Origin: Escherichia coli
GTDB taxonomy: Bacteria; Pseudomonadota; Gammaproteobacteria; Enterobacterales; Enterobacteriaceae
DNA: 64,000 bases
NCBI RefSeq assembly: GCF_001677475.2
Contig: NZ_CP015229.1
Reading direction: 5' to 3' (one strand)
This document shows positions 1 through 64,000 of this stretch, piece after piece. The notes below the pieces were generated by a model, which worked only from the letters and a program-made list of their open reading frames with translations, was not told the DNA's origin and ran no database searches. The position numbers and the translations under genes were made by a program. How positions within the stretch are numbered: the first letter of the stretch is position 1; the number at the start of each line of letters is the position of its first letter.

Positions 1-1
1 C

Positions 2-469
2 ACGCTGACGGTTTCTAACCTGTACGGTATGGTCACCGGGATGGCGGAAGATCTGCAGAGTCTGGTCGGCGGAACGGTGGTCCGGCGTAAGGTTTACGCC
101 CGTTTTCTGGATGCGGTGAACTTCGTCAACGGAAACAGTGACGCCGATCCGGAGCAGGAGGTGATCAGCCGCTGGCGCATTGAGCAGTGCAGCGAACTGA
201 GCGCGGTGAGTGCCTCTTTTGTACTGTCCACGCCGACGGAAACGGACGGCGCTGTTTTTCCGGGACGTATCATGCTGGCCAACACCTGCACCTGGACCTA
301 TCGCGGCGATGAGTGCGGTTATCACGGTCCGGCGGTCGCGGATGAATATGACCAGCCAACGTCCGATATCACGAAGGATAAATGCAGCAAATGCCTGAGC
401 GGTTGTAAGTACCGCAATAACGTCGGCAACTTTGGCGGCTTCCTTTCCATTAACAAACTTTCGCAGTAA
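2..469 (+). CDS. L: Lambda-like minor tail protein L, C-terminal part (N-terminus lies upstream of the window)
   Basis: Frame open from base 2; translation (TLTVSNLYGMVTGMAED...FLSINKLSQ) matches the phage lambda L C-terminus as recalled; followed by K, I, J in lambda order. Confidence 0.8.
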   Translation, partial: TLTVSNLYGMVTGMAEDLQSLVGGTVVRRKVYARFLDAVNFVNGNSDADPEQEVISRWRIEQCSELSAVSASFVLSTPTETDGAVFPGRIMLANTCTWTYRGDECGYHGPAVADEYDQPTSDITKDKCSKCLSGCKYRNNVGNFGGFLSINKLSQ

Positions 470-542
470 ATCCCATGTATTAGACGTCAACTAGTTTTGC
501 CGACTCGCGCCAACTATACTGGCCGCACCCTTCAGGGCGACA

Positions 543-1298
543 TCAAGTCGCGCTTGTTACTGCCTTCGCTGTCTTTTTCCTGTAGCTTTCCCCTTTCAGT
601 TCGAACATATATCCGTGATGGAGCAGCCTGTCTGCCGCAGCCACCGCCATAGTCTCATCCACGAAGATGCTGCCCCACATGCTGAACGGATGGTTACTGG
701 TTATCACCAGGCTCCCACGTTCATAGCGATGCGCTATTAACTCGAACAGCACACCCGTTTCGGCACTATCGCGTTTGACATAGCCAAGATCATCCACCAC
801 TATCACCCGGTAGCGATCCAGTTTCAGTAGCAGCTCATTCAGTTTCAACTGAGCTCTGGCTTTACGTAGTTCCTGCAACAGCTCTCCTGCGCTGTAGAAC
901 CGGGCCCGGTAGCCCTGACCTACTACGCCATCCACGATCGCTGCCGCCAGATGGCTTTTCCCCAACCCGCTGGCTCCGAACAGCAGAACGTTTTCTCCTG
1001 CATCAACCCAGTCTGTCGTTTCACAGAGTTGCCGGAACTGAGCTCCATTCAGTTCCGGCACCTGACTGAAGTCGTATTCGCTCAGCGTTTTGGCAACTGG
1101 CAACCGGGCCTCCTTTTTATAACGACGCAGTTTTTCACTCTCGCGCCACAGGAGTTCTTCATTGCATAGCGTCAGAAGATAGCGCGATGGTGTCCAGCCT
1201 TCTGCCAGCGCTCGTTTTTCCAGAGCGTGCCATTCAGCTCCAACTCGTGTCAGGCGTAGTTTACGCAGGCTATGTTCAAGGTGATGGATATTGCTCAC
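543..1298 (-). CDS. istB: IS21-family transposition helper ATPase IstB
   Basis: 251 aa ORF with Walker A motif GASGLGKSH and typical IstB length; start overlaps istA stop. Confidence 0.9.
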   Translation of the reverse strand: MSNIHHLEHSLRKLRLTRVGAEWHALEKRALAEGWTPSRYLLTLCNEELLWRESEKLRRYKKEARLPVAKTLSEYDFSQVPELNGAQFRQLCETTDWVDAGENVLLFGASGLGKSHLAAAIVDGVVGQGYRARFYSAGELLQELRKARAQLKLNELLLKLDRYRVIVVDDLGYVKRDSAETGVLFELIAHRYERGSLVITSNHPFSMWGSIFVDETMAVAAADRLLHHGYMFELKGESYRKKTAKAVTSAT

Positions 1299-2794
1299 TG
1301 CGAACCTCCCTTGCCACGCAGTAGTTGCTCATAACTGCTCAGGTTATGCTGTATCACATTGACTACCGGCAACGCCTTTTCTTTTATACCCAGGAAGCGC
1401 ATCAGCCGGTGCAGATCCACGTTTCCCGGGGTATTCAGCATCTGCTCCATACCTTTTGCCACGACTGAGATATCGTCGTATCCTGCAGCCAGTTTCAGGG
1501 CATGTACCATCAGCCTTCCTGCCATATCGGGCTCCAGATGATTACATAAGCGACGCCACAGCCTCCGCCATTCATCGTCCGGCAGGATGTCATTTCTCAG
1601 CGTTGCATGGCAGAACGCACCGGGCTTTTTTGCCAGACTGTCGATCACATGTCGGAAGTCGATACGACGGGCCCGCGTCTTCCCTTTTTCTGGTCTGACG
1701 CGAGGGCAGCTCATGACCTCGCTGCTGCCAACGTAACAGCTCAGACGATCGTCCCATAACCTGACCCGTAACAGTTGACCTACAAGCCGGGAAGGTACGC
1801 TGTAGACGACGTGCTTCACATTGATGGTACTGCTGCGACTAACCCTCACAGTCAGCTCATCATAGTCAGCACTGCGACGAAGCGGCAGCGGTTTCAGATG
1901 AAGACGTTCTTCCTTGACCAGATCCTGATTGTTACGGTTGTGCCGCATAACCTGCTGAGTGATGAAGGCCTGATATTCTTCTATGGTGCTGAAGTCGTTA
2001 CTGCCCCGCAGTATCAGCGCCTGACAGATACGCCTTTTCAGATGTCCGTGGGCACTTTCAACCGAGCCATTTTCGTGGCCCCGACCGGCATTATTGTGTA
2101 CGCCCTGCATTCCGTAGTGCTGACAGAGAGTAGCATAACGCTCAGTCAGCTCGCGGCGTCCATCTTCGCCCTGTTGTTTCCATGCTGCCCTCAGGCTGTC
2201 CGTTTTATGTTCTACCGGCACTCCGCCCAGTTGTCCGAGGGCTTCCTGCAGGCCTTCAGCCAGAGCAGAGAAGCTCTCACCACCCAGAACAACCCGCATC
2301 CAGCTCCAGTGGCTCCATTCCAGACGGAAGTGATACAACTTATGCGCCAACAACTTACCGGCGATGGTGACAACTACACCTTTCAGTTCAGTAAAGTCCG
2401 ACAGGCCTCGCAGGCCGGGCTGATGTTGCTGGCGGAACATGACCTCCTGCTCTGTACCATACTGTAGTTTCCATTCGCGAACCCGCCGTTGCATTGTTCT
2501 TCGAAGGCTGTTGGGGTACTGGCCGGGATATTTATCCTGTAGCATCTCCAGTAGAGTTGTTGGTGTCAGAGCCGGCCTCTCTTTCAACAGAGGAACAAGC
2601 ATGCTGTCCCACACAGCTTCCAGAGGATCTTTGCGTGTGCGCCAGTGCCGAACACTGTTTTTTGCCCACTCTCCTTTTTCGATCCGACGACCAGAACGGA
2701 CTGAGATACCAGCCTTCATGGCCGAGATATGCTGAGTTATACCTTTCTTACGCTGAGTCATATAGTAACTGACCTGAGAAGTATTGAGCGTCAC
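1295..2794 (-). CDS. istA: IS21-family transposase IstA
   Basis: 499 aa ORF immediately upstream of and coupled to istB; N-terminal HTH-like region and integrase-like core; family assignment by architecture. Confidence 0.85.
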   Translation of the reverse strand: MTLNTSQVSYYMTQRKKGITQHISAMKAGISVRSGRRIEKGEWAKNSVRHWRTRKDPLEAVWDSMLVPLLKERPALTPTTLLEMLQDKYPGQYPNSLRRTMQRRVREWKLQYGTEQEVMFRQQHQPGLRGLSDFTELKGVVVTIAGKLLAHKLYHFRLEWSHWSWMRVVLGGESFSALAEGLQEALGQLGGVPVEHKTDSLRAAWKQQGEDGRRELTERYATLCQHYGMQGVHNNAGRGHENGSVESAHGHLKRRICQALILRGSNDFSTIEEYQAFITQQVMRHNRNNQDLVKEERLHLKPLPLRRSADYDELTVRVSRSSTINVKHVVYSVPSRLVGQLLRVRLWDDRLSCYVGSSEVMSCPRVRPEKGKTRARRIDFRHVIDSLAKKPGAFCHATLRNDILPDDEWRRLWRRLCNHLEPDMAGRLMVHALKLAAGYDDISVVAKGMEQMLNTPGNVDLHRLMRFLGIKEKALPVVNVIQHNLSSYEQLLRGKGGSQ

Positions 2795-2890
2795 GCCATT
2801 TCCTGTTGGATCATGTAAATGACACTCAGGTTACAAAACCGGCCAGAATAATCGGCGCCAGGCGGACTGAGTTATTGTCGTCTCATACCC

Positions 2891-3634
2891 ATGACACAGA
2901 CTGAATCAGCGATTCTGGCGCACGCCCGGCGGTGTTCGCCTGCGGAATCGTGCGGCTTCGTGGTGAGAACGCCGGAGGGAGACAGGTATCTTCCCTGCGT
3001 GAATATCTCCGGTGAGCCGGAGGCGTATTTCCGGATGTCGCCGGAGGACTGGCTGCGGGCAGAAATGCAGGGTGAGATTGTGGCGCTGGTCCACAGCCAC
3101 CCCGGTGGACTGCCCTGGCTGAGTGAGGCCGACAGGCGGCTGCAGGTGCAGAGTGATTTGCCGTGGTGGCTGGTCTGCCGGGGGGCGATTCACAAGTTCC
3201 GCTGTGTGCCACATCTTACCGGGCGACGCTTTGAGTACGGGGTGACGGACTGTTACACGCTGTTCCGGGATGCTTACCATCTGGCGGGGATTGAGATGCC
3301 GGATTTTCATCGCGGGGATGACTGGTGGCGTAACGGCCAGAATCTCTATCTGGATAATCTGGAGGCCACAGGGCTGTATCAGGTGCCGTTGTCATCAGCA
3401 CAACCGGGCGATGTGCTGCTGTGCTGTTTTGGTTCATCGGTGCCGAATCATGCCGCCATTTACTGCGGCGACGGCGAGCTGCTGCACCATATTCCTGAAC
3501 AACTGAGCAAACGAGAGAGGTATACCGACAAATGGCAGCGACGCACACACTCCCTCTGGCGTCACCGGGCATGGCACGCATCTGCCTTTACGGGGATTTA
3601 CAACGATTTGGCCGCCGCATCGACCTTCGTGTGA
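2891..3634 (+). CDS. K: Lambda-like tail assembly protein K (JAB/MPN metalloprotease-like plus NlpC/P60-like domains)
   Basis: 247 aa ORF; JAMM motif HSHx7Sx2D (HSHPGGLPWLSEAD); C-terminus matches lambda K as recalled; overlaps I by about 100 nt as in lambda; alternative internal start at 3035 corresponds to the classical 199-aa lambda K. Confidence 0.85.
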   Translation: MTQTESAILAHARRCSPAESCGFVVRTPEGDRYLPCVNISGEPEAYFRMSPEDWLRAEMQGEIVALVHSHPGGLPWLSEADRRLQVQSDLPWWLVCRGAIHKFRCVPHLTGRRFEYGVTDCYTLFRDAYHLAGIEMPDFHRGDDWWRNGQNLYLDNLEATGLYQVPLSSAQPGDVLLCCFGSSVPNHAAIYCGDGELLHHIPEQLSKRERYTDKWQRRTHSLWRHRAWHASAFTGIYNDLAAASTFV

Positions 3635-4203
3635 AAACGGGGGCCGAAGCCATCCGGGCGCTGGTCATGCAGATCCCGGCGTTTCGTCAGAAACTGAGCG
3701 ACGGCTGGTATCAGGTACGGATTGCCGGGCGGGACGTCAGCACGTCCGGGTTAACGGCGCAGTTACATGAGACTCTGCCTGATGGCGCTGTGATTCATAT
3801 TGTTCCCAGAGTCGCCGGGGCCAAGTCAGGTGGCGTATTCCAGATTGTCCTGGGGGCTGCCGCCATTGCCGGATCATTCTTTACTGCCGGAGCCACCCTT
3901 GCAGCATGGGGGGCAGCCATTGGGGCCGGTGGTATGACCGGTATCCTGTTTTCTCTCGGTGCCAGTATGGTACTTGGTGGTGTGGCGCAGATGCTGGCAC
4001 CGAAAGCCAGAACTCCCCGTACACAGACAACGGATAACGGTAAGCAGAACACCTATTTCTCCTCACTGGATAACATGGTTGCCCAGGGCAATGTTCTGCC
4101 TGTTCTGTACGGTGAAATGCGCGTGGGGTCGCGGGTGGCTTCTCAGGAGATCAGCACGGCAGACGAGGGGGACGGTGGTCAGGTTGTGGTGATTGGTCGC
4201 TGA
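3532..4203 (+). CDS. I: Lambda-like tail assembly protein I
   Basis: 223 aa ORF, same length and position as lambda I; Gly/Ala-rich hydrophobic C-terminal half. Confidence 0.85.
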   Translation: MAATHTLPLASPGMARICLYGDLQRFGRRIDLRVKTGAEAIRALVMQIPAFRQKLSDGWYQVRIAGRDVSTSGLTAQLHETLPDGAVIHIVPRVAGAKSGGVFQIVLGAAAIAGSFFTAGATLAAWGAAIGAGGMTGILFSLGASMVLGGVAQMLAPKARTPRTQTTDNGKQNTYFSSLDNMVAQGNVLPVLYGEMRVGSRVASQEISTADEGDGGQVVVIGR

Positions 4204-4221
4204 TGCAAAATGTTTTATGTG

Positions 4222-4249
4222 AAACCGCCTGCGGGCGGTTTTGTCGTTT
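4222..4249 (+). terminator. Terminator-like hairpin between tail genes I and J
   Basis: Perfect 8-bp stem AAACCGCC/GGCGGTTT with 4-nt loop, followed by a T-rich run. Confidence 0.4.
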
Positions 4250-4263
4250 ATGGAGCGTGAGGA

Positions 4264-7200
4264 ATGGGTAAAGGCAGCAGTAAGGGGCATACCCCGCGCG
4301 AAGCGAAGGATAACCTGAAGTCCACGCAGTTGCTGAGTGTGATCGATGCCATCAGCGAAGGGCCGGTTGAAGGTCCGGTGGATGGATTAAAAAGCGTGCT
4401 GCTGAACAGTACGCCGGTGCTGGACAGTGAGGGGAATACCAATATCTCCGGTGTCACGGTGGTGTTCCGTGCAGGTGAGCAGGAGCAGACACCGCCGGAG
4501 GGATTTGAATCCTCCGGCTCCGAGACGGTGCTGGGTACGGAAGTGAAGTACGACACGCCGATTACCCGGACCATCACGTCTGCAAACATCGACCGTCTGC
4601 GCTTTACCTTCGGTGTGCAGGCACTGGTGGAAACCACCTCAAAGGGGGACCGGAATCCGTCGGAAGTCCGCCTGCTGGTTCAGATACAACGTAACGGTGG
4701 CTGGGTGACGGAAAAAGACATCACCATTAAGGGAAAAACCACCTCACAGTATCTGGCCTCGGTGGTGGTGGGTAACCTGCCGCCGCGCCCGTTCAGTATC
4801 CGGATGCGCAGGATGACGCCGGACAGCACTACAGACCAGCTGCAGAACAAAACGCTCTGGTCGTCATACACCGAAATCATCGATGTGAAACAGGGCTACC
4901 CGAACACGGCACTGGTCGGTGTACAGGTGGACTCGGAGCAGTTCGGCAGCCAGCAGGTGAGTCGTAATTATCATCTTCGCGGGCGCATTCTGCAGGTGCC
5001 GTCGAACTATAACCCGCAGACGCGGCAATACAGCAGTATCTGGGACGGAACGTTTAAACCGGCATACAGCAACAACATGGCCTGGTGTCTGTGGGATATG
5101 CTGACCCATCCGCGCTACGGCATGGGGAAACGTCTTGGTGCGGCGGATGTGGATAAATGGGCGCTGTATGTCATCGGCCAGTACTGCGACCAGTCAGTGC
5201 CGGACGGCTTTGGCGGCACGGAGCCGCGCATCACCTGTAATGCTTACCTGACAACACAGCGTAAGGCGTGGGATGTGCTCAGTGATTTCTGCTCGGCGAT
5301 GCGCTGTATGCCGGTATGGAACGGGCAGACGCTGACGTTCGTGCAGGACCGGCCGTCGGATAAGGTGTGGACCTATAACCGCAGTAATGTGGTGATGCCG
5401 GATGACGGCGCGCCGTTCCGCTACAGCTTCAGCGCCCTGAAGGACCGCCATAATGCCGTTGAGGTGAACTGGATTGACCCGGACAACGGCTGGGAGACGG
5501 CAACAGAGCTTGTGGAGGACACGCAGGCCATTGCCCGTTACGGTCGTAACGTCACGAAGATGGATGCCTTTGGCTGTACCAGCCGGGGGCAGGCGCACCG
5601 CGCCGGGCTGTGGCTGATTAAAACGGAACTGCTGGAAACGCAGACCGTGGACTTCAGCGTGGGTGCCGAAGGGCTTCGCCATGTGCCGGGCGATATCATT
5701 GAAATCTGCGATGATGACTATGCGGGTATCAGCATCGGTGGTCGCGTGCTGGCGGTGAACAGCCAGACCCGGACGCTGACGCTCGACCGTGAAATCACGC
5801 TGCCATCCTCCGGCACCACTCTGATAAGCCTGGTTGACGGAAATGGCAATCCGGTCAGCGTGGAGGTTCAGTCCGTCACCGACGGCATGAAGGTGAAAGT
5901 GAGCCGTGTTCCTGACGGCGTTGCAGAATACAGCGTGTGGGGGCTGAAGCTGCCGACGCTGCGCCAGCGCCTGTTCCGCTGCGTGAGTATCCGTGAGAAC
6001 GACGACGGCACGTATGCCATCACTGCCGTGCAGCATGTACCGGAAAAAGAAGCCATCGTGGATAACGGGGCGCACTTTGACGGCGACCAGAGCGGCACGG
6101 TGAATGGTGTCACGCCGCCAGCGGTGCAGCACCTTACCGCCGAAGTCACCGCAGACAGCGGGGAGTATCAGGTACTGGCCCGCTGGGACACGCCGAAGGT
6201 GGTGAAGGGCGTGAGCTTCATGCTTCGCCTGACCGTGGCAGCGGACGACGGCAGTGAGCGGCTGGTCAGCACAGCCCGGACGACGGAAACCACATACCGC
6301 TTCAGACAACTGGCGCTGGGGCGTTATATGCTGACGGTCCGGGCGGTAAATGCCCGGGGGCAGCAGGGTGATCCGGCGTCGGTATCGTTCCGGATTGCGG
6401 CACCGGTAGCGCCTGTCACTATTGAACTGATACCGGGGTATTTTCAGATAACGGCGGTCCCGAAACTGGCTGTATATGACCCGACGGTACAGTTTGAGTT
6501 CTGGTTATCGGAAAAGCGGATTATCGATATCAGGCAGGTTGAAACCACAGCCCGCTATCTTGGTACGGCGCTGTACTGGATAGCCTCCGGACCGGATATT
6601 GAGCCGGGCAATAATTATTATTTTTACGTTCGCAGTGTGAATACCGTCGGCAAATCGGCATTTGTGGAGGCTGTTGGCCAGCCGGGTAACGATGCTGAGA
6701 AATATCTCCATTTTTTTGAAGGGAAAATAAACAGCACCCTGCTGGGGCAGGAGCTGAACGATCGTATTAATGCCTCGGCATTGCGCAGTGAAGTTGAGCA
6801 ACTGGAGGATGAGATCAATCAGCAGATAGAGAGTGATATTGCTGAAGTGACCCAAAAAATCGGGGAGACAGAAAACAGCCTCACGCAGCTGGTTGCGAAA
6901 AAAAATGATGAGCTGTCACTGGGTATATCACAGGTGAGCCAGAGAGTGGATAACGTCAGCAGCGAACTCACGCAGACGGTCAGTCAGAGTAATGAGGAGA
7001 ATGCACGCCAGATAGCGCAGGTTCGCCAGTATGTGGATCAAAAAAGCAGTGAAATCATGACGACAACGGACCAGAAGCTGGGAGATCAGGAGGCCACCAT
7101 CCAGCAGATACAAAAGGTTCAGACGGACACCAGTAATAACCTGAACAGTATGTGGGCCGTGAAACTGCAGCAGATGCAGGATGGTCGCCTTTATATTGCG

Positions 7201-7965
7201 GGTATCGGTGCCGGTATTGAGAACACCCCCGACGGCATGCAGAGTCAGGTGCTGCTGGCGGCAGACAGGATTGCGATGATTAATCCTGCAAATGGCAACA
7301 CAAAACCGATGTTTGTTGGTCAGGGTGATCAGATATTCATGAATGAAGTGTTCCTGAAATATCTGACGGCTCCCACCATTACCAGCGGCGGTAATCCTCC
7401 TGCATTTTCCCTGACACCGGACGGAAAGCTGACCGCTAAAAATGCCGATATCAGCGGTAACGTGAATGCGAACTCCGGGACGCTCAACAACGTCACGATA
7501 AATGAGAACTGTCAGATTAAGGGGAAACTGTCAGCCAACCAGATTGAAGGCGATATTGTCAAAACGGTCAGCAAGTCTTTCCCCCGCACGAACAGTTATG
7601 CCAGTGGCACCATCACGGTAAGAATCAGTGATGATCAGAAATTTGACCGGCAGGTCATGATACCGCCAGTGTTGTTCCGTGGTGGTAAGCATGAGAATTT
7701 CAACAGTAATAACCAACAGTCATACTGGTATTCAACCTGCCGGTTAAGAGTGACCCGCAATGGTCAGGAGATTTTTAATCAGTCCACGACGGATGCTCAG
7801 GGCGTATTTTCCTCAGTTATAGATATGCCTGCCGGACAGGGGGCGCTGACACTGACATTCACCGTATCTTCATCAGGAGCGAATAACTGGACACCAACAA
7901 CCAGTATCAGCGATCTGCTGGTTGTGGTGATGAAGAAATCCACAGCAGGTATCAGTATCAGCTGA
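4264..7965 (+). CDS. J: Lambda-like tail tip / host specificity protein J (1233 aa) with divergent C-terminal receptor-binding region
   Basis: N-terminal about 800 aa match lambda J as recalled ([21 protein letters not shown]...); C-terminal third diverges and is longer. Confidence 0.9.
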
Positions 7966-7982
7966 ATTTTATAACCCATAAC

Positions 7983-8008
7983 GGGCGTCAGAAATGACGC
8001 CTTTTTTA
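7983..8008 (+). terminator. Rho-independent terminator after J
   Basis: Stem GGCGTCA/TGACGCC with GAAA loop followed by TTTTTT. Confidence 0.6.
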
Positions 8009-8031
8009 TTGCAGAAAAGCGAGAGGTAATT

Positions 8032-8631
8032 ATGCGTAAACTTTATGCCGCCATTTTGTCCGCAGCCATTTGTCTGGCCTTATCCGGTGCGCCTGCATGG
8101 GCGTCTGAACATCAGTCCACGCTGAGCGCGGGGTATCTTCATGTCTCGACGAACGTTCCCGGCAGCGATGATCTGAACGGGATTAACGTGAAATACCGTT
8201 ATGAGTTTACGGACACACTGGGTATGGTGACGTCATTCAGCTATGCAGGAGACAAGAATCGCCAGCTGACCCGTTACAGCGATACCCGCTGGCATGAAGA
8301 TTCCGTTCGTAACCGCTGGTTCAGCGTAATGGCGGGGCCGTCTGTGCGCGTGAATGAATGGTTCAGCGCGTATGCGATGGCGGGTGTGGCTTACAGCCGT
8401 GTGTCGACTTTCTCCGGGGATTATCTCCGCGTAACTGACAATAAGGGGAAAACGCACGATGTGCTGACCGGAAGTGATGACGGTCGCCACAGCAACACGT
8501 CTCTGGCGTGGGGAGCTGGCGTGCAGTTTAACCCGACCGAATCCGTGGCTATTGATATTGCTTATGAAGGCTCCGGCAGTGGCGACTGGCGCACTGACGG
8601 TTTCATCGTGGGTGTCGGTTATAAGTTCTGA
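8032..8631 (+). CDS. lom: Lom-like outer membrane protein (Ail/Lom/PagC family)
   Basis: 199 aa ORF with signal peptide (MRKLYAAILSAAICLALSGAPAWA) and terminal aromatic residue (YKF); lambda lom position downstream of J. Confidence 0.85.
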   Translation: MRKLYAAILSAAICLALSGAPAWASEHQSTLSAGYLHVSTNVPGSDDLNGINVKYRYEFTDTLGMVTSFSYAGDKNRQLTRYSDTRWHEDSVRNRWFSVMAGPSVRVNEWFSAYAMAGVAYSRVSTFSGDYLRVTDNKGKTHDVLTGSDDGRHSNTSLAWGAGVQFNPTESVAIDIAYEGSGSGDWRTDGFIVGVGYKF

Positions 8632-8657
8632 TTAGCCAGGTAACACAGTGTTATGAC

Positions 8658-8686
8658 AGCCCGCCGGGTTCAGGCGGGCTTTTTTG
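8658..8686 (+). terminator. Rho-independent terminator after lom
   Basis: Stem AGCCCGCC/GGCGGGCT followed by TTTTT. Confidence 0.65.
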
Positions 8687-8696
8687 TGGGGTGAAT

Positions 8697-10787
8697 ATGG
8701 CAGTAAAGATTTCAGGTGTCCTGAAGGACGGAGCGGGTGAGCCTGTCGTAAACTGTGCGATTGAATTGCGAGCCAGAAGAACCAGTCCGACAGTTGTGGT
8801 TAATATTGTGGCAACCTGTCTTACGGGAAGTGATGGCGGGTATACTATTAATGCTGAGCCGGGATTTTATGATGTATTTTTGTCCCGCTCAGGGCATCCT
8901 CCTGTAAAGGCGGGGGAAATTTATGTTGCACCGACAGATGAGCCGGATACGCTGAATGCTTTTCTGGATGCACCAAAGGAGGGTGATTTACGCCCTGAGG
9001 TAATGAAGCGTTTTGAGGAAATGGTAAATACCGTTGTTCGCTTGTCTGAGCAGGTGGTCAGTGACAGGGAGAGAGCAGAAACAGCTGCTGATGATGCAAT
9101 CAATGCAGCAACATCTGCGGCGGTTAGTAAGGATGAGGCAGAAGAGCTAAAAAATCAGACACAGCAGAGCGCCGAAGCTGCAGCCGGAAACGCACAGCAG
9201 ACGGCACAGGATGTGACGACAACCGCAACGGCCCGTGATGATGCGGAACGTTTTGCGGGTGAGGCAGAAAACAGCGCACAGTCATCAGGCACAGCGCGGG
9301 ACGAATCAGTCGATGCCGCCGAACGCGCCCGCCTTTATCATAATGCCGCATCATCAGCAGCGACCAGTTCAGAACTGTCGGCAAATGCGGCGCTGGGGCA
9401 CAAAAACAGTGCCGCCGAATACGCCCGACAGGCTAAAGCCAGCCAGGATGCAGGTGCAGACAATGCGCAGGAAGCGAAACAGTACAGGGATGAGGCGCAG
9501 CAGATAGTTGATGACCTGAATGCAACAAATGCCTCCACGACAGAAAAAGGTCTGGTGCAACTCTGTAGTGATACGGACAACGACAGCGAGGAACTGGCTG
9601 CCACGCCAAAGGCTGTCAAAGACGTCATGGACGAGGCGAAAACAAAAGCGCCACTGGACAGTCCGGCCTTCACCGGCACCCCAACCACCCCAACCCCACC
9701 GGATGATGCCGCCGGTCTGGAAGCAGCGAACGCAGCGTTTGTGCGCAAACTGCTTGCTGCGCTGGTTGGCTCATCGCCGGAAGTTCTGGACACCCTGAAC
9801 GAGCTGGCAGCGGCGCTGGGCAATGACCCGAACTTTGCGACGACAATCACAAACGCGCTGGCAGGCAAACAACCGCTTAATGACGTCTTAACGGCAATCA
9901 GCGCACTGACGCAACGGGCAGATAATCTTCTGTACTTCAATACAGACGGGAATGCCTCACTGTCTCTGCTGTCAGAGAAGGGCCGCGCATTACTGGCGCA
10001 TGACACGGCTGAAGCCATGCGCACGGAGCTTGAGCTGAACGCGGCTGCGACGATGGAACCCCAGAGTGATATCCGTGACCGCACACCGGGCAGGCTGGCC
10101 CTGTCCGGGATGTATGGGTTTGGACAGGCATTCACCAGCACTGACGCTCTGGCGTTTGAGGGGCTGTCTGATTTCGTTGAGTGGTTGAAGAAAGTCACGC
10201 CGGGGCGGTATGCGGTCAGTATTACAGACTCCTCGCAACTGCTTACCGGTACCACGCAATTTAACGGCATTATTGATGTGATGTGGTCACCGTACGCCAA
10301 CAGTGAATCCGACACAGTCCGCAAATTTAAAACCCTGATGTGCTACAACCAGTATTATCAGGGTGAACACTGTATTCACTATATGCAGTACCGGTACAAC
10401 GACAGCGATAACAGCTGGAACATGTCATCGCGGGTAGTTGTATACGACGGAGATTCACTGGCGTACCTGCTGTCCAGGATGGCGGGCTCAGGCTCATATT
10501 ATAAATACCCGGCCGTTGGTGTGCCGATTATGGCGGCATATCAGGGGGAGAGTTTTGGTGCAGATGCGTCTCTGGGGCTCGGTGATATTGTGCCGGGTTC
10601 CCGTCTTGGCCCTCTGGCTATGAGTGCACGGGTTAGCGATACAGGGACATACGCATCCTCACCGCAGGTTGTGATTGGCGGTGCTGGTGAATACAACTTC
10701 CCCGGTCGTTACACGGCGCTTTCGGGGACCCGCATTAGTCACGATACAACGCGTGGCTATATCGGTCTTTTTGTACGCATTGAGTAA
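8697..10787 (+). CDS. stf: Prophage side tail fibre protein (Stf-like)
   Basis: About 696 aa ORF (ATG at 8697; the ORF track starts at GTG 8691); Ala/Gln/Glu-rich fibrous central region; followed by tfa. Confidence 0.8.
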   Translation: MAVKISGVLKDGAGEPVVNCAIELRARRTSPTVVVNIVATCLTGSDGGYTINAEPGFYDVFLSRSGHPPVKAGEIYVAPTDEPDTLNAFLDAPKEGDLRPEVMKRFEEMVNTVVRLSEQVVSDRERAETAADDAINAATSAAVSKDEAEELKNQTQQSAEAAAGNAQQTAQDVTTTATARDDAERFAGEAENSAQSSGTARDESVDAAERARLYHNAASSAATSSELSANAALGHKNSAAEYARQAKASQDAGADNAQEAKQYRDEAQQIVDDLNATNASTTEKGLVQLCSDTDNDSEELAATPKAVKDVMDEAKTKAPLDSPAFTGTPTTPTPPDDAAGLEAANAAFVRKLLAALVGSSPEVLDTLNELAAALGNDPNFATTITNALAGKQPLNDVLTAISALTQRADNLLYFNTDGNASLSLLSEKGRALLAHDTAEAMRTELELNAAATMEPQSDIRDRTPGRLALSGMYGFGQAFTSTDALAFEGLSDFVEWLKKVTPGRYAVSITDSSQLLTGTTQFNGIIDVMWSPYANSESDTVRKFKTLMCYNQYYQGEHCIHYMQYRYNDSDNSWNMSSRVVVYDGDSLAYLLSRMAGSGSYYKYPAVGVPIMAAYQGESFGADASLGLGDIVPGSRLGPLAMSARVSDTGTYASSPQVVIGGAGEYNFPGRYTALSGTRISHDTTRGYIGLFVRIE

Positions 10788-10801
10788 TAAGGAAATAAGA
10801 C

Positions 10802-11380
10802 ATGAAAATCAGAGCGGTGAAAGGCATCAGAAACGCGCATTATCTTGAAAATGGTGCGGTTGACTGCGAGGTGTTATTTGAAGGTGAAACGGAGTTCGTC
10901 CTGTATACCGCCATACAGGATGATATGGCCCCGACAGGCCAGCATGTCTGGCAGGAGCTGCAAAGCGGGAAATGGGGCGAAATCGCCCCGTTCACCGTCA
11001 CGCCGGAACTTATTGCAGCGGCAAAGGATGCCAAAAGGCGGGAAATTGAGGCATGGCGCGACAGTCAGGAAAACGTTGAGTTTATTTTCACGTTTGATGG
11101 CCGTCGTTTTGATGGCGGAAAAACCTCGCAGTCACGCCTTGCCCCCGTGGTTGCAACAGCACAGGCCGGACTGCTTCCGGAGGGATTTTTCTGGACTGAT
11201 GCGGATAATAATAACGTCGTACTGACCAGGGAGAAACTTATTGCGCTGAACGATGCCATGATGGTGGCCATGGTGGCGGAGGGCTTTAAAATCCACGAAC
11301 GTCAGCGGGAGATGAAAGAGGAACTGAGCAGCCTGGAGGATTTACGCTCAATCAGAGCGATGGCGATTAGCAGTAATTAG
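10802..11380 (+). CDS. tfa: Tail fibre assembly protein (Tfa-like chaperone)
   Basis: 192 aa ORF immediately downstream of stf; Tfa-like length and position. Confidence 0.8.
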   Translation: MKIRAVKGIRNAHYLENGAVDCEVLFEGETEFVLYTAIQDDMAPTGQHVWQELQSGKWGEIAPFTVTPELIAAAKDAKRREIEAWRDSQENVEFIFTFDGRRFDGGKTSQSRLAPVVATAQAGLLPEGFFWTDADNNNVVLTREKLIALNDAMMVAMVAEGFKIHERQREMKEELSSLEDLRSIRAMAISSN

Positions 11381-11470
11381 CGGTCAATTCTGGGCTCTTT
11401 GTCTGCTCCTTCACCGTCTGGAATTGTGTGTCAATTAGCCTGGAATTAATCGGGTTCAGATTGTTTTGTT

Positions 11471-11513
11471 GTGGCAAAATTGGGACAAAAGGGGCAAAAA
11501 TGGGGCAAAAAAA
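11471..11513. repeat. Four tandem approximately 10-bp GGGGCAAAA-like units (phased A-tracts)
   Basis: GTGGCAAAAT / TGGGACAAAA / GGGGCAAAAA / TGGGGCAAAAAAA read directly from the sequence, helically phased. Confidence 0.7.
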
Positions 11514-11805
11514 GAGTAGGTTATTGTGGTTTATTGTAGTTGCTGATATGTTTTAATTCATTGAAAATGAAATAAAATACTTATGAGTCAGATGGTTGCA
11601 ATTTTTGTCCTTACTTGTTCAGGTTGTATTGTTCTTTCTTACTAATTTCTTGATTTTGCGACATTTAAAAGCGACTCAATTCGTTATATGGCATCAGAAG
11701 AGTATGCGTCATGCCGGAATGCCCAGCATAAGAAATCTGATATAAAAACAGTGGCGTGTATGGTACGGATTAGAGGGGAAAATGTCAGCACATTTGCGAA
11801 ATGAA

Positions 11806-11836
11806 TCAAAAAGCCCGCAGCAATGTGCGGGCGTTA
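11806..11836 (-). terminator. Rho-independent terminator downstream of uspF
   Basis: On the minus strand: stem GCCCGCA/TGCGGGC followed by TTTTTGATTC, directly after the uspF stop. Confidence 0.6.
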
Positions 11837-11839
11837 GTG

Positions 11840-12355
<516 letters not shown>

Positions 12356-12414
12356 TTAGATCAAAGGAGGAAGAATAAGCAGAAAAAGCCCGCCATAACA
12401 GCGGGCAGGAGGAT

Positions 12415-13548
12415 TTAGAACTGATAAACCAGACCTAAAGCGACAATATCATCGGTAGAGATGCCGTTGGCAGCGTAGAAGCTGTCATCTTCATCCAACA
12501 GGTTGATTTTATAGTCAACATAGGTGGACATGTTTTTATTGAAATAGTAAGTCGCGCCAACATCGGCGTATTTAACCAGATCTTTATCATCAACACCTGC
12601 CGGGTTGTCTGCACCACCGGCAGCGTGCAGGTCACGGCCTTTAGACATCAGGAAAGAGACTGCCGGACGCAGACCAAAATCAAACTGGTACTGTGCAGTA
12701 ACTTCAAAGTTCTGGGTTTTGTTTGCAACAGCATAATCGCTGTCGCCAAACGGGGTCATATTACGCGTTTCTGAATACATGGTTGCCAGGTAAATATTGT
12801 TAGCATCGTATTTTAGCCCAGCAGTCCACGCGTCTGCTTTATCACCACCCGCCGCAGTATGGTTAACCTGGTCATTGGTGCGGTCAGAAGAGGTGTATGC
12901 CGCACCAGCGCTAAAGCCCATGCCTAAATCATATGTTGTGGAAAGACCCCAGCCGTCACCGTTTTCATGGCGAACATCACGTCCGTTGTTGGTGCCTTCC
13001 TGACCATTACTGGCACCTTCGTTGTTACCTTGATACTGCACCGCGAAGTTCAGACCATTTACCAGACCGAAGAAATCAGTATTACGATAAGTCGCGACGC
13101 CATTGGCACGACCAGTCATAAAGTTGTCTGCATTGGTATAAGAGTCACCGCCAAATTCAGGCAGCATATCGGTCCAGCCTTCGATGTCGTACATTACGCC
13201 ATAATTACGTCCGTAATCGAAAGAACCGTAATCTGCAAATTTCAATCCGGCAAATGCCAGACGGGTCCATGACTGGTTTTTTGAGGATTCAGTGTTGTTT
13301 GCCTGAATATTGTATTCCCATTGACCGTAGCCAGTGAGTTGATCGTTAATTTGGGTTTCGCCTTTAAAACCCAGACGCGCATAGCTCTGGTCGCCATCTT
13401 TCGCTGAATTATCAGAAAAATAATGCAGGCCATCAACTTTGCCATACAGATCTAATTTGTTGCCGTCTTTATTATAAACTTCGGCTGCATGTGCAGCACC
13501 TGCGGCGAGCAGGGCAGGAATTAAAAGTGCCAGTACTTTGCTTTTCAT
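12415..13548 (-). CDS. ompN: Outer membrane porin OmpN (OmpC/OmpF family)
   Basis: 377 aa porin with signal peptide and C-terminal ...LVYQF; located between uspF and micC/ydbK as in K-12. Confidence 0.85.
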
Positions 13549-13775
13549 TGAATAAATCCTTTAGTTATTTTATTTGCCTTTTATCCCCATTTCGGGGAGT
13601 GAAAACATCCTAAAGGAGAAGTTCAGTTAGCCGATAAATATCATTTGTTACGCCTTAAGTAAAACCTTAATCAAATAATTCCTCTGAAATGACAATAAGT
13701 CTTGTGAATGTATCGAAGATAATACATACAAAATAAAAATTATACTTTTAATTTGCTATACGTTATTCTGCGCGG

Positions 13776-13884
13776 GTTATATGCCTTTATTGTCACAGAT
13801 TTTATTTTCTGTTGGGCCATTGCATTGCCACTGATTTTCCAACATATAAAAAGACAAGCCCGAACAGTCGTCCGGGCTTTTTTT
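13776..13884 (+). ncRNA. micC: MicC small regulatory RNA (Hfq-dependent, represses ompC)
   Basis: Sequence GTTATATGCCTTTATTGTCACAGATTTTATTTTCTGTTGGGCC...CCCGAACAGTCGTCCGGGCTTTTTTT matches recalled MicC including the terminator hairpin; ompN-ydbK intergenic position. Confidence 0.9.
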
Positions 13885-13913
13885 TAGAATTGGATAATCC
13901 TTATCCAGAGCAT

Positions 13914-16900
13914 TTAATCGGTGTTGCTTTTTTCCGCTTTTCCGGCCATTTGTGCCAGGAAGTCATAGCGTTTTTGCAAATCAGCTGCGGCATCTTTCCA
14001 TAACTGTTCTGCCACTTCTGGCTGCTGCGAATTCAGACGACGGAAACGCTGCTCGTGAAGTAACGTTTCTTCCAGTGCTTCTGACGGCGGGCGTGAATCC
14101 AGCGCCAGCGGCAGTTTGCCTTCATCGGCACGACGCGGATCAAAGCGATATAGCGGCCAGAAGCCGGTAGCAGTGAGTTGGCGCATCTGGTCGTGACTGA
14201 GTGCCAGATCGTAACCATGCTCTTCACACGGGCTATAAGCGATGATCAGCGATGGCCCCGGATACGCTTCCGCTTCCTGAATCGCTTTCACCGTCTGGTT
14301 GAGCTGCGCGCCGAGAGAAATCTGCGCCACATAAACATGACCGTACATCATCATACTGACGCCAAGATCTTTACGCGCTTTACGTTTGCCGTGCTCGCCG
14401 AACTTAGTTACTGCACCCAGCGGTGTCGCTTTCGACGCCTGACCACCGGTGTTGGAATAGCATTGCGTATCCAGCACCAGAATGTTGATGTTTTCCGTCA
14501 AACTCAATACATGATCCAGACCGCCAAAGCCGATATCGTAAGCCCAGCCATCACCACCAATCAGCCAGATTGATTTTTCCACCAGTGCATCTGCGTCACG
14601 TAGCAGTTCATGTGCTTCGGCAACATCGTTGAGTTGCTGGCGTAAAGCTGCAACCTGCTCACGACGAACCTCTGGCGTAGCGTCTGATTTCAACGCCGTC
14701 AGTAATTCCGTCGGGATTTTATCGGCAAATTGATCCAGCAGACGAAGCACGCGGACACGGTGTTGATCGACCGTCAGGCGGAAACCAAGGCCAAATTCGG
14801 CGTTATCTTCAAACAGCGAGTTCGCCCATGCCGGCCCACGACCGTTGGCATCGGTGGTATACGGTGTAGAGGGCAGGTTACCGCCATAAATTGAAGAACA
14901 GCCGGTGGCGTTAGCGATCAACATCCGGTCGCCATAGAGCTGAGTCAGCAATTTAATATACGGCGTCTCGCCACAACCGGAGCAAGCACCTGAATATTCA
15001 AACAGCGGTGTAATCAGCTGCGATGTACGAATATCAATACGTTCCAGTTTGCTACGGTCGATTTCTGGCAGGTTGAGGAAGAAATCGTAATTGATTTTCT
15101 CTTCTTCGACATGTTCCAGGCGCGACATCATATTGATGGCTTTAATCTCTGGATTCTGACGGTCTTTCGCCGGGCAAACTTCGACGCACAGGTTACAACC
15201 GGTGCAATCTTCCGGAGCCACCTGCAAGACATATTTCTGCCCGCGCATATCACGCGATTTCACATCCAGCGAATGCAGGCTGGCAGGGGCGTTTTCCATC
15301 GCTTCAGGCGGTACCACTTTTGCGCGAATAGCTGAGTGTGGGCAAGCGGCGACGCAGTGGTTACATTGGGTACAGAGTTCCTCTTTCCAGATGGGGATCT
15401 CTTCGGCGATATTGCGTTTTTCCCAGCGCGTGGTGCCCATCGGCCAGGTGCCGTCTGGCGGCAGCGCCGAAACGGGGAGGGCATCACCAAGCCCGGCGAG
15501 CATCGCAGCGGTTACGGTTTTCACGAAATCAGGGGCGGCATCGGAAACCACTGGCGGTCGATTGGCGCTGTGCGGATTTACCGGTTGCAACGGAACTTCT
15601 TCTACGGATTCACGCGCCAGCGCCAGAGCCTGCCAGTTGCGCTCCACCAGATCCTGACCTTTGCTACTGTAACTTTTGGCAATCGCACCCTGCAATTCTG
15701 CGAGGGCGCTATCGCCAGGCAGAATTTGCGTCAGATGGAAAAAAGCCATCTGCATGACGGTATTAATACGGGCCGCCAGGCCACATTCGCGGGCGATTTT
15801 CGCTGCGTTAATCACATAGAAGCGCGCTTTTTTCTGGTTTAGCACGGCCTGAACTTCCTGCGGCAAGCGCGACCACACTTCATCTGCGCTGTACGGCGTG
15901 TTGAGCAGGAAAATGCCGCCAGGTTTTAAACGCTCAGCCATCTGATATTTATCGATAAACTGCAACTGGTGGCAGCCAACAAAATCAGCCTGGGAAATGA
16001 GATAAGCGGAACGAATCGGCTGTTCGCTCACGCGAAGGTGAGAAACCGTCAGGCCGCCCGCCTTTTTGGAGTCGTAAACAAAATAGCCCTGTGCGTACCA
16101 CGGCGTGGAATTACCGATAATCTTGATATTGTTTTTGGTCGCGGAAACGCTGCCATCACTACCAAGGCCATAAAACAAGGCTTCCAGTTTCGCCGAGTTT
16201 GGCAGGGTGTTTTCCGGCAACGGCAGTGACAGATTGGTCACATCATCGTAAATACCAACCGTAAAGCGCGCTTTCGGTTTAGCCGCGTTGAGCTCGGCAA
16301 ATACCGCCAGTACACAGTCCGGGCCAAATTCTTTGGATGAAAGACCATAGCGCCCACCAATGACACGGGGCAGGATTTCACGCTCGCCATTATTAAAAGC
16401 TTCTGCCAGTGCGGTCATCACATCCAGATAGAGCGGTTCTGCCTGGGCACCAGGTTCTTTGGTTCTGTCCAGTACCGCCACGCTGCGTACGGATCCCGGC
16501 AGAGCTTGTAGCAAGTGTTTGGCGGAGAAGGGACGGTACAGGCGAACTTTCAGCACGCCAACTTTTTCGCCACGGGTTAGCAATTCATCAACCACTTCTT
16601 CACAGGTGCCAATGGCAGAGCCCATCAGGATAATCACCCGTTCCGCTTGCGGATGCCCGTAATATTCAAACGGCTGATACTGACGACCTGTCGCGGCAGA
16701 GAAATCATTCATCGCCTGTTCAACATGGTCATAGACCGCGTTGTACCATGGGTTGGTGGCTTCGCGAGACTGGAAATAAGTGTCAGGATTGGCGGACGTA
16801 CCGCGGATCACCGGATGTTCCGGGTTGAGTGCCCGGGCGCGATGAGCATCAATTTCGGCCTGCGGCATGAGATCAAGAATCGTGTCATCGGCCAGCGGGA

Positions 16901-17438
16901 CAATTTTATTGATTTCGTGGGACGTGCGGAAACCATCAAAGAAATGAATAAATGGCACGCGGCTTTTCAGCGTCGCGATGTGCGAAATGAGAGCAAAGTC
17001 TTGCGCTTCCTGGACGTTTGCTGCACACAACATCGCGCAACCCGTCTGGCGCACCGCCATGACGTCGGAATGATCGCCAAAAATAGAGAGTGCATGTGTG
17101 GCAACGGTACGTGCCGCTACATGCAGGACAAACGGTGTGAGTTCGCCTGCCAGTTTGTACAGCGTCGGGATCATCAGCAGCAAACCCTGCGATGACGTAA
17201 ACGATGTTGAAAGAGCACCCGTCTGCAAAGCGCCATGCACGGTAGCGATAGCACCCGCTTCCGACTGCATTTCAACCACGCGTGGTGTGTCTCCCCAAAC
17301 GTTCTTCAAGCCGTTTCCGGCCCAGGCATCAGCCTGTTCTGCCATCGTGGAACTGGGGGTAATAGGGTAGATGGCGATAACTTCACTGGTGCGAAACGCC
17401 ACCGAAGCAACCGCGCCATTACCGTCAATAGTAATCAT
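13914..17438 (-). CDS. ydbK: Pyruvate:flavodoxin/ferredoxin oxidoreductase
   Basis: 1174 aa; TPP-binding and two 4Fe-4S ferredoxin motifs (CTQCNHCVAACP, CTGCNLCVEVCP). Confidence 0.95.
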   Translation of the reverse strand: MITIDGNGAVASVAFRTSEVIAIYPITPSSTMAEQADAWAGNGLKNVWGDTPRVVEMQSEAGAIATVHGALQTGALSTSFTSSQGLLLMIPTLYKLAGELTPFVLHVAARTVATHALSIFGDHSDVMAVRQTGCAMLCAANVQEAQDFALISHIATLKSRVPFIHFFDGFRTSHEINKIVPLADDTILDLMPQAEIDAHRARALNPEHPVIRGTSANPDTYFQSREATNPWYNAVYDHVEQAMNDFSAATGRQYQPFEYYGHPQAERVIILMGSAIGTCEEVVDELLTRGEKVGVLKVRLYRPFSAKHLLQALPGSVRSVAVLDRTKEPGAQAEPLYLDVMTALAEAFNNGEREILPRVIGGRYGLSSKEFGPDCVLAVFAELNAAKPKARFTVGIYDDVTNLSLPLPENTLPNSAKLEALFYGLGSDGSVSATKNNIKIIGNSTPWYAQGYFVYDSKKAGGLTVSHLRVSEQPIRSAYLISQADFVGCHQLQFIDKYQMAERLKPGGIFLLNTPYSADEVWSRLPQEVQAVLNQKKARFYVINAAKIARECGLAARINTVMQMAFFHLTQILPGDSALAELQGAIAKSYSSKGQDLVERNWQALALARESVEEVPLQPVNPHSANRPPVVSDAAPDFVKTVTAAMLAGLGDALPVSALPPDGTWPMGTTRWEKRNIAEEIPIWKEELCTQCNHCVAACPHSAIRAKVVPPEAMENAPASLHSLDVKSRDMRGQKYVLQVAPEDCTGCNLCVEVCPAKDRQNPEIKAINMMSRLEHVEEEKINYDFFLNLPEIDRSKLERIDIRTSQLITPLFEYSGACSGCGETPYIKLLTQLYGDRMLIANATGCSSIYGGNLPSTPYTTDANGRGPAWANSLFEDNAEFGLGFRLTVDQHRVRVLRLLDQFADKIPTELLTALKSDATPEVRREQVAALRQQLNDVAEAHELLRDADALVEKSIWLIGGDGWAYDIGFGGLDHVLSLTENINILVLDTQCYSNTGGQASKATPLGAVTKFGEHGKRKARKDLGVSMMMYGHVYVAQISLGAQLNQTVKAIQEAEAYPGPSLIIAYSPCEEHGYDLALSHDQMRQLTATGFWPLYRFDPRRADEGKLPLALDSRPPSEALEETLLHEQRFRRLNSQQPEVAEQLWKDAAADLQKRYDFLAQMAGKAEKSNTD

Positions 17439-17711
17439 ATGACACCCTTACATTGCGCAAATGAGGGGCGCACGAAATTGCTGCGCGCCCAGTAGTAATC
17501 TTTCAATTTTAGCAAATGGCTTTCTTCTGCATTTTCGCTTTTGTGTCCCCCACATCAGCGTAATGAATGTTTTGATCAAACAGAGGGCAAAAAAATAGCC
17601 ATAAAAAAGTAAAAATGCGGGGCAATGCGCAGGACAGCTCTCGACGTCGCCCTCTGTGCTGCCTATTATTTATGGCGGTGTCGTTTGGCTTGAAGATCAG
17701 AGGAAGAAAAG

Positions 17712-17978
17712 ATGCGAGCAGCGTTTTGGGTAGGGTGTGCCGCTTTATTGTTGTCGGCGTGTAGTAGTGAACCTGTTCAGCAGGCGACTGCGGCGCACGT
17801 AGCGCCAGGTTTAAAAGCGTCGATGTCCAGTAGTGGAGAAGCAAATTGTGCAATGATCGGCGGTTCGCTTTCTGTTGCCCGTCAACTGGATGGTACGGCG
17901 ATTGGGATGTGTGCATTACCCAACGGCAAACGCTGTAGCGAACAGTCACTTGCCGCCGGGAGCTGTGGCAGCTATTAA
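17712..17978 (+). CDS. ydbJ: Small putative lipoprotein (DUF333 family)
   Basis: 88 aa with lipobox LLLSAC, RBS AGAGGAAG upstream; K-12 synteny. Confidence 0.8.
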   Translation: MRAAFWVGCAALLLSACSSEPVQQATAAHVAPGLKASMSSSGEANCAMIGGSLSVARQLDGTAIGMCALPNGKRCSEQSLAAGSCGSY

Positions 17979-18397
17979 TTCATTAAATCCGCCAGCTTAT
18001 AAGTTAATGTCTGTTTCGCGGTCGCCAGCGTTAACTGGTTCGCGGTCAGATCCACTTGTGCACCTTCCTTCAGCATGTCGCTAATGGTGTTATCAAGTTC
18101 ATTAAGCTGCGGGTTAGCGCACATCATACGGGTCATTGCCAGCCCTTTGGCTGTCAGTTCACCATTAGACAGTTTGCCTTCACCGCTAAAGCGGTTACAC
18201 ATGCTGCCGGAAATCATCATTTTTTCACCAAAGCTGATTTCTGGCGGATTTTTATCGCTGGTCACGGGCTTACCGTTTACGCTTTCCAGCACAAAGCGAT
18301 GATGCTGTAGCTGTTCTGGCGTTACAGCAATTTTGTCATTACTTACACATCCCGCCATCAGCAGGCTTAGCGCAACAAACGCGGCTACTTTCTTCAT
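17975..18397 (-). CDS. hslJ: Heat-shock lipoprotein HslJ (META domain)
   Basis: 140 aa from MKKVAAFVALSLLMAGC (lipobox); K-12 synteny. Confidence 0.85.
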   Translation of the reverse strand: MKKVAAFVALSLLMAGCVSNDKIAVTPEQLQHHRFVLESVNGKPVTSDKNPPEISFGEKMMISGSMCNRFSGEGKLSNGELTAKGLAMTRMMCANPQLNELDNTISDMLKEGAQVDLTANQLTLATAKQTLTYKLADLMN

Positions 18398-18507
18398 TGT
18401 GGTTCTCAATTACAGTTTCTGACTCAGGACTATTTTAAGAATAGAGAATGAAAGGTCATTGGGGATTATCTGAATCAGCTCCCCTGGATTGCAGGGGAGC
18501 GGCAAGA

Positions 18508-19497
18508 TTAAACCAGTTCGTTCGGGCAGGTTTCGCCTTTTTCCAGATTGCTTAAGTTTTGCAGCGTAGTCTGAGAAATACTGGTCAGAGCTTCTGCTGT
18601 CAGGAATGCCTGGTGCCCGGTAAACAGCACGTTGTGGCAGGCAGACAGGCGACGGAATACGTCATCCTGGATCACGTCGTTGGATTTATCTTCAAAGAAC
18701 AGATCGCGTTCGTTCTCATACACGTCCATACCCAACGAACCAATTTTCTGATTTTTCAGCGCTTCAATAGCCGCCTGAGAATCAATTAATGCACCGCGAC
18801 TGGTATTGACGATCATCACGCCATTTTTCATCTGATCGAAGGCGGCTTCGTTCAAAAGATGGTAGTTTTCCGGTATCAGTGGGCAGTGCAGAGAGATAAC
18901 GTCTGATTCAGAGAACAGGGTTGGCAGATCGACATACTCCACACCGAGTTCCAGCGCCGCCGCACTTGGATACGGATCGAACGCCAGCAGACGCATACCA
19001 AAACCTTTCAGAATGCGCAGCATCGCCACACCGATTTTACCGGTACCGATAACGCCTGCCGTTTTGCCATACATAGTAAAGCCGGTCAGACCTTCCAGAG
19101 AGAAGTTAGCGTCACGGGTACGCTGATACGCGCGGTGAATACGGCGGTTCAGCGTCATCATCATACCGATGGCGTGTTCAGCAACGGCCTCTGGATCATA
19201 GGCTGGAACACGGACTACTTTCAGCCCCAGTTCTTTTGCCGCGTCAAGGTCGACGTTGTTGAAACCGGCACAGCGCAGGGCGATATATTTAACGCCGTGC
19301 TTTTTCAGCTCTTCCAGCACCGGGCGGCTGCCGTCATCGTTTACGAAAATACATACCGCTTCGCAGCCATTGGCAGTTTTAGCGGTTTTTTCCGTCAGCA
19401 GAAAGTCAAAAAATTCCAGCTCAAAGCCAAAGGACTCGTTCACCTGTTGCAGGTACTTCTTGTCGTACTGTTTTGTGCTATAAACGGCGAGTTTCAT
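18508..19497 (-). CDS. ldhA: Fermentative D-lactate dehydrogenase (NAD-dependent)
   Basis: 329 aa D-2-hydroxyacid dehydrogenase with GxGxxG (GVIGTGKIG). Confidence 0.95.
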   Translation of the reverse strand: MKLAVYSTKQYDKKYLQQVNESFGFELEFFDFLLTEKTAKTANGCEAVCIFVNDDGSRPVLEELKKHGVKYIALRCAGFNNVDLDAAKELGLKVVRVPAYDPEAVAEHAIGMMMTLNRRIHRAYQRTRDANFSLEGLTGFTMYGKTAGVIGTGKIGVAMLRILKGFGMRLLAFDPYPSAAALELGVEYVDLPTLFSESDVISLHCPLIPENYHLLNEAAFDQMKNGVMIVNTSRGALIDSQAAIEALKNQKIGSLGMDVYENERDLFFEDKSNDVIQDDVFRRLSACHNVLFTGHQAFLTAEALTSISQTTLQNLSNLEKGETCPNELV

Positions 19498-19704
19498 AAG
19501 ACTTTCTCCAGTGATGTTGAATCACATTTAAGCTACTAAAAATATTTTACAAAATTTCAAATATAATTGAAAGCTATGGCGATATTGAAAAATTCATCAA
19601 CAACTATGCTTAGTGTAGGCGCAACCTTCAACTGAACGGTTAAACATGCCACAATACCCGTATTGAATGCTTAATTTTTCGCTAAATCAGGATATTAACT
19701 ACCC

Positions 19705-22344
19705 ATGCTGGGTAAATATAAAGCCGTTCTCGCGCTGTTATTACTGATTATTCTTGTGCCGTTGACGCTGCTGATGACGCTCGGGCTGTGGGTTCCCACG
19801 CTGGCGGGCATCTGGCTACCGCTCGGGACACGTATTGCATTAGATGAAAGCCCACGCATTACGCGTAAAGGTTTAATCATTCCCGATCTCCGTTATCTGG
19901 TGGGAGATTGTCAGCTTGCGCATATCACCAACGCCAGCCTTTCACATCCCAGCCGCTGGTTATTGAACGTCGGCACGGTAGAACTTGATTCAGCTTGTCT
20001 GGCGAAATTGCCGCAGACGGAGCAATCGCCAGCTGCTCCAAAAACCCTCGCGCAGTGGCAGGCCATGTTGCCTAACACCTGGATCAATATCGATAAACTG
20101 ATTTTTTCTCCCTGGCAGGAATGGCAGGGAAAACTTTCTCTCGCGTTAACCTCTGATATCCAGCAACTGCGTTATCAGGGCGAAAAAGTTAAATTTCAAG
20201 GCCAGTTGAAAGGGCAACAACTTACAGTCAGCGAACTGGATGTCGCCGCGTTTGAAAATCAGCCACCGGTAAAACTGGTGGGGGAATTTACTATGCCGCT
20301 CGTGCCGGATGGACTTCCTGTCAGTGGCCATGCTACTGCGACGTTAAACTTGCCGCAGGAACCGTCACTGGTGGATGCCGAGCTGGACTGGCAGGAAAAT
20401 AGCGGGCAATTGATTGTGCTGGCACGGGATAACGGCGATCCGTTGCTCGATTTGCCGTGGCAAATTACTCGTCAACAATTGACCGTAAGCGATGGTCGCT
20501 GGAGCTGGCCGTATGCAGGTTTTCCTTTGAGTGGCCGACTGGGTGTCAAAGTCGACAACTGGCAGGCAGGGCTTGAGAACGCTCTGGTCAGCGGACGACT
20601 GAGTGTGCTGACCCAGGGGCAAGCGGGTAAGGGCAACGCGGTGCTTAATTTTGGCCCAGGAAAATTAAGTATGGATAACAGCCAGCTGCCTTTGCAGCTG
20701 ACCGGTGAAGCGAAACAGGCGGACCTCATTTTATATGCCCGCTTACCCGCGCAGCTAAGCGGAAGTCTGACTGACCCAACGCTGGCCTTTGAGCCAGGCG
20801 CGTTATTACGTTCGAAGGGAAGAGTCATCGATTCGCTGGACATCGATGAAATCCGTTGGCCATTAGCGGGTGTAAAAGTCACCCAACGTGGTGTTGACGG
20901 ACGTTTGCAGGCCATTTTGCAGGCGCATGAAAATGAACTGGGCGATTTCGTGCTGCATATGGATGGGCTGGCGAATGATTTTCTCCCTGACGCTGGCCGC
21001 TGGCAGTGGCGCTACTGGGGAAAAGGGAGTTTTACACCGATGAATGCCACCTGGGATGTCGCAGGAAAAGGTGAGTGGCATGACAGCACGATTACGCTGA
21101 CCGATCTCTCCACCGGTTTCGACCAGTTACAATACGGTACGATGACGGTAGAAAAGCCGCGATTAATTCTCGACAAGCCCGTCGTCTGGGTACGTGACGC
21201 ACAGCATCCCTCCTTCAGCGGCGCGCTGTCACTGGACGCCGGGCAAACGCTGTTCACTGGCGGCAGTGTGTTACCGCCATCAACCTTAAAATTTAGCGTC
21301 GATGGACGCGAACCGACGTATTTCCTCTTTAAAGGCGATTTACATGCTGGTGAGATTGGCCCGGTTCGGGTAAATGGTCGCTGGGACGGTATTCGTCTGC
21401 GCGGTAACGCCTGGTGGCCTAAACAATCACTGACTGTATTCCAGCCGCTGGTGCCACCCGACTGGAAGATGAACTTACGCGATGGCGAACTGTATGCTCA
21501 GGTCGCATTTTCTGCTGCGCCTGAACAAGGATTCCGCGCGGGAGGGCACGGTGTGTTGAAAGGCGGTAGTGCCTGGATGCCAGATAATCAGGTTAACGGT
21601 GTCGATTTTGTCCTGCCTTTCCGTTTTGCCGATGGAGCCTGGCATCTGGGGACTCGCGGCCCCGTTACGTTGCGAATTGCCGAAGTGATTAATCTGGTGA
21701 CAGCGAAAAATATTACGGCTGATTTGCAAGGGCGCTATCCGTGGACAGAAGAAGAACCATTGCTGTTGACTGATGTTAGCGTCGATGTGTTAGGCGGTAA
21801 CGTGCTGATGAAACAATTACGTATGCCGCAACATGACCCGGCGCTGTTGCGGCTGAATAATCTCTCATCCAGCGAACTGGTTAGCGCCGTCAATCCGAAA
21901 CAATTCGCCATGTCCGGGGCATTTAGTGGTGCATTGCCGTTATGGCTAAACAACGAAAAATGGATAGTGAAAGATGGTTGGCTGGCAAATAGCGGGCCAA
22001 TGACCTTGCGGCTGGATAAAGACACCGCAGATGCGGTGGTGAAAGACAATATGACTGCGGGTTCAGCAATTAACTGGTTGCGCTATATGGAAATTAGCCG
22101 TTCATCGACAAATATTAATTTAGATAATCTCGGTTTATTAACCATGCAGGCCAACATTACAGGTACCAGTCGCGTTGATGGTAAAAGCGGTACGGTAAAC
22201 CTTAATTACCATCATGAAGAGAATATTTTTACGCTGTGGCGCAGTTTACGCTTTGGCGATAATCTCCAGGCATGGTTGGAGCAGAACGCACGTCTGCCGG
22301 GAAATGACTGTCCGCAAGGAAAAGAGTGTGAGGAAAAACAATGA
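19705..22344 (+). CDS. ydbH: AsmA/TamB-like envelope protein YdbH
   Basis: 879 aa with N-terminal TM segment; K-12 synteny. Confidence 0.9.
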   Translation: MLGKYKAVLALLLLIILVPLTLLMTLGLWVPTLAGIWLPLGTRIALDESPRITRKGLIIPDLRYLVGDCQLAHITNASLSHPSRWLLNVGTVELDSACLAKLPQTEQSPAAPKTLAQWQAMLPNTWINIDKLIFSPWQEWQGKLSLALTSDIQQLRYQGEKVKFQGQLKGQQLTVSELDVAAFENQPPVKLVGEFTMPLVPDGLPVSGHATATLNLPQEPSLVDAELDWQENSGQLIVLARDNGDPLLDLPWQITRQQLTVSDGRWSWPYAGFPLSGRLGVKVDNWQAGLENALVSGRLSVLTQGQAGKGNAVLNFGPGKLSMDNSQLPLQLTGEAKQADLILYARLPAQLSGSLTDPTLAFEPGALLRSKGRVIDSLDIDEIRWPLAGVKVTQRGVDGRLQAILQAHENELGDFVLHMDGLANDFLPDAGRWQWRYWGKGSFTPMNATWDVAGKGEWHDSTITLTDLSTGFDQLQYGTMTVEKPRLILDKPVVWVRDAQHPSFSGALSLDAGQTLFTGGSVLPPSTLKFSVDGREPTYFLFKGDLHAGEIGPVRVNGRWDGIRLRGNAWWPKQSLTVFQPLVPPDWKMNLRDGELYAQVAFSAAPEQGFRAGGHGVLKGGSAWMPDNQVNGVDFVLPFRFADGAWHLGTRGPVTLRIAEVINLVTAKNITADLQGRYPWTEEEPLLLTDVSVDVLGGNVLMKQLRMPQHDPALLRLNNLSSSELVSAVNPKQFAMSGAFSGALPLWLNNEKWIVKDGWLANSGPMTLRLDKDTADAVVKDNMTAGSAINWLRYMEISRSSTNINLDNLGLLTMQANITGTSRVDGKSGTVNLNYHHEENIFTLWRSLRFGDNLQAWLEQNARLPGNDCPQGKECEEKQ

Positions 22345-22526
22345 AAATTTTACTGGCTGCGTTGACGTCATCTTTTATGCTGGTTGGCTGTACGCCTCGC
22401 ATTGAAGTCGCTGCACCTAAGGAACCGATCACTATCAATATGAACGTTAAAATTGAGCATGAGATCATCATCAAGGCAGACAAAGATGTTGAAGAGCTGC
22501 TTGAAACTCGTAGCGATCTTTTTTGA
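22341..22526 (+). CDS. ynbE: Small lipoprotein YnbE
   Basis: 61 aa, lipobox LVGC; start overlaps ydbH stop (ATGA). Confidence 0.8.
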   Translation: MKILLAALTSSFMLVGCTPRIEVAAPKEPITINMNVKIEHEIIIKADKDVEELLETRSDLF

Positions 22527-22533
22527 GGTGATG

Positions 22534-22860
22534 ATGAAAAGAACATTGCTTCTTTGTGCATTTCTTGTTGGGCTGGTAAGCAGCAATGTAATGGCATTGA
22601 CTCTGGATGAAGCCAGAACTCAGGGGCGGGTAGGTGAAACATTTTATGGTTATCTGGTTGCGCTGAAAACGGATGCTGAAACAGAGAAATTAGTAACCGA
22701 AATTAATGCCGAACGTAAAGCGAGTTACCAACAACTGGCAAAGCAAAATAATGTGTCTGTAGATGATATCGCGAAACTCGCCGGGCAAAAGCTCGTAGCT
22801 CGGGCCAAACCGGGGGAATATGTACAAGGGATAAACGGTAAATGGGTGCGAAAATTTTAA
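22534..22860 (+). CDS. ydbL: Periplasmic protein YdbL (DUF1318)
   Basis: 108 aa from MKRTLLLCAFLVGL... with signal peptide; the 135-aa ORF-track start overlapping ynbE is rejected. Confidence 0.8.
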   Translation: MKRTLLLCAFLVGLVSSNVMALTLDEARTQGRVGETFYGYLVALKTDAETEKLVTEINAERKASYQQLAKQNNVSVDDIAKLAGQKLVARAKPGEYVQGINGKWVRKF

Positions 22861-23031
22861 TAGCAAAACCGCAATATCGGGATAACGCTACAGGAGAAAG
22901 CGATTGATCTATTTTCATGAAACAAGTTGAATATTCAAAAACTCCTGTCAAATTGCCTTTCGCCCTGAAAAATGCATAGTCAACTATCTGTTTTAACTAA
23001 TTGGCGTTGCAGTACACACAACGCGAATTAG

Positions 23032-23937
23032 TTAGCGGAATTTACGTCGATACTCGCCTGGCGTCATCCCAAAGCGTTGCTTAAATACCGTTGAAAAATG
23101 ACTCTGGTCAGAAAATCCCCAATGAAAGCCGATGCCTGCCAGTTTTTCATCATCTGCGGCATGGCGAATCGCATCTGCACAAAAATCGAGACGACGGTTA
23201 CGAATATATTGCGCGACTACCAAACCTTTATCGGCAAACATTCGGTACAAACTACGTACTGACATACCTGTCTCTCCGGCTATCCACTCCGGGCGTAATA
23301 TCTCTTCGCGAATATTATCGTCTATCAACGTAACCACTTTTTGAAACTGACGTTCACGGCGAGGTTGGACAGATTCCCGCTGATGAAGTACTGGGCGAAG
23401 CAGACACACCATCGCCTGTAGCGCAGCTTCACTTTCTGTTTCAGAAAGTGCCGGATTATTCATGCTCTCCTGTAACAGGCGATGACTGAGTTGCACCATG
23501 GGTAAGTCAGCGTCCAGTCTTTCTGCGCAGACAGGTTTTTGATGGGGAAAATATTGTTCCAGCAGAGTGCGTGGCAAAAGTAATGAAATCTGTTTAGAAG
23601 ACTCCTGCCAGTAAAGCGAACAGGGGCGTGAGGCATCGAGTAACGTAATATCGCCAGCGCCAATCTGCACCTGACGCTCATCCTGCTCCATTATTGCCTG
23701 ACCACTAAGCTGAAAAACGGTGTAAAACCAGGCATCGTCGCTGCCTTTTATTTCCTGCCAGGTGCGGGATAAATTCACCCCGCTGGTTGTCACGGTACTC
23801 AGCTTTAGTCCTTTGGCAAAATGCGTATCCAGTACACCCGTGTAACGCTCAGTCAGCAGGCGTCCGGTAAAATTTCCGCATACCTGATTGATTTGGGAAA
23901 GCCATTGCTGAAACTCATTATCCACTGCGGGGTTCAT
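23032..23937 (-). CDS. feaR: AraC-family transcriptional activator of feaB/tynA
   Basis: 301 aa with C-terminal AraC-type HTH. Confidence 0.9.
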   Translation of the reverse strand: MNPAVDNEFQQWLSQINQVCGNFTGRLLTERYTGVLDTHFAKGLKLSTVTTSGVNLSRTWQEIKGSDDAWFYTVFQLSGQAIMEQDERQVQIGAGDITLLDASRPCSLYWQESSKQISLLLPRTLLEQYFPHQKPVCAERLDADLPMVQLSHRLLQESMNNPALSETESEAALQAMVCLLRPVLHQRESVQPRRERQFQKVVTLIDDNIREEILRPEWIAGETGMSVRSLYRMFADKGLVVAQYIRNRRLDFCADAIRHAADDEKLAGIGFHWGFSDQSHFSTVFKQRFGMTPGEYRRKFR

Positions 23938-24172
23938 GGCACGTTTTCGCTCTGTGAAATGTATTTTTATTGTTGCATTTGTGTTGCAATAAACGAAGCT
24001 AATGAGCCTGACTATAGGAAATAAGTCTTGTCAGGCATAGAGACATAAGCGGTTATTGTCACGATTTGCGGAGCTTGTCACAGCTGACAAAGCGAATGTC
24101 ACAGCGAAAAAAGTGACTTTTCTTGTCGCTGCGTACACTGAAATCACACTGGGTAAATAATAAGGAAAAGTG

Positions 24173-25672
24173 ATGACAGAGCCGCATGTAGCAGTATTAA
24201 GCCAGGTCCAACAGTTTCTCGATCGTCAACACGGTCTTTATATTGATGGTCGTCCTGGCCCCGCACAAAGTGAAAAACGGTTGGCGATCTTTGATCCGGC
24301 CACCGGGCAAGAAATTGCGTCTACTGCTGATGCCAACGAAGCGGATGTAGATAACGCAGTCATGTCTGCCTGGCGGGCCTTTGTTTCGCGTCGCTGGGCC
24401 GGGCGATTACCCGCAGAGCGTGAACGTATTCTGCTACGTTTTGCTGATCTGGTGGAGCAGCACAGTGAGGAGCTGGCGCAACTGGAAACCCTGGAGCAAG
24501 GCAAGTCAATTGCCATTTCCCGTGCTTTTGAAGTGGGCTGTACGCTGAACTGGATGCGTTATACCGCCGGGTTAACGACCAAAATCGCGGGTAAAACGCT
24601 GGACTTGTCGATTCCCTTACCCCAGGGGGCGCGTTATCAGGCCTGGACGCGTAAAGAGCCGGTTGGCGTGGTAGCGGGAATTGTGCCATGGAACTTTCCG
24701 TTGATGATTGGCATGTGGAAGGTGATGCCAGCACTGGCAGCAGGCTGTTCAATCGTGATTAAGCCTTCGGAAACCACGCCACTGACGATGTTGCGCGTGG
24801 CGGAACTGGCCAGCGAGGCTGGTATCCCTGATGGCGTTTTTAATGTCGTCACCGGGGCCGGTGCTGTATGCGGCGCGGCCCTGACGTCACATCCTCATGT
24901 TGCGAAAATCAGTTTTACCGGTTCAACCGCGACGGGAAAAGGTATTGCCAGAACTGCTGCTGATCGCTTAACGCGTGTAACGCTGGAACTGGGCGGTAAA
25001 AACCCGGCAATTGTATTAAAAGATGCTGATCCGCAATGGGTTATTGAAGGCTTGATGACCGGAAGCTTCCTGAATCAGGGGCAAGTATGCGCCGCCAGTT
25101 CGCGAATTTATATTGAAGCGCCGTTGTTTGACACGCTGGTTAGTGGATTTGAGCAGGCGGTAAAATCGTTGCAAGTGGGACCGGGGATGTCACCTGTTGC
25201 ACAGATTAACCCTTTGGTTTCTCGTGCGCACTGCGACAAAGTGCGTTCATTCCTTGACGATGCGCAGGCACAGCAAGCAGAACTGATTCGCGGGTCGAGT
25301 GGACCAGCCGGAGAGGGGTATTATGTTGCGCCAACGCTGGTGGTTAATCCCGATGCTAAATTGCGCTTAACTCGTGAAGAGGTGTTTGGTCCGGTGGTTA
25401 ACCTGGTGCGAGTAGCAGATGGAGAAGAGGCGTTACAACTGGCAAACGACACGGAATATGGCTTAACTGCCAGTGTCTGGACGCAAAATCTCTCCCGGGC
25501 TCTGGAATATAGCGATCGCTTACAGGCAGGGACGGTGTGGGTAAACAGCCATACCTTAATTGACGCTAACTTACCGTTTGGTGGGATGAAGCAGTCAGGA
25601 ACAGGCCGTGATTTTGGCCCCGACTGGCTGGACGGTTGGTGTGAAACTAAGTCGGTGTGTGTACGGTATTAA
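24173..25672 (+). CDS. feaB: Phenylacetaldehyde dehydrogenase
   Basis: 499 aa aldehyde dehydrogenase (catalytic Cys in QGQVCAA); ATG 24173 after SD AAGGAAAA. Confidence 0.95.
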
Positions 25673-25690
25673 TCTGGTTCGCTCATAAGT

Positions 25691-25719
25691 AAAAAACGGC
25701 ACCTGGTGCCGTTTTTTTA
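25691..25719. terminator. Bidirectional rho-independent terminator between convergent feaB and tynA
   Basis: AAAACGGCACC-T-GGTGCCGTTTT flanked by A-run and T-run. Confidence 0.8.
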
Positions 25720-25730
25720 GTCTGAAACAA

Positions 25731-28004
25731 TCACTTATCTTTCTTTAGCGCCCCTAGCGTTGGCGTTTCGTCAAAGAAGTTCCATGGTTTAAGCAGAGTA
25801 TGTACCCATTCGGTCGGCATAATCGGCCACTCTTCGGCGCGGGCCACATGTGTGGTGCCGGTGGTCATCCAGACAACGGCGTCGGTGTTGTCCAGCGACT
25901 CGTTATCTTTACTGTATTGTTCAAGACCGGTGTCATGAGTAGAACGGTTCGGATATTTGCCTTCCGGGAAACGCTCGCCAGGATGATAACGCGTTACCCA
26001 GAGCTGCTTGTCCATAAAGCTTAAACGATGATAGATCCACTCGTCCGGCGCGAACTGGGCACCTTTTGCTACCGGGTGAGTACCACCTGCATAAGGAATA
26101 ATTTGATAGGAAACCGGATTGCCCATGCGATTCTCTTTGTTCAGGTTACTCAACAGACGAATCGTGCCCGGATCAAACTTCTGCGCGGCATCCTGTTCAT
26201 TGCCGATGTTGTAGTGATTAACTTGCATGGTACTGGTGCGTGGGCCACCGGCAGTGTTCGGTTTTACCACTGGGTCCATCGCCACCAGGCTGTTATTCTC
26301 GCCATCTACATCCAGATCGAGGCGGAAATTATAAATATGTTGGTGTGTAGTACCCACGATATTGTGATCGATAAGCGTGCCGTAGCGCGTGTCATCTTTC
26401 GCCGTCTCATCGTGCATGGTTTTCGCTTTAACACCTTTCACCGCTTCGATGCCCGTAGCCCCGGCATCAATGCCAATAGTGCCGTTTTCATGGAAGATCC
26501 AGTCAAAAATGTAGTCATAGTTACCCACTGTACTGATCCAGCGCACCACTAACTCCCGGCGTTCGGTACTGACGTTGGGCTGGCCCATTTCCTGATGCTT
26601 ATACTCCGGCCCGGCATAACGTTCAAATACCGCGATAGCGCGAGGGATCTCAATCGGCACGCCAGTGTAGTCGGCGATGGTTTCATTAAGGAGCACTGCG
26701 TTAGACGGGGCATCTTTACCACGAGCAATTGGTGAGGTTAGCGTGCCCATACCGTAGTCACCAGAGTCCAGATACGCTTTAAAGTACCAGCCAATATCAG
26801 GATCACCGTAAGGCACAATCATGCCGCCGAGAGAACCTTCGTACATGACTTTGCGTTTGGTGCCATTGTCGTTATAAGTCACGGTGGAGATCATCGGCCC
26901 GACGCGAGAGTTCATGCTGAGGTGAAAATCCCAGTTACGCCAGTGAATCATATCGCCAGTAATGGTGTAATTTTTACCTTCAGGCTCGATGATTTGCATA
27001 GGTTTAACTGCCGGAGCAACGCGGTCACGGCCATCAAATGGGCGTGCGGTCATTGGCACCGGAACTACCGGACCTTCTTCAATCTTAACGATTTTTTTCT
27101 GTTCTAAGTCAACGACCGCCACCAGGTTTTCGATGGGATGTGCCCAGTAGTTACCATCACCGACATCAAGATAGCTGATGACTTTGAGCAACCGGGCATC
27201 TTGTTTCAGGCCATCTTTACCATCGAAATAACCTACGGTCAGCGGCGTGGTAATCACTTTCTTCGCATCAGTAATACCGCGCTTCTTCACGGCAGCGGCA
27301 AATTCTTCACTGTTGTTAATAATGTTCTGCACACTGGCGAAATCATCCAGCAACACCATACCGTGGGCGTCTTTAATGGGTTGCCAGGAGAGCAGTTTGT
27401 TGTTTTGCAGATCCACCACCGCTTCGATGATATGTTTGCCGTCGAGCATAATGACGTCGGCTTTGCGTGGCTGGTCAACTGGTTTGTTTTCGAGCGCAAA
27501 CGCCCAGACAGCTTCTTTATCTGGCGGTAGCAGGGAGATCTCAGTAAAACGGGTATTGCGTTTGAAGTCCGCGGAAGCTTTAACAATTTCAACGGTCTGT
27601 TTAATTTCGTCCGCAGTTAGCGCATTAAGTGGGTGAGGGCGCTTTTCTACCTGAAAGGTTTGATCCAGCCCGGATTGGAAAACATCGTTAATAAAGGTGT
27701 CAGAAACCCAGGCTTTATTGTCTTTCATCACTACCGGTACTTGCAGTGCCAGAGGCTGACCATTAACAATTGCTGTTTGCGCACCAGGCTTCACTTTCAC
27801 GTACGCGCCATCTTTAATCAGAGTAAAGATCTGGGCGTAGTCGTCCCACTGTACATCGGCACCAAATTCTTTAAGCGTTTTATCCATTGGCACCATATGC
27901 GCTTCACCACCGTGGGCAAATACCGGCGCTTGCCAGGCGAAACTTAAGGCGACTGCCAACGCCAGGGCTGTTTTACGGGCAGAATACAGAGAGGGGCTTC
28001 CCAT
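25731..28004 (-). CDS. tynA: Periplasmic copper/topaquinone amine oxidase
   Basis: 757 aa from MGSPSLYSARK... (SD GAGG upstream); the ORF-track start at 28040 is rejected. Confidence 0.95.
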   Translation of the reverse strand: MGSPSLYSARKTALALAVALSFAWQAPVFAHGGEAHMVPMDKTLKEFGADVQWDDYAQIFTLIKDGAYVKVKPGAQTAIVNGQPLALQVPVVMKDNKAWVSDTFINDVFQSGLDQTFQVEKRPHPLNALTADEIKQTVEIVKASADFKRNTRFTEISLLPPDKEAVWAFALENKPVDQPRKADVIMLDGKHIIEAVVDLQNNKLLSWQPIKDAHGMVLLDDFASVQNIINNSEEFAAAVKKRGITDAKKVITTPLTVGYFDGKDGLKQDARLLKVISYLDVGDGNYWAHPIENLVAVVDLEQKKIVKIEEGPVVPVPMTARPFDGRDRVAPAVKPMQIIEPEGKNYTITGDMIHWRNWDFHLSMNSRVGPMISTVTYNDNGTKRKVMYEGSLGGMIVPYGDPDIGWYFKAYLDSGDYGMGTLTSPIARGKDAPSNAVLLNETIADYTGVPIEIPRAIAVFERYAGPEYKHQEMGQPNVSTERRELVVRWISTVGNYDYIFDWIFHENGTIGIDAGATGIEAVKGVKAKTMHDETAKDDTRYGTLIDHNIVGTTHQHIYNFRLDLDVDGENNSLVAMDPVVKPNTAGGPRTSTMQVNHYNIGNEQDAAQKFDPGTIRLLSNLNKENRMGNPVSYQIIPYAGGTHPVAKGAQFAPDEWIYHRLSFMDKQLWVTRYHPGERFPEGKYPNRSTHDTGLEQYSKDNESLDNTDAVVWMTTGTTHVARAEEWPIMPTEWVHTLLKPWNFFDETPTLGALKKDK

Positions 28005-28251
28005 TATTAACCTCGTCAGATGTTGTGTTCTTGTTAGCAACCGCGCTCTGTGGGCGGTTTAGTCAGGTTCACATTATCAGTACTGATGTAAAGGGGATTG
28101 CCTGCACCTGCCAGGTTGTTTGGCAGTTGTGCCAGCTTTTCATACAGTGGGTGCCTTGAAAATAGATGTACACACCATGCATAATGTGACAACGTCACAG
28201 AATTTAGTGAAATAAAAGGGCAACTATTCGCCGTTGCCCTTCATTCACCGA

Positions 28252-30297
28252 TTAATCGACAAAATCACCGTGCTGCCTGGCTACCAACGTCAGAATTGAA
28301 TACAGCGCCACCGGGGTTTGATGCTGATTGAATACCTCTACCGACCATTCCACCACACCTGTTGGTTTTTCTTCTGCGCTACGCTGTTTTTTCAGCGTCT
28401 TGCGCTTACAGGTGAGACGCACCTGGATGGTATCGCCTGGTTTTACGGGTTCGATAAAACGCAAGCTTTCCAGCCCATAATTAGCAATGACCGGACCGAC
28501 ACCGGCATCGACAAACAGACCCGCAGCCGCAGAAAGCACAAAATATCCATGTACCACACGCTCACCAAAAATAGATTCGGCAGCAGCAATCTTATCCATA
28601 TGCGCATAGAAATGATCGCCGCTGAGGCAAGCAAAGTTAACAATATCGGCCTCTGTCATTGTTCGGCGGGGAGTCAACAGGCTGTCGCCTGGTTGCAGCT
28701 CCTCAAAATATTTGCGGAACGGATGAATACGATCTTCTTCGACTTTCGCACCACGCACCCACTGTTTACTGATTGCGGCAAGCATCGTCGGACTACCCTG
28801 AACAGCGGTTCGCTGCATGTAATGTTTCACCGCTCGTAAACCGCCTAATTCTTCACCGCCTCCTGCGCGACCAGGCCCACCATGTACCAGTTGTGGCAGT
28901 GGGGAGCCATGCCCGGTGGATTCTTTTGCCGATTCTTCATTGAGGATCTGAATTCGCCCATGCGTACGTGCCGCGTCGGCAATAAACTGACGCGCAATTT
29001 GCGGATCAGCCGTCACCAGCGTTCCCGCAAGGCTACCGCCGCCTGCACAAGCTAGTTGCAGAGCATGTTGCTGGTTTTGTGCTGGCATCAGTGTTGCGAC
29101 AGGGCCAAAGGCTTCTGTTGCATGTACCGCCGGTGTTTCATCCGGCTGCGGACAGTACAATAAGGTTGGCGGGAAGAAGGCACCCGCAGCAGATAAATCC
29201 GCCTGACCACCGAGGCGAATCTCGCATCCTGCAGCCAGCAATGTGTTCACTTTTTCCTGCACATCGGCACGCTGCTCAGCATTTACCAGTGCGCCCATTT
29301 TCACGCCTTCCTGCCCAGGATCACCGACCACGACTTTCTGTAATCGCGCAACCAGAGTATCACTGACAGCATTAACCAATGCCTGCGGCACAATAATCCG
29401 CCGGATTGCCGTACATTTTTGCCCGGCTTTTGTGGTCATCTCACGCACAACTTCACGAATAAACAGCGCAAACTCCGGTTGATCCGGGGTGACATCTTCG
29501 CCCAGTACGCAGCAGTTCAGGGAATCAGCTTCCATGGTGAAGGGGATAGATTTGGCTACGATATTTGGCTGAACTCGCAGCATCTGTCCGGTCGCCGCTG
29601 ACCCCGTGAAAGTCACCACATCCTGGCTGTCCAGATGATCCAACAAGTCGCCCGCACTACCGCAGATCAGACTAATTGCGCCTTCGGGAACAAGACCACT
29701 ATCGACAATTGATTTCACCATCGCCTGAGTCAGTTGGGCCGTCGCGGTAGCTGGTTTGATGATGGCTGGCATTCCGCCCAGCCACGTTGGTGCCAGCTTT
29801 TCCAGCATTCCCCAGCAGGGGAAGTTAAAGGCGTTAATATGCACTGCCACGCCTGACTTTGAGGTCAGTACATGGCGCGCGGCAAATCCTCCTTCTTTCG
29901 ATAAGGGGATCAATTCATCTTCCGGCCACAGCGTATCGTCAGGCAGCTCCCGGCTACCGAGGCTGGCGTAAGTAAATAACGTCCCAATACCGCCTTCAAT
30001 ATCAACCCAACTCTCTGCCCGCGTTGCGCCTGTTTGCGCAGAAAGAGCATAGAAACGCTCTTTTTCACTCAGCAGATGTTTAGCGACCGCTTTAAGCATC
30101 GCCGCACGTTCGATAAAGGTCATAGCGCGGAGGGCGGGGGCGCCTTTTTCAATGGCAAACTGGCGGGCAGCCGCCATATCAAGACCTTCACTGGTCACTT
30201 CCCATAACGCCTCGCCGCTAATGGCGTGATGAATCAAACGGCTACGGCCCCGGCCAGACTGCCAGGTACCGGATAAGAAACTGGCTAACTGCTGCAT
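28252..30297 (-). CDS. paaZ: Bifunctional oxepin-CoA hydrolase / 3-oxo-5,6-dehydrosuberyl-CoA semialdehyde dehydrogenase
   Basis: 681 aa, ALDH domain plus C-terminal MaoC-like hydratase. Confidence 0.95.
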
Positions 30298-30340
30298 CGC
30301 TACTCTCCAGATGTTTCACATTTCTGTTTCTAATAGTTAA

Positions 30341-30352
30341 ATCACGAATCAT
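30341..30352. promoter_or_regulatory. Putative PaaX operator half-site near the paaZ promoter
   Basis: ATCACGAATCAT (reverse complement contains TGATTCGTGAT), the recalled PaaX recognition motif. Confidence 0.5.
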
Positions 30353-30527
30353 AAAAAGCAAGGCGTATTTTAACGAAGTGTTAACTGTGCGATCTGTATA
30401 TCAACCACTAAAAACATTAATGCACTGATAAATAATGAGTTATAAAAATAGGGTGCGAAATCCGTCACAGTTCAAACATACAAAATTTGTGATTTTAGTT
30501 AACCATTGTGTAACTTTCATAAAACAA

Positions 30528-30540
30528 CGTGATTCGTGTT
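30528..30540. promoter_or_regulatory. Putative PaaX operator near the paaA promoter
   Basis: CGTGATTCGTGTT contains TGATTCGTG; about 45 bp upstream of paaA. Confidence 0.5.
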
Positions 30541-30581
30541 TTTAATTAATTCAAGAAAATTGGAATCGTAAAGGTGATGAC

Positions 30582-31511
30582 GTGACCCAAGAAGAACGCT
30601 TTGAGCAACGGATAGCCCAGGAAATGGCTATCGAGCCGCAGGACTGGATGCCCGATGCTTACCGAAAGACATTGATCCGCCAGATTGGGCAGCATGCGCA
30701 CTCCGAGATTGTTGGTATGTTGCCTGAAGGTAACTGGCTCACTCGCGCACCAACCTTGCGGCGTAAAGCAATTCTGTTAGCCAAAGTGCAGGATGAAGCC
30801 GGTCATGGTCTGTATCTCTATAGCGCCGCCGAAACACTGGGCTGCGCCAGAGAAGACATCTACCAAAAAATGCTCGACGGACGGATGAAATATTCCTCCA
30901 TCTTTAATTATCCGACATTGAGTTGGGCTGATATCGGCGTTATCGGCTGGCTGGTGGATGGCGCAGCGATCGTCAATCAGGTGGCGTTATGCCGCACTTC
31001 TTATGGCCCGTATGCCAGAGCAATGGTGAAAATCTGCAAAGAAGAGAGTTTTCACCAGCGTCAAGGGTTTGAAGCCTGTATGGCACTGGCGCAGGGCAGC
31101 GAAGCTCAAAAGCAGATGTTGCAAGACGCCATTAACCGTTTCTGGTGGCCAGCCTTAATGATGTTCGGGCCAAACGATGATAACTCGCCAAACAGCGCCA
31201 GAAGTCTCGCCTGGAAAATCAAACGTTTCACCAACGACGAACTCCGCCAGCGTTTTGTGGATAACACCGTTCCACAGGTTGAAATGCTCGGTATGACCGT
31301 TCCTGACCCGGATCTGCATTTTGATACTGAAAGCGGTCACTACCGCTTTGGTGAGATCGACTGGCAGGAGTTTAACGAAGTAATTAACGGTCGCGGAATT
31401 TGTAATCAGGAGCGGCTCGACGCCAAACGTAAAGCCTGGGAAGAAGGTACCTGGGTACGGGAAGCAGCGCTGGCCCATGCACAAAAACAACTTGCCTGTA
31501 AGGTCGCATAA
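30582..31511 (+). CDS. paaA: Phenylacetyl-CoA 1,2-epoxidase catalytic subunit
   Basis: 309 aa; first gene of the paa operon. Confidence 0.95.
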
Positions 31512-31522
31512 GGAGATTCAAA

Positions 31523-31810
31523 ATGAGTAATGTTTACTGGCCGTTATACGAAGTTTTCGTGCGTGGCAAACAGGGCTTATCACACCGCCATGTTGGCAGT
31601 TTACATGCTACCGATGAGCGGATGGCACTGGAAAATGCCCGTGATGCTTACACCCGTCGTAGCGAAGGATGTTCAATTTGGGTGGTGAAGGCGAGTGAAA
31701 TTGTTGCCTCGCAACCGGAAGAACGCGGTGAATTTTTTGATCCGGCTGAAAGCAAAGTCTATCGCCATCCAACGTTTTACACCATCCCTGATGGCATTGA
31801 GCACATGTGA
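31523..31810 (+). CDS. paaB: Phenylacetyl-CoA epoxidase subunit B
   Basis: 95 aa. Confidence 0.95.
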   Translation: MSNVYWPLYEVFVRGKQGLSHRHVGSLHATDERMALENARDAYTRRSEGCSIWVVKASEIVASQPEERGEFFDPAESKVYRHPTFYTIPDGIEHM

Positions 31811-31818
31811 GGTCGGAA

Positions 31819-32565
31819 ATGAATCAATTAACGGCTTACACCTTGCGCCTGGGCGATAACTGTCTGGTGCTCTCCCAGCGGTTGGGGGAATGGTGCGGTC
31901 ACGCACCGGAACTGGAAATCGATCTCGCACTGGCAAACATTGGCCTCGATTTATTAGGTCAGGCACGCAACTTCTTATCGTATGCCGCTGAATTAGCGGG
32001 AGAAAGCGATGAAGATACCCTGGCCTTCACACGAGACGAGCGCCAGTTCAGCAACTTATTGTTGGTTGAACAACCAAACGGCAATTTTGCCGACACCATT
32101 GCACGCCAGTATTTCATCGATGCATGGCATGTGGCGCTCTTTACCCGTCTGATGGAAAGCCGCGAGCTGCAACTGGCGGCGATTTCTGCCAAAGCAATTA
32201 AAGAAGCGCGTTATCACCTGCGTTTTAGTCGTGGCTGGCTGGAGCGACTGGGCAATGGTACTGACGTATCAGGGCAAAAGATGCAGCAGGCCATCGACAA
32301 GTTGTGGCGTTTTACTGCCGAACTGTTCGATGCCGACGAGATTGATATTGCACTGAGTGAAGAGGGTATTGCGGTTGATCCACGCACTTTACGCGCAGCG
32401 TGGGAAGCCGAAGTTTTTGCCGGGATCAACGAAGCCACATTGAATGTTCCGCAAGAGCAGGCGTATCGCACTGGCGGTAAAAAAGGACTGCATACCGAAC
32501 ACCTTGGGCCAATGCTGGCAGAAATGCAGTATCTCCAGCGTGTCTTGCCCGGTCAGCAGTGGTAA
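31819..32565 (+). CDS. paaC: Phenylacetyl-CoA epoxidase subunit C
   Basis: 248 aa from MNQLTAYTLRLGDN...; SD GAGG upstream. Confidence 0.9.
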   Translation: MNQLTAYTLRLGDNCLVLSQRLGEWCGHAPELEIDLALANIGLDLLGQARNFLSYAAELAGESDEDTLAFTRDERQFSNLLLVEQPNGNFADTIARQYFIDAWHVALFTRLMESRELQLAAISAKAIKEARYHLRFSRGWLERLGNGTDVSGQKMQQAIDKLWRFTAELFDADEIDIALSEEGIAVDPRTLRAAWEAEVFAGINEATLNVPQEQAYRTGGKKGLHTEHLGPMLAEMQYLQRVLPGQQW

Positions 32566-32579
32566 CAGAGGAGATGGGT

Positions 32580-33077
32580 ATGCAACGTCTGGCCACCATT
32601 GCACCGCCACAGGTGCATGAGATATGGGCGCTACTCAGCCTGATCCCGGACCCGGAGATCCCGGTGCTGACCATTACCGATTTAGGCATGGTGCGTAATG
32701 TGACACAGATGGGAGAAGGATGGGTGATCGGCTTTACGCCGACATATTCCGGTTGTCCGGCAACGGAACATTTGATTGGCGCGATACGTGAGGCAATGTC
32801 AACCCACGGGTTTACCCCCGTTCAGGTTGTGCTGCAACTTGACCCGGCATGGACCACCGACTGGATGACCCCCGATGCCCGTGAGCGTCTGCGAGAGTAT
32901 GGCATTAGCCCGCCCGCAGGACACAGTTGCCATGCCCATTTGCCGCCAGAAGTACGTTGCCCGCGCTGCGCCAGCGTCCATACCACACTTATCAGTGAAT
33001 TTGGTTCCACGGCCTGCAAAGCATTGTACCGCTGCGATAGTTGCCGCGAACCTTTCGATTATTTCAAATGTATTTGA
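32580..33077 (+). CDS. paaD: Phenylacetate degradation protein PaaD
   Basis: 165 aa from MQRLATIAPPQ... Confidence 0.9.
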   Translation: MQRLATIAPPQVHEIWALLSLIPDPEIPVLTITDLGMVRNVTQMGEGWVIGFTPTYSGCPATEHLIGAIREAMSTHGFTPVQVVLQLDPAWTTDWMTPDARERLREYGISPPAGHSCHAHLPPEVRCPRCASVHTTLISEFGSTACKALYRCDSCREPFDYFKCI

Positions 33078-33084
33078 GGATGCC

Positions 33085-34155
33085 ATGACAACGTTTCATT
33101 CCTTAACGGTGGCAAAAGTCGAGCCGGAAACCCGTGATGCGGTGACCATTACCTTTGCGGTGCCCCAGCCTTTGCAGGAGGCGTATCGCTTTCGCCCCGG
33201 TCAACATTTGACCTTAAAAGCCAGCTTTGATGGTGAAGAATTACGCCGTTGTTACTCCATTTGCCGCAGCTACCTGCCTGGCGAAATTAGCGTGGCGGTG
33301 AAAGCCATTGAAGGCGGACGTTTCTCCCGCTATGCCCGCGAACACATCCGCCAGGGTATGACGCTGGAGGTCATGGTGCCGCAGGGTCATTTCGGCTATC
33401 AGCCGCAGGCCGAACGCCAGGGGCGCTATCTGGCTATTGCAGCAGGATCAGGTATTACGCCAATGCTGGCGATTATCGCCACCACTTTACAAACCGAGCC
33501 TGAAAGTCAGTTCACCCTGATCTATGGTAACCGTACCAGCCAGAGCATGATGTTTCGCCAGGCACTGGCAGACCTGAAAGACAAATATCCTCAGCGTTTA
33601 CAGTTGTTGTGCATTTTCAGTCAGGAAACCCTCGACAGCGATCTGCTTCACGGGCGTATTGACGGTGAAAAATTACAGTCACTTGGGGCCTCGCTCATTA
33701 ATTTTCGTCTTTATGATGAGGCATTTATTTGTGGTCCGGCGGCGATGATGGATGAGACGGAAGCCGCCTTCAAAGCACTGGGAATGTCAGATAAAACCAT
33801 TCATCTGGAGCGGTTTAATACACCTGGCACGCGCGTCAAACGTAACGTTAACGTGCAAAGTGACGGACAAAAAGTGACTGTACGTCAGGATGGGCGGGAT
33901 CGGGAAATCGTGCTTAATGCCGACGATGAAAGTATTCTCGATGCGGCATTGCGCCAGGGGGCGGATCTGCCCTATGCCTGCAAAGGCGGCGTGTGTGCGA
34001 CCTGCAAATGCAAAGTGCTGCGTGGCAAAGTGGCGATGGAAACCAATTACAGTCTGGAACCGGATGAACTGGCCGCAGGCTATGTGTTAAGTTGCCAGGC
34101 ACTGCCGCTGACCAGCGATGTGGTGGTTGACTTTGACGCGAAGGGGATGGCATGA
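33085..34155 (+). CDS. paaE: Phenylacetyl-CoA epoxidase reductase subunit (FNR-like plus 2Fe-2S ferredoxin)
   Basis: 356 aa from MTTFHSLTVAK...; C-terminal Cys cluster CKGGVCATCKC. Confidence 0.9.
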   Translation: MTTFHSLTVAKVEPETRDAVTITFAVPQPLQEAYRFRPGQHLTLKASFDGEELRRCYSICRSYLPGEISVAVKAIEGGRFSRYAREHIRQGMTLEVMVPQGHFGYQPQAERQGRYLAIAAGSGITPMLAIIATTLQTEPESQFTLIYGNRTSQSMMFRQALADLKDKYPQRLQLLCIFSQETLDSDLLHGRIDGEKLQSLGASLINFRLYDEAFICGPAAMMDETEAAFKALGMSDKTIHLERFNTPGTRVKRNVNVQSDGQKVTVRQDGRDREIVLNADDESILDAALRQGADLPYACKGGVCATCKCKVLRGKVAMETNYSLEPDELAAGYVLSCQALPLTSDVVVDFDAKGMA

Positions 34156-34919
34156 GCGAACTGATCGTCAGCCGTCAGCAACAAGTATTGTTACTGACCC
34201 TTAACCGTCCCGCCGCACGTAATGCACTGAATAATGCTCTGCTGACGCAACTGGTAAATGAACTGGAAGCTGCGGCTATCGATAGCAGTATTTCGGCCTG
34301 TGTGATTACCGGTAATGCACGCTTTTTTGCCGCCGGGGCCGATCTCAACGAAATGGCAGAAAAAGATCTTGCGGCCACCTTAAACGATACACGCCCGCAG
34401 CTATGGGCGCGATTGCAGGCCTTTAACAAACCACTCATCGCAGCCGTCAACGGTTACGCGCTTGGTGCAGGTTGCGAACTGGCATTGTTGTGCGATGTGG
34501 TGGTTGCCGGAGAGAACGCGCGTTTTGGTTTGCCGGAAATCACTCTCGGCATCATGCCTGGCGCAGGAGGAACGCAACGTTTAATCCGTAGTGTCGGTAA
34601 ATCGTTAGCCAGCAAAATGGTGCTGAGCGGAGAAAGCATCACCGCCCAGCAAGCACTGCAGGCCGGGCTGGTTAGCGACGTCTTCCCCAGCGATTTAACC
34701 CTCGAATACGCCTTACAGCTGGCGTCGAAAATGGCACGTCACTCGCCGCTGGCCTTACAAGCGGCAAAGCAAGCGCTGCGCCAGTCGCAGGAAGTGGGTT
34801 TGCAAGCCGGACTTGCCCAGGAGCGACAGTTATTCACCTTGCTGGCGGCAACAGAAGATCGTCATGAAGGCATCTCCGCTTTTTTACAAAAACGCACGCC
34901 CGACTTTAAAGGACGCTAA
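34152..34919 (+). CDS. paaF: 2,3-dehydroadipyl-CoA hydratase (enoyl-CoA hydratase)
   Basis: 255 aa crotonase fold. Confidence 0.95.
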   Translation: MSELIVSRQQQVLLLTLNRPAARNALNNALLTQLVNELEAAAIDSSISACVITGNARFFAAGADLNEMAEKDLAATLNDTRPQLWARLQAFNKPLIAAVNGYALGAGCELALLCDVVVAGENARFGLPEITLGIMPGAGGTQRLIRSVGKSLASKMVLSGESITAQQALQAGLVSDVFPSDLTLEYALQLASKMARHSPLALQAAKQALRQSQEVGLQAGLAQERQLFTLLAATEDRHEGISAFLQKRTPDFKGR

Positions 34920-35707
34920 TGATGGAATTCATCCTCAGTCATGTAGAAAAGGGCGTGATGACACTAACGCTCAACCGCCCGGAACGCCTGAACAGTTTTA
35001 ATGATGAGATGCACGCACAACTGGCAGAGTGCCTGAAACAGGTCGAGCGCGACGACACTATCCGTTGCCTGTTAATTACAGGTGCCGGGCGCGGATTTTG
35101 TGCTGGTCAGGATCTTAACGATCGTAACGTTGATCCCACTGGCCCCGCACCGGATTTAGGTATGTCAGTGGAGCGTTTCTATAACCCACTGGTACGTCGC
35201 CTGGCAAAACTGCCAAAACCAGTGATCTGTGCAGTCAATGGCGTGGCGGCAGGAGCTGGCGCAACACTGGCACTGGGGTGCGATATCGTTATTGCTGCCC
35301 GTTCAGCAAAATTCGTCATGGCGTTTAGTAAGTTAGGTTTGGTACCCGATTGCGGTGGTACCTGGTTACTGCCACGCGTTGCCGGACGAGCGCGCGCCCT
35401 GGGGCTGGCACTGCTGGGGAATCAACTGAGTGCTGAACAGGCGCACGAATGGGGGATGATCTGGCAGGTTGTTGATGATGAAACGCTGGCAGATACCGCG
35501 CAACAGCTGGCACGTCATCTGGCGACACAACCGACATTTGGTCTTGGACTTATCAAGCAAGCGATAAATAGCTCTGAAACCAATACGCTCGATACGCAAC
35601 TGGATCTGGAACGCGACTATCAGCGACTTGCCGGACGGAGCGCAGATTATCGTGAAGGCGTCAGTGCATTCCTGGCTAAACGCTCACCGCAGTTCACGGG
35701 GAAATAG
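34919..35707 (+). CDS. paaG: 1,2-epoxyphenylacetyl-CoA isomerase
   Basis: 262 aa crotonase-family. Confidence 0.95.
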   Translation: MMEFILSHVEKGVMTLTLNRPERLNSFNDEMHAQLAECLKQVERDDTIRCLLITGAGRGFCAGQDLNDRNVDPTGPAPDLGMSVERFYNPLVRRLAKLPKPVICAVNGVAAGAGATLALGCDIVIAARSAKFVMAFSKLGLVPDCGGTWLLPRVAGRARALGLALLGNQLSAEQAHEWGMIWQVVDDETLADTAQQLARHLATQPTFGLGLIKQAINSSETNTLDTQLDLERDYQRLAGRSADYREGVSAFLAKRSPQFTGK

Positions 35708-35708
35708 C

Positions 35709-37136
35709 ATGATGATAAATGTGCAAACTGTGGCAGTGATTGGGAGCGGCACCATGGGGGCAGGCATTGCTGAAGTTGCCGCCAGTCATGGACGTCAGGT
35801 TTTACTGTATGACATTTCTGCTGAAGCGCTGACCCGCGCAATAGACGGAATACACGCGCGGCTGAATTCACGCGTGAAGCGGGGAAAACTGACCGCTGAA
35901 ACCTGTGAACGCACATTGAAACGCCTGATCCCGGTGACCGATATTCACGCGCTGGCAGCAGCGGACCTGGTCATTGAAGCGGCGTCTGAGCGTCTGGACG
36001 TCAAAAAAGCGCTCTTTGCACAGCTGGCGGAAGTTTGCCCGCCACAAACGCTATTGACCACTAACACTTCGTCAATCTCTATAACCGCGATTGCTGCGGA
36101 GGTGAAGAATCCTGAACGTGTTGCGGGGCTGCATTTTTTTAACCCGGCACCGGTGATGAAGTTGGTGGAGGTGGTCAGTGGGCTGGCAACGGCGGCGGAA
36201 GTTGTCGAGCAGCTGTGTGAACTGACATTGAGTTGGGGTAAGCAGCCGGTGCGCTGTCATTCGACTCCTGGATTTATCGTTAACCGTGTAGCGCGTCCTT
36301 ATTATTCCGAGGCCTGGCGGGCACTGGAAGAGCAGGTTGCTGCACCAGAAGTGATTGACGCTGCGCTACGCGATGGCGCTGGTTTCCCGATGGGGCCGCT
36401 GGAATTAACCGATCTGATTGGTCAGGACGTCAATTTTGCTGTCACCTGTTCGGTGTTTAACGCTTTCTGGCAGGAGCGTCGTTTTTTACCTTCGCTGGTG
36501 CAACAGGAACTGGTGATTGGTGGACGGTTGGGCAAAAAAAGTGGGCTTGGCGTGTACGACTGGCGCGCGGAACGTGAGGCAGTTGTTGGCCTGGAAGCGG
36601 TTAGCGACAGTTTTAGCCCAATGAAAGTAGAAAATAAAAGTGACGGTGTCACGGAAATTGACGATGTTTTATTGATTGAGACACAAGGCGAGACGGCACA
36701 GGCGCTGGCAACACGACTGGCGCGCCCGGTGGTAGTGATCGACAAAATGGCGGGCAAGGTGGTGACCATTGCTGCTGCAGCGGTGAACCCGGACTCAGCG
36801 ACCCGCAAGGCCATTTATTACCTGCAACAGCAGGGCAAAACAGTGCTGCAAATTGCAGATTACCCAGGAATGCTGATTTGGCGAACGGTAGCAATGATCA
36901 TCAATGAAGCCCTCGATGCGCTGCAAAAAGGCGTGGCTTCTGAGCAGGATATCGATACCGCCATGCGTCTTGGGGTGAATTATCCATATGGCCCGCTTGC
37001 ATGGGGAGCGCAACTTGGCTGGCAGCGAATATTAAGGCTCCTGGAAAACCTACAACATCACTATGGCGAAGAACGCTATCGCCCATGTTCATTGCTGCGC
37101 CAACGGGCGCTTCTGGAGAGCGGTTATGAGTCATAA
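35709..37136 (+). CDS. paaH: 3-hydroxyadipyl-CoA dehydrogenase
   Basis: 475 aa from MMINVQTVAVIGSGTMGAGIA (Rossmann motif). Confidence 0.9.
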   Translation: MMINVQTVAVIGSGTMGAGIAEVAASHGRQVLLYDISAEALTRAIDGIHARLNSRVKRGKLTAETCERTLKRLIPVTDIHALAAADLVIEAASERLDVKKALFAQLAEVCPPQTLLTTNTSSISITAIAAEVKNPERVAGLHFFNPAPVMKLVEVVSGLATAAEVVEQLCELTLSWGKQPVRCHSTPGFIVNRVARPYYSEAWRALEEQVAAPEVIDAALRDGAGFPMGPLELTDLIGQDVNFAVTCSVFNAFWQERRFLPSLVQQELVIGGRLGKKSGLGVYDWRAEREAVVGLEAVSDSFSPMKVENKSDGVTEIDDVLLIETQGETAQALATRLARPVVVIDKMAGKVVTIAAAAVNPDSATRKAIYYLQQQGKTVLQIADYPGMLIWRTVAMIINEALDALQKGVASEQDIDTAMRLGVNYPYGPLAWGAQLGWQRILRLLENLQHHYGEERYRPCSLLRQRALLESGYES

Positions 37137-37548
37137 GGCCTGGCAAAATGCCCATGCAATGTATGAGAACGATGCCTGCGCCAAAGCGCTTGGCATCGAC
37201 ATTATCTCAATGGATGAAGGCTTTGCTGTAGTGACCATGACCGTCACTGCACAAATGCTTAATGGTCATCAAAGTTGCCATGGTGGGCAGCTATTTTCAC
37301 TGGCTGATACTGCCTTTGCCTACGCCTGCAATAGCCAGGGGCTGGCAGCCGTCGCTTCTGGCTGCACGATTGATTTTTTACGTCCAGGCTTTGCCGGAGA
37401 CACCTTAACTGCGACTGCGCAGGTACGTCATCAGGGCAAGCAAACCGGTGTTTACGACATCGAAATTGTTAACCAACAACAAAAAACGGTTGCGCTGTTT
37501 CGCGGTAAATCTCACCGCATCGGCGGCACCATTACAGGAGAAGCCTGA
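37126..37548 (+). CDS. paaI: Hotdog-fold phenylacetyl-CoA thioesterase
   Basis: 140 aa from MSHKAWQNAH... Confidence 0.9.
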   Translation: MSHKAWQNAHAMYENDACAKALGIDIISMDEGFAVVTMTVTAQMLNGHQSCHGGQLFSLADTAFAYACNSQGLAAVASGCTIDFLRPGFAGDTLTATAQVRHQGKQTGVYDIEIVNQQQKTVALFRGKSHRIGGTITGEA

Positions 37549-38753
37549 TGCGTGAAGCCTTTATATGTGACGGAATTCGTACACCAATTGGCCGCTACGG
37601 TGGGACATTATCAGGTGTTCGGGCTGACGATCTGGCAGCTATGCCTTTGCGGGAGTTGCTGGTGCGAAACCCGCGTCTCGATGCGGAGTGTATCGATGAT
37701 GTGATCCTTGGCTGTGCTAATCAGGCGGGAGAAGATAACCGTAACGTAGCACGGATGGCGACGTTACTGGCGGGGCTGCCGCAGAGTGTTTCCGGCACAA
37801 CCATTAACCGCTTGTGTGGTTCCGGGCTGGACGCGCTGGGGTTTGCTGCTCGGGCGATTAAAGCGGGCGATGGCGACTTGCTGATCGCCGGTGGTGTGGA
37901 ATCAATGTCACGGGCGCCGTTTGTTATGGGCAAGGCAACCAGTGCATTTTCTCGTCAGGCAGAGATGTTTGATACCACTATTGGCTGGCGATTTGTGAAC
38001 CCGCTCATGGCTCAGCAATTTGGAACTGACAGCATGCCGGAAACGGCAGAGAATGTAGCTGAACTGTTAAAAATCTCGCGAGAAGATCAAGATAGTTTTG
38101 CGCTACGCAGTCAGCAACGTACGGCAAAAGCGCAATCTTCAGGCATTTTAGCTGAAGAGATTGTTCCGGTTGTGTTGAAAAACAAAAAAGGTGTTGTAAC
38201 AGAAATACAACATGACGAGCATCTGCGCCCGGAAACGACGCTGGAACAGTTACGTGGACTAAAAGCACCATTTCGTGCCAATGGAGTGATCACCGCAGGC
38301 AATGCCTCCGGGGTGAATGATGGAGCCGCTGCGTTGATTATTGCCAGTGAACAGATGGCAGCAGCGCAAGGACTGACACCGCGGGCGCGTATCGTAGCCA
38401 TGGCAACCGCCGGGGTGGAACCGCGTCTGATGGGGCTTGGTCCGGTGCCTGCAACTCGCAGGGTGCTGGAACGCGCGGGGCTGAGTATTCACGATATGGA
38501 CGTGATTGAACTGAACGAAGCGTTCGCGGCCCAGGCGTTGGGTGTACTACGCGAATTGGGGCTGCCTGATGATGCCCCACATGTTAACCCCAACGGAGGC
38601 GCTATCGCCTTAGGCCATCCGTTGGGAATGAGTGGTACCCGCCTGGCACTGGCTGCCAGCCATGAGCTGCATCGGCGTAACGGTCGTTACGCATTGTGCA
38701 CCATGTGCATCGGTGTCGGTCAGGGCATCGCCATGATTCTGGAGCGTGTTTGA
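37548..38753 (+). CDS. paaJ: 3-oxoadipyl-CoA / 3-oxo-5,6-dehydrosuberyl-CoA thiolase
   Basis: 401 aa thiolase. Confidence 0.95.
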
Positions 38754-38779
38754 GCATATCAACCTGCGAGTACCCTACA

Positions 38780-40093
38780 ATGATAACCAATACAAAGCTT
38801 GACCCGATTGAAACCGCGTCTGTTGATGAGTTACAGGCGTTGCAAACACAGCGTCTGAAATGGACGCTCAAACACGCGTATGAAAATGTGCCGATGTATC
38901 GGCGCAAATTCGACGCAGCAGGCGTACATCCTGATGATTTCAGGGAACTTTCAGACCTGCGTAAATTTCCCTGTACCACCAAACAGGATCTGCGCGACAA
39001 CTATCCCTTCGACACCTTTGCCGTGCCGATGGAACAAGTGGTGCGCATTCATGCTTCTTCGGGAACCACAGGTAAACCGACAGTTGTCGGCTATACGCAA
39101 AACGATATTGATAACTGGGCCAATATTGTAGCGCGTTCCTTGCGTGCGGCAGGTGGCACGCCCAAAGACAAAATTCATGTTGCCTATGGTTACGGCCTGT
39201 TTACTGGTGGGCTGGGCGCGCACTATGGTGCCGAACGTCTGGGCGCTACGGTGATCCCGATGTCTGGCGGGCAGACGGAAAAACAAGCGCAACTGATCCG
39301 CGATTTTCAACCAGATATGATCATGGTTACGCCATCTTATTGCCTTAACCTGATTGAAGAGCTGGAGCGGCAGTTGGGCGGTGATGCCAGCGGTTGCTCG
39401 CTGCGAGTTGGAGTGTTTGGTGCTGAGCCGTGGACACAGGCCATGCGTAAAGAGATTGAGCGTCGCCTGGGGATCACCGCACTGGATATTTACGGCCTGT
39501 CAGAAGTGATGGGGCCGGGGGTGGCGATGGAGTGTCTGGAAACTACCGACGGCCCAACCATTTGGGAAGATCATTTCTATCCTGAAATTGTTAATCCTCA
39601 GGACGGCACACCACTTGCCGATGGCGAACATGGCGAACTGTTATTCACCACGCTGACCAAAGAAGCATTGCCGGTCATTCGTTACCGCACGCGTGATTTA
39701 ACCCGACTGTTACCAGGAACGGCGCGGACTATGCGCCGCATGGATCGCATCAGCGGACGCAGCGATGACATGTTGATCATTCGCGGTGTAAATGTATTCC
39801 CGTCACAATTGGAAGAAGAGATTGTCAAATTCGAACATTTATCGCCGCATTACCAACTGGAGGTGAACCGCCGGGGGCATCTTGATTCACTTTCTGTGAA
39901 AGTGGAGTTGAAAGAAAGTAGCCTGACATTGACGCATGAGCAGCGTTGCCAGGTGTGCCACCAGTTGCGCCATCGGATTAAGTCGATGGTGGGGATCTCT
40001 ACCGATGTGATGATCGTTAACTGTGGCAGTATCCCGCGTTCAGAAGGCAAGGCGTGTCGGGTGTTTGATCTGCGCAATATTGTTGGTGCCTGA
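38780..40093 (+). CDS. paaK: Phenylacetate-CoA ligase
   Basis: 437 aa from MITNTKLDPIE... Confidence 0.9.
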   Translation: MITNTKLDPIETASVDELQALQTQRLKWTLKHAYENVPMYRRKFDAAGVHPDDFRELSDLRKFPCTTKQDLRDNYPFDTFAVPMEQVVRIHASSGTTGKPTVVGYTQNDIDNWANIVARSLRAAGGTPKDKIHVAYGYGLFTGGLGAHYGAERLGATVIPMSGGQTEKQAQLIRDFQPDMIMVTPSYCLNLIEELERQLGGDASGCSLRVGVFGAEPWTQAMRKEIERRLGITALDIYGLSEVMGPGVAMECLETTDGPTIWEDHFYPEIVNPQDGTPLADGEHGELLFTTLTKEALPVIRYRTRDLTRLLPGTARTMRRMDRISGRSDDMLIIRGVNVFPSQLEEEIVKFEHLSPHYQLEVNRRGHLDSLSVKVELKESSLTLTHEQRCQVCHQLRHRIKSMVGISTDVMIVNCGSIPRSEGKACRVFDLRNIVGA

Positions 40094-40193
40094 CGTGTCG
40101 CCTGGCCCTGGTGAGGTAAAGCGCCAGGGCCAGAAGTCGATACGACCTGTGCTATGATTCATAAATCACAACAATAACAACAGACTGAATCGA

Positions 40194-41144
40194 ATGAGTA
40201 AACTTGATACTTTTATCCAACATGCTGTCAACGCTGTTCCTGTCAGTGGCACATCTTTGATCTCCTCTCTGTATGGTGATTCGCTTTCCCATCGTGGTGG
40301 TGAAATCTGGCTGGGTAGTCTGGCTGCTTTGCTGGAAGGGCTGGGATTTGGTGAGCGTTTCGTCCGCACCGCTTTGTTTCGTCTTAATAAAGAAGGCTGG
40401 CTGGATGTTTCCCGCATCGGGCGACGCAGTTTCTATAGCCTCAGTGATAAAGGCTTGCGTCTGACGCGACGGGCAGAAAGTAAAATTTATCGCGCAGAGC
40501 AACCTGCATGGGATGGTAAATGGCTCCTGTTGCTCTCGGAAGGTTTAGATAAATCAACGCTGGCTGATGTCAAAAAGCAGTTGATCTGGCAAGGTTTTGG
40601 CGCACTGGCACCCAGCCTGATGGCATCGCCGTCGCAAAAACTGGCGGATGTACAGACACTTTTGCATGAAGCGGGTGTGGCGGATAACGTGATTTGTTTT
40701 GAAGCGCAAATACCACTGGCGCTTTCTCGTGCAGCACTGCGTGCCAGAGTGGAAGAGTGCTGGCATTTAACTGAACAAAATGCCATGTACGAAACCTTTA
40801 TTCAGTCATTCCGCCCGCTGGTGCCGCTGTTAAAAGAGACGGCAGACGAGTTAACCCCGGAGCGTGCATTTCATATTCAGCTTTTACTGATCCATTTTTA
40901 TCGCCGTGTCGTCCTTAAAGACCCATTATTGCCGGAGGAGTTGCTTCCGGCACACTGGGCAGGGCATACGGCGCGTCAGCTGTGTATCAACATTTATCAG
41001 CGCGTAGCGCCTGCTGCTTTAGCGTTCGTTAGTGAAAAAGGTGAAACCTCGGTCGGTGAACTGCCTTCGCCGGGTAGCCTGTATTTTCAACGTTTTGGCG
41101 GTTTGAATATTGAACAGGAGGCGTTATGCCAATTTATCAGATAG
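40194..41144 (+). CDS. paaX: Phenylacetyl-CoA-responsive transcriptional repressor PaaX
   Basis: 316 aa. Confidence 0.95.
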
Positions 41145-41716
41145 ACGGTCTGACTCCGGTTGTACCAGAAGAGAGTTTTGTTCATCCGACAGCGGTATTG
41201 ATCGGCGATGTTATTCTCGGCAAGGGCGTTTACGTTGGACCAAATGCCAGTCTGCGTGGCGATTTTGGTCGTATCGTGGTGAAAGATGGCGCGAACATTC
41301 AGGATAATTGCGTTATGCACGGTTTTCCCGAGCAGGATACTGTCGTTGAAGAAGATGGGCATATTGGTCATAGCGCTATCCTTCACGGCTGCATTATCCG
41401 CCGCAATGCATTAGTGGGAATGAACGCGGTCGTGATGGACGGTGCGGTGATTGGCGAGAATAGCATTGTTGGCGCATCCGCATTTGTGAAAGCCAAAGCA
41501 GAAATGCCTGCTAATTACCTGATTGTCGGCAGCCCGGCGAAACCGATTCGTGAACTCAGTGAGCAGGAGCTGGCATGGAAAAAGCAGGGCACGCATGAGT
41601 ATCAGGTGCTGGTGACACGTTGTAAGCAGACGTTGCATCAAGTCGAACCATTGCGGGAAGTTGAGGCTGGCAGGCAGCGTCTGGTATTTGATGAGAATCT
41701 GCGACCGAAACAGTAA
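41126..41716 (+). CDS. paaY: Hexapeptide-repeat thioesterase/acyltransferase PaaY
   Basis: 196 aa left-handed beta-helix protein; overlaps paaX end. Confidence 0.95.
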
Positions 41717-41760
41717 CGTCCTGATGCTGGACGTTCTAATTTTTAGCATGTGATACCTAA

Positions 41761-41793
41761 ACCGCAACGCTGATACAGGTTGCGGTTTTTTTA
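41761..41793 (+). terminator. Rho-independent terminator after paaY
   Basis: Stem ACCGCAAC/GTTGCGGT followed by TTTTTTT. Confidence 0.75.
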
Positions 41794-41947
41794 TTGCCGA
41801 ATGCGGCGCTTTACGCGTTTTGTTTTGGTGTCTTTCAGGACAATAGAGCAACTCATCCAGTAATCTTGTTTACGCCTTCGCATTATTTATCTCTTTTCGT
41901 TTCTATACTGATTTTTCTCAATCCGTTTTATTACAGGGCAGGGTGCG

Positions 41948-42808
41948 ATGAGCAGCAATACATTTACTCTCGGTACTAAATCCGTTAACCGTCTTGGTTA
42001 TGGCGCGATGCAACTGGCAGGTCCTGGGGTTTTTGGCCCCCCAAGAGATCGCCACGTCGCTATAACCGTGCTGCGTGAGGCGCTGGCATTGGGCGTCAAT
42101 CACATTGATACCAGCGACTTTTATGGTCCGCACGTCACCAATCAGATTATCCGCGAAGCGCTTTATCCTTACTCTGACGACCTGACAATTGTCACTAAAA
42201 TTGGTGCGCGGCGTGGAGAGGACGCTTCCTGGTTGCCCGCCTTTTCTCCGTCAGAGCTGCAAAAAGCGGTGCACGATAATCTACGTAATCTCGGGCTGGA
42301 CGTACTGGATGTGGTTAACTTGCGCATTATGATGGGGGATGGTCATGGCCCAGCGGAAGGCTCGATTGAGGCCAGCCTGACCGTGCTGGCAGAGATGCAA
42401 CAACAAGGCCTGGTAAAACATATTGGCCTGAGCAACGTCACACCGACGCAGGTTGCAGAGGCGCGCAAGATTGCCGAAATTGTCTGTGTGCAAAACGAAT
42501 ACAACATCGCGCACCGTGCTGATGATGCAATGATTGATGCTTTGGCCCACGATGGCATTGCCTACGTGCCGTTCTTCCCGCTCGGGGGCTTTACACCGCT
42601 GCAATCCTCTACGCTGTCGGATGTTGCTGCGAGCCTGGGTGCAACACCCATGCAGGTGGCGCTGGCGTGGCTGTTACAACGTTCACCGAATATTTTGCTG
42701 ATCCCAGGGACGTCTTCTGTTGCTCATTTACGGGAGAATATGGCTGCTGAAAAATTGCATCTTTCTGAGGAAGTGTTGTCTACGTTGGATGGTATTTCGC
42801 GAGAATAA
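41948..42808 (+). CDS. ydbC: Aldo/keto reductase family oxidoreductase
   Basis: 286 aa; K-12 synteny. Confidence 0.85.
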   Translation: MSSNTFTLGTKSVNRLGYGAMQLAGPGVFGPPRDRHVAITVLREALALGVNHIDTSDFYGPHVTNQIIREALYPYSDDLTIVTKIGARRGEDASWLPAFSPSELQKAVHDNLRNLGLDVLDVVNLRIMMGDGHGPAEGSIEASLTVLAEMQQQGLVKHIGLSNVTPTQVAEARKIAEIVCVQNEYNIAHRADDAMIDALAHDGIAYVPFFPLGGFTPLQSSTLSDVAASLGATPMQVALAWLLQRSPNILLIPGTSSVAHLRENMAAEKLHLSEEVLSTLDGISRE

Positions 42809-42820
42809 CGAATATACAAA

Positions 42821-42846
42821 AGGGAAAGATGCATTTCCCTTTTTTT
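42821..42846 (+). terminator. Rho-independent terminator after ydbC
   Basis: Stem AGGGAAA/TTTCCCT followed by TTTTTT. Confidence 0.65.
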
Positions 42847-42870
42847 CTTTTTTAATGGCATGGAGTGCAT

Positions 42871-45177
42871 ATGTTTAAGGCCAGGAATTGCAGCTGGATA
42901 GGTTTACTTCCCCTGTTTATGCTGAGTCTTCCAGTACAGGCGGAACTTCGATGTGTTGCAAATGCAGTTGATATTGAACCATTTTTTTCTGCGGCTACCG
43001 CTGAAGATAAACAACAAGTTGAACAAGCTATCAACAGTAGCGTGAATCTTGTCCCCGTCGGTTTATCTGCACCGGACTGGAAAGTGCATCGTGGCAATTT
43101 AGTGGTGGAAGGTAATATAGAGAGTAATGAAAAATTGATTGTTCTTGGCAATTTGACAGTCAAAGGAAATATTTCCACTTTCTCTCTTTCTAATCCATGG
43201 GTTATTCTCGGTGATGTGACGGCAACGAATATATTTACGGATTCACCACTGTTAATTACCGGTTCGATAGATGCAAGTGGACTGGTATTTATCGACTCAT
43301 ATTACGATAATCCGTCTACGATTAAGGGAAGTATTAATGCGCGCGGGATATTTATCAATGACATAATTGCACCTGTTGTTGTGTCTTCGATAAATAGCGA
43401 ATTCATGGTCCGTGCGGGAGACAAAAATGACACTGAAAATGTCAAAAAAGCACTGACGATAATAAATCCTGATGCATATTATTGGGGCCTAATAAATGAT
43501 GAAGATGCTCTGAAAGAAATTTTTAAGCGAAGCAATATTCGCATGGCAGGGAATGTCTGTAATCAGATGAAAAAAGAAGCGCTGTTTCGCCCTAAGCCTT
43601 CTCCTGAGTTAGTGCAGGAATTGCAAATGCTGGATGAAGGCAAAGTTGCTGCATTTGAAGGACGAGACATTGCGACATTTGATCTTGCCGTAATGCGAAC
43701 TCTCCCAAGGCTTAAAGGAATTTCAGCTAACCTACGCAAACAACTTATTAATAGCAATGATGAACAAACGATTGAAAGTATGGCGAGATATATGCCCGAC
43801 AATGAGATTCTGGAGTTGACCGATCAGCAATTGGGTTACCAGCCTGTGGTTCTGGGGTTGCTCAACCGTGAACCGCTCTCTGTCGAAATAATGACGCGAA
43901 TGAGTCGTCTACCTAATGGTGTCGGTCCGTTGAATCTTGCGCTACGTGAAGATCTCCCTCTGGATATCGTCATGACTCTGGCGAAAAGAGATTGGGATAT
44001 GATCATTCAGGAGCTTTATAAAGATGCGTGGTTATTGCCCGAATCCATTATTGATGGCTATATCCGCAGTGATGATTCCTCTATTCGTCAGGTCGGTGCT
44101 GGAGGACAACTCACCTACAATCAGGCAATGCAGTTGGCGAACGATTCATCAAACAATGTTGTCACAAGCTTAGCGTTCAAGCTGGCAGAGATGAAGCACC
44201 ATGGTCAATTGTTGCGGATGACGCCACAAGAGAGTGACAAAGTTGCAGGCTATTTATACCAAAAATTCGAGAATGACGATGATCTAATACGTGTGTTATT
44301 TTTAGCATTGCCAGATAACTTACAGTTTAATTTTGTTAAAAGGATGGAGAAAAAATCCCCGGCCTACTTTTGCTGTCGGGATATGCAGGTAATTCACTCT
44401 GACGCTGCTTTACAACGGTTATTGACACGTTTCAACGATCCTGAGGGGTGGAGTAATCTGGCGAAAAATCAGTATCTGAGTACGGCGAAGAAACAAAAAA
44501 TTTGGCATCGCGCTTTATCGCATCGAAAAAATAATCCGAAAGCAGATTCAGCTGCATATGAAACCAGCGCTGATATGATTTTGTCTGAGCTTATCAGCCA
44601 CGGTGAAGTTGATGACCAGATGCTATTAAATGCCACCGCCCTGATACGTTTGGAAGACTGGGACTTTTTAGAGAGTGCATTAGTTAGTTGGGATAATTTA
44701 CCCGCTGTTGTCCTCAAGGAATTACAGCAAAATACGCCACGCAATGATATTTGGGCGAAGTTTTTTCTGAGGCAGGAAAACAGCTCCCGTGCGCAGGTTG
44801 ATGAAGCATTACGCGTCTATTATGCACTCGACCCCGGTGCGTTAGCACAACTGGATGTACTGGCAAAACAACCGGATCGTATATGGTGGAGTACACTGGC
44901 GAAAAGCAATCTCACATTTTTCAAGTTCGGCGCACTTAACAACCGCCACACACCGCCTGCAGTACTGGCGGCAGAAATTGATCCCGAGTGGTGGATTGTG
45001 GCGATGAATAATCCCCGTTTTCCAGTTGATGTATTAAAGGCGAGGCTGAAACGTGATCCTTTGCTGGCGTTAGAGCTTGTTAACCCTGAACTGGATTTAG
45101 TCCGCCAGCTGGCGCTTAACGGTAAGACGCGCGCAATACGGGAACAAGCGATGAAAAAACTTGATGAGTTGTATTGA
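42871..45177 (+). CDS. ydbD: Large uncharacterised protein YdbD with N-terminal signal peptide
   Basis: 768 aa from ATG 42871 (the ORF track begins at GTG 42865). Confidence 0.8.
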   Translation: MFKARNCSWIGLLPLFMLSLPVQAELRCVANAVDIEPFFSAATAEDKQQVEQAINSSVNLVPVGLSAPDWKVHRGNLVVEGNIESNEKLIVLGNLTVKGNISTFSLSNPWVILGDVTATNIFTDSPLLITGSIDASGLVFIDSYYDNPSTIKGSINARGIFINDIIAPVVVSSINSEFMVRAGDKNDTENVKKALTIINPDAYYWGLINDEDALKEIFKRSNIRMAGNVCNQMKKEALFRPKPSPELVQELQMLDEGKVAAFEGRDIATFDLAVMRTLPRLKGISANLRKQLINSNDEQTIESMARYMPDNEILELTDQQLGYQPVVLGLLNREPLSVEIMTRMSRLPNGVGPLNLALREDLPLDIVMTLAKRDWDMIIQELYKDAWLLPESIIDGYIRSDDSSIRQVGAGGQLTYNQAMQLANDSSNNVVTSLAFKLAEMKHHGQLLRMTPQESDKVAGYLYQKFENDDDLIRVLFLALPDNLQFNFVKRMEKKSPAYFCCRDMQVIHSDAALQRLLTRFNDPEGWSNLAKNQYLSTAKKQKIWHRALSHRKNNPKADSAAYETSADMILSELISHGEVDDQMLLNATALIRLEDWDFLESALVSWDNLPAVVLKELQQNTPRNDIWAKFFLRQENSSRAQVDEALRVYYALDPGALAQLDVLAKQPDRIWWSTLAKSNLTFFKFGALNNRHTPPAVLAAEIDPEWWIVAMNNPRFPVDVLKARLKRDPLLALELVNPELDLVRQLALNGKTRAIREQAMKKLDELY

Positions 45178-45346
45178 TCCACAACGTAATATTTCTTAAC
45201 TATTTGATTAATTGGGATAATCATTCCTGACAGTGAGTCCCCAATACCTTGATATATTCTGAATTTTTAATGAAGCGGCGTGTTGCGATATCTCCGTCAG
45301 GGGAATTGATGCACCATAACGCAAACCGAATTATCAAGGATTGATA

Positions 45347-45952
45347 ATGACGCTCTACCAGATAAAACCGCTCTTTCAGTCGCTGTTAAGGCCGACGATG
45401 TTTTGGCTTTATAAGCACCACGTTACAGCGAATCACATCACTCTTGCTGCACTGGCGCTTTCTCTTCTTACCGGTTTGCTGTTGATGTTGGTGTCACAAC
45501 CCATCCTCTTTATGCTATTGCCCATCGTGCTTTTTGTCCGTATGGCGCTTAACGCGCTGGATGGTATGCTTGCGCGTGAGTGCAATCAGCAAACACGGCT
45601 TGGGGCAATTTTGAATGAGACTGGCGATGTTATTTCCGATATTGCTCTCTATTTACCGTTTTTATTTTTACCGGAAAGTAACGCATCACTCGTGATACTC
45701 ATGTTATTTTGCACCATATTGACCGAGTTTTGCGGTTTACTCGTGCAGACGATTAACGGTGTTCGCAATTATGCCGGTCCATTTGGCAAAAGCGATCGCG
45801 CGTTAATATTTGGTCTGTGGGGGCTAGCCGTTGCCATTTATCCACAGTGGATGCAATGGAATAATCTTTTATGGAGCATTGCTTCAATTCTGCTTCTCTG
45901 GACTGCGATTAATCGTTGTCGGAGTGTGCTCCTGATGAGCGCTGAAAGATAA
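45347..45952 (+). CDS. ynbA: CDP-alcohol phosphatidyltransferase family membrane protein
   Basis: 201 aa; motif DGMLAR...G...DVISD; multiple TM segments. Confidence 0.85.
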   Translation: MTLYQIKPLFQSLLRPTMFWLYKHHVTANHITLAALALSLLTGLLLMLVSQPILFMLLPIVLFVRMALNALDGMLARECNQQTRLGAILNETGDVISDIALYLPFLFLPESNASLVILMLFCTILTEFCGLLVQTINGVRNYAGPFGKSDRALIFGLWGLAVAIYPQWMQWNNLLWSIASILLLWTAINRCRSVLLMSAER

Positions 45953-46848
45953 TGCTGGAAAAATCTCTGGCAACACTTTTCGCGTTGTTAATTTTAGCAA
46001 CGCTGATAAACCGTTTTCTGGTATGGCGGTTACCGGAGAGAAAAGAGGATGAAGTTACATTACGTATTCGTACCTGGTGGGGCATCGTCATTTGTTTTTC
46101 ACTGGTGATTTCAGGTCCACGCTGGATGACGTTGACGTTTTTTACGCTGATAAGTTTTCTGGCATTGAAAGAATATTGTACGCTTATATCCGTACATTTT
46201 CCGCGTTGGTTATATTGGGTTATTCCTCTTAACTATTTGCTTATCGGTTTTAATTGCTTTGAGCTGTTTCTGTTATTTATACCTTTGACTGGGTTTCTGA
46301 TATTAGCCACCTGGCGAGTTTTTGTGGGTGACCCCTCCGGTTTTCTGCATACCGTGAGCGCCATTTTTTGGGGCTGGATAATGACCGTTTTTGCCTTGAG
46401 TCATGCCGCCTGGCTATTAATGTTGCCAACCATAAATATCCAGGGCGGGGCGTTACTGGTGTTATTTCTTTTGGCGTTAACCGAGTCAAACGATATTGCA
46501 CAGTATTTATGGGGGAAATCCTGCGGCAGAAGAAAAGTGGTCCCCAAAGTCAGCCCAGGAAAAACGCTGGAAGGTCTGGTGGGGGGCGTAATCACCACCA
46601 TGATTGCGTCACTGATTATTGGACCGTTGCTGACACCGCTAAATACATTACAGGCATTATTAGCGGGTTTGTTAATTGGTATTAGTGGTTTTTGCGGCGA
46701 TGTAGTGATGTCAGCCATCAAACGAGATATTGGTGTTAAAGATAGTGGAAAACTATTACCAGGACATGGCGGACTCCTTGACAGGATTGACTCATTAATT
46801 TTCACCGCTCCGGTATTTTTTTATTTTATTCGCTACTGCTGTTACTGA
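45952..46848 (+). CDS. ynbB: CdsA-like phosphatidate cytidylyltransferase family membrane protein
   Basis: 298 aa; C-terminal CDS signature SAIKRDIGVKDSGKLLPGHGGLLDRIDS; start overlaps ynbA stop. Confidence 0.85.
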   Translation: MLEKSLATLFALLILATLINRFLVWRLPERKEDEVTLRIRTWWGIVICFSLVISGPRWMTLTFFTLISFLALKEYCTLISVHFPRWLYWVIPLNYLLIGFNCFELFLLFIPLTGFLILATWRVFVGDPSGFLHTVSAIFWGWIMTVFALSHAAWLLMLPTINIQGGALLVLFLLALTESNDIAQYLWGKSCGRRKVVPKVSPGKTLEGLVGGVITTMIASLIIGPLLTPLNTLQALLAGLLIGISGFCGDVVMSAIKRDIGVKDSGKLLPGHGGLLDRIDSLIFTAPVFFYFIRYCCY

Positions 46849-46863
46849 AGGAAAATAGAGAAA

Positions 46864-49927
<3,064 letters not shown>

Positions 49928-49977
49928 GTGGATTGAGATGTGGACTGAACTACAGTCCACATCAAGATCGTATCCGG

Positions 49978-50592
<615 letters not shown>

Positions 50593-50783
50593 TTATAGAT
50601 GTTTGAATGGGCGATGCCCCGTTGCTTGTTGACACTTTATTCACAATCCTGCCACAGAGATAGCGCAATAAATCGAAGCCTATGTTCGAATTTATTGAAC
50701 AACGCATAGAAAGCCGCGATGTGGTACTCTATATCTATCATTTAAAAGAAAATTAATCAGGCAGACTACTGCCCACTAACGTT

Positions 50784-53700
50784 ATGACAGAACAACAAAA
50801 ATTGACCTTTACTGCTTTGCAACAGCGGCTGGATTCGCTGATGCTGCGCGACAGACTGCGTTTTTCTCGCCGTCTGCACGGTGTTAAGAAGGTTAAAAAT
50901 CCTGATGCACAACAGGCCATTTTCCAGGAAATGGCGAAAGAGATTGACCAGGCGGCAGGGAAAGTCCTGCTGCGTGAAGCGGCACGACCGGAAATCACTT
51001 ATCCGGACAATTTGCCAGTTAGTCAGAAAAAGCAGGACATACTCGAAGCGATTCGCGATCACCAGGTGGTGATCGTCGCCGGGGAAACGGGTTCTGGTAA
51101 AACGACTCAGTTACCGAAAATCTGTATGGAGCTGGGGCGCGGGATTAAAGGGCTGATCGGCCATACCCAGCCGCGTCGCCTGGCGGCAAGAACGGTGGCG
51201 AACCGTATTGCGGAAGAGCTGAAAACGGAGCCGGGCGGTTGCATCGGTTACAAAGTGCGTTTCAACGATCACGTAAGTGATAACACGATGGTCAAGCTGA
51301 TGACCGACGGTATCCTGTTGGCGGAGATCCAACAAGACCGCCTGCTAATGCAGTACGACACCATCATTATTGACGAGGCGCACGAACGCAGCCTGAATAT
51401 CGATTTTCTGCTCGGCTATTTGAAAGAGTTGCTGCCGCGGCGTCCTGACCTAAAAATCATTATCACTTCCGCGACTATCGACCCGGAACGCTTTTCGCGC
51501 CACTTTAATAATGCGCCGATTATTGAAGTCTCCGGTCGGACTTATCCGGTGGAAGTGCGCTATCGCCCGATAGTTGAAGATGCGGATGACACTGAGCGCG
51601 ACCAGTTGCAGGCGATTTTTGACGCCGTGGATGAACTGGGGCGTGAAAGTGCCGGCGACATTCTGATCTTTATGAGCGGCGAGCGGGAAATTCGCGATAC
51701 CGCCGATGCGCTGAACAAGCTGAATCTGCGTCATACGGAAATTTTACCGCTTTATGCGCGGCTTTCGAATAGCGAACAGAACCGCGTGTTCCAGTCGCAC
51801 AGCGGACGGCGTATTGTGCTGGCGACCAACGTCGCGGAAACCTCGCTGACCGTACCGGGGATTAAATACGTTATCGACCCCGGTACGGCGCGTATCAGCC
51901 GCTACAGCTATCGCACCAAAGTGCAGCGTTTGCCGATTGAACCCATTTCACAGGCGTCTGCCAATCAGCGTAAAGGCCGTTGTGGTCGTGTGTCCGAAGG
52001 GATCTGTATTCGTCTCTATTCCGAAGACGATTTCCTCTCGCGCCCGGAGTTTACCGATCCAGAGATTCTGCGTACCAACCTGGCCTCGGTTATTTTGCAG
52101 ATGACCGCGCTGGGGCTGGGCGATATCGCTGCGTTCCCGTTTGTCGAAGCACCGGATAAACGCAATATCCAGGATGGCGTGCGTCTGCTCGAAGAGCTGG
52201 GCGCGATCACCACTGATGAACAGGCCAGCGCCTATAAACTGACGCCGCTCGGTCGTCAGCTCTCGCAGTTGCCTGTCGACCCACGTCTGGCGCGTATGGT
52301 GCTGGAAGCGCAAAAACATGGCTGCGTGCGTGAGGCGATGATTATCACGTCCGCGCTCTCCATTCAGGATCCGCGCGAACGTCCGATGGACAAACAGCAG
52401 GCATCGGACGAAAAACATCGTCGCTTCCACGACAAAGAGTCTGACTTCCTGGCGTTTGTGAATCTGTGGAATTATCTTGGCGAGCAGCAAAAGGCGCTTT
52501 CTTCAAACGCCTTCCGTCGCCTGTGTCGTACCGATTATCTCAACTATCTGCGTGTGCGCGAATGGCAGGATATCTACACCCAGTTGCGTCAGGTGGTGAA
52601 AGAACTTGGCATTCCGGTCAACAGCGAACCGGCGGAGTATCGCGAAATTCACATCGCCTTACTGACCGGTTTGCTTTCCCATATCGGCATGAAAGATGCC
52701 GATAAACAGGAATATACCGGTGCACGTAACGCGCGTTTCTCCATCTTCCCCGGTTCTGGTTTATTCAAAAAGCCGCCGAAATGGGTAATGGTGGCGGAAT
52801 TGGTAGAAACCAGCCGCCTGTGGGGGCGCATTGCTGCGCGTATCGATCCAGAATGGGTGGAACCCGTTGCGCAGCATTTGATTAAACGCACCTACAGCGA
52901 ACCGCACTGGGAACGGGCGCAGGGCGCGGTGATGGCAACGGAAAAAGTCACTGTGTATGGATTGCCGATTGTTGCCGCGCGCAAGGTCAACTACAGCCAG
53001 ATTGATCCGGCGTTATGTCGTGAACTCTTTATTCGCCACGCGCTGGTGGAAGGTGACTGGCAGACGCGTCACGCATTCTTCCGTGAAAACCTGAAACTGC
53101 GGGCCGAAGTGGAAGAACTGGAACACAAATCACGTCGCCGCGATATTCTGGTTGATGACGAAACGTTGTTTGAGTTTTATGACCAGCGCATCAGCCACGA
53201 TGTAATCTCCGCTCGTCACTTCGACAGCTGGTGGAAAAAAGTCAGCCGCGAAACGCCTGATTTGCTGAACTTTGAAAAGAGCATGTTGATCAAAGAAGGG
53301 GCGGAAAAAATCAGCAAGCTGGATTACCCGAACTTCTGGCATCAGGGCAATCTCAAGCTGCGTTTGAGCTATCAGTTTGAGCCCGGCGCGGATGCTGACG
53401 GTGTGACGGTACATATCCCGCTGCCGTTACTTAATCAGGTTGAGGAGAGTGGGTTTGAGTGGCAGATCCCCGGCCTGCGCCGCGAACTGATCATCGCGCT
53501 GATTAAATCGTTGCCGAAACCGGTACGGCGTAATTTTGTACCCGCGCCAAACTACGCCGAAGCGTTCTTAGGCCGCGTCACGCCACTGGAGCTGCCGTTG
53601 CTCGACAGCCTTGAGCGCGAGCTACGTAGGATGACCGGCGTTACCGTTGACCGCGAGGACTGGCACTGGGATCAGGTGCCCGATCACCTGAAAATCACCT

Positions 53701-54686
53701 TCCGCGTGGTGGATGACAAAAACAAGAAGCTAAAAGAAGGGCGCTCGCTACAAGATCTGAAAGACGCGCTGAAAGGCAAAGTGCAGGAAACGCTGTCTGC
53801 GGTGGCGGATGACGGTATCGAGCAGAGCGGCTTACATATCTGGAGCTTTGGGCAACTGCCGGAAAGCTATGAGCAGAAGCGCGGCAACTACAAAGTGAAG
53901 GCGTGGCCAGCGTTGGTGGATGAACGCGACAGCGTAGCGATCAAACTGTTTGATAATCCGCTGGAACAGAAGCAAGCGATGTGGAACGGTCTTCGCCGTT
54001 TGCTACTGCTGAATATTCCATCGCCGATCAAGTACTTGCATGAAAAGTTACCAAACAAAGCCAAGTTAGGGCTGTACTTTAACCCGTATGGCAAAGTGCT
54101 GGATCTTATCGACGACTGTATCTCCTGCGGTGTGGATAAATTGATCGATGCCAACGGTGGCCCTGTCTGGACGGAAGAATGCTTTGCTGCGCTGCATGAA
54201 AAAGTGCGTGCCGAACTGAACGATACGGTGGTGGATATTGCGAAGCAGGTCGAGCAAATCCTCACAGCGGTGTTCAATATCAATAAACGCCTTAAAGGGC
54301 GCGTTGATATGACGATGGCGCTGGGACTTTCAGATATCAAAGCGCAGATGGGCGGGCTGGTATATCGCGGTTTTGTCACCGGTAACGGTTTCAAACGTCT
54401 GGGTGACACGCTGCGTTATTTGCAGGCGATTGAAAAACGACTGGAAAAACTGGCGGTTGACCCGCATCGTGACCGTGCACAGATGCTCAAAGTCGAGAAC
54501 GTCCAGCAGGCGTGGCAGCAGTGGATCAACAAACTGCCGCCAGCACGTCGTGAGGATGAAGACGTGAAAGAGATTCGTTGGATGATAGAGGAGTTGCGCG
54601 TCAGTTACTTCGCTCAACAACTTGGTACGCCTTATCCTATTTCTGACAAGCGTATTTTGCAGGCGATGGAGCAGATTAGCGGATAA
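50784..54686 (+). CDS. hrpA: DEAH-box ATP-dependent RNA helicase
   Basis: 1300 aa; Walker A GETGSGKT, DEAH box (IIIDEAHERS). Confidence 0.95.
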   Translation: MTEQQKLTFTALQQRLDSLMLRDRLRFSRRLHGVKKVKNPDAQQAIFQEMAKEIDQAAGKVLLREAARPEITYPDNLPVSQKKQDILEAIRDHQVVIVAGETGSGKTTQLPKICMELGRGIKGLIGHTQPRRLAARTVANRIAEELKTEPGGCIGYKVRFNDHVSDNTMVKLMTDGILLAEIQQDRLLMQYDTIIIDEAHERSLNIDFLLGYLKELLPRRPDLKIIITSATIDPERFSRHFNNAPIIEVSGRTYPVEVRYRPIVEDADDTERDQLQAIFDAVDELGRESAGDILIFMSGEREIRDTADALNKLNLRHTEILPLYARLSNSEQNRVFQSHSGRRIVLATNVAETSLTVPGIKYVIDPGTARISRYSYRTKVQRLPIEPISQASANQRKGRCGRVSEGICIRLYSEDDFLSRPEFTDPEILRTNLASVILQMTALGLGDIAAFPFVEAPDKRNIQDGVRLLEELGAITTDEQASAYKLTPLGRQLSQLPVDPRLARMVLEAQKHGCVREAMIITSALSIQDPRERPMDKQQASDEKHRRFHDKESDFLAFVNLWNYLGEQQKALSSNAFRRLCRTDYLNYLRVREWQDIYTQLRQVVKELGIPVNSEPAEYREIHIALLTGLLSHIGMKDADKQEYTGARNARFSIFPGSGLFKKPPKWVMVAELVETSRLWGRIAARIDPEWVEPVAQHLIKRTYSEPHWERAQGAVMATEKVTVYGLPIVAARKVNYSQIDPALCRELFIRHALVEGDWQTRHAFFRENLKLRAEVEELEHKSRRRDILVDDETLFEFYDQRISHDVISARHFDSWWKKVSRETPDLLNFEKSMLIKEGAEKISKLDYPNFWHQGNLKLRLSYQFEPGADADGVTVHIPLPLLNQVEESGFEWQIPGLRRELIIALIKSLPKPVRRNFVPAPNYAEAFLGRVTPLELPLLDSLERELRRMTGVTVDREDWHWDQVPDHLKITFRVVDDKNKKLKEGRSLQDLKDALKGKVQETLSAVADDGIEQSGLHIWSFGQLPESYEQKRGNYKVKAWPALVDERDSVAIKLFDNPLEQKQAMWNGLRRLLLLNIPSPIKYLHEKLPNKAKLGLYFNPYGKVLDLIDDCISCGVDKLIDANGGPVWTEECFAALHEKVRAELNDTVVDIAKQVEQILTAVFNINKRLKGRVDMTMALGLSDIKAQMGGLVYRGFVTGNGFKRLGDTLRYLQAIEKRLEKLAVDPHRDRAQMLKVENVQQAWQQWINKLPPARREDEDVKEIRWMIEELRVSYFAQQLGTPYPISDKRILQAMEQISG

Positions 54687-54712
54687 CGCTGCAATCTGGT
54701 TGATAAATCTAA

Positions 54713-54746
54713 AACCCGGTAAGCATTTAGCGCCGGGTTTTTTATT
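54713..54746 (+). terminator. Terminator hairpin after hrpA
   Basis: AAACCCGG...CCGGGTTTTTTATT. Confidence 0.55.
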
Positions 54747-54958
54747 AATTCTAAAAACGGTAAGGGAAAAAATTCAGGAGTTCAGAAAAATACAATTCTC
54801 TGCTGCAAGATGAATAATGTTTATCTACAGCATTTCCTTAAAAGATATGTCAGGCTTGCGGAGTGGCGGTTAAGGAAATACGACTTCCTCCTTTCAGAGT
54901 GCTCCGCTTCTCACTATTATCTCACGCAGTATTCTTAAGGGAACGATAAGGAGGAACC

Positions 54959-55759
54959 ATGAACATTACCCCGTTTCCGACGCTTTCGCCGGCAACCATA
55001 GATGCTATAAATGTTATCGGACAGTGGCTGGCGCAGGATGATTTCTCCGGTGAGGTGCCGTATCAGGCCGATTGCGTGATCCTTGCAGGCAATGCGGTTA
55101 TGCCGACTATCGACGCGGCATGTAAGATTGCCCGCGATCAGCAAATTCCTTTACTGATTAGTGGTGGTATCGGTCACTCGACAACTTTTTTGTATAGCGC
55201 CATCGCACAACATCCGCATTACAACACTATCCGCACCACTGGCAGAGCAGAAGCTACCATCCTGGCGGATATCGCTCATCAGTTCTGGCATATTCCGCAT
55301 GAAAAAATCTGGATTGAAGACCAGTCAACAAACTGCGGTGAAAACGCACGCTTTAGCATCGCGCTATTGAATCAGGCCGTAGAACGAGTTCATACGGCTA
55401 TCGTTGTTCAAGACCCCACCATGCAGCGGCGCACGATGGCGACGTTCCGCCGTATGACCGGGGACAATCCCGATGCACCACGTTGGTTAAGTTATCCCGG
55501 ATTCGTTCCTCAGTTAGGAAATAACGCAGACAGTGTAATCTTTGTTAATCCGTTGCAAGGATTATGGCCGGTTGAGCGTTATCTATCACTACTCACTGGC
55601 GAGCTGCCGCGTTTACGCGATGATAGCGATGGCTACGGTCCCCGCGGGCGAGATTTTATCGTTCACGTTGATTTTCCGGCAGAAGTCATTCAGGCATGGC
55701 AAACGCTGAAACATGATGCGGTGCTCATCGAGGCGATGGAAAGTCGCTCGTTACGTTAA
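54959..55759 (+). CDS. ydcF: DUF218-family protein
   Basis: 266 aa; K-12 synteny. Confidence 0.85.
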
Positions 55760-55955
55760 AAATTGCCCGTTTGTGAACCACTTGTTTGCAAACGGGCATG
55801 ACTCCTGACTTTTATTTCTGCCTTTTATTCCTTTTACACTTGTTTTTATGAAGCCCTTCACAGAATTGTCCTTTCACGATGCCGTCTCTATGATGATTGA
55901 TGTTAATTAACAATGCATTTACCAAAAACAAACATATAAATCACAGGAGTCGCCC

Positions 55956-57395
55956 ATGTCAGTACCCGTTCAACATCCTATGTATATTGATGGACAGTTT
56001 GTTACCTGGCGTGGAGACGCATGGATTGATGTGGTAAACCCTGCTACTGAGGCTGTCATTTCCCGCATTCCCGATGGTCAGGCCGAGGATGCCCGTAAGG
56101 CAATCGATGCAGCAGAACGTGCACAACCAGAATGGGAAGCGTTGCCTGCTATTGAACGCGCCAGTTGGTTGCGCAAAATCTCCGCCGGGATCCGGGAACG
56201 TGCCAGTGAAATCAGTGCGCTGATTGTCGAAGAAGGGGGCAAGATCCAGCAGCTGGCTGAAGTTGAAGTGGCTTTTACTGCGGACTATATCGATTATATG
56301 GCGGAGTGGGCACGCCGTTATGAAGGCGAGATTATTCAAAGCGATCGTCCAGGAGAAAATATTCTTCTGTTTAAACGTGCGCTTGGCGTGACTACCGGCA
56401 TTCTGCCGTGGAACTTCCCGTTCTTCCTCATTGCACGCAAAATGGCTCCCGCTCTTTTGACCGGTAATACCATCGTCATTAAACCCAGTGAATTTACGCC
56501 AAACAATGCGATTGCATTCGCCAAAATCGTCGATGAAATAGGCCTTCCGCGCGGCGTGTTTAACCTTGTACTGGGGCGTGGTGAAACCGTTGGGCAAGAA
56601 CTGGCGGGTAACCCAAAGGTCGCAATGGTCAGTATGACAGGCAGCGTCTCTGCAGGTGAGAAGATCATGGCGACTGCGGCGAAAAACATCACCAAAGTGT
56701 GTCTGGAATTGGGTGGTAAAGCACCGGCTATCGTAATGGACGATGCCGATCTTGAACTGGCAGTCAAAGCCATCGTTGATTCACGCGTCATTAATAGTGG
56801 GCAAGTGTGTAACTGTGCAGAACGTGTTTATGTACAGAAAGGCATTTATGATCAGTTCGTCAATCGTCTGGGTGAAGCGATGCAGGCGGTTCAATTTGGT
56901 AACCCCGCTGAACGCAACGACATTGCGATGGGGCCGTTGATTAACGCCGCGGCGCTGGAAAGGGTTGAGCAAAAAGTAGCGCGCGCAGTAGAAGAAGGGG
57001 CGAGAGTGGGGTTGGGTGGCAAAGCGGTAGAGGGGAAAGGATATTATTATCCGCCGACATTGCTGTTGGATGTTCGCCAGGAAATGTCGATTATGCATGA
57101 GGAAACCTTTGGCCCGGTTCTGCCGGTGGTCGCATTTGACACGCTGGAAGATGCTATCTCAATGGCGAATGACAGTGATTACGGCCTGACCTCATCAATC
57201 TATACCCAAAATCTGAACGTCGCGATGAAAGCCATTAAAGGGCTGAAGTTTGGTGAAACTTACATCAACCGTGAAAACTTCGAAGCTATGCAAGGCTTCC
57301 ACGCCGGATGGCGTAAATCCGGTATTGGCGGCGCAGATGGTAAACATGGCCTGCATGAATATCTGCAGACCCAGGTGGTTTATTTACAGTCGTAA
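55956..57395 (+). CDS. aldA: Lactaldehyde / glycolaldehyde dehydrogenase
   Basis: 479 aa ALDH, catalytic Cys in SGQVCNCAERV. Confidence 0.95.
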   Translation: MSVPVQHPMYIDGQFVTWRGDAWIDVVNPATEAVISRIPDGQAEDARKAIDAAERAQPEWEALPAIERASWLRKISAGIRERASEISALIVEEGGKIQQLAEVEVAFTADYIDYMAEWARRYEGEIIQSDRPGENILLFKRALGVTTGILPWNFPFFLIARKMAPALLTGNTIVIKPSEFTPNNAIAFAKIVDEIGLPRGVFNLVLGRGETVGQELAGNPKVAMVSMTGSVSAGEKIMATAAKNITKVCLELGGKAPAIVMDDADLELAVKAIVDSRVINSGQVCNCAERVYVQKGIYDQFVNRLGEAMQAVQFGNPAERNDIAMGPLINAAALERVEQKVARAVEEGARVGLGGKAVEGKGYYYPPTLLLDVRQEMSIMHEETFGPVLPVVAFDTLEDAISMANDSDYGLTSSIYTQNLNVAMKAIKGLKFGETYINRENFEAMQGFHAGWRKSGIGGADGKHGLHEYLQTQVVYLQS

Positions 57396-57405
57396 TGAGT
57401 GGAAG

Positions 57406-57429
57406 AGGCGGAGGTTTTTTCCTCCGCCT
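57406..57429. terminator. Bidirectional terminator between convergent aldA and gapC
   Basis: AGGCGGAGG-TTTTTT-CCTCCGCCT hairpin. Confidence 0.7.
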
Positions 57430-57436
57430 GTGTGCG

Positions 57437-58438
57437 TCAGAGTTTAGCGAATTTTTCGAGGGTGCGAATGAGCTGTGTGACGAAGCCATATTCGTTATCG
57501 TACCAGGCGACCGTTTTCACCAGTTGTAAATCGCCCACGGCGGTAATTTCCGTTTGCGTGGCATCAAACACCGAACCGAAATGGCTGCCAATGATATCGG
57601 AAGAGACTATTTCTTCATCGGTATAACCAAATGACTCGTTATTGTTTGTCGCCTTTTTAAGCGCGTTGTTCACCTCTTCGGCAGTCACTTTTTTTCCGAG
57701 AATCGACACCAGTTCAGTGACCGAACCTGTTTTCACCGGCACGCGTTGCGCATGACCTTTCAGTTTGCCGCTCAGTTCCGGGATCACCAGACCAATGGCT
57801 TTTGCCGCCCCCGTAGTGTGGGGAATGATATTTTCTGCCGCTGCGCGTGAAGCACGTAAATCTTTACCACGCGGGCCATCAACCAGTGACTGGGTGCCAG
57901 TGTAGGCATGAATGGTCGTCATCGTGCCGACTTCTATCCCGAAACTGTCATGCAAGGCTTTGGCCATCGGCGCAAGGCAGTTAGTGGTGCATGACGCCAC
58001 GGAAACAATAGTGTCGTTGCCATCCAGAGTGTCGTCATTGACGTTATAAACGATGGTTTTCATTTCACCGGCAGGGGCGGAAATCAACACCTTCTTCGCG
58101 CCAGCATCAAGATGTGCCTGCGATTTCTCGGCGGAGGTATAAAAGCCAGTACATTCGACAATGATTTCTGCACCTTTCGCTTTCCACGGAATATTTTTAG
58201 CCTCTTTTTCGGCGTAAACCGCGATGCTTTTTCCATCAACGATAAGTGAATCTTCCGTAAAATCAACGCTCCAGGGGAACGGTCCGTAGTTTGAATCATG
58301 TTTCAGCAGGTAGGCGAGAATTTTTGGGGAAGTGAGATCATTAATAGCGACAATGTCTATGTTGCTTTTGACTTCAAGTAATCGACGCAACACCAGTCGA
58401 CCGATACGACCAAAACCGTTAATACCAACTTTACTCAT
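57437..58438 (-). CDS. gapC: Glyceraldehyde-3-phosphate dehydrogenase C (intact ORF)
   Basis: 333 aa uninterrupted GAPDH ORF (catalytic SCTTNC). Confidence 0.9.
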
Positions 58439-58626
58439 GGTCTTCTCCTGTCAGGAACGTTCGGATGAAAATTGATCCTTTCCAGGCTTAGACCAGGATG
58501 GCGGGATGGGCAATCTACATTCTTGCCGTGAAACGTAACGTACTGAAAATGGGTGAACAATATTTAATGAAATTTTAAGAAAAGCTCGTTATGTTAACAG
58601 CAAATTGTTTTAAAGCAGGAAATGTT

Positions 58627-59157
58627 ATGGAAAATAAATACTCTAGGTTACAAATCAGCATTCACTGGCTGGTCTTTTTGCTGGTTATCGCAGCGTATTG
58701 CGCAATGGAGTTTCGTGGTTTCTTCCCACGTAGCGATCGGCCGCTCATCAACATGATTCATGTTTCCTGTGGCATCACAATTCTCGTGCTGATGATGGTT
58801 CGTCTTTTGTTAAGGCTGAAATACCCAACCCCGCCGATTATACCTAAGCCAAAACCGATGATGACGGGACTGGCGCATTTGGGACATTTGGTGATCTATC
58901 TCCTGTTTATTGCGCTGCCAGTGATTGGTTTGGTGATGATGTATAACCGGGGTAACCCGTGGTTTGCGTTTGGTATAACGATGCCTTATGCATCAGAGGC
59001 CAATTTCGAACGGGTTGATAGCTTAAAGTCGTGGCATGAAACGCTGGCGAATCTGGGATACTTTGTCATCGGGTTGCACGCTGCGGCTGCACTGGCACAC
59101 CACTATTTCTGGAAGGACAACACACTTCTACGCATGATGCCGCGTAAACGTTCCTGA
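58627..59157 (+). CDS. cybB: Cytochrome b561
   Basis: 176 aa from MENKYSRLQISIHWLVFLL...; the ORF-track upstream start at 58591 is rejected. Confidence 0.9.
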   Translation: MENKYSRLQISIHWLVFLLVIAAYCAMEFRGFFPRSDRPLINMIHVSCGITILVLMMVRLLLRLKYPTPPIIPKPKPMMTGLAHLGHLVIYLLFIALPVIGLVMMYNRGNPWFAFGITMPYASEANFERVDSLKSWHETLANLGYFVIGLHAAAALAHHYFWKDNTLLRMMPRKRS

Positions 59158-59401
59158 AGGATATTTAAAGAAAACGCCTGTACTAAAACCGACCCGTGGT
59201 ACAGGCGAAGAATACGGGCCTACATCGGAAGCGCCTATTATATTTATTTGTATGACAAATAAAACCATAATCCTTGTCCATACGTCCATCTGGCTTATCT
59301 TTAATCAATTCACCCGATCTTTGATCTCATCAACGGTATCAAAATAAACCAGCGTATAACGTTAAAATCAAACATAAGATTCGATAAATCATGGAGGTTA
59401 T

Positions 59402-59575
59402 ATGAAAAAACTGGCATTTATCTTGGTTATGGGAACGCTTGTTTCCTTTTATGCCGATGCCGGGCGCAAACCCTGTTCTGGTTCGAAAGGGGGGATCTCA
59501 CACTGTACGGCAGGCGGCAAATTTGTTTGTAATGATGGTTCTATTAGTGCATCGAAAAAAACATGCACTAACTGA
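59402..59575 (+). CDS. ydcA: Small secreted Cys-rich protein YdcA
   Basis: 57 aa ([20 protein letters not shown]...) with SD GGAGG; below the ORF-track cutoff, translated manually. Confidence 0.8.
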
Positions 59576-59646
59576 AGTGTAAAAGGGGTGCCATGAGAAA
59601 ATGAATCCGCTAGTCAGATGCGCGGGGAAAATTCCCGCGCTTGCCC

Positions 59647-59839
<193 letters not shown>

Positions 59840-59854
<15 letters not shown>

Positions 59855-59905
59855 TCGTTGGCCTCGGTTGATAGAAATATCGGTCGGGGCCTTCGTCTTT
59901 CTGAT
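59840..59905 (+). ncRNA. sokB: Putative SokB antisense RNA (coordinates approximate)
   Basis: Expected antisense partner opposite the mokB start/leader; placement by analogy to hok/sok, not by sequence match. Confidence 0.3.
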
Positions 59906-60194
59906 TCCCGGTTAGCCTGAAAACAGAAAGTCTCAGGCACCCGTGAGCATCCTATGTGGTTTCCTTAGGGACGAAAATAATCACCTGACGAAATTGCGTG
60001 CTGTTTTCCAGAATTTTTCGTTATTCGGTTTAGCCAGTTTAATCATTCGTTACTCTCTTCATTCCAATGGCATTAATCTTCTCTGCAATAATTGTTGTAA
60101 AAATGTGACGCAAAGAGGTTTTTGGTCGTAAGTAATTACCGTCAAGTGCCGATGACTTTCTATCAGGAGTAAACCTGGAAGAGAGACAACGGTA

Positions 60195-61835
60195 ATGAAT
60201 ACAACTCCCTCACAGCGATTAGGTTTTTTGCATCACATCAGGCTGGTTCCGTTATTTGCCTGCATTCTTGGCGGTATCTTAGTTCTATTCGCATTAAGTT
60301 CAGCCCTGGCCGGCTATTTCCTTTGGCAGGCCGATCGCGATCAGCGTGATGTTACTGCGGAGATTGAGATTCGGACCGGGTTAGCGAACAGTTCAGATTT
60401 TTTGCGTTCAGCCCGGATCAATATGATTCAGGCCGGTGCTGCGAGTCGTATTGCGGAAATGGAAGCAATGAAGCGAAATATTGCGCAAGCCGAATCGGAG
60501 ATTAAACAGTCGCAGCAAGGTTATCGTGCTTATCAGAAGAGGTCGGTGAAAACACCTGCTGATGAAGCCCTCGACACTGAATTAAATCAACGCTTCCAGG
60601 CTTATATCACGGGTATGCAACCTATGTTGAAATATGCCAAAAATGGCATGTTTGAAGCGATTATCAATCATGAAAGTGAGCAGATCCGACCGCTGGATAA
60701 TGCTTATACCGATATTTTGAACAAAGCCGTTAAGATACGTAGCACCAGAGCCAACCAACTGGCGGAACTGGCCCATCAGCGCACCCGCCTGGGTGGGATG
60801 TTCATGATTGGCGCGTTTGTGCTTGCCCTGGTCATGACGCTGATAACATTTATAGTGCTACGTCGGATCGTCATTCGTCCACTGCAACATGCCGCACAAC
60901 GGATTGAAAAAATCGCCAGTGGCGATTTGACGATGAATGATGAACCGGCGGGTCGTAATGAAATCGGTCGCTTAAGTCGTCATTTACAGCAAATGCAGCA
61001 TTCATTGGGGATGACAGTAGGGACCGTTCGACAGGGCGCGGAAGAGATTTATCGTGGCACCAGCGAAATTTCCGCTGGCAATGCGGACCTGTCATCTCGC
61101 ACCGAAGAACAAGCGTCGGCAATTGAACAAACTGCCGCCAGCATGGAGCAACTCACTGCGACGGTGAAACAGAATGCGGATAACGCGCATCATGCCAGCC
61201 AACTGGCGCAAAAGGCTTCTATTAAAGCCAACGATGGCGGGCAGACGGTTTCCGGTGTAGTAAAAACGATGGGGGCTATCTCCACGAGTTCGAAGAAAAT
61301 TTCTGAGATCACCGCCGTCATCAACAGTATTGCTTTCCAGACGAATATTCTGGCACTGAATGCTGCCGTTGAAGCCGCGCGAGCGGGTGAGCAAGGGCGT
61401 GGATTTGCCGTTGTCGCCAGCGAAGTACGGACACTCGCAAGCCGCAGCGCCCAGGCGGCGAAAGAGATTGAAGGCTTGATCAGTGAATCAGTTAGGTTAA
61501 TTGACCTGGGGTCGGATGAGGTGGCAACGGCAGGGAAAACCATGAGCACTATTGTTGATGCCGTCGCGAGTGTCACACATATCATGCAGGAAATCGCCGC
61601 CGCCTCGGATGAACAAAGCAGAGGCATAACACAGATTAGCCAGGCGATTTCTGAAATGGATAAGGTGACGCAACAGAATGCTTCTCTGGTAGAAGAGGCC
61701 TCAGCGGCGGCGGTGTCCCTTGAAGAACAGGCGGCACGATTAACTGAGGCGGTGGACGTATTCCGTCTGAACAAACATTCTGTGTCGGCAGATCCTCGCG
61801 GAGCTGGTGAACCAGTTAGTTTCGCTACGGTGTGA
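60195..61835 (+). CDS. trg: Methyl-accepting chemotaxis protein III (ribose/galactose sensor)
   Basis: 546 aa; two TM segments, HAMP, highly conserved MCP signalling domain. Confidence 0.95.
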
Positions 61836-61872
61836 AAATGTTAAAGGGGGGATCGACAGATCCCTTCACCTT

Positions 61873-62796
61873 TCAGAACGGCATTGATTTTCGAATAGCG
61901 TTAATCATCAACTGGCAACCAGAAGAGAACGTCGCATCTACGCGGGTCAGTATTCCAATCGGTTCGCCTGCACCATGTCCCGGAACAGGCAGGGCCACCA
62001 GAGTGGCATGACGCAGGTCGTCTTTTACAGCGCCAGAAGGGACAAACCACACGTAGTCGTATTCAACCGTAAGTTGACGAGATAGCGAAGCAGACAGCGT
62101 TTCGATACAACCCGAAGGAATTTTACATCCCTGGCTCTGCACTAATGCATCTGAATGCTGGCGTGGCGCAGTGCCTTCTGGTGATACAACGACCGGCCAT
62201 TCCAGCACCCGGCTTAGCGTTACGTTCTCCTGAAGTAGCGGGTGATTAGGGCGGACAACCAGCTTCAGCGATTCAAGAAACAGCAGTTCGTAATTAAGCC
62301 CGGTCATCAGTTCAGGATCTGACATCCGACCAATGCCGATATCGATTTCCCCGGTTTTTAAACCCGCCAGAATCATAGGGTTACTCATTGTCGCAACTTG
62401 CAAGGTCGTCTCTTTTTGTTGCTGATGAAACTGACCTATAACCGAAGGTAATATCCCCAGTGCCGCAGTAGGTAGTGCACCAACCCTGACGACATCATTA
62501 TTAAGACCTTCTTTACGATGAAGCGACTGTCCGGCAGTGTTGATGGCGTCAAGAACTCTGACTGCATGCGTTAAAAATTGCTCGCCGGGTAAGGTAAGTT
62601 GCGCCCCCTGACGACCACGCTCAAACAAGCGAGCGCCCGTCAGCTGCTCCAGTTCATTCAATGTCTTAGAGAGCGCAGGTTGACTCAAATTAAGGGTTTC
62701 AGCCGCGCGCCCCAAAGTTCCTTGTTGTGCGACAGCTACGAATGTATGAAGGTGGCGCAAACGGATGCGCTGACTAAACAGACTATTTTTTTCCAT
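61873..62796 (-). CDS. ydcI: LysR-family transcriptional regulator
   Basis: 307 aa from MEKNSLFSQRIRLRHLHTF...; the 354-aa ORF-track start is rejected. Confidence 0.85.
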   Translation of the reverse strand: MEKNSLFSQRIRLRHLHTFVAVAQQGTLGRAAETLNLSQPALSKTLNELEQLTGARLFERGRQGAQLTLPGEQFLTHAVRVLDAINTAGQSLHRKEGLNNDVVRVGALPTAALGILPSVIGQFHQQQKETTLQVATMSNPMILAGLKTGEIDIGIGRMSDPELMTGLNYELLFLESLKLVVRPNHPLLQENVTLSRVLEWPVVVSPEGTAPRQHSDALVQSQGCKIPSGCIETLSASLSRQLTVEYDYVWFVPSGAVKDDLRHATLVALPVPGHGAGEPIGILTRVDATFSSGCQLMINAIRKSMPF

Positions 62797-63012
62797 AAGC
62801 GATGTTAAAAACGAAGCGGTGTCGCTGACAAGTGAAGTTGTTTGATTATGATAACTTGATTGCAAAATATTATTAACAATTAAAGCAATCATGTTACAAC
62901 AAAATGGATAATATTGATGTTTTCGCGGCGAGATCACAGTTTGTAAATTCTTCCCGCCGGAGTGAATGCGGTTACCTACACTCCAGATTACTGACCACTG
63001 GAGGCAGATACT

Positions 63013-64000
63013 ATGGCGAACAGCATCACGGCGGATGAGATTCGGGAACAGTTTTCGCAGGTAATGTCAGCCATGTACCAGCAAGAAGTTCCGCAGTACG
63101 GCACGCTGCTGGAACTGGTAGCTGATGTGAATCTGGCTGTGCTGGAAAACAATCCTCAACTGCACGAAAAAATGGTAAATGCAGACGAGCTGGCGCGACT
63201 GAATGTTGAACGTCATGGGGCGATTCGCGTTGGGACTGCACAAGAGCTTGCTACTCTTCGGCGGATGTTTGCCATTATGGGGATGTACCCGGTGAGCTAT
63301 TACGATCTCTCGCAGGCGGGGGTGCCGGTACATTCGACAGCATTTCGGCCTATTGATGATGCTTCTCTGGCGCGTAATCCCTTCCGCGTTTTTACTTCAT
63401 TACTCCGACTTGAGCTTATCGAGAACGAAATTTTGCGCCAGAAAGCGGCGGAGATTCTGCGTCAGCGCGATATCTTCACCCCACGTTGTCGACAACTGTT
63501 AGAGGAATATGAGCAGCGGGGCGGTTTTAACGAAACACAGGCACAGGAGTTTGTGCAGGAAGCCCTGGAAACGTTTCGCTGGCACCAGTCAGCAACGGTA
63601 GATGAAGAAACCTATCGCGCCTTGCACAACGAACATCGGTTGATTGCTGATGTGGTCTGTTTTCCTGGATGCCATATCAACCACCTGACGCCACGTACGC
63701 TGGATATTGACCGGGTGCAGTCGATGATGCCTGAATGCGGAATTGAACCCAAAATTCTGATCGAGGGGCCGCCGCGCCGCGAGGTGCCGATTTTACTACG
63801 CCAGACCAGCTTTAAAGCACTGGAAGAGACGGTGTTGTTTGCGGGGCAGAAACAGGGCACGCATACCGCGCGCTTTGGTGAAATAGAGCAGCGTGGCGTG
63901 GCATTAACGCCGAAAGGGCGACAACTGTATGATGATCTTCTGTGTAACGCTGGAACCGGGCAGGATAATCTCACTCACCAAATGCATTTACAGGAAACCT
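63013..64000 (+). CDS. ydcJ: DUF1338-family protein YdcJ, N-terminal part (continues beyond the window)
   Basis: Frame open from ATG 63013 to the window end; K-12 synteny. Confidence 0.8.
   Translation, partial: MANSITADEIREQFSQVMSAMYQQEVPQYGTLLELVADVNLAVLENNPQLHEKMVNADELARLNVERHGAIRVGTAQELATLRRMFAIMGMYPVSYYDLSQAGVPVHSTAFRPIDDASLARNPFRVFTSLLRLELIENEILRQKAAEILRQRDIFTPRCRQLLEEYEQRGGFNETQAQEFVQEALETFRWHQSATVDEETYRALHNEHRLIADVVCFPGCHINHLTPRTLDIDRVQSMMPECGIEPKILIEGPPRREVPILLRQTSFKALEETVLFAGQKQGTHTARFGEIEQRGVALTPKGRQLYDDLLCNAGTGQDNLTHQMHLQET

Follow-up and report, generated by a model that had tools for sequence, protein, structure and literature searches.

The window, a stretch of 64,000 nucleotides of an Escherichia coli chromosome, begins inside a run of phage tail genes that stops shortly before uspF, beside the site at which the Rac prophage is found in K-12. 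The question that this locus raises is which prophage these genes belong to. We conclude that positions 1–11640 very probably form the right-hand 11.6 kb of a mosaic lambdoid prophage that lies in the 5′ end of ttcA and was later entered by an insertion sequence (IS). The attachment site is the one used by Rac and by Sp10/CP-933R of O157. The prophage end differs from that of K-12, yet it belongs, as a routine variant, to a known type: mosaic, lambda-like, at the Rac (ttcA) site and IS-interrupted. The features are collected in Table 1.

Table 1. Features of the prophage end and the adjoining chromosome, in positions of the window.
Feature	Coordinates	Strand	Basis
L, lambda-type minor tail protein, C-terminal 155 codons	1..469	+	TIGR01600 phage_tail_L 1e-61; phrog_18
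Target-site duplication CCCATG, left copy, 6 bp	472..477		site comparison
IS21-family insertion sequence, ISEc10-like, 2,410 bp, imperfect terminal inverted repeats	478..2887	-	comparison of two insertion sites
istB, IS21 helper AAA+ ATPase, 251 aa, intact	543..1298	-	NF038214 IS21_help_AAA 2e-79, 267 bits (cutoff 200)
istA, IS21-family transposase, 499 aa, intact	1295..2794	-	NF033546 transpos_IS21 5e-67; length as in L008
Target-site duplication CCCATG, right copy; includes K start codon	2888..2893		site comparison
K, tail tip assembly protein, 247 aa, JAB/MPN and NlpC/P60 domains	2891..3634	+	phrog_30 8e-163
I, tail tip assembly protein	3532..4203	+	phrog_32 6e-83; PF06805 Lambda_tail_I on near-identical L008 gene
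J, central tail fibre/host-specificity protein, 1233 aa	4264..7965	+	NF049904 lambda_TipJ 2333 bits (cutoff 1950); phrog_31
lom, Ail/Lom outer-membrane beta-barrel protein, 199 aa	8032..8631	+	phrog_108 9e-110
stf, side tail fibre (Stf), 696 aa	8697..10787	+	phrog_2636 2e-178
DUF4376 protein, tail-fibre-assembly position, 192 aa	10802..11380	+	Pfam PF14301 8e-19; phrog_1141 3e-82
Spacer after last phage gene	11381..11463		match limits of related loci
Phage-side arm (P′) of Rac-type attR, GGGCAAA/GGACAAA repeats	11464..11614		90–95% identity to Rac-type right ends
26-bp att core TTGTTCAGGTTGTATTGTTCTTTCTT	11615..11640		exact, unique in window; 0 expected by chance
ttcC, displaced original 5′ end of ttcA (MSQNQEISKKEQYNLNK)	11614..11664	-	51/51 identical to K-12 ttcC pseudogene
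uspF, 144 aa, first chromosomal gene past prophage	11840..12274	-	NF011581, 303 bits
ompN, 377 aa	12415..13548	-	ORF; annotated ompN in syntenic loci
MicC small RNA	13773..13893	+	Rfam RF00121, 125.3 bits (gathering score 90)

The Tail Tip and Side Fibre Genes

The preliminary description had read L, K, I, J, lom, a side fibre gene and an accessory gene, in lambda order, before uspF, and profile matches, all far beyond chance, bear this reading out. Homologues of L, K, I and J follow one another on one strand, with an IS between L and K. L is cut by the window start: its frame stays open, with no in-frame stop, from base 2 on, and its match to TIGR01600 spans profile positions 77–224 of 224. 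I begins within the end of K, an overlap also present in lambda. The identical K protein, for which PF14464 and PF00877 are recorded, occurs in many assemblies; the exact look-up returned draft contigs of at most 23.6 kb only, and an IS at the L-K junction in none of them. A J product of 1233 residues is also called in four of the compared loci (L008, L010, L017 and L018). In nucleotides, lom is 97–98% identical to both halves of lomR in K-12.

Downstream of lom lies the side tail fibre gene, with a phage_tail_N domain (PF08400 on the exact product). The N-terminal domain of Stf is common to the fibres of lambda and Rac, and the distal part differs: only residues 1–123, at 50% identity, and a brief segment in the middle align to K-12 StfR. 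The 696-residue form with an ATG start is present as an exact product in six short draft assembly contigs, with PF08400 and PF03406 on record, while an exact look-up of the 698-residue form with a GTG start gave no match. The open reading frame (ORF) that follows stf had been named tfa. Its sole Pfam match is DUF4376, and BLASTP finds no significant similarity to K-12 TfaR (E = 0.89); it is thus set aside as a Tfa of the lambda or Rac type. A chaperone role for the DUF4376 protein would be suggested by the position of its gene. The products encoded by the visible 11.6 kb are the lambda-type tail tip proteins (L, K, I, J), the outer-membrane protein Lom, which lysogens express, the side tail fibre and a DUF4376 accessory protein.

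An IS21-Family Element between L and K

The order L-K-I-J-lom stands as first described, but the contiguity of the block does not, since a 2,410-bp IS21-family element splits L from K. The element is placed exactly between the stop codon of L and the start codon of K. It had been overlooked in the preliminary description. Its IstA and IstB products score above the family cutoffs, its ends are inverted repeats, and it is flanked by the CCCATG duplication. The sequence has 98.3% identity to a RefSeq-annotated copy of ISEc10 (in locus L005) and 99.9% to the copy in draft L008, where a second insertion site gives the same IS ends. Like ISEc10, it has istA and istB, is 2.4 kb long, ends in imperfect inverted repeats and duplicates 6 bp of its target; it differs in its L-K insertion site, found in none of 5,426 complete E. 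coli genomes. In those genomes, and in scans of genome and metagenome contigs, the 32-bp junction of L with the IS is absent, and the window holds no second copy of the element. The uninterrupted L-K junction, TAAATCCCATGACACAG, is present in the OkiPb01715 prophage (L004). It appears, then, that an intact IS21-family element transposed at a later time into the 5-bp L-K spacer, duplicating CCCATG.

Because the IS parts K from the L stop codon that it normally abuts, expression of K-I-J-lom-stf from the late operon is probably impaired through a polar effect, and the prophage is probably tail-defective. Against such an effect, anti-terminated late transcription could conceivably pass through the IS.

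The attR Site and the ttcC Remnant

The tail genes had been said to stop about 460 bp short of uspF, with the prophage/chromosome junction within 11381–11840. The measured gap to the uspF stop codon (11840) is 459 bp, and the att core lies inside it. K-12 has the identical core in both attL and attR, five other loci have it at their attR, and there is no second copy in the window. The absence of ttcC that had been reported is refuted by the 51-bp remnant, which matches K-12 ttcC at every position. Core and ttcC are thus found beside uspF, preceded by a Rac-homologous arm with repeated GGGCAAA. Right ends that resemble the arm at 90–95% identity, in matches reaching 11900, are those of K-12 Rac, the CFSAN061771 prophage, the E. 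coli W prophage and Sp10 of Sakai. The GGGCAAA/GGACAAA motif occurs at 11483, 11492 and 11503, and inverted at 11604, and likewise in the attR and attL arms of K-12; it is presumably an integrase arm site.

The mosaic changes from fibre cassette to Rac-type arm at about 11452–11464. The OkiPb01715 prophage matches as far as 11452, and matches begin at 11464 for three Rac-type right ends (L003, L007 and L026) and at 11486 for K-12 and E. coli W. No cargo is found between the last fibre gene and attR. The same interval holds no RNA genes, MicC being the sole Rfam match in 1–20000, and a scan for promoters and terminators gave the uspF terminator and chance-level matches only. Beyond the junction, the UspF protein differs from that of K-12 by one amino acid.

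Recombination at the 26-bp core would be the work of a Rac-type tyrosine integrase. Integration would replace the first 17 codons of ttcA, and the original fragment, ttcC, would stay at attR beside uspF. Rac, Sp10 and CP-933R are all integrated in ttcA, and excision of Rac restores the ancestral TtcA N-terminus (PMC4632033). Since its attR is intact, the prophage of the window might yet be able to excise, with the same outcome for TtcA. We would expect attL some 30–50 kb leftward of the window, and the integrase to be of the Rac type. For annotation, it follows that an attR/ttcC remnant at the ttcA site is to be sought within the “intergenic” 459 bp.

Comparison with Rac

The nearest candidate at this site is Rac itself in its K-12 form. 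The window and K-12 Rac have in common the site in the 5′ end of ttcA, the 26-bp core and the 51-bp ttcC, both identical, a phage-side attR arm that is about 92–94% identical, and lom with the first bases of stf (the fibre N-terminus) at 97–98% nucleotide identity. K-12 Rac, however, matches window positions 1–11900 only at 8234–8731 (lom and the first bases of stf) and 11486–11900. It is without L, K, I and J, and has stfR, tfaR, pinR, ynaE and ynaM instead, in a right end ordered stfR-tfaR-pinR-ynaE-ynaM-ttcC. There is no K-12 match between 8731 and 11486, which confirms the reported absence of pinR and ynaE; ynaM is missing as well. On these grounds the region has practically no chance of being simply Rac of the K-12 type, and the earlier view of a different, mosaic prophage at the Rac hotspot is upheld.

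The L-K-I-J-lom block had been taken as a mark of a non-Rac element. This part does not hold: full-length relatives of Rac have the block, and K-12 Rac has lost M through J. Strain CFSAN061771 carries such a full-length Rac-type prophage at the same site, with the order H-M-L-K-I-J-lom-stf-tfaR-pinR-ydfK-ynaM and 91–95% identity to the window in L-K-I-J-lom. Because K-12 Rac is a deleted reference, tail genes are to be expected at the ttcA site. What sets the window apart from both forms of Rac is the distal end. In theirs the fibre is longer and comes with TfaR, the invertase pinR, ynaE/ydfK and ynaM, whereas in the window the 696-residue fibre and the DUF4376 protein come directly before attR.

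K-12 Rac is also a precedent for large internal deletions at this locus, and the tail module of the window already has an IS in it, a sign of decay. The window might then hold a mere remnant, the tail end left at attR after deletion of the head, early and integrase regions. Against this, all visible phage ORFs are full length, with the same lengths as in independent assemblies, and L extends past the window edge. Furthermore, modules of 100% identity in draft assemblies extend to the left across M, H, T, G, V, U and Z and into head genes. We therefore regard a remnant as improbable, and favor the right-hand end of a longer mosaic prophage.

Relatives at ttcA and at Other Sites

Among other prophages in ttcA, Sp10 of O157:H7 Sakai and CP-933R, which are “rac-like” lambda-like elements, have the same site and the same core. 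Sp10 resembles the window in the region of the attR arm (11464–11900, 90% identical) and in the order L-K-I-J-lom-fibre, with neither pinR nor ynaE. It differs in having only 74–79% nucleotide identity in L, K, I and the N-terminus of J, in the sodC gene between I and J, in its distal fibre, and in three nleG effector genes that separate the fibre genes from attR. The ttcA-site prophage of E. coli W, as well as those of RM9088 and OkiPb01695, shares with the window the C-terminal part of stf, the DUF4376 gene, the arm, the core and uspF; in OkiPb01695 the identity is 97–100% from about 10400 through attR and uspF. Both E. coli W and RM9088 have a complete prophage in ttcA that carries intR-xisR-recET and, like the window, ends in stf-DUF4376-attR; in E. 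coli W the early region is the full intR-xisR-ralR-recET. The structural genes of the W type differ, being of a baseplate (myovirus-like) kind without the lambda L-K-I-J-lom tail tip.

The tail module has its closest counterpart at another attachment site. A lambdoid prophage of strain N96 at tRNA-Ser/hyaA matches from L through the DUF4376 gene at 98.8–100% identity; most 150-bp segments up to 11355 are 99–100% identical, and the segment at 10101–10250 is 88% identical. Apart from its site, the N96 prophage is distinguished by an IS66 element that separates lom from stf and by the lack of an IS21 element where L meets K. The lambda-like phages 2H10 and PhiR70_1 match L-K-I-J-lom at about 95–96%, and the distal fibre cassette of the window is missing from them.

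Origin of the Mosaic

These comparisons show the tail module to be the one carried by prophages at other att sites, and the distal fibre, the DUF4376 gene and the attR arm to be what W-type ttcA prophages typically have at their right end. Homologous recombination, which we place somewhere in the common stf/DUF4376 sequence, would have joined these parts.

The exchange might also have been chromosomal, between two resident prophages sharing that sequence, so that the tail module was brought to uspF by gene conversion or as the end point of an inversion or translocation, and the tail genes and attR would not belong to one integrated phage. The same tail module does occur at other att sites, in N96 at tRNA-Ser (98.9%) and in OkiPb01715 near ompT (93%). 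The DUF4376 segment is repeated within genomes, at up to 6–8 places in each, and draft contigs that carry an identical module end within the DUF4376 gene (at 10945 and 11160), as a repeat would lead one to expect. The window, however, fits an exchange before integration as well as one after it, and in either case it is colinear with the right end of a normal lambdoid prophage, the IS being its only scar. We consider this account unlikely, though with a real share of the probability, and retain the single mosaic prophage at ttcA as our reading.

A fuller history can be put forward only tentatively, as possible rather than probable. The hybrid may have been made in the host chromosome, where the entire structural region of a W-type Rac-like prophage already resident in ttcA gave way to a lambda-type tail from a different lambdoid phage, through an exchange in the side-fibre genes that both had; the IS21 insertion at the L-K junction would then have fixed it as a tail-defective element that could still excise.

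The locus adds a further case of modules being shuffled among lambdoid prophages in the ttcA hotspot, and of prophage decay brought about by an IS. Its importance beyond annotation is slight, and it can be used there as a correction. The exact combination seen here occurs in none of the 5,426 complete E. coli genomes, and the best identity of the chromosomal flank to complete E. coli genomes is 98.3–98.5%.

Attachment Site and Chromosomal Junction

The left part of the window is the right end (attR) of an element that has integrated at the ttcA core. In an alignment of window 11340-11860 to K-12, homology picks up again inside the "intergenic" stretch before uspF. The exact 26-bp stretch common to K-12 attL (inside ttcA) and attR (ttcC), TTGTTCAGGTTGTATTGTTCTTTCTT, is present there in a single copy, at 11615-11640, with 0 expected by chance. 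The preliminary description had predicted the junction in 11381-11840 and proposed a search of that interval for an att core; core, Rac-like arm, and ttcC all fall within it. It also held that pinR, ynaE, and ttcC were absent. The first two are indeed missing, as is ynaM, since within the first 11.9 kb K-12 Rac aligns only to 8234-8731 and 11486-11900. ttcC, however, is present: window 11614-11664 is identical at 51/51 positions to the annotated K-12 ttcC pseudogene, and the remnant encodes MSQNQEISKKEQYNLNK, the displaced original N-terminus of TtcA.

From 11464 or 11486 through the core to uspF, the window is 90-95% identical to the right ends of K-12 Rac, the full-length Rac-type prophage of strain CFSAN061771, the E. 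coli W prophage, and Sp10 of O157:H7 Sakai. The arm contains GGGCAAA-type repeats, also found beside intR at K-12 attL, that are putative integrase arm sites. Insertion would have been made by a Rac-type tyrosine integrase, and the matching attL would lie 30-50 kb leftward, beyond the window.

Tail Genes

By ORF listing and family searches, the + strand at the left side of the window encodes the end of a lambda-type tail region. They bear out the description of tail genes in lambda order before uspF-ompN-MicC, ending about 460 bp short of uspF; the measured interval from the last phage ORF to the uspF stop codon at 11840 is 459 bp. ydbK follows MicC, as in K-12. Precomputed Pfam assignments for identical or 99.98%-identical genes of draft assemblies concur (Phage_tail_L, Prok-JAB + NLPC_P60, Lambda_tail_I, GpJ domains, Ail_Lom, phage_tail_N). 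Besides the insertion described below, every visible phage ORF is intact, with the length seen in independent assemblies. In λ, L, K, I, and J build the tail tip, stf provides the side fibres, and Lom is made in the lysogen; the visible genes would specify the same products.

Features of the prophage end and adjoining chromosome
Feature	Position	Strand	Evidence or remark
L, C-terminal 155 codons	1-469	+	TIGR01600 at 1e-61; frame open to window edge
6-bp duplication CCCATG	472-477 and 2888-2893		both element flanks
ISEc10-like element, 2,410 bp	478-2887	-	imperfect terminal inverted repeats
IstB, 251 aa	543-1298	-	NF038214, above cutoff
IstA, 499 aa	1295-2794	-	NF033546, above cutoff
K	2891-3634	+	family search
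I	3532-4203	+	family search; overlaps K end, as in lambda
J, 1233 aa	4264-7965	+	NF049904 lambda_TipJ, 2333 bits (cutoff 1950)
lom	8032-8631	+	family search
Side tail fibre, 696 aa	8697 (ATG start)	+	start judged the real one
192-aa ORF (DUF4376)	10802-11380	+	ORF listing and family search
Phage-side attR arm	~11464-11614		left of core; right-end homology
uspF	11840-12274	-	first chromosomal gene past prophage
ompN	12415-13548	-	chromosomal
MicC	13773-13893	+	Rfam, 125 bits

An IS21-Family Element between L and K

The order L-K-I-J-lom is as claimed, but L and K are not adjacent: an insertion element overlooked in the preliminary description separates them. Its identity is 98.3% to an ISEc10 copy annotated in RefSeq and 99.9% to a copy in draft genome GCA_040424295.1. 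Its ends were set by comparing both window flanks, the uninterrupted L-K junction in strain OkiPb01715, TAAATCCCATGACACAG, and the independent insertion in the draft genome. Because the duplication contains the K start codon, K retains its ATG, now 2.4 kb past the L stop codon, where the normal spacing is 5 bases. The L/IS junction occurs in 0 of 5,426 complete E. coli genomes. It is missing from genome_contigs and metagenome_contigs as well, and protein-indexed assemblies offer no long contig of the source genome.

The draft-genome copy (1274-3693 of that locus, matching window 478-2887) lies elsewhere in the prophage, upstream of a Z-like tail gene; it is inverted relative to the window copy and flanked by the duplication ATGGCG. 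The tail module there is 99.98-100% identical to that of the window. The differing site and orientation suggest ongoing movement of the element within prophages of this type, presumably by the usual IstA/IstB mechanism. By uncoupling K from L inside the late operon, the insertion probably reduces or abolishes tail-tip production.

Mosaic Structure

Identity was scored in 150-bp windows against the prophages of strains N96 and OkiPb01695. From lom to 11355, most windows are 99-100% identical to the N96 prophage, which lies at tRNA-Ser next to hyaA; the exception is 10101-10250 (88%). From ~10400 through attR and uspF, identity to OkiPb01695 is 97-100%. By these two matches, the element is a recombinant: its tail module is of lambda type, and its right end is that of a W-type Rac-site prophage, with the exchange apparently within common stf/DUF4376 sequence. 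The hybrid may have formed before integration or by recombination between resident prophages. The proposal of a mosaic prophage at the same hotspot therefore holds. At this site, the prophages of OkiPb01695, RM9088, and E. coli W have structural genes of the baseplate type (myovirus-like) and end stf-DUF4376-attR, as in the window. The left ends contain intR, xisR, ralR, and recET in E. coli W and recT, recE, and kilR in RM9088. A 93%-identical K-to-DUF4376 block occurs in a prophage near ompT of OkiPb01715, and isolated lambda-like phages have L-K-I-J-lom ~95-96% identical to the window.

No complete E. coli genome has this combination of tail module and right end: the best matches end at 11355-11401, or reach 11900 with only 52% coverage, and the DUF4376/arm junction is common to only two. 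Draft contigs with the identical fibre gene all break inside the DUF4376 gene (two end at window 10945 and 11160), and the segment is present in as many as 6-8 copies in complete genomes. The DUF4376 3′ region thus behaves as a multi-copy repeat common to resident prophages and is likely a recombination substrate.

Relation to Rac and Other ttcA-Site Prophages

The arrangement was described as unlike K-12, and it does differ from K-12 Rac, but only from that form, since full-length Rac has L-K-I-J-lom. The CFSAN061771 prophage at this site carries, in this order, recET, kilR, sieB, ydaTUV, trkG, terminase, capsid, ydaY, tape measure, M, L, K, I, J, lom, stf, tfaR, pinR, ydfK, ynaM, and attR, with an L-K-I-J block 91-95% identical to the window, whereas all that K-12 Rac keeps is a piece of the tape measure, ynaA, fused next to lomR. 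The block is therefore the undeleted layout, and the true difference from Rac is the distal cassette. Similarity of the window fibre to StfR is confined to the N-terminal 123 residues (50% identity) and one short central region. The following gene, called tfa earlier, encodes a DUF4376 protein without similarity to K-12 TfaR, and nothing lies between it and attR.

Sakai Sp10, annotated as lambda-like, occupies the same site with the same core; its right end reads L-K-I-sodC-J-lom-fibre-nleG x3-uspF. According to Liu et al. 2015 (PMC4632033), ttcA is the integration site of Rac, Sp10, and CP-933R alike, many strains of E. coli, Shigella, and Salmonella have rac-like prophages, and excision restores an ancestral TtcA N-terminus. 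The mosaic lambdoid prophage end at the Rac site, with its ISEc10-like insertion, is real, was rightly located, and is ordinary: it adds a further member to the known ttcA-integrated set. The RM9088 prophage carries toxin-like cargo (L006 15035-18747: scabin-related ADP-ribosyltransferase, subtilase-family AB5 toxin B subunit, enterotoxin A-family genes, and paa), none of which is visible in the window part of the element.

Remainder of the Window

Among 5,426 complete RefSeq E. coli genomes, the best matches to the chromosomal flank 11400-36000 (uspF to paa genes) reach 98.3-98.5% identity, so the source lineage seems poorly represented among them; the identical prophage module is nonetheless present in draft assemblies. 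Between paaY (41126-41716) and a ydbC/pdxI-like oxidoreductase (41948-42808) lie 231 bp (41716-41948) without ydbA, the IS-disrupted autotransporter pseudogene located between them in K-12. At the gapC position, the ORF for a type I glyceraldehyde-3-phosphate dehydrogenase is intact (57437-58438, -; 333 aa; TIGR01534, 447 bits); gapC is presumably a pseudogene in K-12. Two RNAs score above the Rfam gathering score: RydC (59168-59231, -) and the sok antitoxin RNA of a hok/sok-type locus (59791-59942, -), presumably hokB/sokB.

Follow-up and report, generated by a model that had tools for sequence, protein, structure and literature searches.

A complete ISEc10 element in the spacer between tail genes L and K of a lambda-like Escherichia prophage

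Joining of the element ends to the target by IstA and IstB, followed by gap repair, is the established transposition mechanism of the IS21 family, for which ISfinder gives target-site duplications of 4-8 bp. Insertion sequences are also found in lambdoid prophages, such as IS629 in O157 prophages and, classically, IS2 in lambda. IS21 and IS5376 encode an IstA transposase followed by an IstB AAA+ ATPase, possess long imperfect inverted repeats with a 'signature' CA-3' at their ends and produce a short duplication of the target, which is 5 bp in IS5376 (PMC10122671). The long terminal repeats of IS21-family elements are composed of repeated units bound by IstA (L1/L2 and R1/R2). Another member of the family is ISEc10; laboratory work on CFT073 yielded new insertions of it adjacent to lpp (PMC7482066).

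In this study, an ISEc10 copy was found between the tail genes L and K of a lambda-like prophage. The host genome is that of a divergent Escherichia (IMG taxon 2721755653), in which uspF-ompN-nifJ follow shortly after the end of the prophage. The window, i.e. the whole stretch of 64,000 nucleotides that was analysed, begins inside L, and its features around the insertion are as follows.

1-469, plus strand: tail gene L (minor tail protein L, TIGR01600), cut by the left edge of the window so that only its 3' part is included; stop codon TAA at 467-469
472-477: left copy of the target-site duplication, CCCATG
478-2887, minus strand: ISEc10, with termini TATTAGACG...CGTCTCATA
478-525: terminal inverted repeat, istB-proximal (right end in the orientation of the IS), from a repeat finder and alignment of both ends
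543-1298, minus strand: istB, AAA+ helper ATPase, 251 aa, intact; NF038214 at 266.7 bits (cutoff 200)
1295-2794, minus strand: istA, transposase, 499 aa, intact; NF033546 at 226.4 bits (cutoff 160)
2840-2887: terminal inverted repeat, istA-proximal (left end in the orientation of the IS), adjoining K; found in the same two ways
2888-2893: right copy of the target-site duplication, CCCATG, holding the start codon of K at 2891-2893
2891-3634, plus strand: tail gene K (tail tip assembly protein), 247 aa, intact, with JAB/MPN and NlpC/P60 domains

The element is a complete ISEc10 of 2,410 bp, and its two genes lie opposite to the tail genes. A total of 17 further ISEc10 copies, taken from E. coli chromosomes, from plasmids and from proviruses of IMG/VR, all have a length of exactly 2,410 bp and termini identical to those of the window copy, compared with the 2,530 bp given for an ISEc10 insertion elsewhere (PMC8764528). 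The name is based on the RefSeq annotation of near-identical copies: identity to copies labelled 'IS21-like element ISEc10 family' is 98.1-99.8% over 2,410 bp. When 5,426 complete E. coli genomes were searched, 544 records covered at least 80% of the ISEc10 query. The ISEc10 of CFT073 shares the termini and the layout of istA (499 aa) and istB (251 aa) with the window copy and is 98.5% identical to it in nucleotides over the full 2,410 bp, the IstA and IstB proteins differing by 4 and 2 amino acids, respectively. Private to the window copy are only its location and one base in istB, nt 623, which is G where the others have T and puts Leu226 in place of Ile; an exact look-up of this IstB variant elsewhere gave no match.

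The istA and istB genes are arranged in this order in the same orientation, and the stop of istA overlaps the start of istB by 4 nt. IstA has no internal stops and differs by 0-4 aa from other ISEc10 copies; its residues 12-304 are covered by the NF033546 (transpos_IS21) profile match, and residues 311-366 match Pfam Mu-transpos_C_2. The IstB translation contains a Walker A motif GASGLGKS and a Walker B-like motif VVDD, and it matches the IS5376 IstB structures 8q3w/5bq5 with E=2e-45. A sequence search of the PDB with IstA gave no match, ISEc10 IstA being too diverged for one. In gene order, in its long imperfect inverted repeats and in its short target duplication the element resembles IS21 and IS5376, and the profile scores of both proteins exceed the NCBIfam cutoffs, in agreement with the original prediction of an IS21-family istA-istB element. 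The window copy is probably still active.

The repeat finder reports inverted arms at 477-525 and 2840-2888, 49 nt long and 71% complementary, of which 48 nt per arm lie within ISEc10. The ISEc10 arms start with TATTAGACG and TATGAGACG and carry two conserved blocks, the tip TATNAGACGNCAA and the inner GCGCC..TAT.CTGGCCG. Both ends read ...CGTCT(C/A)ATA-3' in 18/18 copies, with boundaries set by the target duplications. The 3'-terminal CA of IS21-family donors is thus absent from ISEc10, which terminates in TA-3' at both ends in all 18 copies and differs in this from IS21 and IS5376. An outward-facing TTGACG is present on the minus strand at 485-490, in the istB-proximal repeat and 7 nt from the tip; it faces L in antisense, and no -10 partner was found for it in the flank.

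The hexamer CCCATG occurs at 472-477 and 2888-2893, directly outside the element; chance agreement over 6 nt at two given positions has a probability of 1 in 4,096. Since the termini are fixed by the 17 other ISEc10 copies, the whole of CCCATG is taken as the duplication. Sixteen of these 17 copies have a flanking direct repeat of their own, and at 17 sites, the window included, the duplication is 6 bp in 12, 7 bp in two, 8 bp in two and 5 bp in one. This is where ISEc10, with mostly 6 bp, differs from IS5376. The coordinates originally predicted (L stop at 469, K start at 2891, the two hexamers) were all confirmed, as were a 2.41-kb element opposite to the tail genes, imperfect inverted repeats of about 48 bp, and a right-hand hexamer that contains the ATG of K. 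Two doubts raised at that time are removed: a 6-bp duplication had been called atypical although it is the modal length for ISEc10, and the true duplication had been suspected to be a subset of CCCATG, whereas the fixed termini leave the full hexamer.

The genes on both sides of the element are intact. L scores 208 bits against TIGR01600 phage_tail_L (cutoff 70.75) over profile positions 77-224, and homologous junctions carry the RefSeq label 'phage minor tail protein L'. K contains Prok-JAB (residues 3-98) and NLPC_P60 (residues 111-224) domains in Pfam, and its protein sequence is identical in at least 23 contigs of public assemblies. Further downstream, I, J, lom, stf and tfa are intact as well, and the flanks show 0-2 mismatches per 3.5-7 kb to related, uninterrupted prophages.

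ISEc10 is present in at least four provirus contigs of IMG 2721755653, in copies no more than 1 nt apart. The window copy differs at one base (623) from those in three other provirus contigs of this genome, and we therefore consider the insertion recent; base 623 is also the only difference from the copy in assembly GCA_040424295.1 (L016). The same L/K insertion was found in none of the 5,426 complete E. coli genomes, in no GTDB species representative, and in IMG/VR only in the source contig. ISEc10 is an already known element and its transposition an ordinary event, and the site in the L/K gap was seen in no other genome searched.

Uninterrupted L-K junctions have spacers of 4 to 11 nt. In lambda-like prophages, by the thousands, and in phage 434 they read TAAATCCCATGACACAG with one CCCATG. 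The comparison with related prophages that was originally proposed gives another picture for the closest relatives, whose flanks match those of the window and whose junction is CCCATTTTATG, with no contiguous CCCATG. A sibling prophage in the same genome has the latter junction too, in an uninterrupted L-K-I region without a single mismatch over 3,467 nt. Across 3.5-7 kb that are otherwise identical, these relatives differ from the window by one indel only, located exactly at the insertion point. The 5-nt length difference in the spacer is an old and widespread dimorphism, and the short allele exists in a 'long-type' background with no IS in two loci (L080, L157). The inferred empty site, taken as an exact 38-mer, has a single match in IMG/VR, and this lies in a distant prophage (about 79% identity). 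The lack of the exact hexamer target in the closest available 'empty' sites is an argument against the reading preferred below, and so are this single match and the TA-3' ends of the element.

We also considered that the extra TTTTA of the long allele might be a footprint left by excision of ISEc10. This was rejected, as alleles of this long class, among them CCCGGTTTATG, CCTGTTTTATG and CCCGTTTTATG, are old and widespread, and exact CCCATTTTATG occurs in seven IMG/VR contigs whose surroundings, apart from the sibling prophage, are 78-95% identical. By sequence comparison CCCATTTTATG is an old allele and no excision scar.

The presence of CCCATG on both flanks means that the site held a single CCCATG at the moment of insertion. 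The best explanation, with a probability of roughly 0.88, is that a complete ISEc10 recently transposed into the 5-nt L-K spacer of a lambda-like prophage. IstA, a DDE transposase, would have joined both IS ends, together with the IstB AAA+ ATPase, to target strands cut 6 bp apart, and gap repair would then have doubled CCCATG; the mechanism inferred for ISEc10 is the one described for IS21 and IS5376 (PMC10122671, PMC11208146).

Another history is possible, though we hold it doubtful. The IS could have entered a prophage with the lambda-type short allele, after which recombination with the sibling homogenised the flanking tail module up to the edges of heterology and kept G-[IS]-CCC. This would account for a last difference that hugs the IS with no coincidence needed, and the two prophages of IMG 2721755653 do agree over the whole L-tfa interval, with 0 mismatches over 3,467 nt and 2 over 5,493 nt. 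Elsewhere they diverge: a 52-mer of the sibling's H gene has no match in the provirus contig of the window, and this is the usual mosaic pattern. Such a history needs, however, conversion to the left and right of the IS alike, or else a single heteroduplex with a large loop that escaped repair, and no residual donor polymorphisms are available as a trace. The prophage sequence upstream of L lies outside the window, and the IMG/VR loci end some 100 nt into L. It differs from recent transposition into the spacer in history only; the identity of the element is the same.

The insertion had also been proposed to separate K-I-J from late transcription and probably to make the prophage unable to produce tails. 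Strong polarity of this kind appears unlikely, even if several observations speak for it. The RNA between L and K would be 2.4 kb of untranslated antisense sequence; the plus strand of the IS contains four weak terminator-like hairpins, e.g. 2643-2657 followed by TTTTTTGCCC; and K is faced by no outward promoter, there being no sigma-70-like promoter on the plus strand near 2800-2890. The IS-derived promoter once suggested for K is thereby left without support: no plus-strand site was found in that interval, and TTGACG, the sole outward -35-like hexamer, points into L. The work of Haldorsen in 2008 is said to show ISEc10 activating ampC, a lead towards outward promoter activity. In two experimental systems, ISEc10 insertions lowered the expression of neighbouring genes, namely lpp (PMC7482066) and afa promoter fusions (PMC8764528).

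On the other side stands the nature of lambdoid late transcription, on which Rho resistance is conferred by Q. Antitermination by Q likewise makes it resistant to terminators (PMC9388147), and being antiterminated it should cross 2.4 kb. The genes L, K, I, J, lom, stf and tfa have moreover stayed intact, with 0-2 mismatches to uninterrupted relatives, and a co-resident prophage with identical L-K-I could complement the defect. A related lineage carries ISEc10 in the same late operon before Z in two assemblies (L016 and L022), and two more contigs (L018 and L023) start within a few bases of this pre-Z junction.

A translational lesion seems more likely, from the sequence around K, than a transcriptional one. 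No allele of K is preceded by a Shine-Dalgarno sequence; anti-Shine-Dalgarno pairing upstream of the gene is -2.2 kcal/mol or weaker in every allele, compared with -6.8 to -12 for I, J and istB. Its start is normally placed 5-10 nt past the L stop, a position lost here. Since K lacks a Shine-Dalgarno sequence and starts just past L, its translation probably relies on being coupled to that of L. The insertion is intergenic and preserves the ORFs and the downstream start codon, which sets it apart from those of IS629 and IS2 in prophages, so that lost coupling, and not a disrupted gene, is the lesion to be expected; with these insertions it shares the position within a phage operon and the same questions of polarity and relief by antitermination. 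Late transcription, if Q-antiterminated like that of lambda, would pass through the IS antisense to istAB; the window does not reach the promoter, the Q gene or the head genes of this prophage. Ribosomes leaving L, with the L-K coupling broken, would reach the two-codon mini-ORF ATG TAT TAG (MY*) that the ATG of the left CCCATG (475-477) now opens into the IS. The output of K is probably reduced and not abolished, and the shortage could be made up in trans by the identical K of the sibling prophage. The effect on tail production is uncertain, and the earlier wording 'probably tail-defective' is not established.

A comparable insertion is the one before Z in GCA_040424295.1 (also in L022), where an ISEc10 variant 1 nt different occupies another stop/start junction of a near-identical prophage, between a head-tail gene (Pfam Gifsy-2 family) and tail gene Z. 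Its 6-bp duplication, ATGGCG, again contains the start codon of the downstream gene. It differs from the L/K insertion in the junction used, in the opposite orientation, istA running with the late genes, and in that the empty site of relatives equals the duplication exactly, with no 5-nt discrepancy. A general preference of ISEc10 for gene junctions was considered and rejected, because the other insertions in IMG 2721755653 lie within ORFs and several chromosomal copies split annotated genes.

A mechanistic link between the insertion and the loss of 5 nt from the L-K spacer, via target preference or target deletion, is rather improbable. In the first form, ISEc10 would possibly want C as the first and G as the last duplicated base and A/T three bases outside, in a roughly palindromic target; the short allele fits this and the long one does not, and a rare deletion might thus have made a hotspot. 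In the second, small target deletions possibly accompany IS21-family integration.

Very unlikely is a reading with no simple duplication at all, in which the IS entered the long allele TAAATCCCATTTTATGACACAG and non-canonical insertion or repair dropped 5 nt. The sole indel in 3.5-7 kb does coincide exactly with the insertion point, a placement with an estimated chance of about 0.1-0.2% if the events were unrelated (about 10 positions in about 7,000). The already shortened sequence is found, however, on both flanks, the left one ending and the right one starting with CCCATG; one staggered cut made in the long allele would not give both, so that each would need its own change. The pre-Z insertion, in addition, is fully canonical against the empty site in L020, and the spacer dimorphism is old and widespread, with IS-free short alleles known in an otherwise 'long-type' background.

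An assembly artefact that placed a repeated IS at the wrong junction is extremely improbable: a genome with four or more nearly identical copies of ISEc10, and with tail modules that are the same in two prophages, is hard for assemblers, but the perfect 6-bp duplication has the modal length and lies exactly at the ISEc10 termini, the private base 623 argues for assembly from reads of this copy itself, and both junctions are present in the IMG/VR provirus record, though this is probably the same assembly.

The recent transposition of ISEc10 into the L-K spacer is of limited importance beyond the annotation of this genome and opens no long-standing question. It illustrates concerted evolution between co-resident prophages, and it offers a natural case of the tolerance of a lambdoid late operon for a 2.4-kb intergenic insertion, in which antitermination and loss of coupling come together. 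If the link to target choice were true, a CNCAT / ATGNG preference, which is like the tip of ISEc10 itself, would favour start-codon stop/start junctions in phage late operons, and landing sites favoured in this way would spare the ORFs.

The two CCCATG hexamers that separate the minor tail protein gene L from the tail tip assembly gene K in this lambda-like prophage enclose 2,410 bp with istA and istB inside. The original prediction's description of the element and its junction, from the L stop and the hexamers to the K start and the istA-istB pair, agrees with the sequence base for base. The features are as follows.

467-469, plus strand, TAA stop codon of L (reading frame end)
472-477, left copy of CCCATG (direct sequence match)
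543-1298, minus strand, istB, 251 aa
1295-2794, minus strand, istA, 499 aa, overlapping istB by 4 nt
2888-2893, right copy of CCCATG (direct sequence match)
2891, plus strand, ATG start codon of K

When 5,426 complete E. coli genomes were searched by megablast, 544 records reached at least 80% query coverage, with a top identity of 99.8%, and all are annotated as 'IS21-like element ISEc10 family transposase / helper ATPase IstB'. The copy in CFT073 is 98.5% identical, and its proteins differ from those of the window, both encoded by full-length ORFs, at four (IstA) and two (IstB) amino acids. IstA and IstB score 226 and 267 bits against curated NCBIfam thresholds of 160 and 200, respectively, and IstB resembles the solved structure of IS5376 IstB (E=2e-45). 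The inverted repeats at the ends of the element are 48 nt long and 71% complementary, with TATTAGACG and TATGAGACG as first bases. Seventeen additional copies were extracted from chromosomes, plasmids and IMG/VR proviruses; all are exactly 2,410 bp with the ends TATTAGACG...CGTCTCATA, and 16 are each bordered by a direct repeat of their own. Both ends finish in ...ATA-3' (window 478-486 and 2879-2887), thus in TA-3' rather than the CA-3' termed a signature of IS21-family donor ends (PMC10122671). Within istA, 20 nt (1463-1482, GACTGAGATATCGTCGTATC) share 85% identity with the 20 terminal nt of the inverted repeat nearest istA (2865-2884, GACTGAGTTATTGTCGTCTC), a resemblance that may be due to chance. 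Laboratory transposition of ISEc10 is documented (PMC7482066), and here an IS that is already known and active occupies a new site, with canonical structure.

Target duplications were compared among 17 ISEc10 sites (the window and the comparison loci L005-L016 and L148-L153). Twelve of them are 6 bp long, two are 7 bp, two are 8 bp and one is 5 bp, which makes 6 bp the usual length for ISEc10. The suggestion that 6 bp is atypical and that the true duplication is a subset of CCCATG is not upheld. The first duplicated base is C at 11/17 sites (p=6e-4), the third is C at 10/17, the last is G at 9/17, and the base three positions upstream is A/T at 16/17. This target bias is weak and roughly palindromic. 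Many of the duplications, such as CTCATC, CACATC, CCCATG and CACCAT, look like the tip of the element itself, CTCATA.

Removal of the IS and one hexamer from the window leaves TAAATCCCATGACACAG. E. coli genome records with this junction number 4,387, and it also occurs in phage 434 and many other lambdoid phages. The closest relatives, which bear on the original prediction's refuting condition, differ at this point. Ten draft genomes with identical K, whose flanks depart from the window at 0-2 positions over 4.5-7 kb, read TAAATCCCATTTTATGACACAG, 5 nt longer than the window's empty site. The sibling prophage of the same genome (IMGVR_UViG_2721755653_000004) has the same long junction and shows no mismatch to the window along 3,467 nt. 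The sole indel in 3.5-7 kb of flanks coincides with the IS point (472-477/2888-2893 versus CCCATTTTATG at L161 7997-8039 and in L016-L025).

The spacer was sampled in 120 IMG/VR lambdoid contigs (L026-L145, equivalent to window 470-2900) and is dimorphic. The short class ATCCCATG (TAA ATCCC ATG) makes up about half of the junctions, and the remainder belong to the long class ATCCCGGTTTATG, ATCCTGTTTTATG and ATCCCGTTTTATG (TAA ATCC[CT]G[GT]TTT ATG), usually with ACT rather than ACA as the fourth codon of K. Rare short alleles in an 'ACT' background (L080 and L157) suggest that the 5-nt indel recurs or travels by recombination. The weak target consensus is better matched by the short allele than by any long-allele hexamer. 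An origin of the extra 5 nt as an ISEc10 excision scar is ruled out by this dimorphism and by the relatives' exact long allele in diverged backgrounds.

Since both IS flanks carry the shortened sequence, the shortening must be older than the duplication, and the IS entered at a single CCCATG. In one possible history, the IS entered a prophage with the short allele, whose tail module was then homogenised with that of the sibling, stopping at the borders of the heterology; this would explain the placement of the indel without coincidence and fits the observation that the two prophages are not identical in gene H. An earlier 5-nt deletion or short-patch conversion, followed by insertion, was also considered. 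A non-canonical insertion is the least likely history.

Both IS junctions occur at 100% identity in the provirus contig IMGVR_UViG_2721755653_000008 (45,657 nt). ISEc10 adjoins K in no other IMG/VR contig, and neither the GTDB representative genomes nor any of the 5,426 complete E. coli genomes has the same insertion. In the source genome, three further provirus contigs contain ISEc10 copies one base off the window copy, at position 623 (IstB Ile226, which is Leu in the window): IMGVR_UViG_2721755653_000004, _000006 and _000010, with duplications TTAAAC, GTTGAGCG and CACGGG. At least four copies differing mutually by at most 1 nt thus lie in predicted proviruses of the source genome, which suggests a recent ISEc10 burst there.

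The same variant, 1 nt different, lies between gene Z and the preceding gene in a near-identical prophage (L016 1274-3695, GCA_040424295.1). Like the window's, this insertion occupies a stop/start junction, with a 6-bp duplication (ATGGCG) containing the start codon of the downstream gene, and it is canonical against its own empty site. L022 shares this junction, and contigs L018 and L023 start within a few bases of it; the pre-Z insertion is probably common to a lineage. No general targeting of gene junctions by ISEc10 is apparent, since other insertions are intragenic; the three sibling-contig copies all lie within open reading frames.

The downstream host chromosome (uspF, ompN, nifJ through hrpA) is 97.4-99.1% identical to the best of the 5,426 genomes, with 99.1% at 12000-20000 (uspF, ompN, nifJ, ldhA, ydbH) and 97.4% at 44000-52000 (ynbB-D, hrpA). 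These values point to a divergent Escherichia lineage absent from that collection. The gene order past the prophage is similar to that on the right side of Rac in K-12. At the prophage right end, just past tfa, AT-rich intergenic sequence (11473-11541) holds short tandem arrays, about 3.7 copies of GGCAAAAATGG-like units and then 2.6 copies of GTAGTTTATT. J (4264-7965) encodes 1,233 aa, as in relatives, and two separate parts of it match the lambda_TipJ model (1,163 positions); the extra length presumably reflects an inserted segment or a variant receptor-binding part at the C-terminus.

The JAB domain of K begins at residue 3, and the ATG at 2891, inside the right-hand CCCATG copy, is therefore the true start. 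The ATG of the left-hand copy opens a two-codon ORF (ATG TAT TAG). No recognisable Shine-Dalgarno sequence for K was found in the window (2860-2893) or the uninterrupted alleles, where 5 or 10 nt separate the L stop from the start of K. Upstream of K, anti-Shine-Dalgarno pairing is no stronger than -2.2 kcal/mol in the window and in the short and long alleles, versus -6.8 to -12 kcal/mol for I, J and istB; K therefore probably depends on ribosomes terminating at L, and is normally translated through this coupling, which the IS would abolish. ISEc10 is antisense to the late operon, with no promoter-like sites facing K found within it; its sole outward -35-like hexamer points into L, and four weak terminator-like hairpins lie on its plus strand. 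Lambdoid late transcription is Q-antiterminated (PMC9388147). The same would apply to this prophage if it encodes Q, in the part that lies beyond the window. The remaining tail module (I, J, lom, stf and tfa) is intact, and the sibling prophage encodes an identical L-K-I. The prophage is possibly tail-defective, and the output of K is expected to be reduced rather than the operon dead.

What the first reader, a model, noticed from the sequence alone, without database searches (positions are those of the whole stretch)
2891..3634. K reading frame is open 48 codons upstream of the classical lambda K start and contains a complete JAMM-type motif
The ORF runs from 2891 (MTQTES...), whereas the classical 199-aa lambda K would begin at M49 (3035). 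The motif HSHPGGLPWLSEAD (HxHx7Sx2D) and a candidate upstream Glu (PAESCGF) suggest that the longer protein is the functional JAB/MPN plus NlpC/P60 product.
Basis: partly seen in the sequence, partly recalled or inferred. Interest (0 to 1): 0.3.

Follow-up and report, generated by a model that had tools for sequence, protein, structure and literature searches.

The report
Full-length lambda-type tail protein K

Summary
Observation confirmed. Window 2891..3634 (+) is an intact 247-codon ORF, 96% identical to lambda K. It carries a complete JAMM motif (E19, H68-S69-H70, S78, D81) followed by an NlpC/P60 triad (C121, H187, H199).

Interpretation supported. Pfam Prok-JAB needs residues 3-98: it scores 52 bits on the long form and 23 bits, below its cut-off of 25, on the 199-aa form. 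Homologues at 33-58% identity start at the same N-terminus and conserve P17, E19, C21, G22, N38 and F47, but not M49. An AlphaFold2 model (pLDDT 96.6) builds residues 1-48 into the JAMM fold.

The 199-aa lambda K is an artefact. J02459/NC_001416 lack one G after position 14266 (window 3025). Every independent lambda sequence examined has it, including a cI857 ind1 Sam7 genome, and encodes the 247-aa protein.

Not novel. The JAMM motif in K was published in 2003 and the JAB+NlpC/P60 architecture in 2006. Current annotation already uses 247 aa. [quoted passage not shown]

Local peculiarity: an ISEc10 element (478..2888) sits exactly at the K start codon. The ORF stays intact, but K is separated from gene L, so its expression is probably impaired.

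The parts
1..469 (+). 3' part of tail-tip gene L (stop TAA 467-469); the gene starts beyond the window edge
   Evidence: The ORF 29..469 translation matches the lambda L C-terminus. In lambda and phage 21 the L stop lies 5 and 4 nt before the K ATG.
473..477 (.). Left copy of the 5-bp target-site duplication CCATG made by the IS insertion
   Evidence: The boundary was fixed by comparison with an ISEc10 copy in E. coli 510016, which is flanked by ACCAT/ACCAT.
478..2888 (-). ISEc10 (IS21 family) insertion: istB 543..1298 (-), istA 1295..2794 (-), terminal inverted repeats 477-525 / 2840-2888
   Evidence: 98-99.8% identical to elements annotated as ISEc10 istA/istB in many E. coli genomes. Inverted repeats; ORFs. 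Phage homology stops at the L stop region and resumes at 2888.
2889..2893 (.). Right copy of the target-site duplication CCATG; it supplies the ATG of K
2891..3634 (+). Gene K, full length: 247 aa, 28.2 kDa; tail tip assembly protein with JAMM and NlpC/P60 domains
   Evidence: 96% identical to the 247-aa lambda K. phrog_30 covers residues 1-247. AlphaFold2 pLDDT 96.6.
2891..3205 (+). JAMM/MPN+ (Prok-JAB) metalloprotease domain, residues 1-105; E19 at 2945-2947, H68-S69-H70 at 3092-3100, S78 at 3122-3124, D81 at 3131-3133
   Evidence: Pfam PF14464, 52.4 bits, residues 3-98. Residues conserved in 62 homologues. Fold matches PfJAMM1 5ld9/5lda at rmsd 2.6 over 107 columns, and 2kks.
3025..3025 (+). 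The G that is missing from the lambda reference (after J02459 position 14266); with it the frame runs continuously from 2891
3019..3037 (+). Classical lambda K start: GGAGG (3019-3023), 11-nt spacer, ATG for M49 (3035-3037)
   Evidence: M49 is not conserved in distant homologues.
3221..3562 (+). NlpC/P60 (C40) papain-like domain, residues 111-224; C121 at 3251-3253, H187 at 3449-3451, H199 at 3485-3487
   Evidence: Pfam PF00877, 49 bits. Conserved residues. Fold matches MepS/Spr, LytE and Acd33800.
3532..4203 (+). Gene I (223-aa reading), the probable substrate of K: N-terminal ubiquitin-like domain ending in G100-G101 (3829-3834), then the tail-tip plug domain. It overlaps K by 103 nt
   Evidence: ORF. 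phrog_32 / Lambda_tail_I. GG position. Ub-like assignment from Iyer et al. 2006. Virion structures resolve gpI only from residue 101 or 135 onward.
4264..7965 (+). Gene J, central tail fibre, 1233 aa; the downstream partner in the L-K-I-J tail-tip module
   Evidence: ORF. Same gene order in lambda, phage 21 and 20 other loci.

Best explanation
Window 2891..3634 is the normal, full-length gene K of a lambda-like prophage in the E. coli chromosome. Its 247-residue product is a non-structural tail-tip assembly enzyme with two protease domains. The N-terminal JAMM/MPN+ zinc metalloprotease occupies residues 1-105; its catalytic Glu19 and the first helix and two strands lie in the 48 residues that the classical annotation omits. 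A C-terminal NlpC/P60 papain-like domain occupies residues 111-224.

The most likely mechanism is that the JAMM domain recognises the ubiquitin-like N-terminal domain of the next gene product, gpI. It cleaves after the Gly100-Gly101 that ends that domain, once gpI has docked with J and L, and so leaves only the C-terminal plug domain of gpI in the finished tail tip.

The 199-residue 'classical' K is not a biological product. It was annotated because the 1982 lambda reference sequence lacks one G, which puts the true start out of frame.

What is shown and what is inferred:
- Shown here: ORF, domains, motif, conservation, fold, and the reference error.
- Taken from the literature: K is required for tail assembly, is not found in virions, and is reported to cleave gpI.
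- Inferred: the exact cleavage site, the role of the NlpC/P60 half, and the expectation that in this prophage the ISEc10 insertion at the start codon lowers K expression.
For: - ORF and motif.
- Pfam: Prok-JAB 52.4 bits on residues 3-98 and NLPC_P60 49 bits on residues 111-224. The 199-aa form drops to 23.1 bits for JAB, below the cut-off of 25.
- Distant homologues: 2777 hits; full-length relatives at 35-50% identity cover the N-terminus.
- Conservation in 62 homologues: H68, D81, D120 and H187 are invariant. E19, S69, H70, S78, C121 and H199 are at 90% or more. Six conserved positions lie in residues 1-48.
- Codon-position pattern of variation in codons 1-48 is 7/3/22.
- AlphaFold2 model: pLDDT 96.6, pTM 0.91. 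Residues 3-36 form a helix and two strands of the N-domain.
- Foldseek: PfJAMM1, also solved with the ubiquitin-like SAMP2 (5ld9/5lda), plus NlpC/P60 endopeptidases.
- Reference error: J02459/NC_001416 lack one G relative to the window and phage 21. PV340536, LC730321, DE3, KT232076, lambda imm434 and MW057783 all have it. MW057783 carries exactly the four cI857 ind1 Sam7 marker changes.
- IMG/VR contigs: 0 with the deletion allele against 51 with the G allele.
- The exact 247-aa lambda K occurs in 21,118 collection blocks against 403 for the 199-aa form.
- Literature: JAMM motif in K (PMC300881). JAB+NlpC/P60 next to Ub-like I, with predicted cleavage at the C-terminal Gly (PMC1779556). gpK absent from virions by mass spectrometry (PMC10721106). 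gpI resolved only from residue 101 (PMC11101478). Meeting report that gpK cleaves the Ub-like domain from gpI (PMC12908700).
Against: - No expression or protein data exist for this prophage.
- The IS insertion removed the native upstream context, and no SD-like sequence or promoter-like site lies upstream of 2891. The gene may therefore be poorly made here.
- The experimental claim that gpK cleaves gpI is available only as a conference summary.
- 'Residue 101 onward resolved' could equally mean a flexible, uncleaved N-domain, which is how the authors read it.
- An additional 199-aa product from GGAGG-N11-ATG cannot be excluded.
- Zinc binding and catalysis were not testable here.
Confidence: 0.9

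Rival explanations
1. The 199-residue protein starting at M49 (ATG 3035) is the real or main product, as classically annotated. The upstream 48 codons would be an untranslated or separately translated leader.
For: GGAGG lies 11 nt upstream of ATG 3035 and curators marked it as the RBS in lambda imm434. No SD precedes ATG 2891. J02459, RefSeq NC_001416 and several records annotate 199 aa. Clusters of 199-aa gene calls exist.
Against: - The JAB domain would lose its catalytic Glu and about 40% of its fold.
- Codons 1-48 evolve as coding sequence and hold six highly conserved residues.
- M49 is not conserved.
- Distant homologues begin at the upstream start.
- The annotation traces to a one-base omission in the reference.
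- The ten 199-aa contigs examined carry other indels or alternative gene calls, not a shared allele.
Confidence: 0.03
2. Both products are made. The 247-aa enzyme comes from the L-coupled start, and a 199-aa NlpC/P60-only form comes from internal initiation at M49. This would resemble other lambda nested pairs (C/Nu3, S107/S105).
For: An internal GGAGG-N11-ATG is present in the window and in close lambdoid relatives. Lambda uses nested starts elsewhere (J02459 annotates C and nu3). Iyer et al. note K versions with only an NlpC/P60 domain in some prophages.
Against: The Met is replaced by Ile/Leu/Val in most homologues at 33-50% identity, so it is not a conserved feature. GGAGG is forced by the coding sequence E-P-E-A. 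The 11-nt spacing is longer than optimal. No data show a second product.
Confidence: 0.08
3. The missing G in the lambda reference is a real mutation of the sequenced cI857 S7 stock, not a reading error. Laboratory lambda would then get by with a split or truncated K.
For: J02459, NC_001416, OR974322 and OR474059 all lack the G. Exact 199-aa K calls occur in 403 collection blocks, 188 of which have a longest contig of 20-50 kb.
Against: - MW057783 has all four cI857 ind1 Sam7 marker substitutions and no other difference in 36080-48441, yet it has the G.
- PV340536 (stf-frameshifted, PaPa type) and LC730321 (stf intact, Ur type) both have it.
- OR974322 keeps the reference coordinates exactly and comes from a chicken swab, so it is probably control DNA or reference-guided. 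OR474059 is an UNVERIFIED engineered strain.
- None of the ten 199-aa contigs read has this allele.
- The 76-aa out-of-frame product is not on record anywhere.
- IMG/VR holds 0 against 51 contigs.
Confidence: 0.05
4. K is mainly an infection-stage cell-wall hydrolase: its NlpC/P60 domain would cut peptidoglycan as part of the virion, and the JAB domain would be secondary.
For: The NlpC/P60 fold is closest to peptidoglycan endopeptidases (MepS, LytE). There is a weak hit to TIGR02219 'putative phage cell wall peptidase'. The lambda peptidoglycan-cutting activity is still unidentified (PMC11101478).
Against: gpK was not detected in virions by mass spectrometry and is not resolved in any tail structure. 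The TIGR02219 score of 22.6 is far below its cut-off of 81.9. K lacks any signal peptide or membrane segment in the model. Iyer et al. argue that the papain-like domain acts on the Ub-like protein.
Confidence: 0.07

Closest known systems
Bacteriophage lambda gpK, tail tip assembly protein K (lambda K family; TAPK of Iyer, Burroughs & Aravind 2006)
   Same: 96% identity over all 247 residues to the K encoded by independently sequenced lambda genomes. Same L-K-I-J gene order, same 103-nt overlap with I, same JAB + NlpC/P60 architecture.
   Different: An ISEc10 element separates it from L. There are 11 amino-acid differences from lambda K. It differs from the database entry AAA96551/NP_040598 (199 aa) only because that entry is truncated by the reference-sequence omission.
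Prokaryotic JAMM/MPN+ deubiquitinase-like peptidases (Pfam PF14464 Prok-JAB; PfJAMM1, HvJAMM1 desampylase, Mec+/CysO peptidase, 2kks)
   Same: E-x(n)-H-S-H-x7-S-x2-D motif, fold (rmsd 2.6 A to 5ld9), and pairing with a beta-grasp ubiquitin-like substrate that ends in Gly-Gly.
   Different: It is fused to a second peptidase domain. Its substrate Ubl is the N-terminal domain of a structural tail protein, which implies a peptide-bond, precursor-type cleavage rather than removal of an isopeptide-linked modifier.
NlpC/P60 (MEROPS C40) peptidases, e.g. E. coli MepS/Spr, B. subtilis LytE; RcGTA g14
   Same: Cys-His-His triad in the conserved order, Pfam PF00877 above its cut-off, and matching fold. 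RcGTA genes 13-14-15 parallel L-K-I-J.
   Different: It is cytoplasmic and non-virion, with no export signal. Its substrate is unknown and is probably a protein rather than peptidoglycan.
Pseudomonas F-pyocin PA0639
   Same: Reported homologue of gpK that is absent from mature particles, i.e. an assembly-only factor.
   Different: It belongs to a tailocin rather than a phage. It was not compared directly here.

Membership tests
Lambda K / TAPK tail tip assembly protein family | Sequence similarity to lambda K over the full length | tested here: met
   96% identity to the 247-aa lambda K. phrog_30 covers residues 1-247, E 8e-163. 95-96% DNA identity to many lambdoid phages.
Lambda K / TAPK tail tip assembly protein family | Position in the tail-tip module between L and I-J | tested here: met
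   The L 3' end (1-469), K, I (3532-4203) and J (4264-7965) are in lambda order. The only interruption is the ISEc10 insertion between L and K.
Lambda K / TAPK tail tip assembly protein family | Required for tail assembly but absent from the virion | not testable with these tools
   Known for lambda from the literature; no data for this prophage.
JAMM/MPN+ metalloprotease (Pfam PF14464 Prok-JAB) | Complete motif E...H-S/T-H-x7-S-x2-D | tested here: met
   E19, H68-S69-H70, S78 and D81; all conserved in at least 90% of 62 homologues.
JAMM/MPN+ metalloprotease (Pfam PF14464 Prok-JAB) | Profile match above the curated cut-off | tested here: met
   52.4 bits against a cut-off of 25 for the 247-aa form. 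The 199-aa form scores 23.1 bits and fails.
JAMM/MPN+ metalloprotease (Pfam PF14464 Prok-JAB) | MPN fold | tested here: met
   AlphaFold2 model at pLDDT 96.6. Foldseek hits to 5ld9/5lda, 2kks, AMSH, CSN5 and Rpn11 at probability 1.00.
JAMM/MPN+ metalloprotease (Pfam PF14464 Prok-JAB) | Zinc binding and (iso)peptidase activity on a ubiquitin-like substrate | not testable with these tools
   Only a meeting report says gpK cleaves the Ub-like domain of gpI.
NlpC/P60 (C40) peptidase | Catalytic Cys-His-His/polar triad in conserved order | tested here: met
   C121 (D-C-Y), H187 and H199/H200, invariant or conserved at 90% or more.
NlpC/P60 (C40) peptidase | Profile match above the cut-off, and matching fold | tested here: met
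   PF00877 at 49 bits against a cut-off of 23. Foldseek hits to MepS, LytE, Acd33800 and Spr.
NlpC/P60 (C40) peptidase | Peptidoglycan (gamma-D-Glu-mDAP) endopeptidase activity | not testable with these tools
   No assay was possible. The NCBIfam cell-wall peptidase models all score far below their cut-offs.
IS21 family, ISEc10 (the inserted element) | istA + istB gene pair, terminal inverted repeats, short target duplication | tested here: met
   499-aa and 251-aa ORFs. 98-99.8% identity to annotated ISEc10. 49-nt inverted repeats. 5-bp duplication CCATG.

The most novel reading that the evidence does not exclude
Beyond processing gpI, one of the two protease domains of K may have a second, so far unassigned job. 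One possibility is that the JAMM domain strips host Bil-system ubiquitin-like conjugates from the central tail fibre J as a counter-defence, as Hör et al. 2023 speculated for DUB-containing tail assembly proteins. Another is that the NlpC/P60 domain performs a different tail maturation cleavage, for example gpH to gpH*, whose protease is not named in the papers read here. Nothing here tests either idea. The evidence shows only that both active sites are intact and strongly conserved.
Probability: 0.15. Interest if true: 0.6.

Novelty: already known. Interest (0 to 1): 0.15.

Why it matters
For this window it matters little: it is a correctly readable, well-known phage gene.

The useful by-product is a curation point. 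The canonical lambda reference (J02459/NC_001416, and the 199-aa K protein entries derived from it) omits one G. That omission hides the catalytic glutamate and 40% of the deubiquitinase-like domain of an essential tail gene.

Recent papers still quote gpK as 199 residues, for example the review. Anyone who models, clones or mutates lambda K from the reference will work with a truncated protein.

The ISEc10 insertion at the start codon is a clean example of an IS cutting a translationally coupled phage gene off from its upstream partner without damaging the ORF.

Tried and rejected
- **Programmed frameshift or real split gene in lambda:** rejected, because every independent lambda sequence has the extra G, including one with the cI857 ind1 Sam7 genotype.
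- **The two other records that share the deletion (OR974322, OR474059):** they are not independent. One keeps the reference coordinates exactly and comes from a chicken swab; the other is an UNVERIFIED engineered strain.
- **Contigs on which the exact 199-aa K is called:** I tried to use them as evidence for the deletion allele. All ten read have GAGGCG. They owe the short call to homopolymer indels, Ns or the gene caller's choice.
- **Lookup of the 76-aa out-of-frame reference ORF product:** not on record. This is weak evidence, because a gene caller might drop it anyway.
- **Literature on the reference discrepancy:** searches with '14266', 'sequencing error' and 'gene K' found nothing relevant. 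The Liu et al. 2013 ribosome-profiling paper and the Casjens & Hendrix 2015 review are not held. From memory only, not a tool result: the breseq lambda example lists '14,266 +G' as an intergenic L/K change.
- **A shared ISEc10 insertion site in E. coli 510016 and NCCP 13717:** suspected because BLAST extended 10-22 nt into the flanks. This is a chance resemblance of a different target, ACCAT.
- **Strain identification:** the nearest complete genome (OkiPb01695) has a different prophage at this site, and no complete E. coli genome holds L-ISEc10-K.
- **PDB by sequence:** only 2kks was found. No solved structure of any K homologue turned up.

Full report
**1. The observation**

Window 2891..3634 (+) is an ATG-initiated ORF of 247 codons ending in TGA. 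The nearest in-frame stop upstream is TAA at 2849-2851, with no start codon in between (read). ATG 2891 is therefore the only upstream start.

Residue 49 is Met (ATG 3035-3037). It corresponds to the start of the K CDS annotated in lambda, 14276..14875, 199 aa, in both J02459 and NC_001416. The string HSHPGGLPWLSEAD occupies 3092-3133 and fits H-x-H-x7-S-x2-D. The Glu of PAESCGF is residue 19, at 2945-2947.

**2. Is the N-terminal extension real protein?**

- **Pfam.** The 247-aa form matches Prok-JAB (PF14464) at 52.4 bits (cut-off 25) over residues 3-98, profile positions 3-103 of 114. It matches NLPC_P60 (PF00877) at 49 bits over residues 111-224. The 199-aa form keeps NLPC_P60 but retains only profile positions 63-103 of Prok-JAB and falls to 23.1 bits, below the cut-off. 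The 48 residues alone score 23.7 bits, E 4.6e-5.
- **Distant homologues.** An exhaustive HMMER search of 1.84 billion cluster representatives gave 2777 relatives at E of 0.001 or better. The full-length ones at 35-50% identity are 228-262 aa long. They align from query residue about 4-10 and from their own residue about 4-15, so they begin where this ORF begins.
- **Conserved residues.** In an alignment of 62 such proteins (33-58% identity), G22, N38, H68, D81, D120, H187 and S206 are invariant. P17, E19, C21, F47, S69, H70, S78, C121, H199 and H200 are conserved in at least 90%. Six of these positions lie in residues 1-48. Met49 is not conserved; the consensus there is Ile.
- **Coding signature.** The rest of the gene shows the same pattern, 38/28/106.
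- **Structure.** An AlphaFold2 model built on that alignment has mean pLDDT 96.6 and pTM 0.91. It places residues 3-15 (helix), 21-27 and 30-36 (strands) inside the N-terminal domain. Foldseek against the PDB matches that domain to Pyrococcus JAMM1 (5ld9, and 5lda in complex with the ubiquitin-like SAMP2; rmsd 2.6 Å over 107 columns), to 2kks, and to AMSH, CSN5 and Rpn11. It matches the C-terminal domain to MepS/Spr, LytE and other NlpC/P60 endopeptidases. The sequence search of the PDB aligns PAESCGF with the NEACG of 2kks.

**3. Why lambda K was ever 199 residues**

Aligning the window, phage 21 and NC_001416 shows that the lambda reference lacks one G in GAGGC-TATTTCC, 10 nt before the classical ATG. 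The missing base corresponds to window position 3025 and falls after J02459 position 14266.

In the reference, the upstream ATG (14133, 5 nt after the L stop) therefore opens a 76-codon out-of-frame ORF. Only the internal Met gives a long frame.

In the phage collection only J02459, NC_001416, OR974322 and OR474059 match the deletion allele exactly. OR974322 is a 'lambda isolate' from chicken cloacal swabs with reference-identical coordinates. OR474059 is an UNVERIFIED engineered strain. Neither is independent.

Every independently sequenced lambda examined has the extra G and a continuous 247-codon frame: PV340536, LC730321, prophage DE3, KT232076 and lambda imm434. Two of them come from different lineages. 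PV340536 keeps the laboratory stf frameshift, while LC730321 has the +C after 20835, in the stf region (orf-401) that is split in the reference. Both share the same five differences from J02459: deletion of G139, +G after 14266, 20661 A>G, 22444 A>G and 25662 T>C.

The decisive record is MW057783, deposited as 'Campylobacter phage CJLB-4'. Over 36080-48441 it differs from J02459 only by 37589 C>T, 37742 C>T, 43082 G>A and 45352 G>A. From my own knowledge, that is the cI857 ind1 Sam7 genotype, the one sequenced in 1982 and sold commercially; its S gene is split at codon 56 as expected for Sam7. This record also has the +G and an annotated 247-aa K.

Supporting counts:

| Test | Deletion allele / 199-aa form | +G allele / 247-aa form |
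|---|---|---|
| IMG/VR contigs with the allele | 0 | 51 |
| Collection blocks holding the exact lambda protein | 403 | 21,118 |

None of the ten contigs read for the 199-aa form has the reference allele. The 76-aa out-of-frame product is on record nowhere.

I conclude, at about 0.9 confidence, that the missing G is an error of the reference sequence. Lambda itself encodes the 247-residue protein.

**4. What it does**

The JAMM motif of lambda K was pointed out in 2003, using the 199-aa entry (PMC300881). Iyer, Burroughs and Aravind (2006) described the family as JAB + NlpC/P60, encoded next to tail assembly protein I. The N-terminus of I is a ThiS/MoaD-like ubiquitin fold ending in a conserved Gly, and they predicted that the JAB domain cuts there (PMC1779556).

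In this window gene I (3532-4203) has that domain ending in G100-G101, at 3829-3834. Two cryo-EM studies of the lambda tail resolve gpI only from residue 101 (PMC11101478) or residue 135 (PMC10721106). gpK itself is absent from virions by mass spectrometry and is unresolved in Ur-lambda.

[quoted passage not shown] It adds that the cleavage occurs only after gpI has engaged other tail-tip proteins, which enforces the order of assembly (PMC12908700).

The best-supported mechanism is therefore a catalytic, non-structural assembly protease. Its JAMM half needs the N-terminal 48 residues. The role of the equally conserved NlpC/P60 half remains unassigned. A peptidoglycan role is unlikely given K's absence from virions, and the NCBIfam cell-wall peptidase models score far below their cut-offs.

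**5. Local context**

The window is E. coli chromosome. The tail end of a lambdoid prophage lies next to uspF-ompN-nifJ, which I recognise as the Rac-type site (the site assignment is from my knowledge of K-12).

Phage homology ends just after the L stop (467-469) and resumes at 2888. In between is a 2411-bp ISEc10 element (IS21 family) at 478..2888, with istB and istA on the minus strand, 49-nt terminal inverted repeats, and 98-99.8% identity to annotated copies. Comparison with a copy in strain 510016, which is flanked by ACCAT on both sides, fixes the ends. The target duplication here is CCATG, at 473-477 and 2889-2893.

The IS therefore landed on the K start codon, and the duplication regenerated the ATG. 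In lambda and phage 21 the K ATG follows the L stop by 5 and 4 nt with no Shine-Dalgarno sequence. That arrangement implies translational coupling, which is my inference. Here the upstream sequence is the IS end, with no SD-like motif and no promoter-like site, plus two terminator-like hairpins on the + strand inside the IS.

The ORF is intact, but K, and probably I and J through polarity, are likely to be poorly expressed. No complete E. coli genome in the collection has this configuration.

**6. Rivals**

- **A 199-aa main product:** about 0.03.
- **Dual products from the internal GGAGG-N11-ATG:** about 0.08. This is not excluded, but the Met is not conserved and GGAGG is dictated by the codons for E-P-E-A.
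- **A genuine stock mutation in the sequenced lambda:** about 0.05.
- **A virion cell-wall hydrolase:** about 0.07.

**7. Novelty and score**

The domain architecture, the motif, the substrate prediction and now the activity are published or reported. Current annotation already gives 247 aa: PGAP 'C40 family peptidase' and 'Mov34/MPN/PAD-1 family protein', and the phage 21, PV340536 and MW057783 records.

The only thing I could not find stated in the searchable literature is the explicit link between the 199-aa annotation and a one-base omission in J02459. That is a curation note, useful because recent structural and review papers still quote 199 residues, but not a discovery.

Interest 0.15; novelty: already known.

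Noticed in passing
window 478-2888 (target duplications 473-477 and 2889-2893): An ISEc10 (IS21 family) element is inserted exactly at the K start codon, with a 5-bp duplication CCATG that regenerates the ATG. It separates K from the L stop codon, to which K is normally coupled (4-5 nt, no SD). No complete E. coli genome in the collection shows this L-ISEc10-K arrangement.
   Followed up: yes
window 3025; J02459/NC_001416 after position 14266 (loci L004, L005, L034): The lambda reference sequence lacks one G that is present in all independent lambda sequences, including a cI857 ind1 Sam7 genome. This is why K is annotated as 199 aa. PV340536 and LC730321 also share four further differences from J02459 (deletion of G139, 20661 A>G, 22444 A>G, 25662 T>C), which may be further reference errors.
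   Followed up: yes
L088/L089 (MW057783) and L031 (OR974322): Two GenBank 'environmental phages' are evidently laboratory lambda DNA. 'Campylobacter phage CJLB-4' from poultry faeces carries exactly the cI857 ind1 Sam7 markers. 'Escherichia phage Lambda isolate P6/2022/SA' from chicken cloacal swabs has reference-identical coordinates. These are probably control or spike-in contamination deposited as isolates.
   Followed up: partly
window 3532-3634 (K/I overlap) and 3571, 3631: The start of gene I is annotated inconsistently across records: 223 aa (ATG 3532), 210 aa (ATG 3571, M14) or 190 aa (GTG 3631, overlapping the K stop). The phrog_32 profile begins at residue 12, which favours M14 or M1. 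The 190-aa call would cut into the ubiquitin-like domain.
   Followed up: partly
window 3829-3834 (gpI G100-G101): [quoted passage not shown] A published closed-state tail structure resolves gpI 'from position 101 onward'. That fits cleavage at this site, although the authors describe the N-terminal domain as merely unresolved.
   Followed up: partly
protein search hits P0014, P0037, P0094, P0118 and P0025, P0032, P0041: Singleton database proteins fuse K to I (PF14464+PF00877+PF06805) or L to K (PF05100+PF14464+PF00877). They are most likely assembly or frameshift artefacts at the tightly packed or overlapping gene junctions. They were not examined.
   Followed up: no
window 7965-12400 and L087: The prophage tail end (J, lom-like 8032-8631, side tail fibre 8691-10787, tfa-like 10802-11380) abuts uspF/ompN/nifJ. 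The closest complete genome (OkiPb01695, 99.0% identity over window 10700-14700, the prophage end and adjoining chromosome) carries a different, IS-riddled prophage there, and its chromosome shows 15 separate matches to window 300-3700, a query that is mostly ISEc10.
   Followed up: partly

Follow-up and report, generated by a model that had tools for sequence, protein, structure and literature searches.

The window, by which we mean the whole stretch of Escherichia coli DNA analysed here (64,000 nucleotides), contains the end of a lambdoid prophage, adjoining ompN, ydbK-like and sit genes. In the tail region the list of open reading frames places tail gene K at 2891-3634, tail tip assembly gene I at 3532..4203 (223 residues, stop codon TGA at 4201-4203), gene J for the central tail fibre or host specificity protein at 4264..7965 (1233 residues, ATG at 4264) and a lom-like frame at 8032-8631, all on the plus strand. 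K, I and J are 96-97% identical to those of lambda, 434, phage 21 and many E. coli phages, and the matching phages carry annotations of K and I as tail tip assembly proteins, of J as tip attachment protein J, and of Lom. Taken singly, the I protein shares 96.7-97.2% of its residues with I of lambda, 434 and PhiR30_1 (annotated there as tail tip assembly protein I), while the N-terminal 200 residues of J match proteins annotated as J or tail fibre at 98-100% identity. I and J are separated by a 60-nt intercistronic spacer (4204..4263, plus strand), which aligns with lambda 15445-15504 and carries the Shine-Dalgarno sequence of J, GGAG at 4252..4255 (plus strand), 8 nt before the ATG; a ribosome_binding_site feature is annotated at the same position in the phage 21 and 434 records. 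Elsewhere in the window, outside the prophage tail region, two symmetric hairpins (25691-25717 and 42818-42843) with A-runs and T-runs on both sides resemble bidirectional terminators.

The spacer is dominated by a hairpin at 4222..4241 on the plus strand, with the stem formed by 4222-4229 (AAACCGCC) and 4234-4241 (GGCGGTTT) around the loop TGCG (4230-4233). The stem is perfect, with five G-C and three A-T pairs over 8 bp, arranged as a CCGCC/GGCGG core extended by A-U pairs. It runs into a T-rich tract, TTTTGTCGTTT (4239..4249, plus strand), which is a U-tract in the RNA and the first three T of which pair with the AAA at the stem base. The element can be parsed in two ways, either as a 5-bp GC core followed by TTTTGTCGTTT or as an 8-bp stem with TGTCGTTT behind it. 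The T-score of the tail is 3.81 if counting starts at the GC core, and the U-tract UUUUGUCGUUU is imperfect, being broken after four U. An AU-rich single-stranded stretch, AAAAUGUUUUAUGUG, lies 5' of the hairpin, and the J Shine-Dalgarno sequence lies downstream of the expected termination point. Sequence features by which intrinsic terminators are recognised are found here, namely a GC-rich stem-loop, a U-rich tract directly 3' of it, the same orientation as the operon and a position outside coding sequence.

The fold is stable by every measure that we applied. On its own the hairpin reaches -13.1 kcal/mol, and the 60-nt spacer as a whole folds with -21 kcal/mol (z = -3.17), a stability equalled by none of 200 shuffles (0/200). 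Pair probabilities, computed in contexts from 60 up to 700 nt, span 0.83-1.0; the lowest belongs to the outermost A-U pair, and the other seven stay at or above 0.96. A reading made earlier from the sequence only had proposed a stable 8-bp hairpin with a tetraloop and a T-run between I and J, and this is indeed what lies there. Two of its details need adjustment: the T-run is real but shares its first three T with the 8-bp stem, and it ends 14 nt, rather than 15 bp, before the J ATG. Reading the element as a terminator of the minus strand was considered and rejected, with a weaker fold (-12 kcal/mol, z = -2.33), a poor tail (UUUCACAUAAAAC) and versions in HK97-type and Stx-type phages that have no T-run on that strand.

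A hairpin of this kind is more than chance would place at the site. We scanned for perfect stems with dG <= -10 kcal/mol and a decaying T-score >= 3.2, which returned five sites on the plus strand of the whole 64 kb. Three of them fall within positions 1-12000, where 100 dinucleotide-preserving shuffles gave 0.06 +/- 0.24, and each lies between genes: before J (4222-4241), after J (7983..8002, GGGCGTCA-GAAA-TGACGCCT followed by T6) and after the lom-like frame (8658..8680), so that J and lom are each bracketed by hairpins within the late operon. The latter two, both on the plus strand, were also found by a consensus terminator scan of the window, which did not list the I-J hairpin, probably because its greedy G-T stem extension (11 pairs, 4219-4244) uses up the T-run. 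Terminator prediction, which the sequence-only reading had proposed as a check, is therefore split, the consensus scan missing the hairpin and our shuffle-controlled scan detecting it. Scores of the d'Aubenton-Carafa type, computed with modern energies and so serving for ranking only, are +18.6 for the I-J hairpin (from the GC core), +27.6 for the hairpin after J, +36.4 for the one after lom and +37.1 for HK97-type spacers. Given a U-tract that is interrupted behind its fourth U and a GC core of no more than 5 pairs, the predicted termination efficiency is modest.

The hairpin is its own sole match when the 64-kb window is searched at <=3 mismatches. A dispersed repeat of the REP type is ruled out by this single copy together with the genome-wide copies, which among the matches listed sit at I-J prophage junctions. 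A permissive Rfam scan of 3000-5500 gave noise only; its STnc130 match (RF02084), which we rejected, lies on the minus strand with 19.8 bits versus a 55-bit gathering threshold (E = 8.5), and covers only model positions 106-126, that is, the terminator hairpin of that model.

Comparison with the I-J region of lambda, another check named in the sequence-only reading, leaves no doubt about what the element is. The spacer differs from lambda 15445-15504 by a single base (G versus A at window 4246, in the tail), and the lambda hairpin, at lambda 15463-15482, has the same stem and loop within a 60-nt spacer like that of the window. The element is thus the already-known lambda I-J hairpin, falls into the familiar class of intrinsic terminators within lambdoid late operons, and is not new. 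It is also very common: of 5,426 complete E. coli genomes, 3,599 contain an 86-bp segment around the hairpin, with 6,390 copies in all, and those among the matches listed are without exception flanked by genes annotated as tail assembly and J. The phage 21 record (OL657228.1) labels the stretch matching window ~4220-4244 "terminator" (15649-15673); apart from a second such feature just after J, no other terminator is annotated anywhere in its structural operon. The I-J feature cites no experiment, whereas tR' of the same record cites a PMID. The lambda RefSeq and 434 records leave the I-J hairpin unannotated, and a literature search for 3'-end mapping or a named terminator at this site found nothing specific. 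The value as a discovery is small, for a sequence that has been in the lambda genome since its sequencing, is found in two of every three complete E. coli genomes and bears one curated "terminator" label. Annotation pipelines could nevertheless label the I-J spacer hairpin consistently, which lambda RefSeq does not.

To follow the element across phages we gathered 255 I-J junctions from phage records and IMG/VR contigs. The 28 distinct lambda-type spacers of 60 nt vary in 20 columns, which are found in the loop (TGCG, TCCG, TCAG), in the tail (GTCG, ATCG, GTCA, GTTG), in the AU-rich 5' part and around the ribosome-binding site. Within these 28 close variants only one of the 16 stem columns is variable compared with 19 of the 44 others (Fisher p = 0.011), and the sole stem change, A to G, retains a G-U pair. 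Between families the stem sequence does change, with pairing kept. The lambda family has AAACCGCC/GGCGGTTT; the class with lipoprotein-like morons (accessory genes) in 476-609-nt spacers has GAGCCGCC-TTTT-GGCGGCTT; Gifsy-2 has ACCGCC-ATTAC-GGCGGT followed by TTTGTTATTTATGGAGCC; HK97-type phages have GGCCACC-TTCG-GGTGGCT followed by T6-8 and ATGGGCGC; and Stx-type phages have either ACAGGCACCC-TCCG-GGGTGCCTGT or ACAGGCATCC-TCCG-GGATGCCTGT, which amounts to GCACCC/GGGTGC versus GCATCC/GGATGC, with two Stx-type loci showing a C-A intermediate between both stem states. Every spacer family carries a T-run on the sense strand (T6-8 in the HK97 type, TGTTGTTTTTG in the Stx type, TTTTGTTATTT in Gifsy-2).

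When 35 distinct variants are aligned on the loop, an anchoring which favours structure and may mix homologous with analogous hairpins, 99% of the cells pair, versus 80% in shuffles and 36-58% with the partners slid. Both sides change in five of the six pairs of this alignment, and the covariation score is 0.566 versus 0.179. The compensations within families are independent of the loop-anchored alignment, and since the HK97-type spacer shares TTTATGG(A/G)GCG with lambda, the two probably contain a homologous element. A hairpin stands upstream of J in 83 of 84 lambda-type, 81 of 81 HK97-type and 73 of 86 Stx-type loci, at 15-22 nt from J in the lambda and HK97 types and at 41-103 nt in the Stx type. 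Phage ES18 and a Mannheimia phage, both J-encoding, have a 9-nt I-J gap and no hairpin, and 13 Stx-type loci of the SodC type have none within 150 nt of J, so the element is dispensable. The sequence-only reading would have given up the hairpin for want of folding stability, or if all related functional phages lacked it with no effect on J transcript levels; on the first count stability is found, and on the second the hairpin is conserved with compensatory changes in lambda, 434, 21, HK97-like phages, Stx phages and Gifsy-2.

The surroundings of the hairpin differ between phages far more than the hairpin itself. Across the collected junctions the length of the spacer is bimodal or multimodal, with minimal forms of 51-60 nt and expanded forms of 235-850 nt. 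Loci with lambda-type J have either 59-60 nt (67 loci) or 476-478 and 609 nt (16 loci), those with HK97-type J have 51-56 nt (74 loci) or 500-750 nt (4 loci), and those with Stx-type J have no short form at all but 234-260 nt (49 loci), 341-342 nt (12) or 848-852 nt (11). Expanded spacers hold accessory genes. In the 476-609-nt spacers a plus-strand frame of ~112 residues with a lipobox (MNKTILFCTIIALTGC...), in AT-rich DNA and with no Pfam match, ends just before the hairpin (for example at 1085-1433 of locus L033 and 1083-1433 of locus L009, both with lambda-type J). A Cu/Zn superoxide dismutase (PF00080, E = 4e-32) is encoded on the minus strand of the I-J spacer at 840-1550 of locus L143 and in 11-13 similar Stx-type loci, and the long HK97-type spacers have small minus-strand frames. 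By the published description, morons bring a promoter and a terminator of their own and are active in repressed prophages (PMC3594210). Within this slot the hairpin occupies the edge next to J and, in the 476-609-nt spacers, lies directly 3' of the lipobox frame, where a moron's own terminator would be expected. The window itself has the minimal 60-nt spacer, with no extra gene relative to its moron-bearing relatives, and a search of the plus strand from 1484 to 11265 returned no promoter-like site. As a slot for a lipoprotein-like frame, Cu/Zn SodC and small frames, bounded on its J side by a hairpin whose stem changes in a compensatory manner, the I-J junction may aid in finding prophage cargo.

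Several other candidates for the contents of this slot were dropped. Gifsy-2 sodCI does not belong to the I-J junction, as we had considered, but lies between M and L, and Gifsy-2 has the same hairpin in a 71-nt I-J spacer. Its M-L junction (909-2071 of locus L256) holds a lom homologue in addition to sodCI, so that phages differ in which of the junctions between tail genes they use as moron slots. The sRNAs AgvB and AsxR were rejected as contents of the long Stx-type spacers, as they map to the pR' moron site (PMC4104026), and so were the Pas sRNAs, the preprint on which makes no link to I-J; an Rfam scan of five Stx-type spacers gave no family. Two further features of the Stx-type loci are worth recording. 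A tandem heptamer, CAGACAT, is found 20-45 nt upstream of J, just ahead of its ribosome-binding site (L005, L006, L008 and others; for example 355-385 of L006). Prophages have from about 2 to 4 copies of it, and the 14-nt differences in the length of the spacer are explained by this variation. Right after the I stop, L004, L006, L007 and L008 have a second hairpin following an A-run (AAAAAATCCCGCAG...CTGCGGGA; for example 148-180 of L006), which would be a terminator of the minus strand, so that convergent terminator-like hairpins would surround 100-200 nt of unannotated sequence.

What is the role of the hairpin then? We favour, with moderate confidence, an intrinsic (Rho-independent) terminator of the lambda-family I-J type that acts as an insulator and is read through by Q-modified polymerase. 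Behind an ordinary RNA polymerase the CCGCC/GGCGG core and its A-U pairs would form and, together with the U-tract UUUUGUCGUUU, would cause release at around 4243-4249, short of the Shine-Dalgarno sequence of J. Placed at the J-proximal edge of the slot, such a terminator would keep transcripts that do not come from pR', whether moron-derived or spurious, from reaching J, lom and stf, and these genes would thereby stay silent in the prophage. In lytic growth the Q-modified polymerase coming from pR' would pass the hairpin and J would still be made. The late genes of lambda are transcribed from pR' as one transcript of ~27 kb under Q antitermination (10.1101/2023.05.14.540688; PMC7547250), and therefore a modest terminator at I-J should be mostly bypassed during lytic growth. 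As a secondary effect, the hairpin retained in late mRNA by read-through could block 3'-to-5' exonucleases. Since the window has neither a moron in the slot nor a promoter-like site upstream on the plus strand, there is no obvious transcript here to insulate against. In the virulent T1-like phage Shfl1 (790-868 of locus L091) and in a Webervirus (786-874 of locus L093) a canonical terminator at I/J is followed by a -10-like box (TATAAT and TACAAT, respectively), a sequence arrangement which suggests that J starts a separate transcription unit in these phages.

The same terminator-like anatomy would also suit an attenuator of the lytic phase, at which a fraction of the late transcripts stops even in the presence of Q, so that less mRNA is made of J, lom and stf than of the tail genes before them. 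Hairpins flank J at either end, and the terminator with its -10-like box in the T1-like phage and the Webervirus suggests a real transcription-unit boundary at I/J. Q-modified polymerase, however, resists intrinsic terminators, and Sampson and colleagues reportedly concluded in 1988 that relative expression of the lambda late genes is set mainly by translation initiation. The products gpI and gpK are themselves of low abundance, which leaves no evident reason to reduce J below them, and the late genes are described as a single Q-antiterminated mRNA of ~27 kb (10.1101/2023.05.14.540688). We regard attenuation in the lytic phase as unlikely. Of the sequence-only proposal of a partial terminator or RNA stability element tuning J, the terminator-type structure is supported, while tuning relative to K and I is left unsupported, given Q antitermination, the variable distance to J and the phages without a hairpin. 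About equally unlikely is a role mainly in RNA stability or processing, with the hairpin as a barrier to 3'-to-5' exonucleases, protecting the upstream tail message after cleavage in J, or as a 5' protection of a processed J message, and with termination incidental. Such a role would operate whether or not Q suppresses termination, and it agrees with the high stability of the hairpin in long contexts, with its retention by compensatory change and with the AU-rich single-stranded AAAAUGUUUUAUGUG in front of it. It would not need a U-tract, though, and yet no spacer family has lost the T-run of the sense strand, which in the HK97 type is a canonical T6-8. Still less probable, in our opinion, is a relic or recombination joint, a sequence without a role today that either once terminated a moron since lost or marks a conserved boundary between modules. 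The spacer is indeed a mosaic joint, at which similarity to Stx phages ends within I and resumes at the J start, and morons do fill the I-J slot in relatives; against this, the constraint on the stem columns and the compensatory substitutions between families argue for continuing selection on the structure.

Control of J at the level of translation could act in either of two ways: a lower helix (4210-4219 with 4249-4258) could hide the Shine-Dalgarno sequence, or a 22-codon mini-ORF could couple the ribosomes of I to J while melting the hairpin. The mini-ORF (4203..4271, plus strand) has an ATG overlapping the I stop as TGATG, crosses the hairpin and reaches its stop, TAA, 5 nt beyond the ATG of J. 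Of 67 lambda-type spacers, 65 keep the frame open up to an end at -3 to +20 nt relative to the start of J, frameshifted spacers of 59 nt among them, and the other two break it at the second codon. The minimum free energy structure of the spacer does pair the GGAG region, and the lower helix is 94.6% paired across the 28 variants. It consists mostly of G-U and A-U pairs, however, and we rejected it as a Shine-Dalgarno-occluding element because its retention in close variants is accompanied by a covariation not above that of shuffles. As for the mini-ORF, an open frame of 22 codons is expected by chance about a third of the time, by a rough estimate, and the peptide shows no conservation. In HK97-type spacers all three frames are closed by stops directly behind I, and neither feature is general; the variation in hairpin-to-J distance (15-103 nt between families) likewise speaks against any role linked to the ribosome-binding site of J. 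The mini-ORF is probably fortuitous, and translational control of J looks quite improbable. We would give slightly less weight again to a translation-sensitive attenuator, in which I ribosomes would reinitiate at TGATG, translate the mini-ORF, melt the terminator and hand over to J. If true, this would tie both transcription and translation of J, with no part played by Q, to how the tail genes before it are translated; the minimum free energy and centroid folds of the spacer show no alternative (antiterminator) structure.

The I-J hairpin offers a clean natural test case for internal terminators in Q-antiterminated operons, for which we found no measurement at this site in the literature. Among known systems, the stabilising hairpins of the REP or malE-malF type are likewise stable and intercistronic and could block 3' exonucleases, but the window hairpin is unlike them in being single-copy, in having a U-tract and in belonging to no dispersed repeat family. 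Moron terminators, such as those flanking lom and that of HK97 gene 15, are also sense-strand hairpins within a Q-antiterminated late operon at the downstream edge of an accessory site; the window and lambda differ from them in that the slot is empty, with no extra gene and no promoter-like site, and the hairpin stands alone. With its broken U-tract (UUUUGUCGUUU) and a score of +18.6 versus +37.1, on a scale that serves for ranking only, the window hairpin is expected to be weaker than that of HK97-type phages, while a GC-rich stem, a tetraloop and a 3' U-tract are common to it, to the HK97-type hairpin and to the canonical intrinsic terminators of E. coli.

Follow-up and report, generated by a model that had tools for sequence, protein, structure and literature searches.

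A lambda-family J gene of Escherichia coli that probably joins a lambda-like hub, a long helical shaft and an A8/2H10-type tip by recombination

Introduction

The best point of comparison for the J gene described here is gpJ of phage lambda (UniProt P03749; PDB 8IYK, 8XCG, 8XCJ, 8XCK), which has the same gene position, the same domain order, and a conserved beta-prism and conserved shaft ends. It differs in the length of the shaft (~53–58 residues as against 159), in the tip (45% identity) and in the receptor, which is LamB for lambda and is expected to be OmpC for the protein studied here. The limits of the lambda shaft have been placed at residues 809–861 (Ge & Wang 2024).

Three further groups of J proteins are relevant. 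The A8 gpJ chimera (PDB 9WCA; 9WCB with OmpC) and the J proteins of 2H10, Chlobot and PhiR70_1 carry a tip that is identical to ours in 157 of the last 158 residues, and they sit on different shafts, short in lambda and 2H10 (1132 aa), medium in Chlobot and PhiR70_1 (1160 aa) and long in the protein described here. Lambda particles with the A8 tip deliver DNA via OmpC in a lamB-deleted host (Brodel et al. 2024, PMC11338833). The second group consists of the long-shaft J proteins (1232–1233 aa) of PhiR49_2, PhiR40_1 and the E. coli 09-00049, E2348/69 and 377323_2f prophages, which have the same 175-residue spacing of conserved anchor motifs and the same 29-residue register as ours but tips of other types; those of PhiR49_2 and 09-00049 are similar to the '1A2' chimera tip that ends in KKATAGITIS/ISIS and match ours at 99–100 of 158 residues. 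Finally, J of phage 21 (1160 aa) has a tip identical at 129 of 158 residues and a medium shaft that has its last two 29-residue units in common with ours, but this shaft is 73 residues shorter and the native receptor of phage 21 is LamB, with OmpC gained by a single mutation (PMC11336670).

Results

A complete J gene of the lambda family

We analysed a stretch of 64,000 nucleotides from E. coli (the window), and the features of its J gene are collected in Table 1. By its domain content the protein is a lambda-family tip attachment protein, with a hub, two FNIII domains, a helical shaft, a beta-prism and an Ig-like tip. The Pfam domains follow one another in the order of the lambda family (Ig_J, Ig_J_second, a gap, Phage_Tail_Tip, Ig_GpJ_C), and the gene order L-K-I-J-lom-stf-tfa is the tail operon context of lambda-family J genes. 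In E. coli N96, RefSeq names a 99.9%-identical 3′ part gpJ. In the same prophage, L and K are separated by an IS21-family element, and owing to its position at this junction the expression of the present J copy may be abnormal.

Table 1. Positions of the J gene and its parts in the window
Feature	Position	Strand	Remarks
Complete intact J gene (central tail fibre / tip attachment protein)	4264..7965	+	1233 aa; ORF list and translation
Lambda-like hub and first Ig/FNIII domain (Pfam Ig_J, aa 610-714, E=8e-43)	4264..6405	+	GC ~0.60
Compositional change-point, best position 6413	6300..6450	.	FNIII-1/FNIII-2 boundary
Second Ig/FNIII domain (Pfam Ig_J_second, aa 716-818)	6409..6717	+	Pfam E=1e-34
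Alpha-helical shaft, aa 809-967 (159 residues; lambda 53-58)	6688..7164	+	Alignment, AlphaFold2, hydrophobic period
Extra ~101-103 residues, aa ~838-940, 29-residue repeats	6775..7083	+	Between both halves of the lambda shaft
C-terminal shaft end and central straight fibre (beta-prism), Pfam Phage_Tail_Tip, aa 945-1073	7096..7482	+	E=3e-31
Putative recombination junction zone	7230..7500	.	Sliding identity and mismatch maps
Receptor-binding domain, aa 1076-1233, A8/2H10 type, putative OmpC binder	7489..7962	+	157/158 to A8-type tips
Codon 1194 (Ala; Thr in A8/2H10/Chlobot)	7843..7845	+	Sole tip residue differing; adjoins conserved DMPAGxG

The original prediction, made from the sequence of the window, was that the proximal part of J matches lambda J, that the protein is roughly 100 aa longer, and that its end is divergent, and all three statements hold. 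By BLASTP, identity to lambda J is 92% over aa 1–854 of the alignment and likewise over residues 1–834 of the protein, and at the DNA level positions 4264–5800 have 96% identity to all the J genes compared, lambda's among them. The protein exceeds lambda J (1132 aa) by 101 aa, with ~100 residues lacking a lambda counterpart C-terminal to the 92%-identical part, and its final 297 aa are 54% identical to lambda, so that a high identity over the full length is absent. The beta-prism region is conserved, with 80 of 108 residues identical to lambda 867–974, and is the site of crossovers.

The tip is a common one and would bind OmpC

The end of the protein matches Pfam Ig_GpJ_C (aa 1109–1233, E=6e-36), and the structure prediction that had been proposed as a check gave an AlphaFold2 pLDDT of 85–95 in the tip. 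Close identity to the LamB-specific lambda tip (lambda J ~975–1132) is absent, with 71 of the last 158 residues identical; over the last 150 aa, where the original prediction had the LamB-binding domain replaced and its framework kept, the count is 64/150 and both 'DMPAG' and 'LTFT' are retained. The tip is divergent only in comparison with lambda. At ≥95% nucleotide identity it occurs in ~1516 of 5426 complete E. coli genomes, which places it, as judged by this search, among the commonest J tips of the species.

Comparison with tips of described specificity points to OmpC. The near-identical A8 domain is the 'A8 gpJ 713' chain of PDB 9WCA/9WCB, the latter of which includes OmpC chains, and the supplementary 'GpJ A8' DNA of Brodel et al. 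(2024) contains the corresponding sequence of the window; DNA strings matched in these supplements, and a search of them with protein strings gave no match. We infer that the present tip binds OmpC, carried over from the A8 domain. Since the tip is common in E. coli, structurally solved and already characterised in its use of OmpC, we regard it as ordinary.

It is improbable, although the likeliest of the alternatives that we considered, that the tip uses LamB, or LamB together with OmpC, instead of OmpC alone. The tip shares a clade with phage 21, whose LamB-dependent tip has the same distinctive 17-residue segment, and at residue 1194 the window differs from A8 where phage 21 differs too. 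As phage 21 gains the use of OmpC by one mutation, specificity in this clade is labile; the residue behind this gain is not given in the phage 21 coevolution paper. Against a LamB tip, the 29 differences between the window and phage 21 are scattered across the domain, and the A8 tip, which differs at a single residue, worked in a host without lamB and was solved with OmpC. We thus favor OmpC as the receptor.

Shaft and tip have different nearest relatives

The J gene of the E. coli 09-00049 prophage is 99–100% identical to the window from 5824 to ~7230, with 8 mismatches in 5925–7229. To the right of 7506, the sequence is instead ~99% identical to the 2H10/Chlobot/PhiR70_1 type (4–5 mismatches), and within the junction zone it fully matches neither parent. 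By these nearest relatives, shaft and tip are distinct modules that appear to have been joined by a crossover at ~7230–7500. The original prediction of a receptor swap acquired by recombination is supported to this extent, by the A8-type tip and the crossover; it had treated insert and tip together, which are separate modules, and had relied on a shift in base composition that cannot serve as evidence for the swap, as described below.

The GC step belongs to the J gene family

An AT-rich shift had been predicted from about 6.6 kb. The shift is real and withstands quantitative analysis, but it begins ~200 bp earlier and ~280 bp before coordinate 6690, from which the divergent region had been drawn. 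A single change-point analysis gives a GC content of 0.599 before the best position and of 0.491 after it; the log-likelihood ratio is 21.1, and the highest value among 200 codon shuffles was 11.1. The divergence from lambda-type J genes begins at 6300–6360, where the identity to lambda drops from >90% to ~80%. However, in 9 of 9 J genes examined, lambda included, the best breakpoint falls at J nt 2150–2224, where the first Ig/FNIII domain meets the second. The GC step is a property of the J gene family and not of the present allele. Since its position is the same in lambda J, the step is unusable as evidence for a tip swap or a recent swap, and we rejected it as a recombination scar for the same reason.

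That the AT-rich distal third, insert and tip together, was recently imported as a single block from a foreign phage of lower GC content is for this reason very unlikely, even though the step is statistically strong and dS between alleles is ~10× higher distally than it is for the hub. The shared breakpoint in lambda and all eight other J genes contradicts a foreign-block import, and the different relatives on either side of the crossover, as well as the reassortment of shafts with tips described below, argue against a single block.

A long, nearly straight helical shaft

Coordinate 6690 coincides approximately with the first helical residue of the shaft (aa 809, nt 6688). Both ends of the lambda shaft are conserved in the window J, whose shaft is about three times as long as that of lambda, and the insert lies exactly between the two halves (lambda 809–838 and 840–861). 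When the shaft was used as a phmmer query against the PDB, only its flanks (query residues 1–29 and 133–178) matched lambda and A8 gpJ, and no solved homologue of the middle was found in this search; likewise, no Pfam domain covers aa 819–944. The AlphaFold2 monomer model has helices at aa 811–824, 826–938 and 946–959 with a pLDDT of 66–82, and poor confidence in the beta-prism, so the insert is predicted to form one continuous helix (aa 826–938). At a rise of 0.15 nm per residue it should lengthen the shaft by ~15 nm, from ~8 nm to ~23 nm, where the trimer geometry and the additional 15 nm are extrapolated from a monomer model of moderate helix confidence.

The insert had been described as a Q/E/S/T-rich, heptad-like segment. 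Its composition agrees with this, as Q, E, S, N, L and T abound in aa 830–945, a stretch that contains 3 glycines and lacks proline, but its periodicity does not. Hydrophobic residues recur with a period of 3.65 (power 126; shuffle mean 24, SD 12; reached in 0 of 500 shuffles), there is no spectral peak at 3.5, and the heptad register that fits best changes repeatedly over the length of the segment. In the autocorrelation, lags 29 and 58 rank first and second, and a clean 29-residue register is present in the window J, PhiR49_2, phage 21 and lambda. We tried a canonical left-handed heptad coiled coil and ruled it out on the 3.65 peak, the shifting register and the 29-residue repeat, which equals 8 turns. 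With 29 residues in 8 helical turns, a hydrophobic position recurs every 3.63 residues, which would give an almost straight bundle free of heptad supercoiling.

No tandem duplication was found at the DNA level in 6600–7200, which suggests that the 29-residue repeats are old. Compared with two diverged long alleles, the insert has a dN/dS of 0.12–0.18, at a dS of 0.4–1.0, and no indels, a pattern by which it is under purifying selection. That the insert is non-functional baggage of a decaying prophage, arisen by replication slippage, or an assembly artefact can practically be dismissed, since an IS21-family insertion in the tail operon and the suspicious exact duplications of one longer metagenomic shaft (P0122) are set against an unchanged length in diverged alleles, low dN/dS, the absence of a DNA-level repeat, and the presence of the long class in many complete genomes and two isolated phages.

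Shaft-length classes across J proteins

The spacing of the conserved anchor motifs is 74, 102, 175 or 186 residues across J proteins, with possibly more classes. The frequencies of the classes come from a DNA search, because a word-indexed protein search with the sequence of the shaft returned nearly only contig-end fragments of ≤312 aa, although it did reveal longer variants (P0010). Of 5426 complete E. coli genomes, 770 carry the long class (spacing 175). Two plaque-forming phages, PhiR40_1 and PhiR49_2, have it as well; their records are those of complete phage genomes, with E. coli ECOR13 given as the host. Its length is identical in long alleles that are only 76% identical in DNA. Other alleles have recent duplications of 29 or 58 residues, and one has an 11-residue insertion; among these is the 1243-aa J in the complete genome of E. 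coli LH50-c. Of the longer classes, only the 186-residue spacing was confirmed in a complete genome. The longest shaft, with an anchor spacing of 273, is that of P0122, found in a search of 50%-representative proteins that include many fragments, and we count it as a possible misassembly because its exact duplications extend beyond the shaft.

Among natural proteins, each shaft class is paired with several tips, so that by sequence comparison shaft class and tip type are independent modules that reassort freely in nature. At 60 loci, the downstream lom and side-fibre genes had the same Stf N-terminus in all classes and no link between shaft class and side-fibre genes was seen, with many stf genes cut by the 3-kb flank. 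We found no published description of J shaft-length variation in the literature searchable here, and the polymorphism looks undescribed.

Discussion

We suggest, with a probability of roughly 0.8, that the J gene of the window is a functional-looking natural recombinant built by homologous recombination from at least three sources. The first would be a lambda-like hub (aa 1 to ~680), the second a long-shaft distal module, made up of the second FNIII domain and the 159-residue shaft and 99–100% identical to the 09-00049 prophage J, and the third an A8/2H10-type, Ig-like receptor-binding domain. The engineered fusion point of the A8 chimera (lambda aa 964) lies within the same conserved stretch as the natural crossover proposed here. 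As regards the tip, the gene appears to be one more example of a common J tip directed at OmpC, and supplies confirmation of tip exchange at a conserved crossover region that has already been used to engineer lambda-based delivery particles.

In such a recombinant, the trimeric tip would dock on the trimeric porin OmpC, as has been shown for the A8 domain. By homology to lambda, the binding signal would then pass through the beta-prism up to the helical shaft, and release of the shaft would open the tail tip. The insert would separate the helix that clamps the FNIII domains in lambda (809–838) from the segment (841–861) that turns into beta-strands on triggering. The long shaft would most likely determine how far the tip reaches, or stands off, from the tail end and the side fibres, and a possible use of a longer reach would be the crossing of a thicker O-antigen or capsule.

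The P22 gp26 tail needle and the YadA-type adhesins are rod-like trimeric helical spacers with non-heptad periodicities, in which length sets the reach of the binding domain. We use gp26 and the YadA-type trimeric autotransporter adhesins as an analogy to the J shaft only, as homology of the shaft to trimeric autotransporters was undetectable (best match E=0.18). We speculate, tentatively and with clearly less than even odds, that the J shaft is a modular ruler of 29- (and 11-) residue units, whose length classes of ~58, 86, 159 and at least 170 residues add a further dimension to host range, independent of the tip, and tune tip reach to the thickness of O-antigen or capsule or to the geometry of the side fibres. 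If so, shaft length may also alter the transmission of the binding signal that opens the tail.

In the lambda triggering model, a short helical shaft flips and partly refolds on receptor binding, and shafts 1.5×, 3× and more as long as that of lambda provide a natural test series for this model. The same series could be used to test the effect of fibre length on the infection of strains with thick surface polysaccharide, and fibre length may serve as a design parameter for engineered lambda particles.

A helical extension of the J shaft

The original prediction concerned the 3′ third of the J gene, which lies in a lambda-type tail operon with the order end of L, K, I, J, intact lom, side-fibre gene and DUF4376-type assembly gene. 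By BLASTP against lambda J (1132 aa, NC_001416), the first ~834 residues of the window J are 92% identical, ~100 residues without a lambda counterpart follow, and identity falls to 54% over the last 297 residues. These alignments and the Pfam matches, which leave aa 819-944 without a domain, directly support the domain architecture (table below) and bear out the description of a protein with about 100 residues absent from lambda J and a divergent C-terminus. That finding is right but mostly ordinary, since gpJ is the routine annotation of the gene and the tip is a known one whose structure has been solved; the part worth following up, with modest interest, is the shaft. Two long antisense ORFs with TTG starts inside J most likely exist only because the coding strand is GC-rich.

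Features of the J gene and its surroundings
Feature	Window position	Strand	aa of J	Remarks
IS21-family element	543-2794	-		between L (ends 469) and K (starts 2891)
IstB helper ATPase	543-1298	-
IstA-like transposase	1295-2794	-
J ORF	4264-7965	+	1-1233	1233 aa
Antisense ORF in J	5194-6309	-		371 aa
Antisense ORF in J	6505-6855	-		116 aa
Ig_J			610-714	Pfam
Ig_J_second			716-818	Pfam
Extra shaft residues	6775-7083	+	~838-940	PDB sequence search vs lambda
Phage_Tail_Tip			945-1073	Pfam
Ig_GpJ_C			1109-1233	Pfam
lom, side fibre, assembly gene	8032-11380
Low-GC stretch	11400-11850			GC 0.35; right of prophage end
OmpC-subfamily (ompN-like) porin	12415-13548	-		beyond low-GC stretch
ydbK, pyruvate:flavodoxin oxidoreductase	13914-17438	-

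Ge & Wang (PMC11101478) place the alpha-helical shaft of lambda J, a bundle of three helices beneath FNIII-2, at residues 809-861. When LamB is bound, the upper helix of this shaft (809-840) is remodelled and the lower part (841-861) refolds into beta-strands. When window aa 809-986 were searched against PDB sequences, lambda and A8 gpJ (an engineered lambda gpJ chimera) matched both ends only, window 809-837 to lambda 809-837 and window 941-986 to lambda 840-885. The extra residues therefore interrupt the lambda shaft exactly where its two functional halves meet; this middle part has no solved homologue, and no PDB structure contains the insert.

The insert segment contains no proline and three glycines, and has a hydrophobic periodicity of 3.65 residues, with a peak whose strength none of 500 shuffles reached. 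Its sequence autocorrelation is strongest at lags 29 and 58, and counting back from the conserved 'NSMWAVK' gives five clean 29-residue rows in the window, five in phage PhiR49_2, three in phage 21 and two in lambda. As 29 residues over eight turns give 3.63 residues per turn, the bundle should be nearly straight and not a heptad supercoil; the periodicity spectrum has no 3.5 peak, and the segment is thus not heptad-like, contrary to what had been proposed. AlphaFold2 (monomer, 15-sequence alignment) places helices at aa 811-824, 826-938 and 946-959 (pLDDT 66-82) and models the tip confidently (pLDDT 85-95), with a poorly modelled beta-prism, as expected for an intertwined trimer. Taken together, a helical, 29-residue-repeat insert located in the shaft is directly supported. 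No tandem repeat is left in it at the DNA level. It aligns without indels to alleles 76% and 90% identical in DNA, with dN/dS of 0.18 and 0.12, respectively. At 0.15 nm per residue, 101 extra residues would lengthen the trimeric shaft by ~15 nm, which could change how far the tip reaches or stands off, or how the trigger is transmitted; we found no evidence for a particular selective reason for the extra length.

Shaft-length classes and receptor-binding tips

We measured shaft class as the spacing between two motifs, one closing FNIII-2 and the other opening the beta-prism. Among nine reference proteins it is 74 in lambda and 2H10, 102 in phage 21, Chlobot and PhiR70_1, and 175 in the window, PhiR49_2, 09-00049 and 377323_2f. 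The same three values, without intermediates, were found in 74 database proteins and 77 IMG/VR loci. The J of E. coli LH50-c (complete genome; L012:1505-5236; 1243 aa) has a spacing of 186, accounted for by an 11-residue, hendecad-sized insertion, 'REMTQLEKDVR'. Two database fragments, P0010 and P0122, carry further shaft duplications of 58 and 29 residues and are longer than the window's shaft; P0122, in which a beta-prism segment is duplicated as well, may be a misassembly. Each class bears more than one tip among the reference proteins, and in IMG/VR the 175 class occurs with no fewer than seven different C-terminal endings, directly supporting that discrete shaft-length classes reassort with tips. 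In the literature searched we found no paper on these classes or on the 29-residue repeat. Another long-shaft database protein, P0124 (705 aa), has a C-terminus beyond the conserved beta-prism unlike the Ig_GpJ_C tip ('...YRSMFEINKVVFSGVSSRDGVKERDNEW...'), which suggests that the same shaft can carry a receptor-binding domain of quite another kind. Shaft class showed no visible association with downstream side-fibre genes in 60 loci, where many stf genes were cut by the 3-kb flank.

The last 158 residues of the window J are 45% identical to lambda and match 2H10, Chlobot and PhiR70_1 at 157 of 158 positions. They are near-identical to PDB chain 9wca_J ('A8 gpJ 713'), and three OmpC chains are present in its companion entry, 9WCB; the corresponding window sequence is found within the supplementary 'GpJ A8' DNA of PMC11338833. 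In that work, natural E. coli J C-termini were grafted onto lambda gpJ at residue 964, and A8 particles delivered DNA via OmpC into hosts without lamB, K-12 and EDL933 OmpC variants alike (Brodel et al., Nature 2024, PMC11338833). Near-identity to an experimentally and structurally characterised OmpC-binding domain is thus directly supported, and from this likeness we infer that the window allele binds OmpC. The window tip departs from A8 at one position alone, residue 1194 (7843-7845), where it has Ala and A8 has Thr; this residue adjoins the conserved DMPAGxG motif. Caution comes from phage 21, whose tip shares 129 of the 158 residues with the window's, although its native receptor is LamB and OmpC was gained through one mutation (PMC11336670). 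The ending of '1A2', a second engineered OmpC-directed chimera (PMC11338833, supplementary file 1), resembles the PhiR49_2 tip, and that of 09-00049 is closely related; as the 1A2-type tip thus occurs naturally on the long shaft, both common tip partners of this shaft appear to be OmpC binders. The window-type tip is present at ≥95% nucleotide identity in ~1516 of 5426 genomes, and at 91% in Stx1a-converting phages.

Base composition and recombination

A turn to AT-rich DNA from about 6.6 kb had been read as a sign of a receptor-domain swap. The compositional break is real: GC falls from ~0.60-0.64 to ~0.48-0.50 across 6300-6450, and a single change-point analysis puts it at 6413 (0.599 to 0.491; log-likelihood ratio 21.1, against a maximum of 11.1 over 200 codon shuffles). 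The step is a property of the gene family, and we reject it as a mark left by a swap here: in eight other J genes, lambda included, the change-point always falls at J nt 2150-2224, the boundary between the two Ig/FNIII domains. It coincides with where J alleles generally begin diverging; identity to lambda-type J genes drops from >90% to ~80% at 6300-6360, and synonymous divergence among alleles is ~10x higher in the distal part than in the hub.

A junction is seen further downstream, within the conserved beta-prism. Compared with the 09-00049 J gene, the window has 8 mismatches over 5925-7229 and 21 over 7230-7437, and they are dense beyond 7500; 2H10, Chlobot and PhiR70_1 show the opposite pattern, with 4-5 mismatches after 7506. 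As several positions within 7230-7500 are unlike both parents, this zone probably includes sequence from a third donor, or else older patches. The fusion point of A8-type engineered chimeras lies in the same stretch.

Occurrence and genomic surroundings

The long class is far from exceptional: full-length DNA homologues of the insert lie at 1135 places, spread over 770 of the 5426 complete E. coli genomes and for the most part 76% identical. In 31 genomes, EPEC E2348/69 among them, identity is ~85% or more. Among 50,697 phage records it was found in PhiR40_1 and PhiR49_2 only (host E. coli ECOR13); as the deposited records are of complete phages, a shaft of this length does not seem to preclude infectivity. 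Few complete genomes join the long shaft to an A8-type tip exactly as the window does: at ≥97% this pairing is present in three, namely N96 (99.9%) and two MFDS strains, and fourteen cover ≥80% of 6500-7965. Several IMG/VR contigs also have it.

The IS21-family element may disturb K-I-J expression; L and K are separated by 11 bp in the homologous prophage of N96, and the K ORF has 247 aa in both. The window prophage abuts the ompN-like porin and ydbK, a right-hand neighbourhood (11400-17438) that we take to resemble that of the Rac prophage in K-12, whereas the N96 prophage is at a different site, adjoining tRNA-Ser and the hya operon. Downstream of J, the window has lom (199 aa), a side tail fibre gene (698 aa; conserved N-terminus MAVKISGVLKDG) and the DUF4376-type gene (192 aa); the trio also follows J in 09-00049 and in N96, although an IS66 element cuts lom short in N96.

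Follow-up and report, generated by a model that had tools for sequence, protein, structure and literature searches.

In phage lambda, the lom gene lies between J and the side tail fibre gene stf (J-lom-stf, 18,904-19,650). Adhesion has been reported for its product (cited in PMC3594210), of which a PDB chain is named "Outer membrane protein lom" (9wso_C, 206 aa), and lambda does not need the gene to form plaques (PMC10695390). Both lom and bor of lambda are stated to be expressed from the prophage (PMC7067206, PMC1151598, PMC4195576); one microarray study did not detect lom in lysogens and described little as being known about its promoter (PMC2147009), and the expression of Phi24B lom is uncoupled from induction (PMC3342100). 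In the literature searched, no description of a lom promoter and no mapped start of its transcription was found. In HK97, J adjoins stf with no lom between them, and in N15 the same slot between J and the tail-fibre gene is filled by 22, 23 and cor; accessory genes (lom; N15 22, 23 and cor) recur at this position behind J. Lom is listed among moron products (PMC3594210). The morons of HK97 and HK022 (Juhala et al. 2000, summarised in PMC3594210) are additional DNA separating genes that adjoin each other in relatives.

The 64,000-nucleotide stretch of E. coli DNA analysed here (the window) begins inside a lambdoid tail operon, with the 3' end of L followed by an IS21-family element, the tail operon genes K (2891-3634) and I (3532-4203), J (4264-7965, + strand, encoding a tail tip/host-specificity protein of 1233 aa that matches NCBIfam lambda_TipJ at 2333 bits, above cutoff), lom (8032-8631, + strand), stf (8697-10787, + strand, identified by PHROG 2636 tail fiber and by alignment to lambda, in which the ATG at 8697 is the counterpart of the lambda stf start) and a tail-fibre-associated gene of DUF4376 type (10802-11380, + strand, PHROG 1141 and RefSeq annotation of relatives). 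The last of these is the final prophage gene, after which the chromosome continues with uspF, an OmpC-family porin gene and pfo, all on the minus strand; Q and pR', in the left part of the prophage, fall outside the window. Predicted intrinsic terminators stand before lom (terminator 1, 7983-8010, + strand, at the J end) and after it (terminator 2, 8658-8685, + strand), and a Shine-Dalgarno sequence, GAGAGG (8021-8026, + strand), read from the sequence and invariant across lom alleles, is located 5 nt 5' of the lom ATG. With a probability of about 0.75, this is a lom locus of the standard lambda type, in which a 675-bp unit (ribosome-binding site, lom and terminator) is placed directly behind the J terminator in the late (tail) operon of a lambdoid prophage, with no visible promoter. 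A lom gene with J on one side, stf on the other and a terminator at each flank is the layout familiar from textbook lambda and already known; it is shared by lambda and about 4,000 of 5,426 complete E. coli genomes and is therefore not new. Its importance is small beyond correct annotation, apart from three refinements: the assignment of terminator 1 to the tail-gene backbone, the composition of the mobile unit as a gene and a terminator lacking a visible promoter, and the tracing of the evidence for prophage expression to lambda and to the differently built 933W-type locus.

The identification of the gene as lom of the Ail/Lom family, made in the initial annotation, is borne out by a full-length match of the intact 199-aa product to Pfam PF06316 Ail_Lom (1-199 of 199, E 1.7e-119) and by a match of the open reading frame to PHROG 108 "Lom outer membrane protein". 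The window carries the phage 434/Stx-phage allele: its Lom shares 97% identity with that of phage 434 and 94-99% with those of many Stx phages, against 47% with lambda Lom. Scores against the equivalog models for Rck and OmpX fall under their cutoffs, so that Lom is a member of the family but neither of those two proteins. The translation begins with a predicted signal peptide, MRKLYAAILSAAICLALSGAPAWA, followed by SEHQ, and ends in VGYKF, the terminal phenylalanine being an aromatic end typical of outer-membrane proteins. Resemblance to the solved chains of lambda Lom (9wso_C, E 1.8e-49), OmpX (1orm_A) and Ail (3qra_A) supports a predicted eight-stranded barrel fold, and Lom would be exported via its signal peptide and inserted in the outer membrane as an Ail/OmpX-like barrel.

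The locus compares closely with that of lambda. The gene order is the same; the J-lom spacer is 61 bp in lambda versus 66 bp in the window and the lom-stf spacer 64 versus 65 bp; GAGAGGT is the Shine-Dalgarno sequence of both lom genes; and in both a hairpin with a T run precedes lom and a near-identical terminator follows it. From the 3' end of lom through the spacer to the start of stf, the window is 94% identical to lambda, and in the stem of terminator 2 a G-C pair is replaced by G-U. In contrast, the two J proteins differ in length (1233 aa in the window, 1132 aa in lambda), the Lom proteins are only 47% identical, and hairpin 1 is stronger in the window (8 bp with 6 T) than in lambda (6 bp with 4 T). 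N15 resembles the window in having an annotated rho-independent terminator after its accessory genes, just before the tail-fibre gene, but those genes, which serve superinfection exclusion, have no relation to lom, and the annotation places no terminator directly behind J.

The lom genes of 933W/Phi24B type, from short-tailed Stx phages, likewise belong to the Ail/Lom family and are followed by an intrinsic terminator, and their products are about 41% identical to the window Lom over the C-terminal 75%. Unlike the window gene, they have a different neighbourhood, no upstream terminator, and an AT-rich spacer of 90 bp that holds a strong promoter candidate (L084:1620-2520 in 933W; position weight matrix (PWM) sigma-70 score 10.7, background frequency 2e-5). 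The 933W-type lom does look like a unit of putative promoter, gene and terminator, a layout that fits the reported induction-independent expression of Phi24B lom. Since Phi24B has the 933W-type locus, its expression evidence concerns a lom locus built differently from that of the window. Expression in lysogens is known only for lom of lambda and Phi24B, not for the allele in the window, and expression of the latter in uninduced cells is not to be assumed from sequence alone.

Comparison of occupied and empty sites delimits the lom unit. Viral contigs searched with a hairpin 1 pattern yielded 120 loci. In 112 of them the hairpin is followed by the lom leader; one further locus stops directly after the hairpin, and seven (L102, L128, L137, L154, L155, L173 and L177) are without lom, with no Lom homologue anywhere in them. 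At these empty sites, which occur behind three different J C-termini, the order is J stop, hairpin 1 and TTTTTTATTT-GTGGAGTGAATATGGCAGTA, the last being the stf start. An annotated E. coli genome in which gpJ is separated from the tail-fibre gene by 58 bp confirms the empty site, and among 5426 complete E. coli genomes the occupied junction is present in 4081 and the empty junction in 1187, including E. coli B and C. The mobile unit thus delimited comprises the leader with its ribosome-binding site, lom and the downstream terminator (approximately 8011-8685, + strand, 675 bp, with boundaries uncertain by 1-3 nt because both junctions sit in T runs). Hairpin 1 is assigned to the J/tail backbone because it is kept in front of stf when lom is absent, and the downstream terminator alone travels with lom. 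These comparisons show the lom unit to be a common presence/absence polymorphism and lom to be dispensable extra DNA between J and stf. The first viral scan found only lom alleles that are 95-100% identical, and is informative on the flanks rather than on protein diversity; a scan of genome contigs based on a Lom alignment, with narrow peptide patterns, found only seven loci and yielded a third allele (L091).

Several other candidates for the ends or the loss of the unit were rejected. An 8-nt inverted repeat (TTATAACC, 7969-7976; GGTTATAA, 8617-8624) is not a cassette boundary: loci without lom also have its left copy, and its right copy encodes conserved GYK residues. The odd upstream flank of L015 is not a module boundary but an IS66 insertion. 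Phage D2 (L083:2430-2690) was left out as an empty site, its record being a partial genome with N's at both junctions; in it J is fused to the last 55 codons of a lambda-type lom, a fusion that probably arose in assembly rather than by natural deletion of lom.

If the locus works as in lambda, Q-modified RNA polymerase from pR' would read through both terminators during lytic growth, and lom would be made together with the tail genes. In the repressed prophage, by the same analogy, unmodified polymerase would halt at terminator 1, at the end of J, and terminator 2 would keep any polymerase that had entered lom out of stf and the next gene. Given a terminator 1 that stops unmodified polymerase, expression of lom in a lysogen would need either read-through of that terminator or a promoter, weak or of non-canonical type, that overlaps the J end together with the terminator. 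The reported transcription of lambda lom in lysogens (PMC7067206, PMC1151598) implies promoter activity that was not located here, which counts against the lambda-type reading as the best explanation.

The promoter scans bear on this point. A tool scan of 6500-10500 found no promoter-like site on the + strand. In a sigma-70 PWM scan of 7700-8031 the best score is 5.8, for which 1.6-3 matches are expected by chance; candidates whose -10 element falls between 7990 and 8020 reach 0.6 at most, and the outcome is just as negative for lambda and L091. The scans show the lom unit to carry no recognisable sigma-70 promoter, within the reach of consensus and PWM methods, which overlook weak, activator-dependent or alternative-sigma promoters. 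A conserved TATAAC 5' of hairpin 1 was rejected as a -10 element: it is without the final T and without a -35 partner, and a transcript started there would still include the whole terminator. Between the J stop and hairpin 1 (7966-7982) there is also a conserved TTATAACCC-like motif, kept with lom (L005-L091) or without it (L102-L177) and behind different J C-termini, which scores as no promoter element; it could be part of an unconventional promoter overlapping the J terminator. It is conceivable, if rather improbable, that the lambda-type lom unit is truly promoter-less and that expression in lysogens comes from regulated or leaky read-through of the J terminator or from an unconventional promoter overlapping it; if true, this would be a route of lysogenic conversion unlike that of the promoter-bearing 933W-type lom.

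The absence of a detected promoter, together with the location of lom in the late operon behind a strong predicted terminator, is also what would be expected if lom were purely a late gene, made only from pR' by Q-antiterminated polymerase, with the signal in lysogen cultures due to a few spontaneously induced cells and the terminators silencing lom and stf in true lysogens. The array study without a lom signal in lysogens (PMC2147009) agrees with this, as does the content of the slot in N15, where cor is a late-operon accessory gene followed by a terminator. This possibility, which overlaps the lambda-type reading, is opposed by the sources according to which the lambda prophage makes Lom (PMC7067206, PMC1151598, PMC4195576), and it is on the whole somewhat unlikely.

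Another possibility is a classical moron, in which lom would have its own sigma-70 promoter just upstream and be constitutively expressed in the repressed prophage, with terminator 1 insulating it from the tail operon and the downstream terminator ending its transcript. Expression in lysogens is reported for lambda and Phi24B lom (PMC7067206, PMC1151598, PMC3342100), Lom is classed as a moron product (PMC3594210), the DNA is additional when compared with HK97 and lom-less prophages, and lom has a downstream terminator of its own. The morons of HK97 and HK022 (PMC3594210) are like the lom unit in lying in the tail operon, in bearing an accessory gene that may benefit the host and in ending with their own intrinsic terminator; unlike them, the lom unit is a gene and a terminator only, with no detectable promoter of its own and no difference in G+C. 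The latter differences weigh against the moron. Only 21-23 nt separate terminator 1 from the lom ATG, 6 of them belonging to the Shine-Dalgarno sequence; none of the promoter candidates in the 330 nt upstream of lom is above chance, and all of the weak ones in the PWM scan precede terminator 1; and the indel unit starts 3' of that terminator and therefore imports no upstream sequence. In composition lom (G+C 0.55) is like J (0.553) and stf (0.544), and the Phi24B/933W evidence comes from a different locus with a promoter-like spacer. A classical moron is accordingly doubtful at this locus.

The initial annotation had presented lom as a moron cassette. Of the features of a moron, extra DNA (between J and stf) and a downstream terminator are present; a promoter of its own and a distinct G+C content were not found. 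It had also taken the bracketing by terminators as the signature of an independent unit, a conclusion that is withdrawn here, as terminator 1 stays in place when lom is absent and so belongs to J and the backbone. The promoter that it placed for prediction in 8009-8031 was not found; that interval, 23 nt with the Shine-Dalgarno sequence inside it, is too short for a -35/-10 promoter followed by a leader.

The two terminators themselves, as proposed in the initial annotation at 7983-8008 and 8658-8686, are upheld, their coordinates being accurate to within a few bases. Hairpin 1 (GGGCGTCA-GAAA-TGACGCCT, 7983-8002) has an 8-bp stem and a GAAA loop, folds with -13.6 kcal/mol (z -3.8, an equally good fold being found in 1 of 200 shuffles), and is followed by TTTTTTATT to 8010, that is, a T run at 8002-8007 and then ATT. 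Hairpin 2 (AGCCCGCC-GGGTTCA-GGCGGGCT, 8658-8680) has an 8-bp stem with 7 G-C pairs and is followed by a run of six T (8680-8685). Both have the anatomy of an intrinsic terminator (a G+C-rich stem, a loop of 3-8 nt and at least 5-6 T directly after). A strict scan of the whole 64 kb (stem of at least 7 bp with at least 5 G-C pairs, and at least 5 T of 6) found only these two sites on the + strand, and on the - strand three (11813-11832, 12388-12406 and 13856-13879) at the 3' ends of uspF, the porin gene and pfo, which acted as positive controls within the window. In simulated sequence about 0.5 such sites occur per 64 kb, and the presence of two predicted terminators flanking lom is confirmed as far beyond chance.

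Conservation of the hairpins was assessed in alignments and at other lom loci. Among 13 distinct J-lom spacers, including that of the third lom allele (L091), 3 of the 8 pairs of hairpin 1 are changed on both sides (G-C to A-U, C-G to U-A and A-U to U-A), 99% of the alignment cells are paired, and the observed covariation score was reached by none of 500 shuffles, while the T run is invariant; these compensatory changes show that the structure is under selection. The variation of hairpin 2 consists only of G-C to G-U changes and loop variation, besides non-homologous replacements in L082 and 933W. Among 87 lom loci drawn from viral contigs, genomes and phage records, a hairpin with a T run lies within 90 nt 5' of the ATG in 84 and within 100 nt 3' of the stop codon in 86. 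The exceptions are L015 (IS66 insertion), L073 (a single mismatch), the 933W type and L082; after lom, 933W has a non-homologous terminator in the same place and L082 has one slightly farther away. A search of Rfam gave sub-threshold chance matches only. As judged from these alignments, both hairpins are conserved, predicted terminator structures. Although 3' hairpins also stabilise mRNA, it is very improbable that these two are RNA-stability or processing elements or chance palindromes, given the immediate run of six T behind a G+C-rich stem and short loop at both, the restriction of such sites elsewhere in the window to gene ends against about 0.5 expected by chance, the covarying stem and invariant T run of hairpin 1, and the non-homologous terminators at the same position in L082 and 933W.

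The IS21-family element upstream in the tail operon (478-2887, - strand; NCBIfam transpos_IS21 and IS21_help_AAA, with boundaries from BLAST against the uninterrupted relative L096) contains istA (1295-2794) and istB (543-1298), both on the - strand, and is flanked by a 6-bp target duplication, CCCATG (472-477 and 2888-2893). Its insertion point is in the 5 bp that part the stop codon of L from the start of K, and no open reading frame is interrupted; the start codon of K is now preceded by the end of the element, and 2.4 kb of antisense DNA separates L from K. The proposal of the initial annotation that the insertion cripples the tail operon finds no support in a truncated open reading frame, and is plausible only through the lost upstream context of K and through polarity. 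Elsewhere, an IS66-family element lies between the position of hairpin 1 and the lom Shine-Dalgarno sequence in L015 (L015:2100-2500), and another lies directly after lom in E. coli N96 (L097:7717-10300), where the annotation marks the lom coding sequence as a pseudogene that lacks the C-terminus; the flanks of lom seem to attract IS insertions. At the other end of the prophage, the stretch between the last prophage gene and uspF (11381-11830) is AT-rich, with G+C down to 0.34, contains three GGGRCAAAA repeats at about 11480-11515, and is presumably the prophage end or attachment region.
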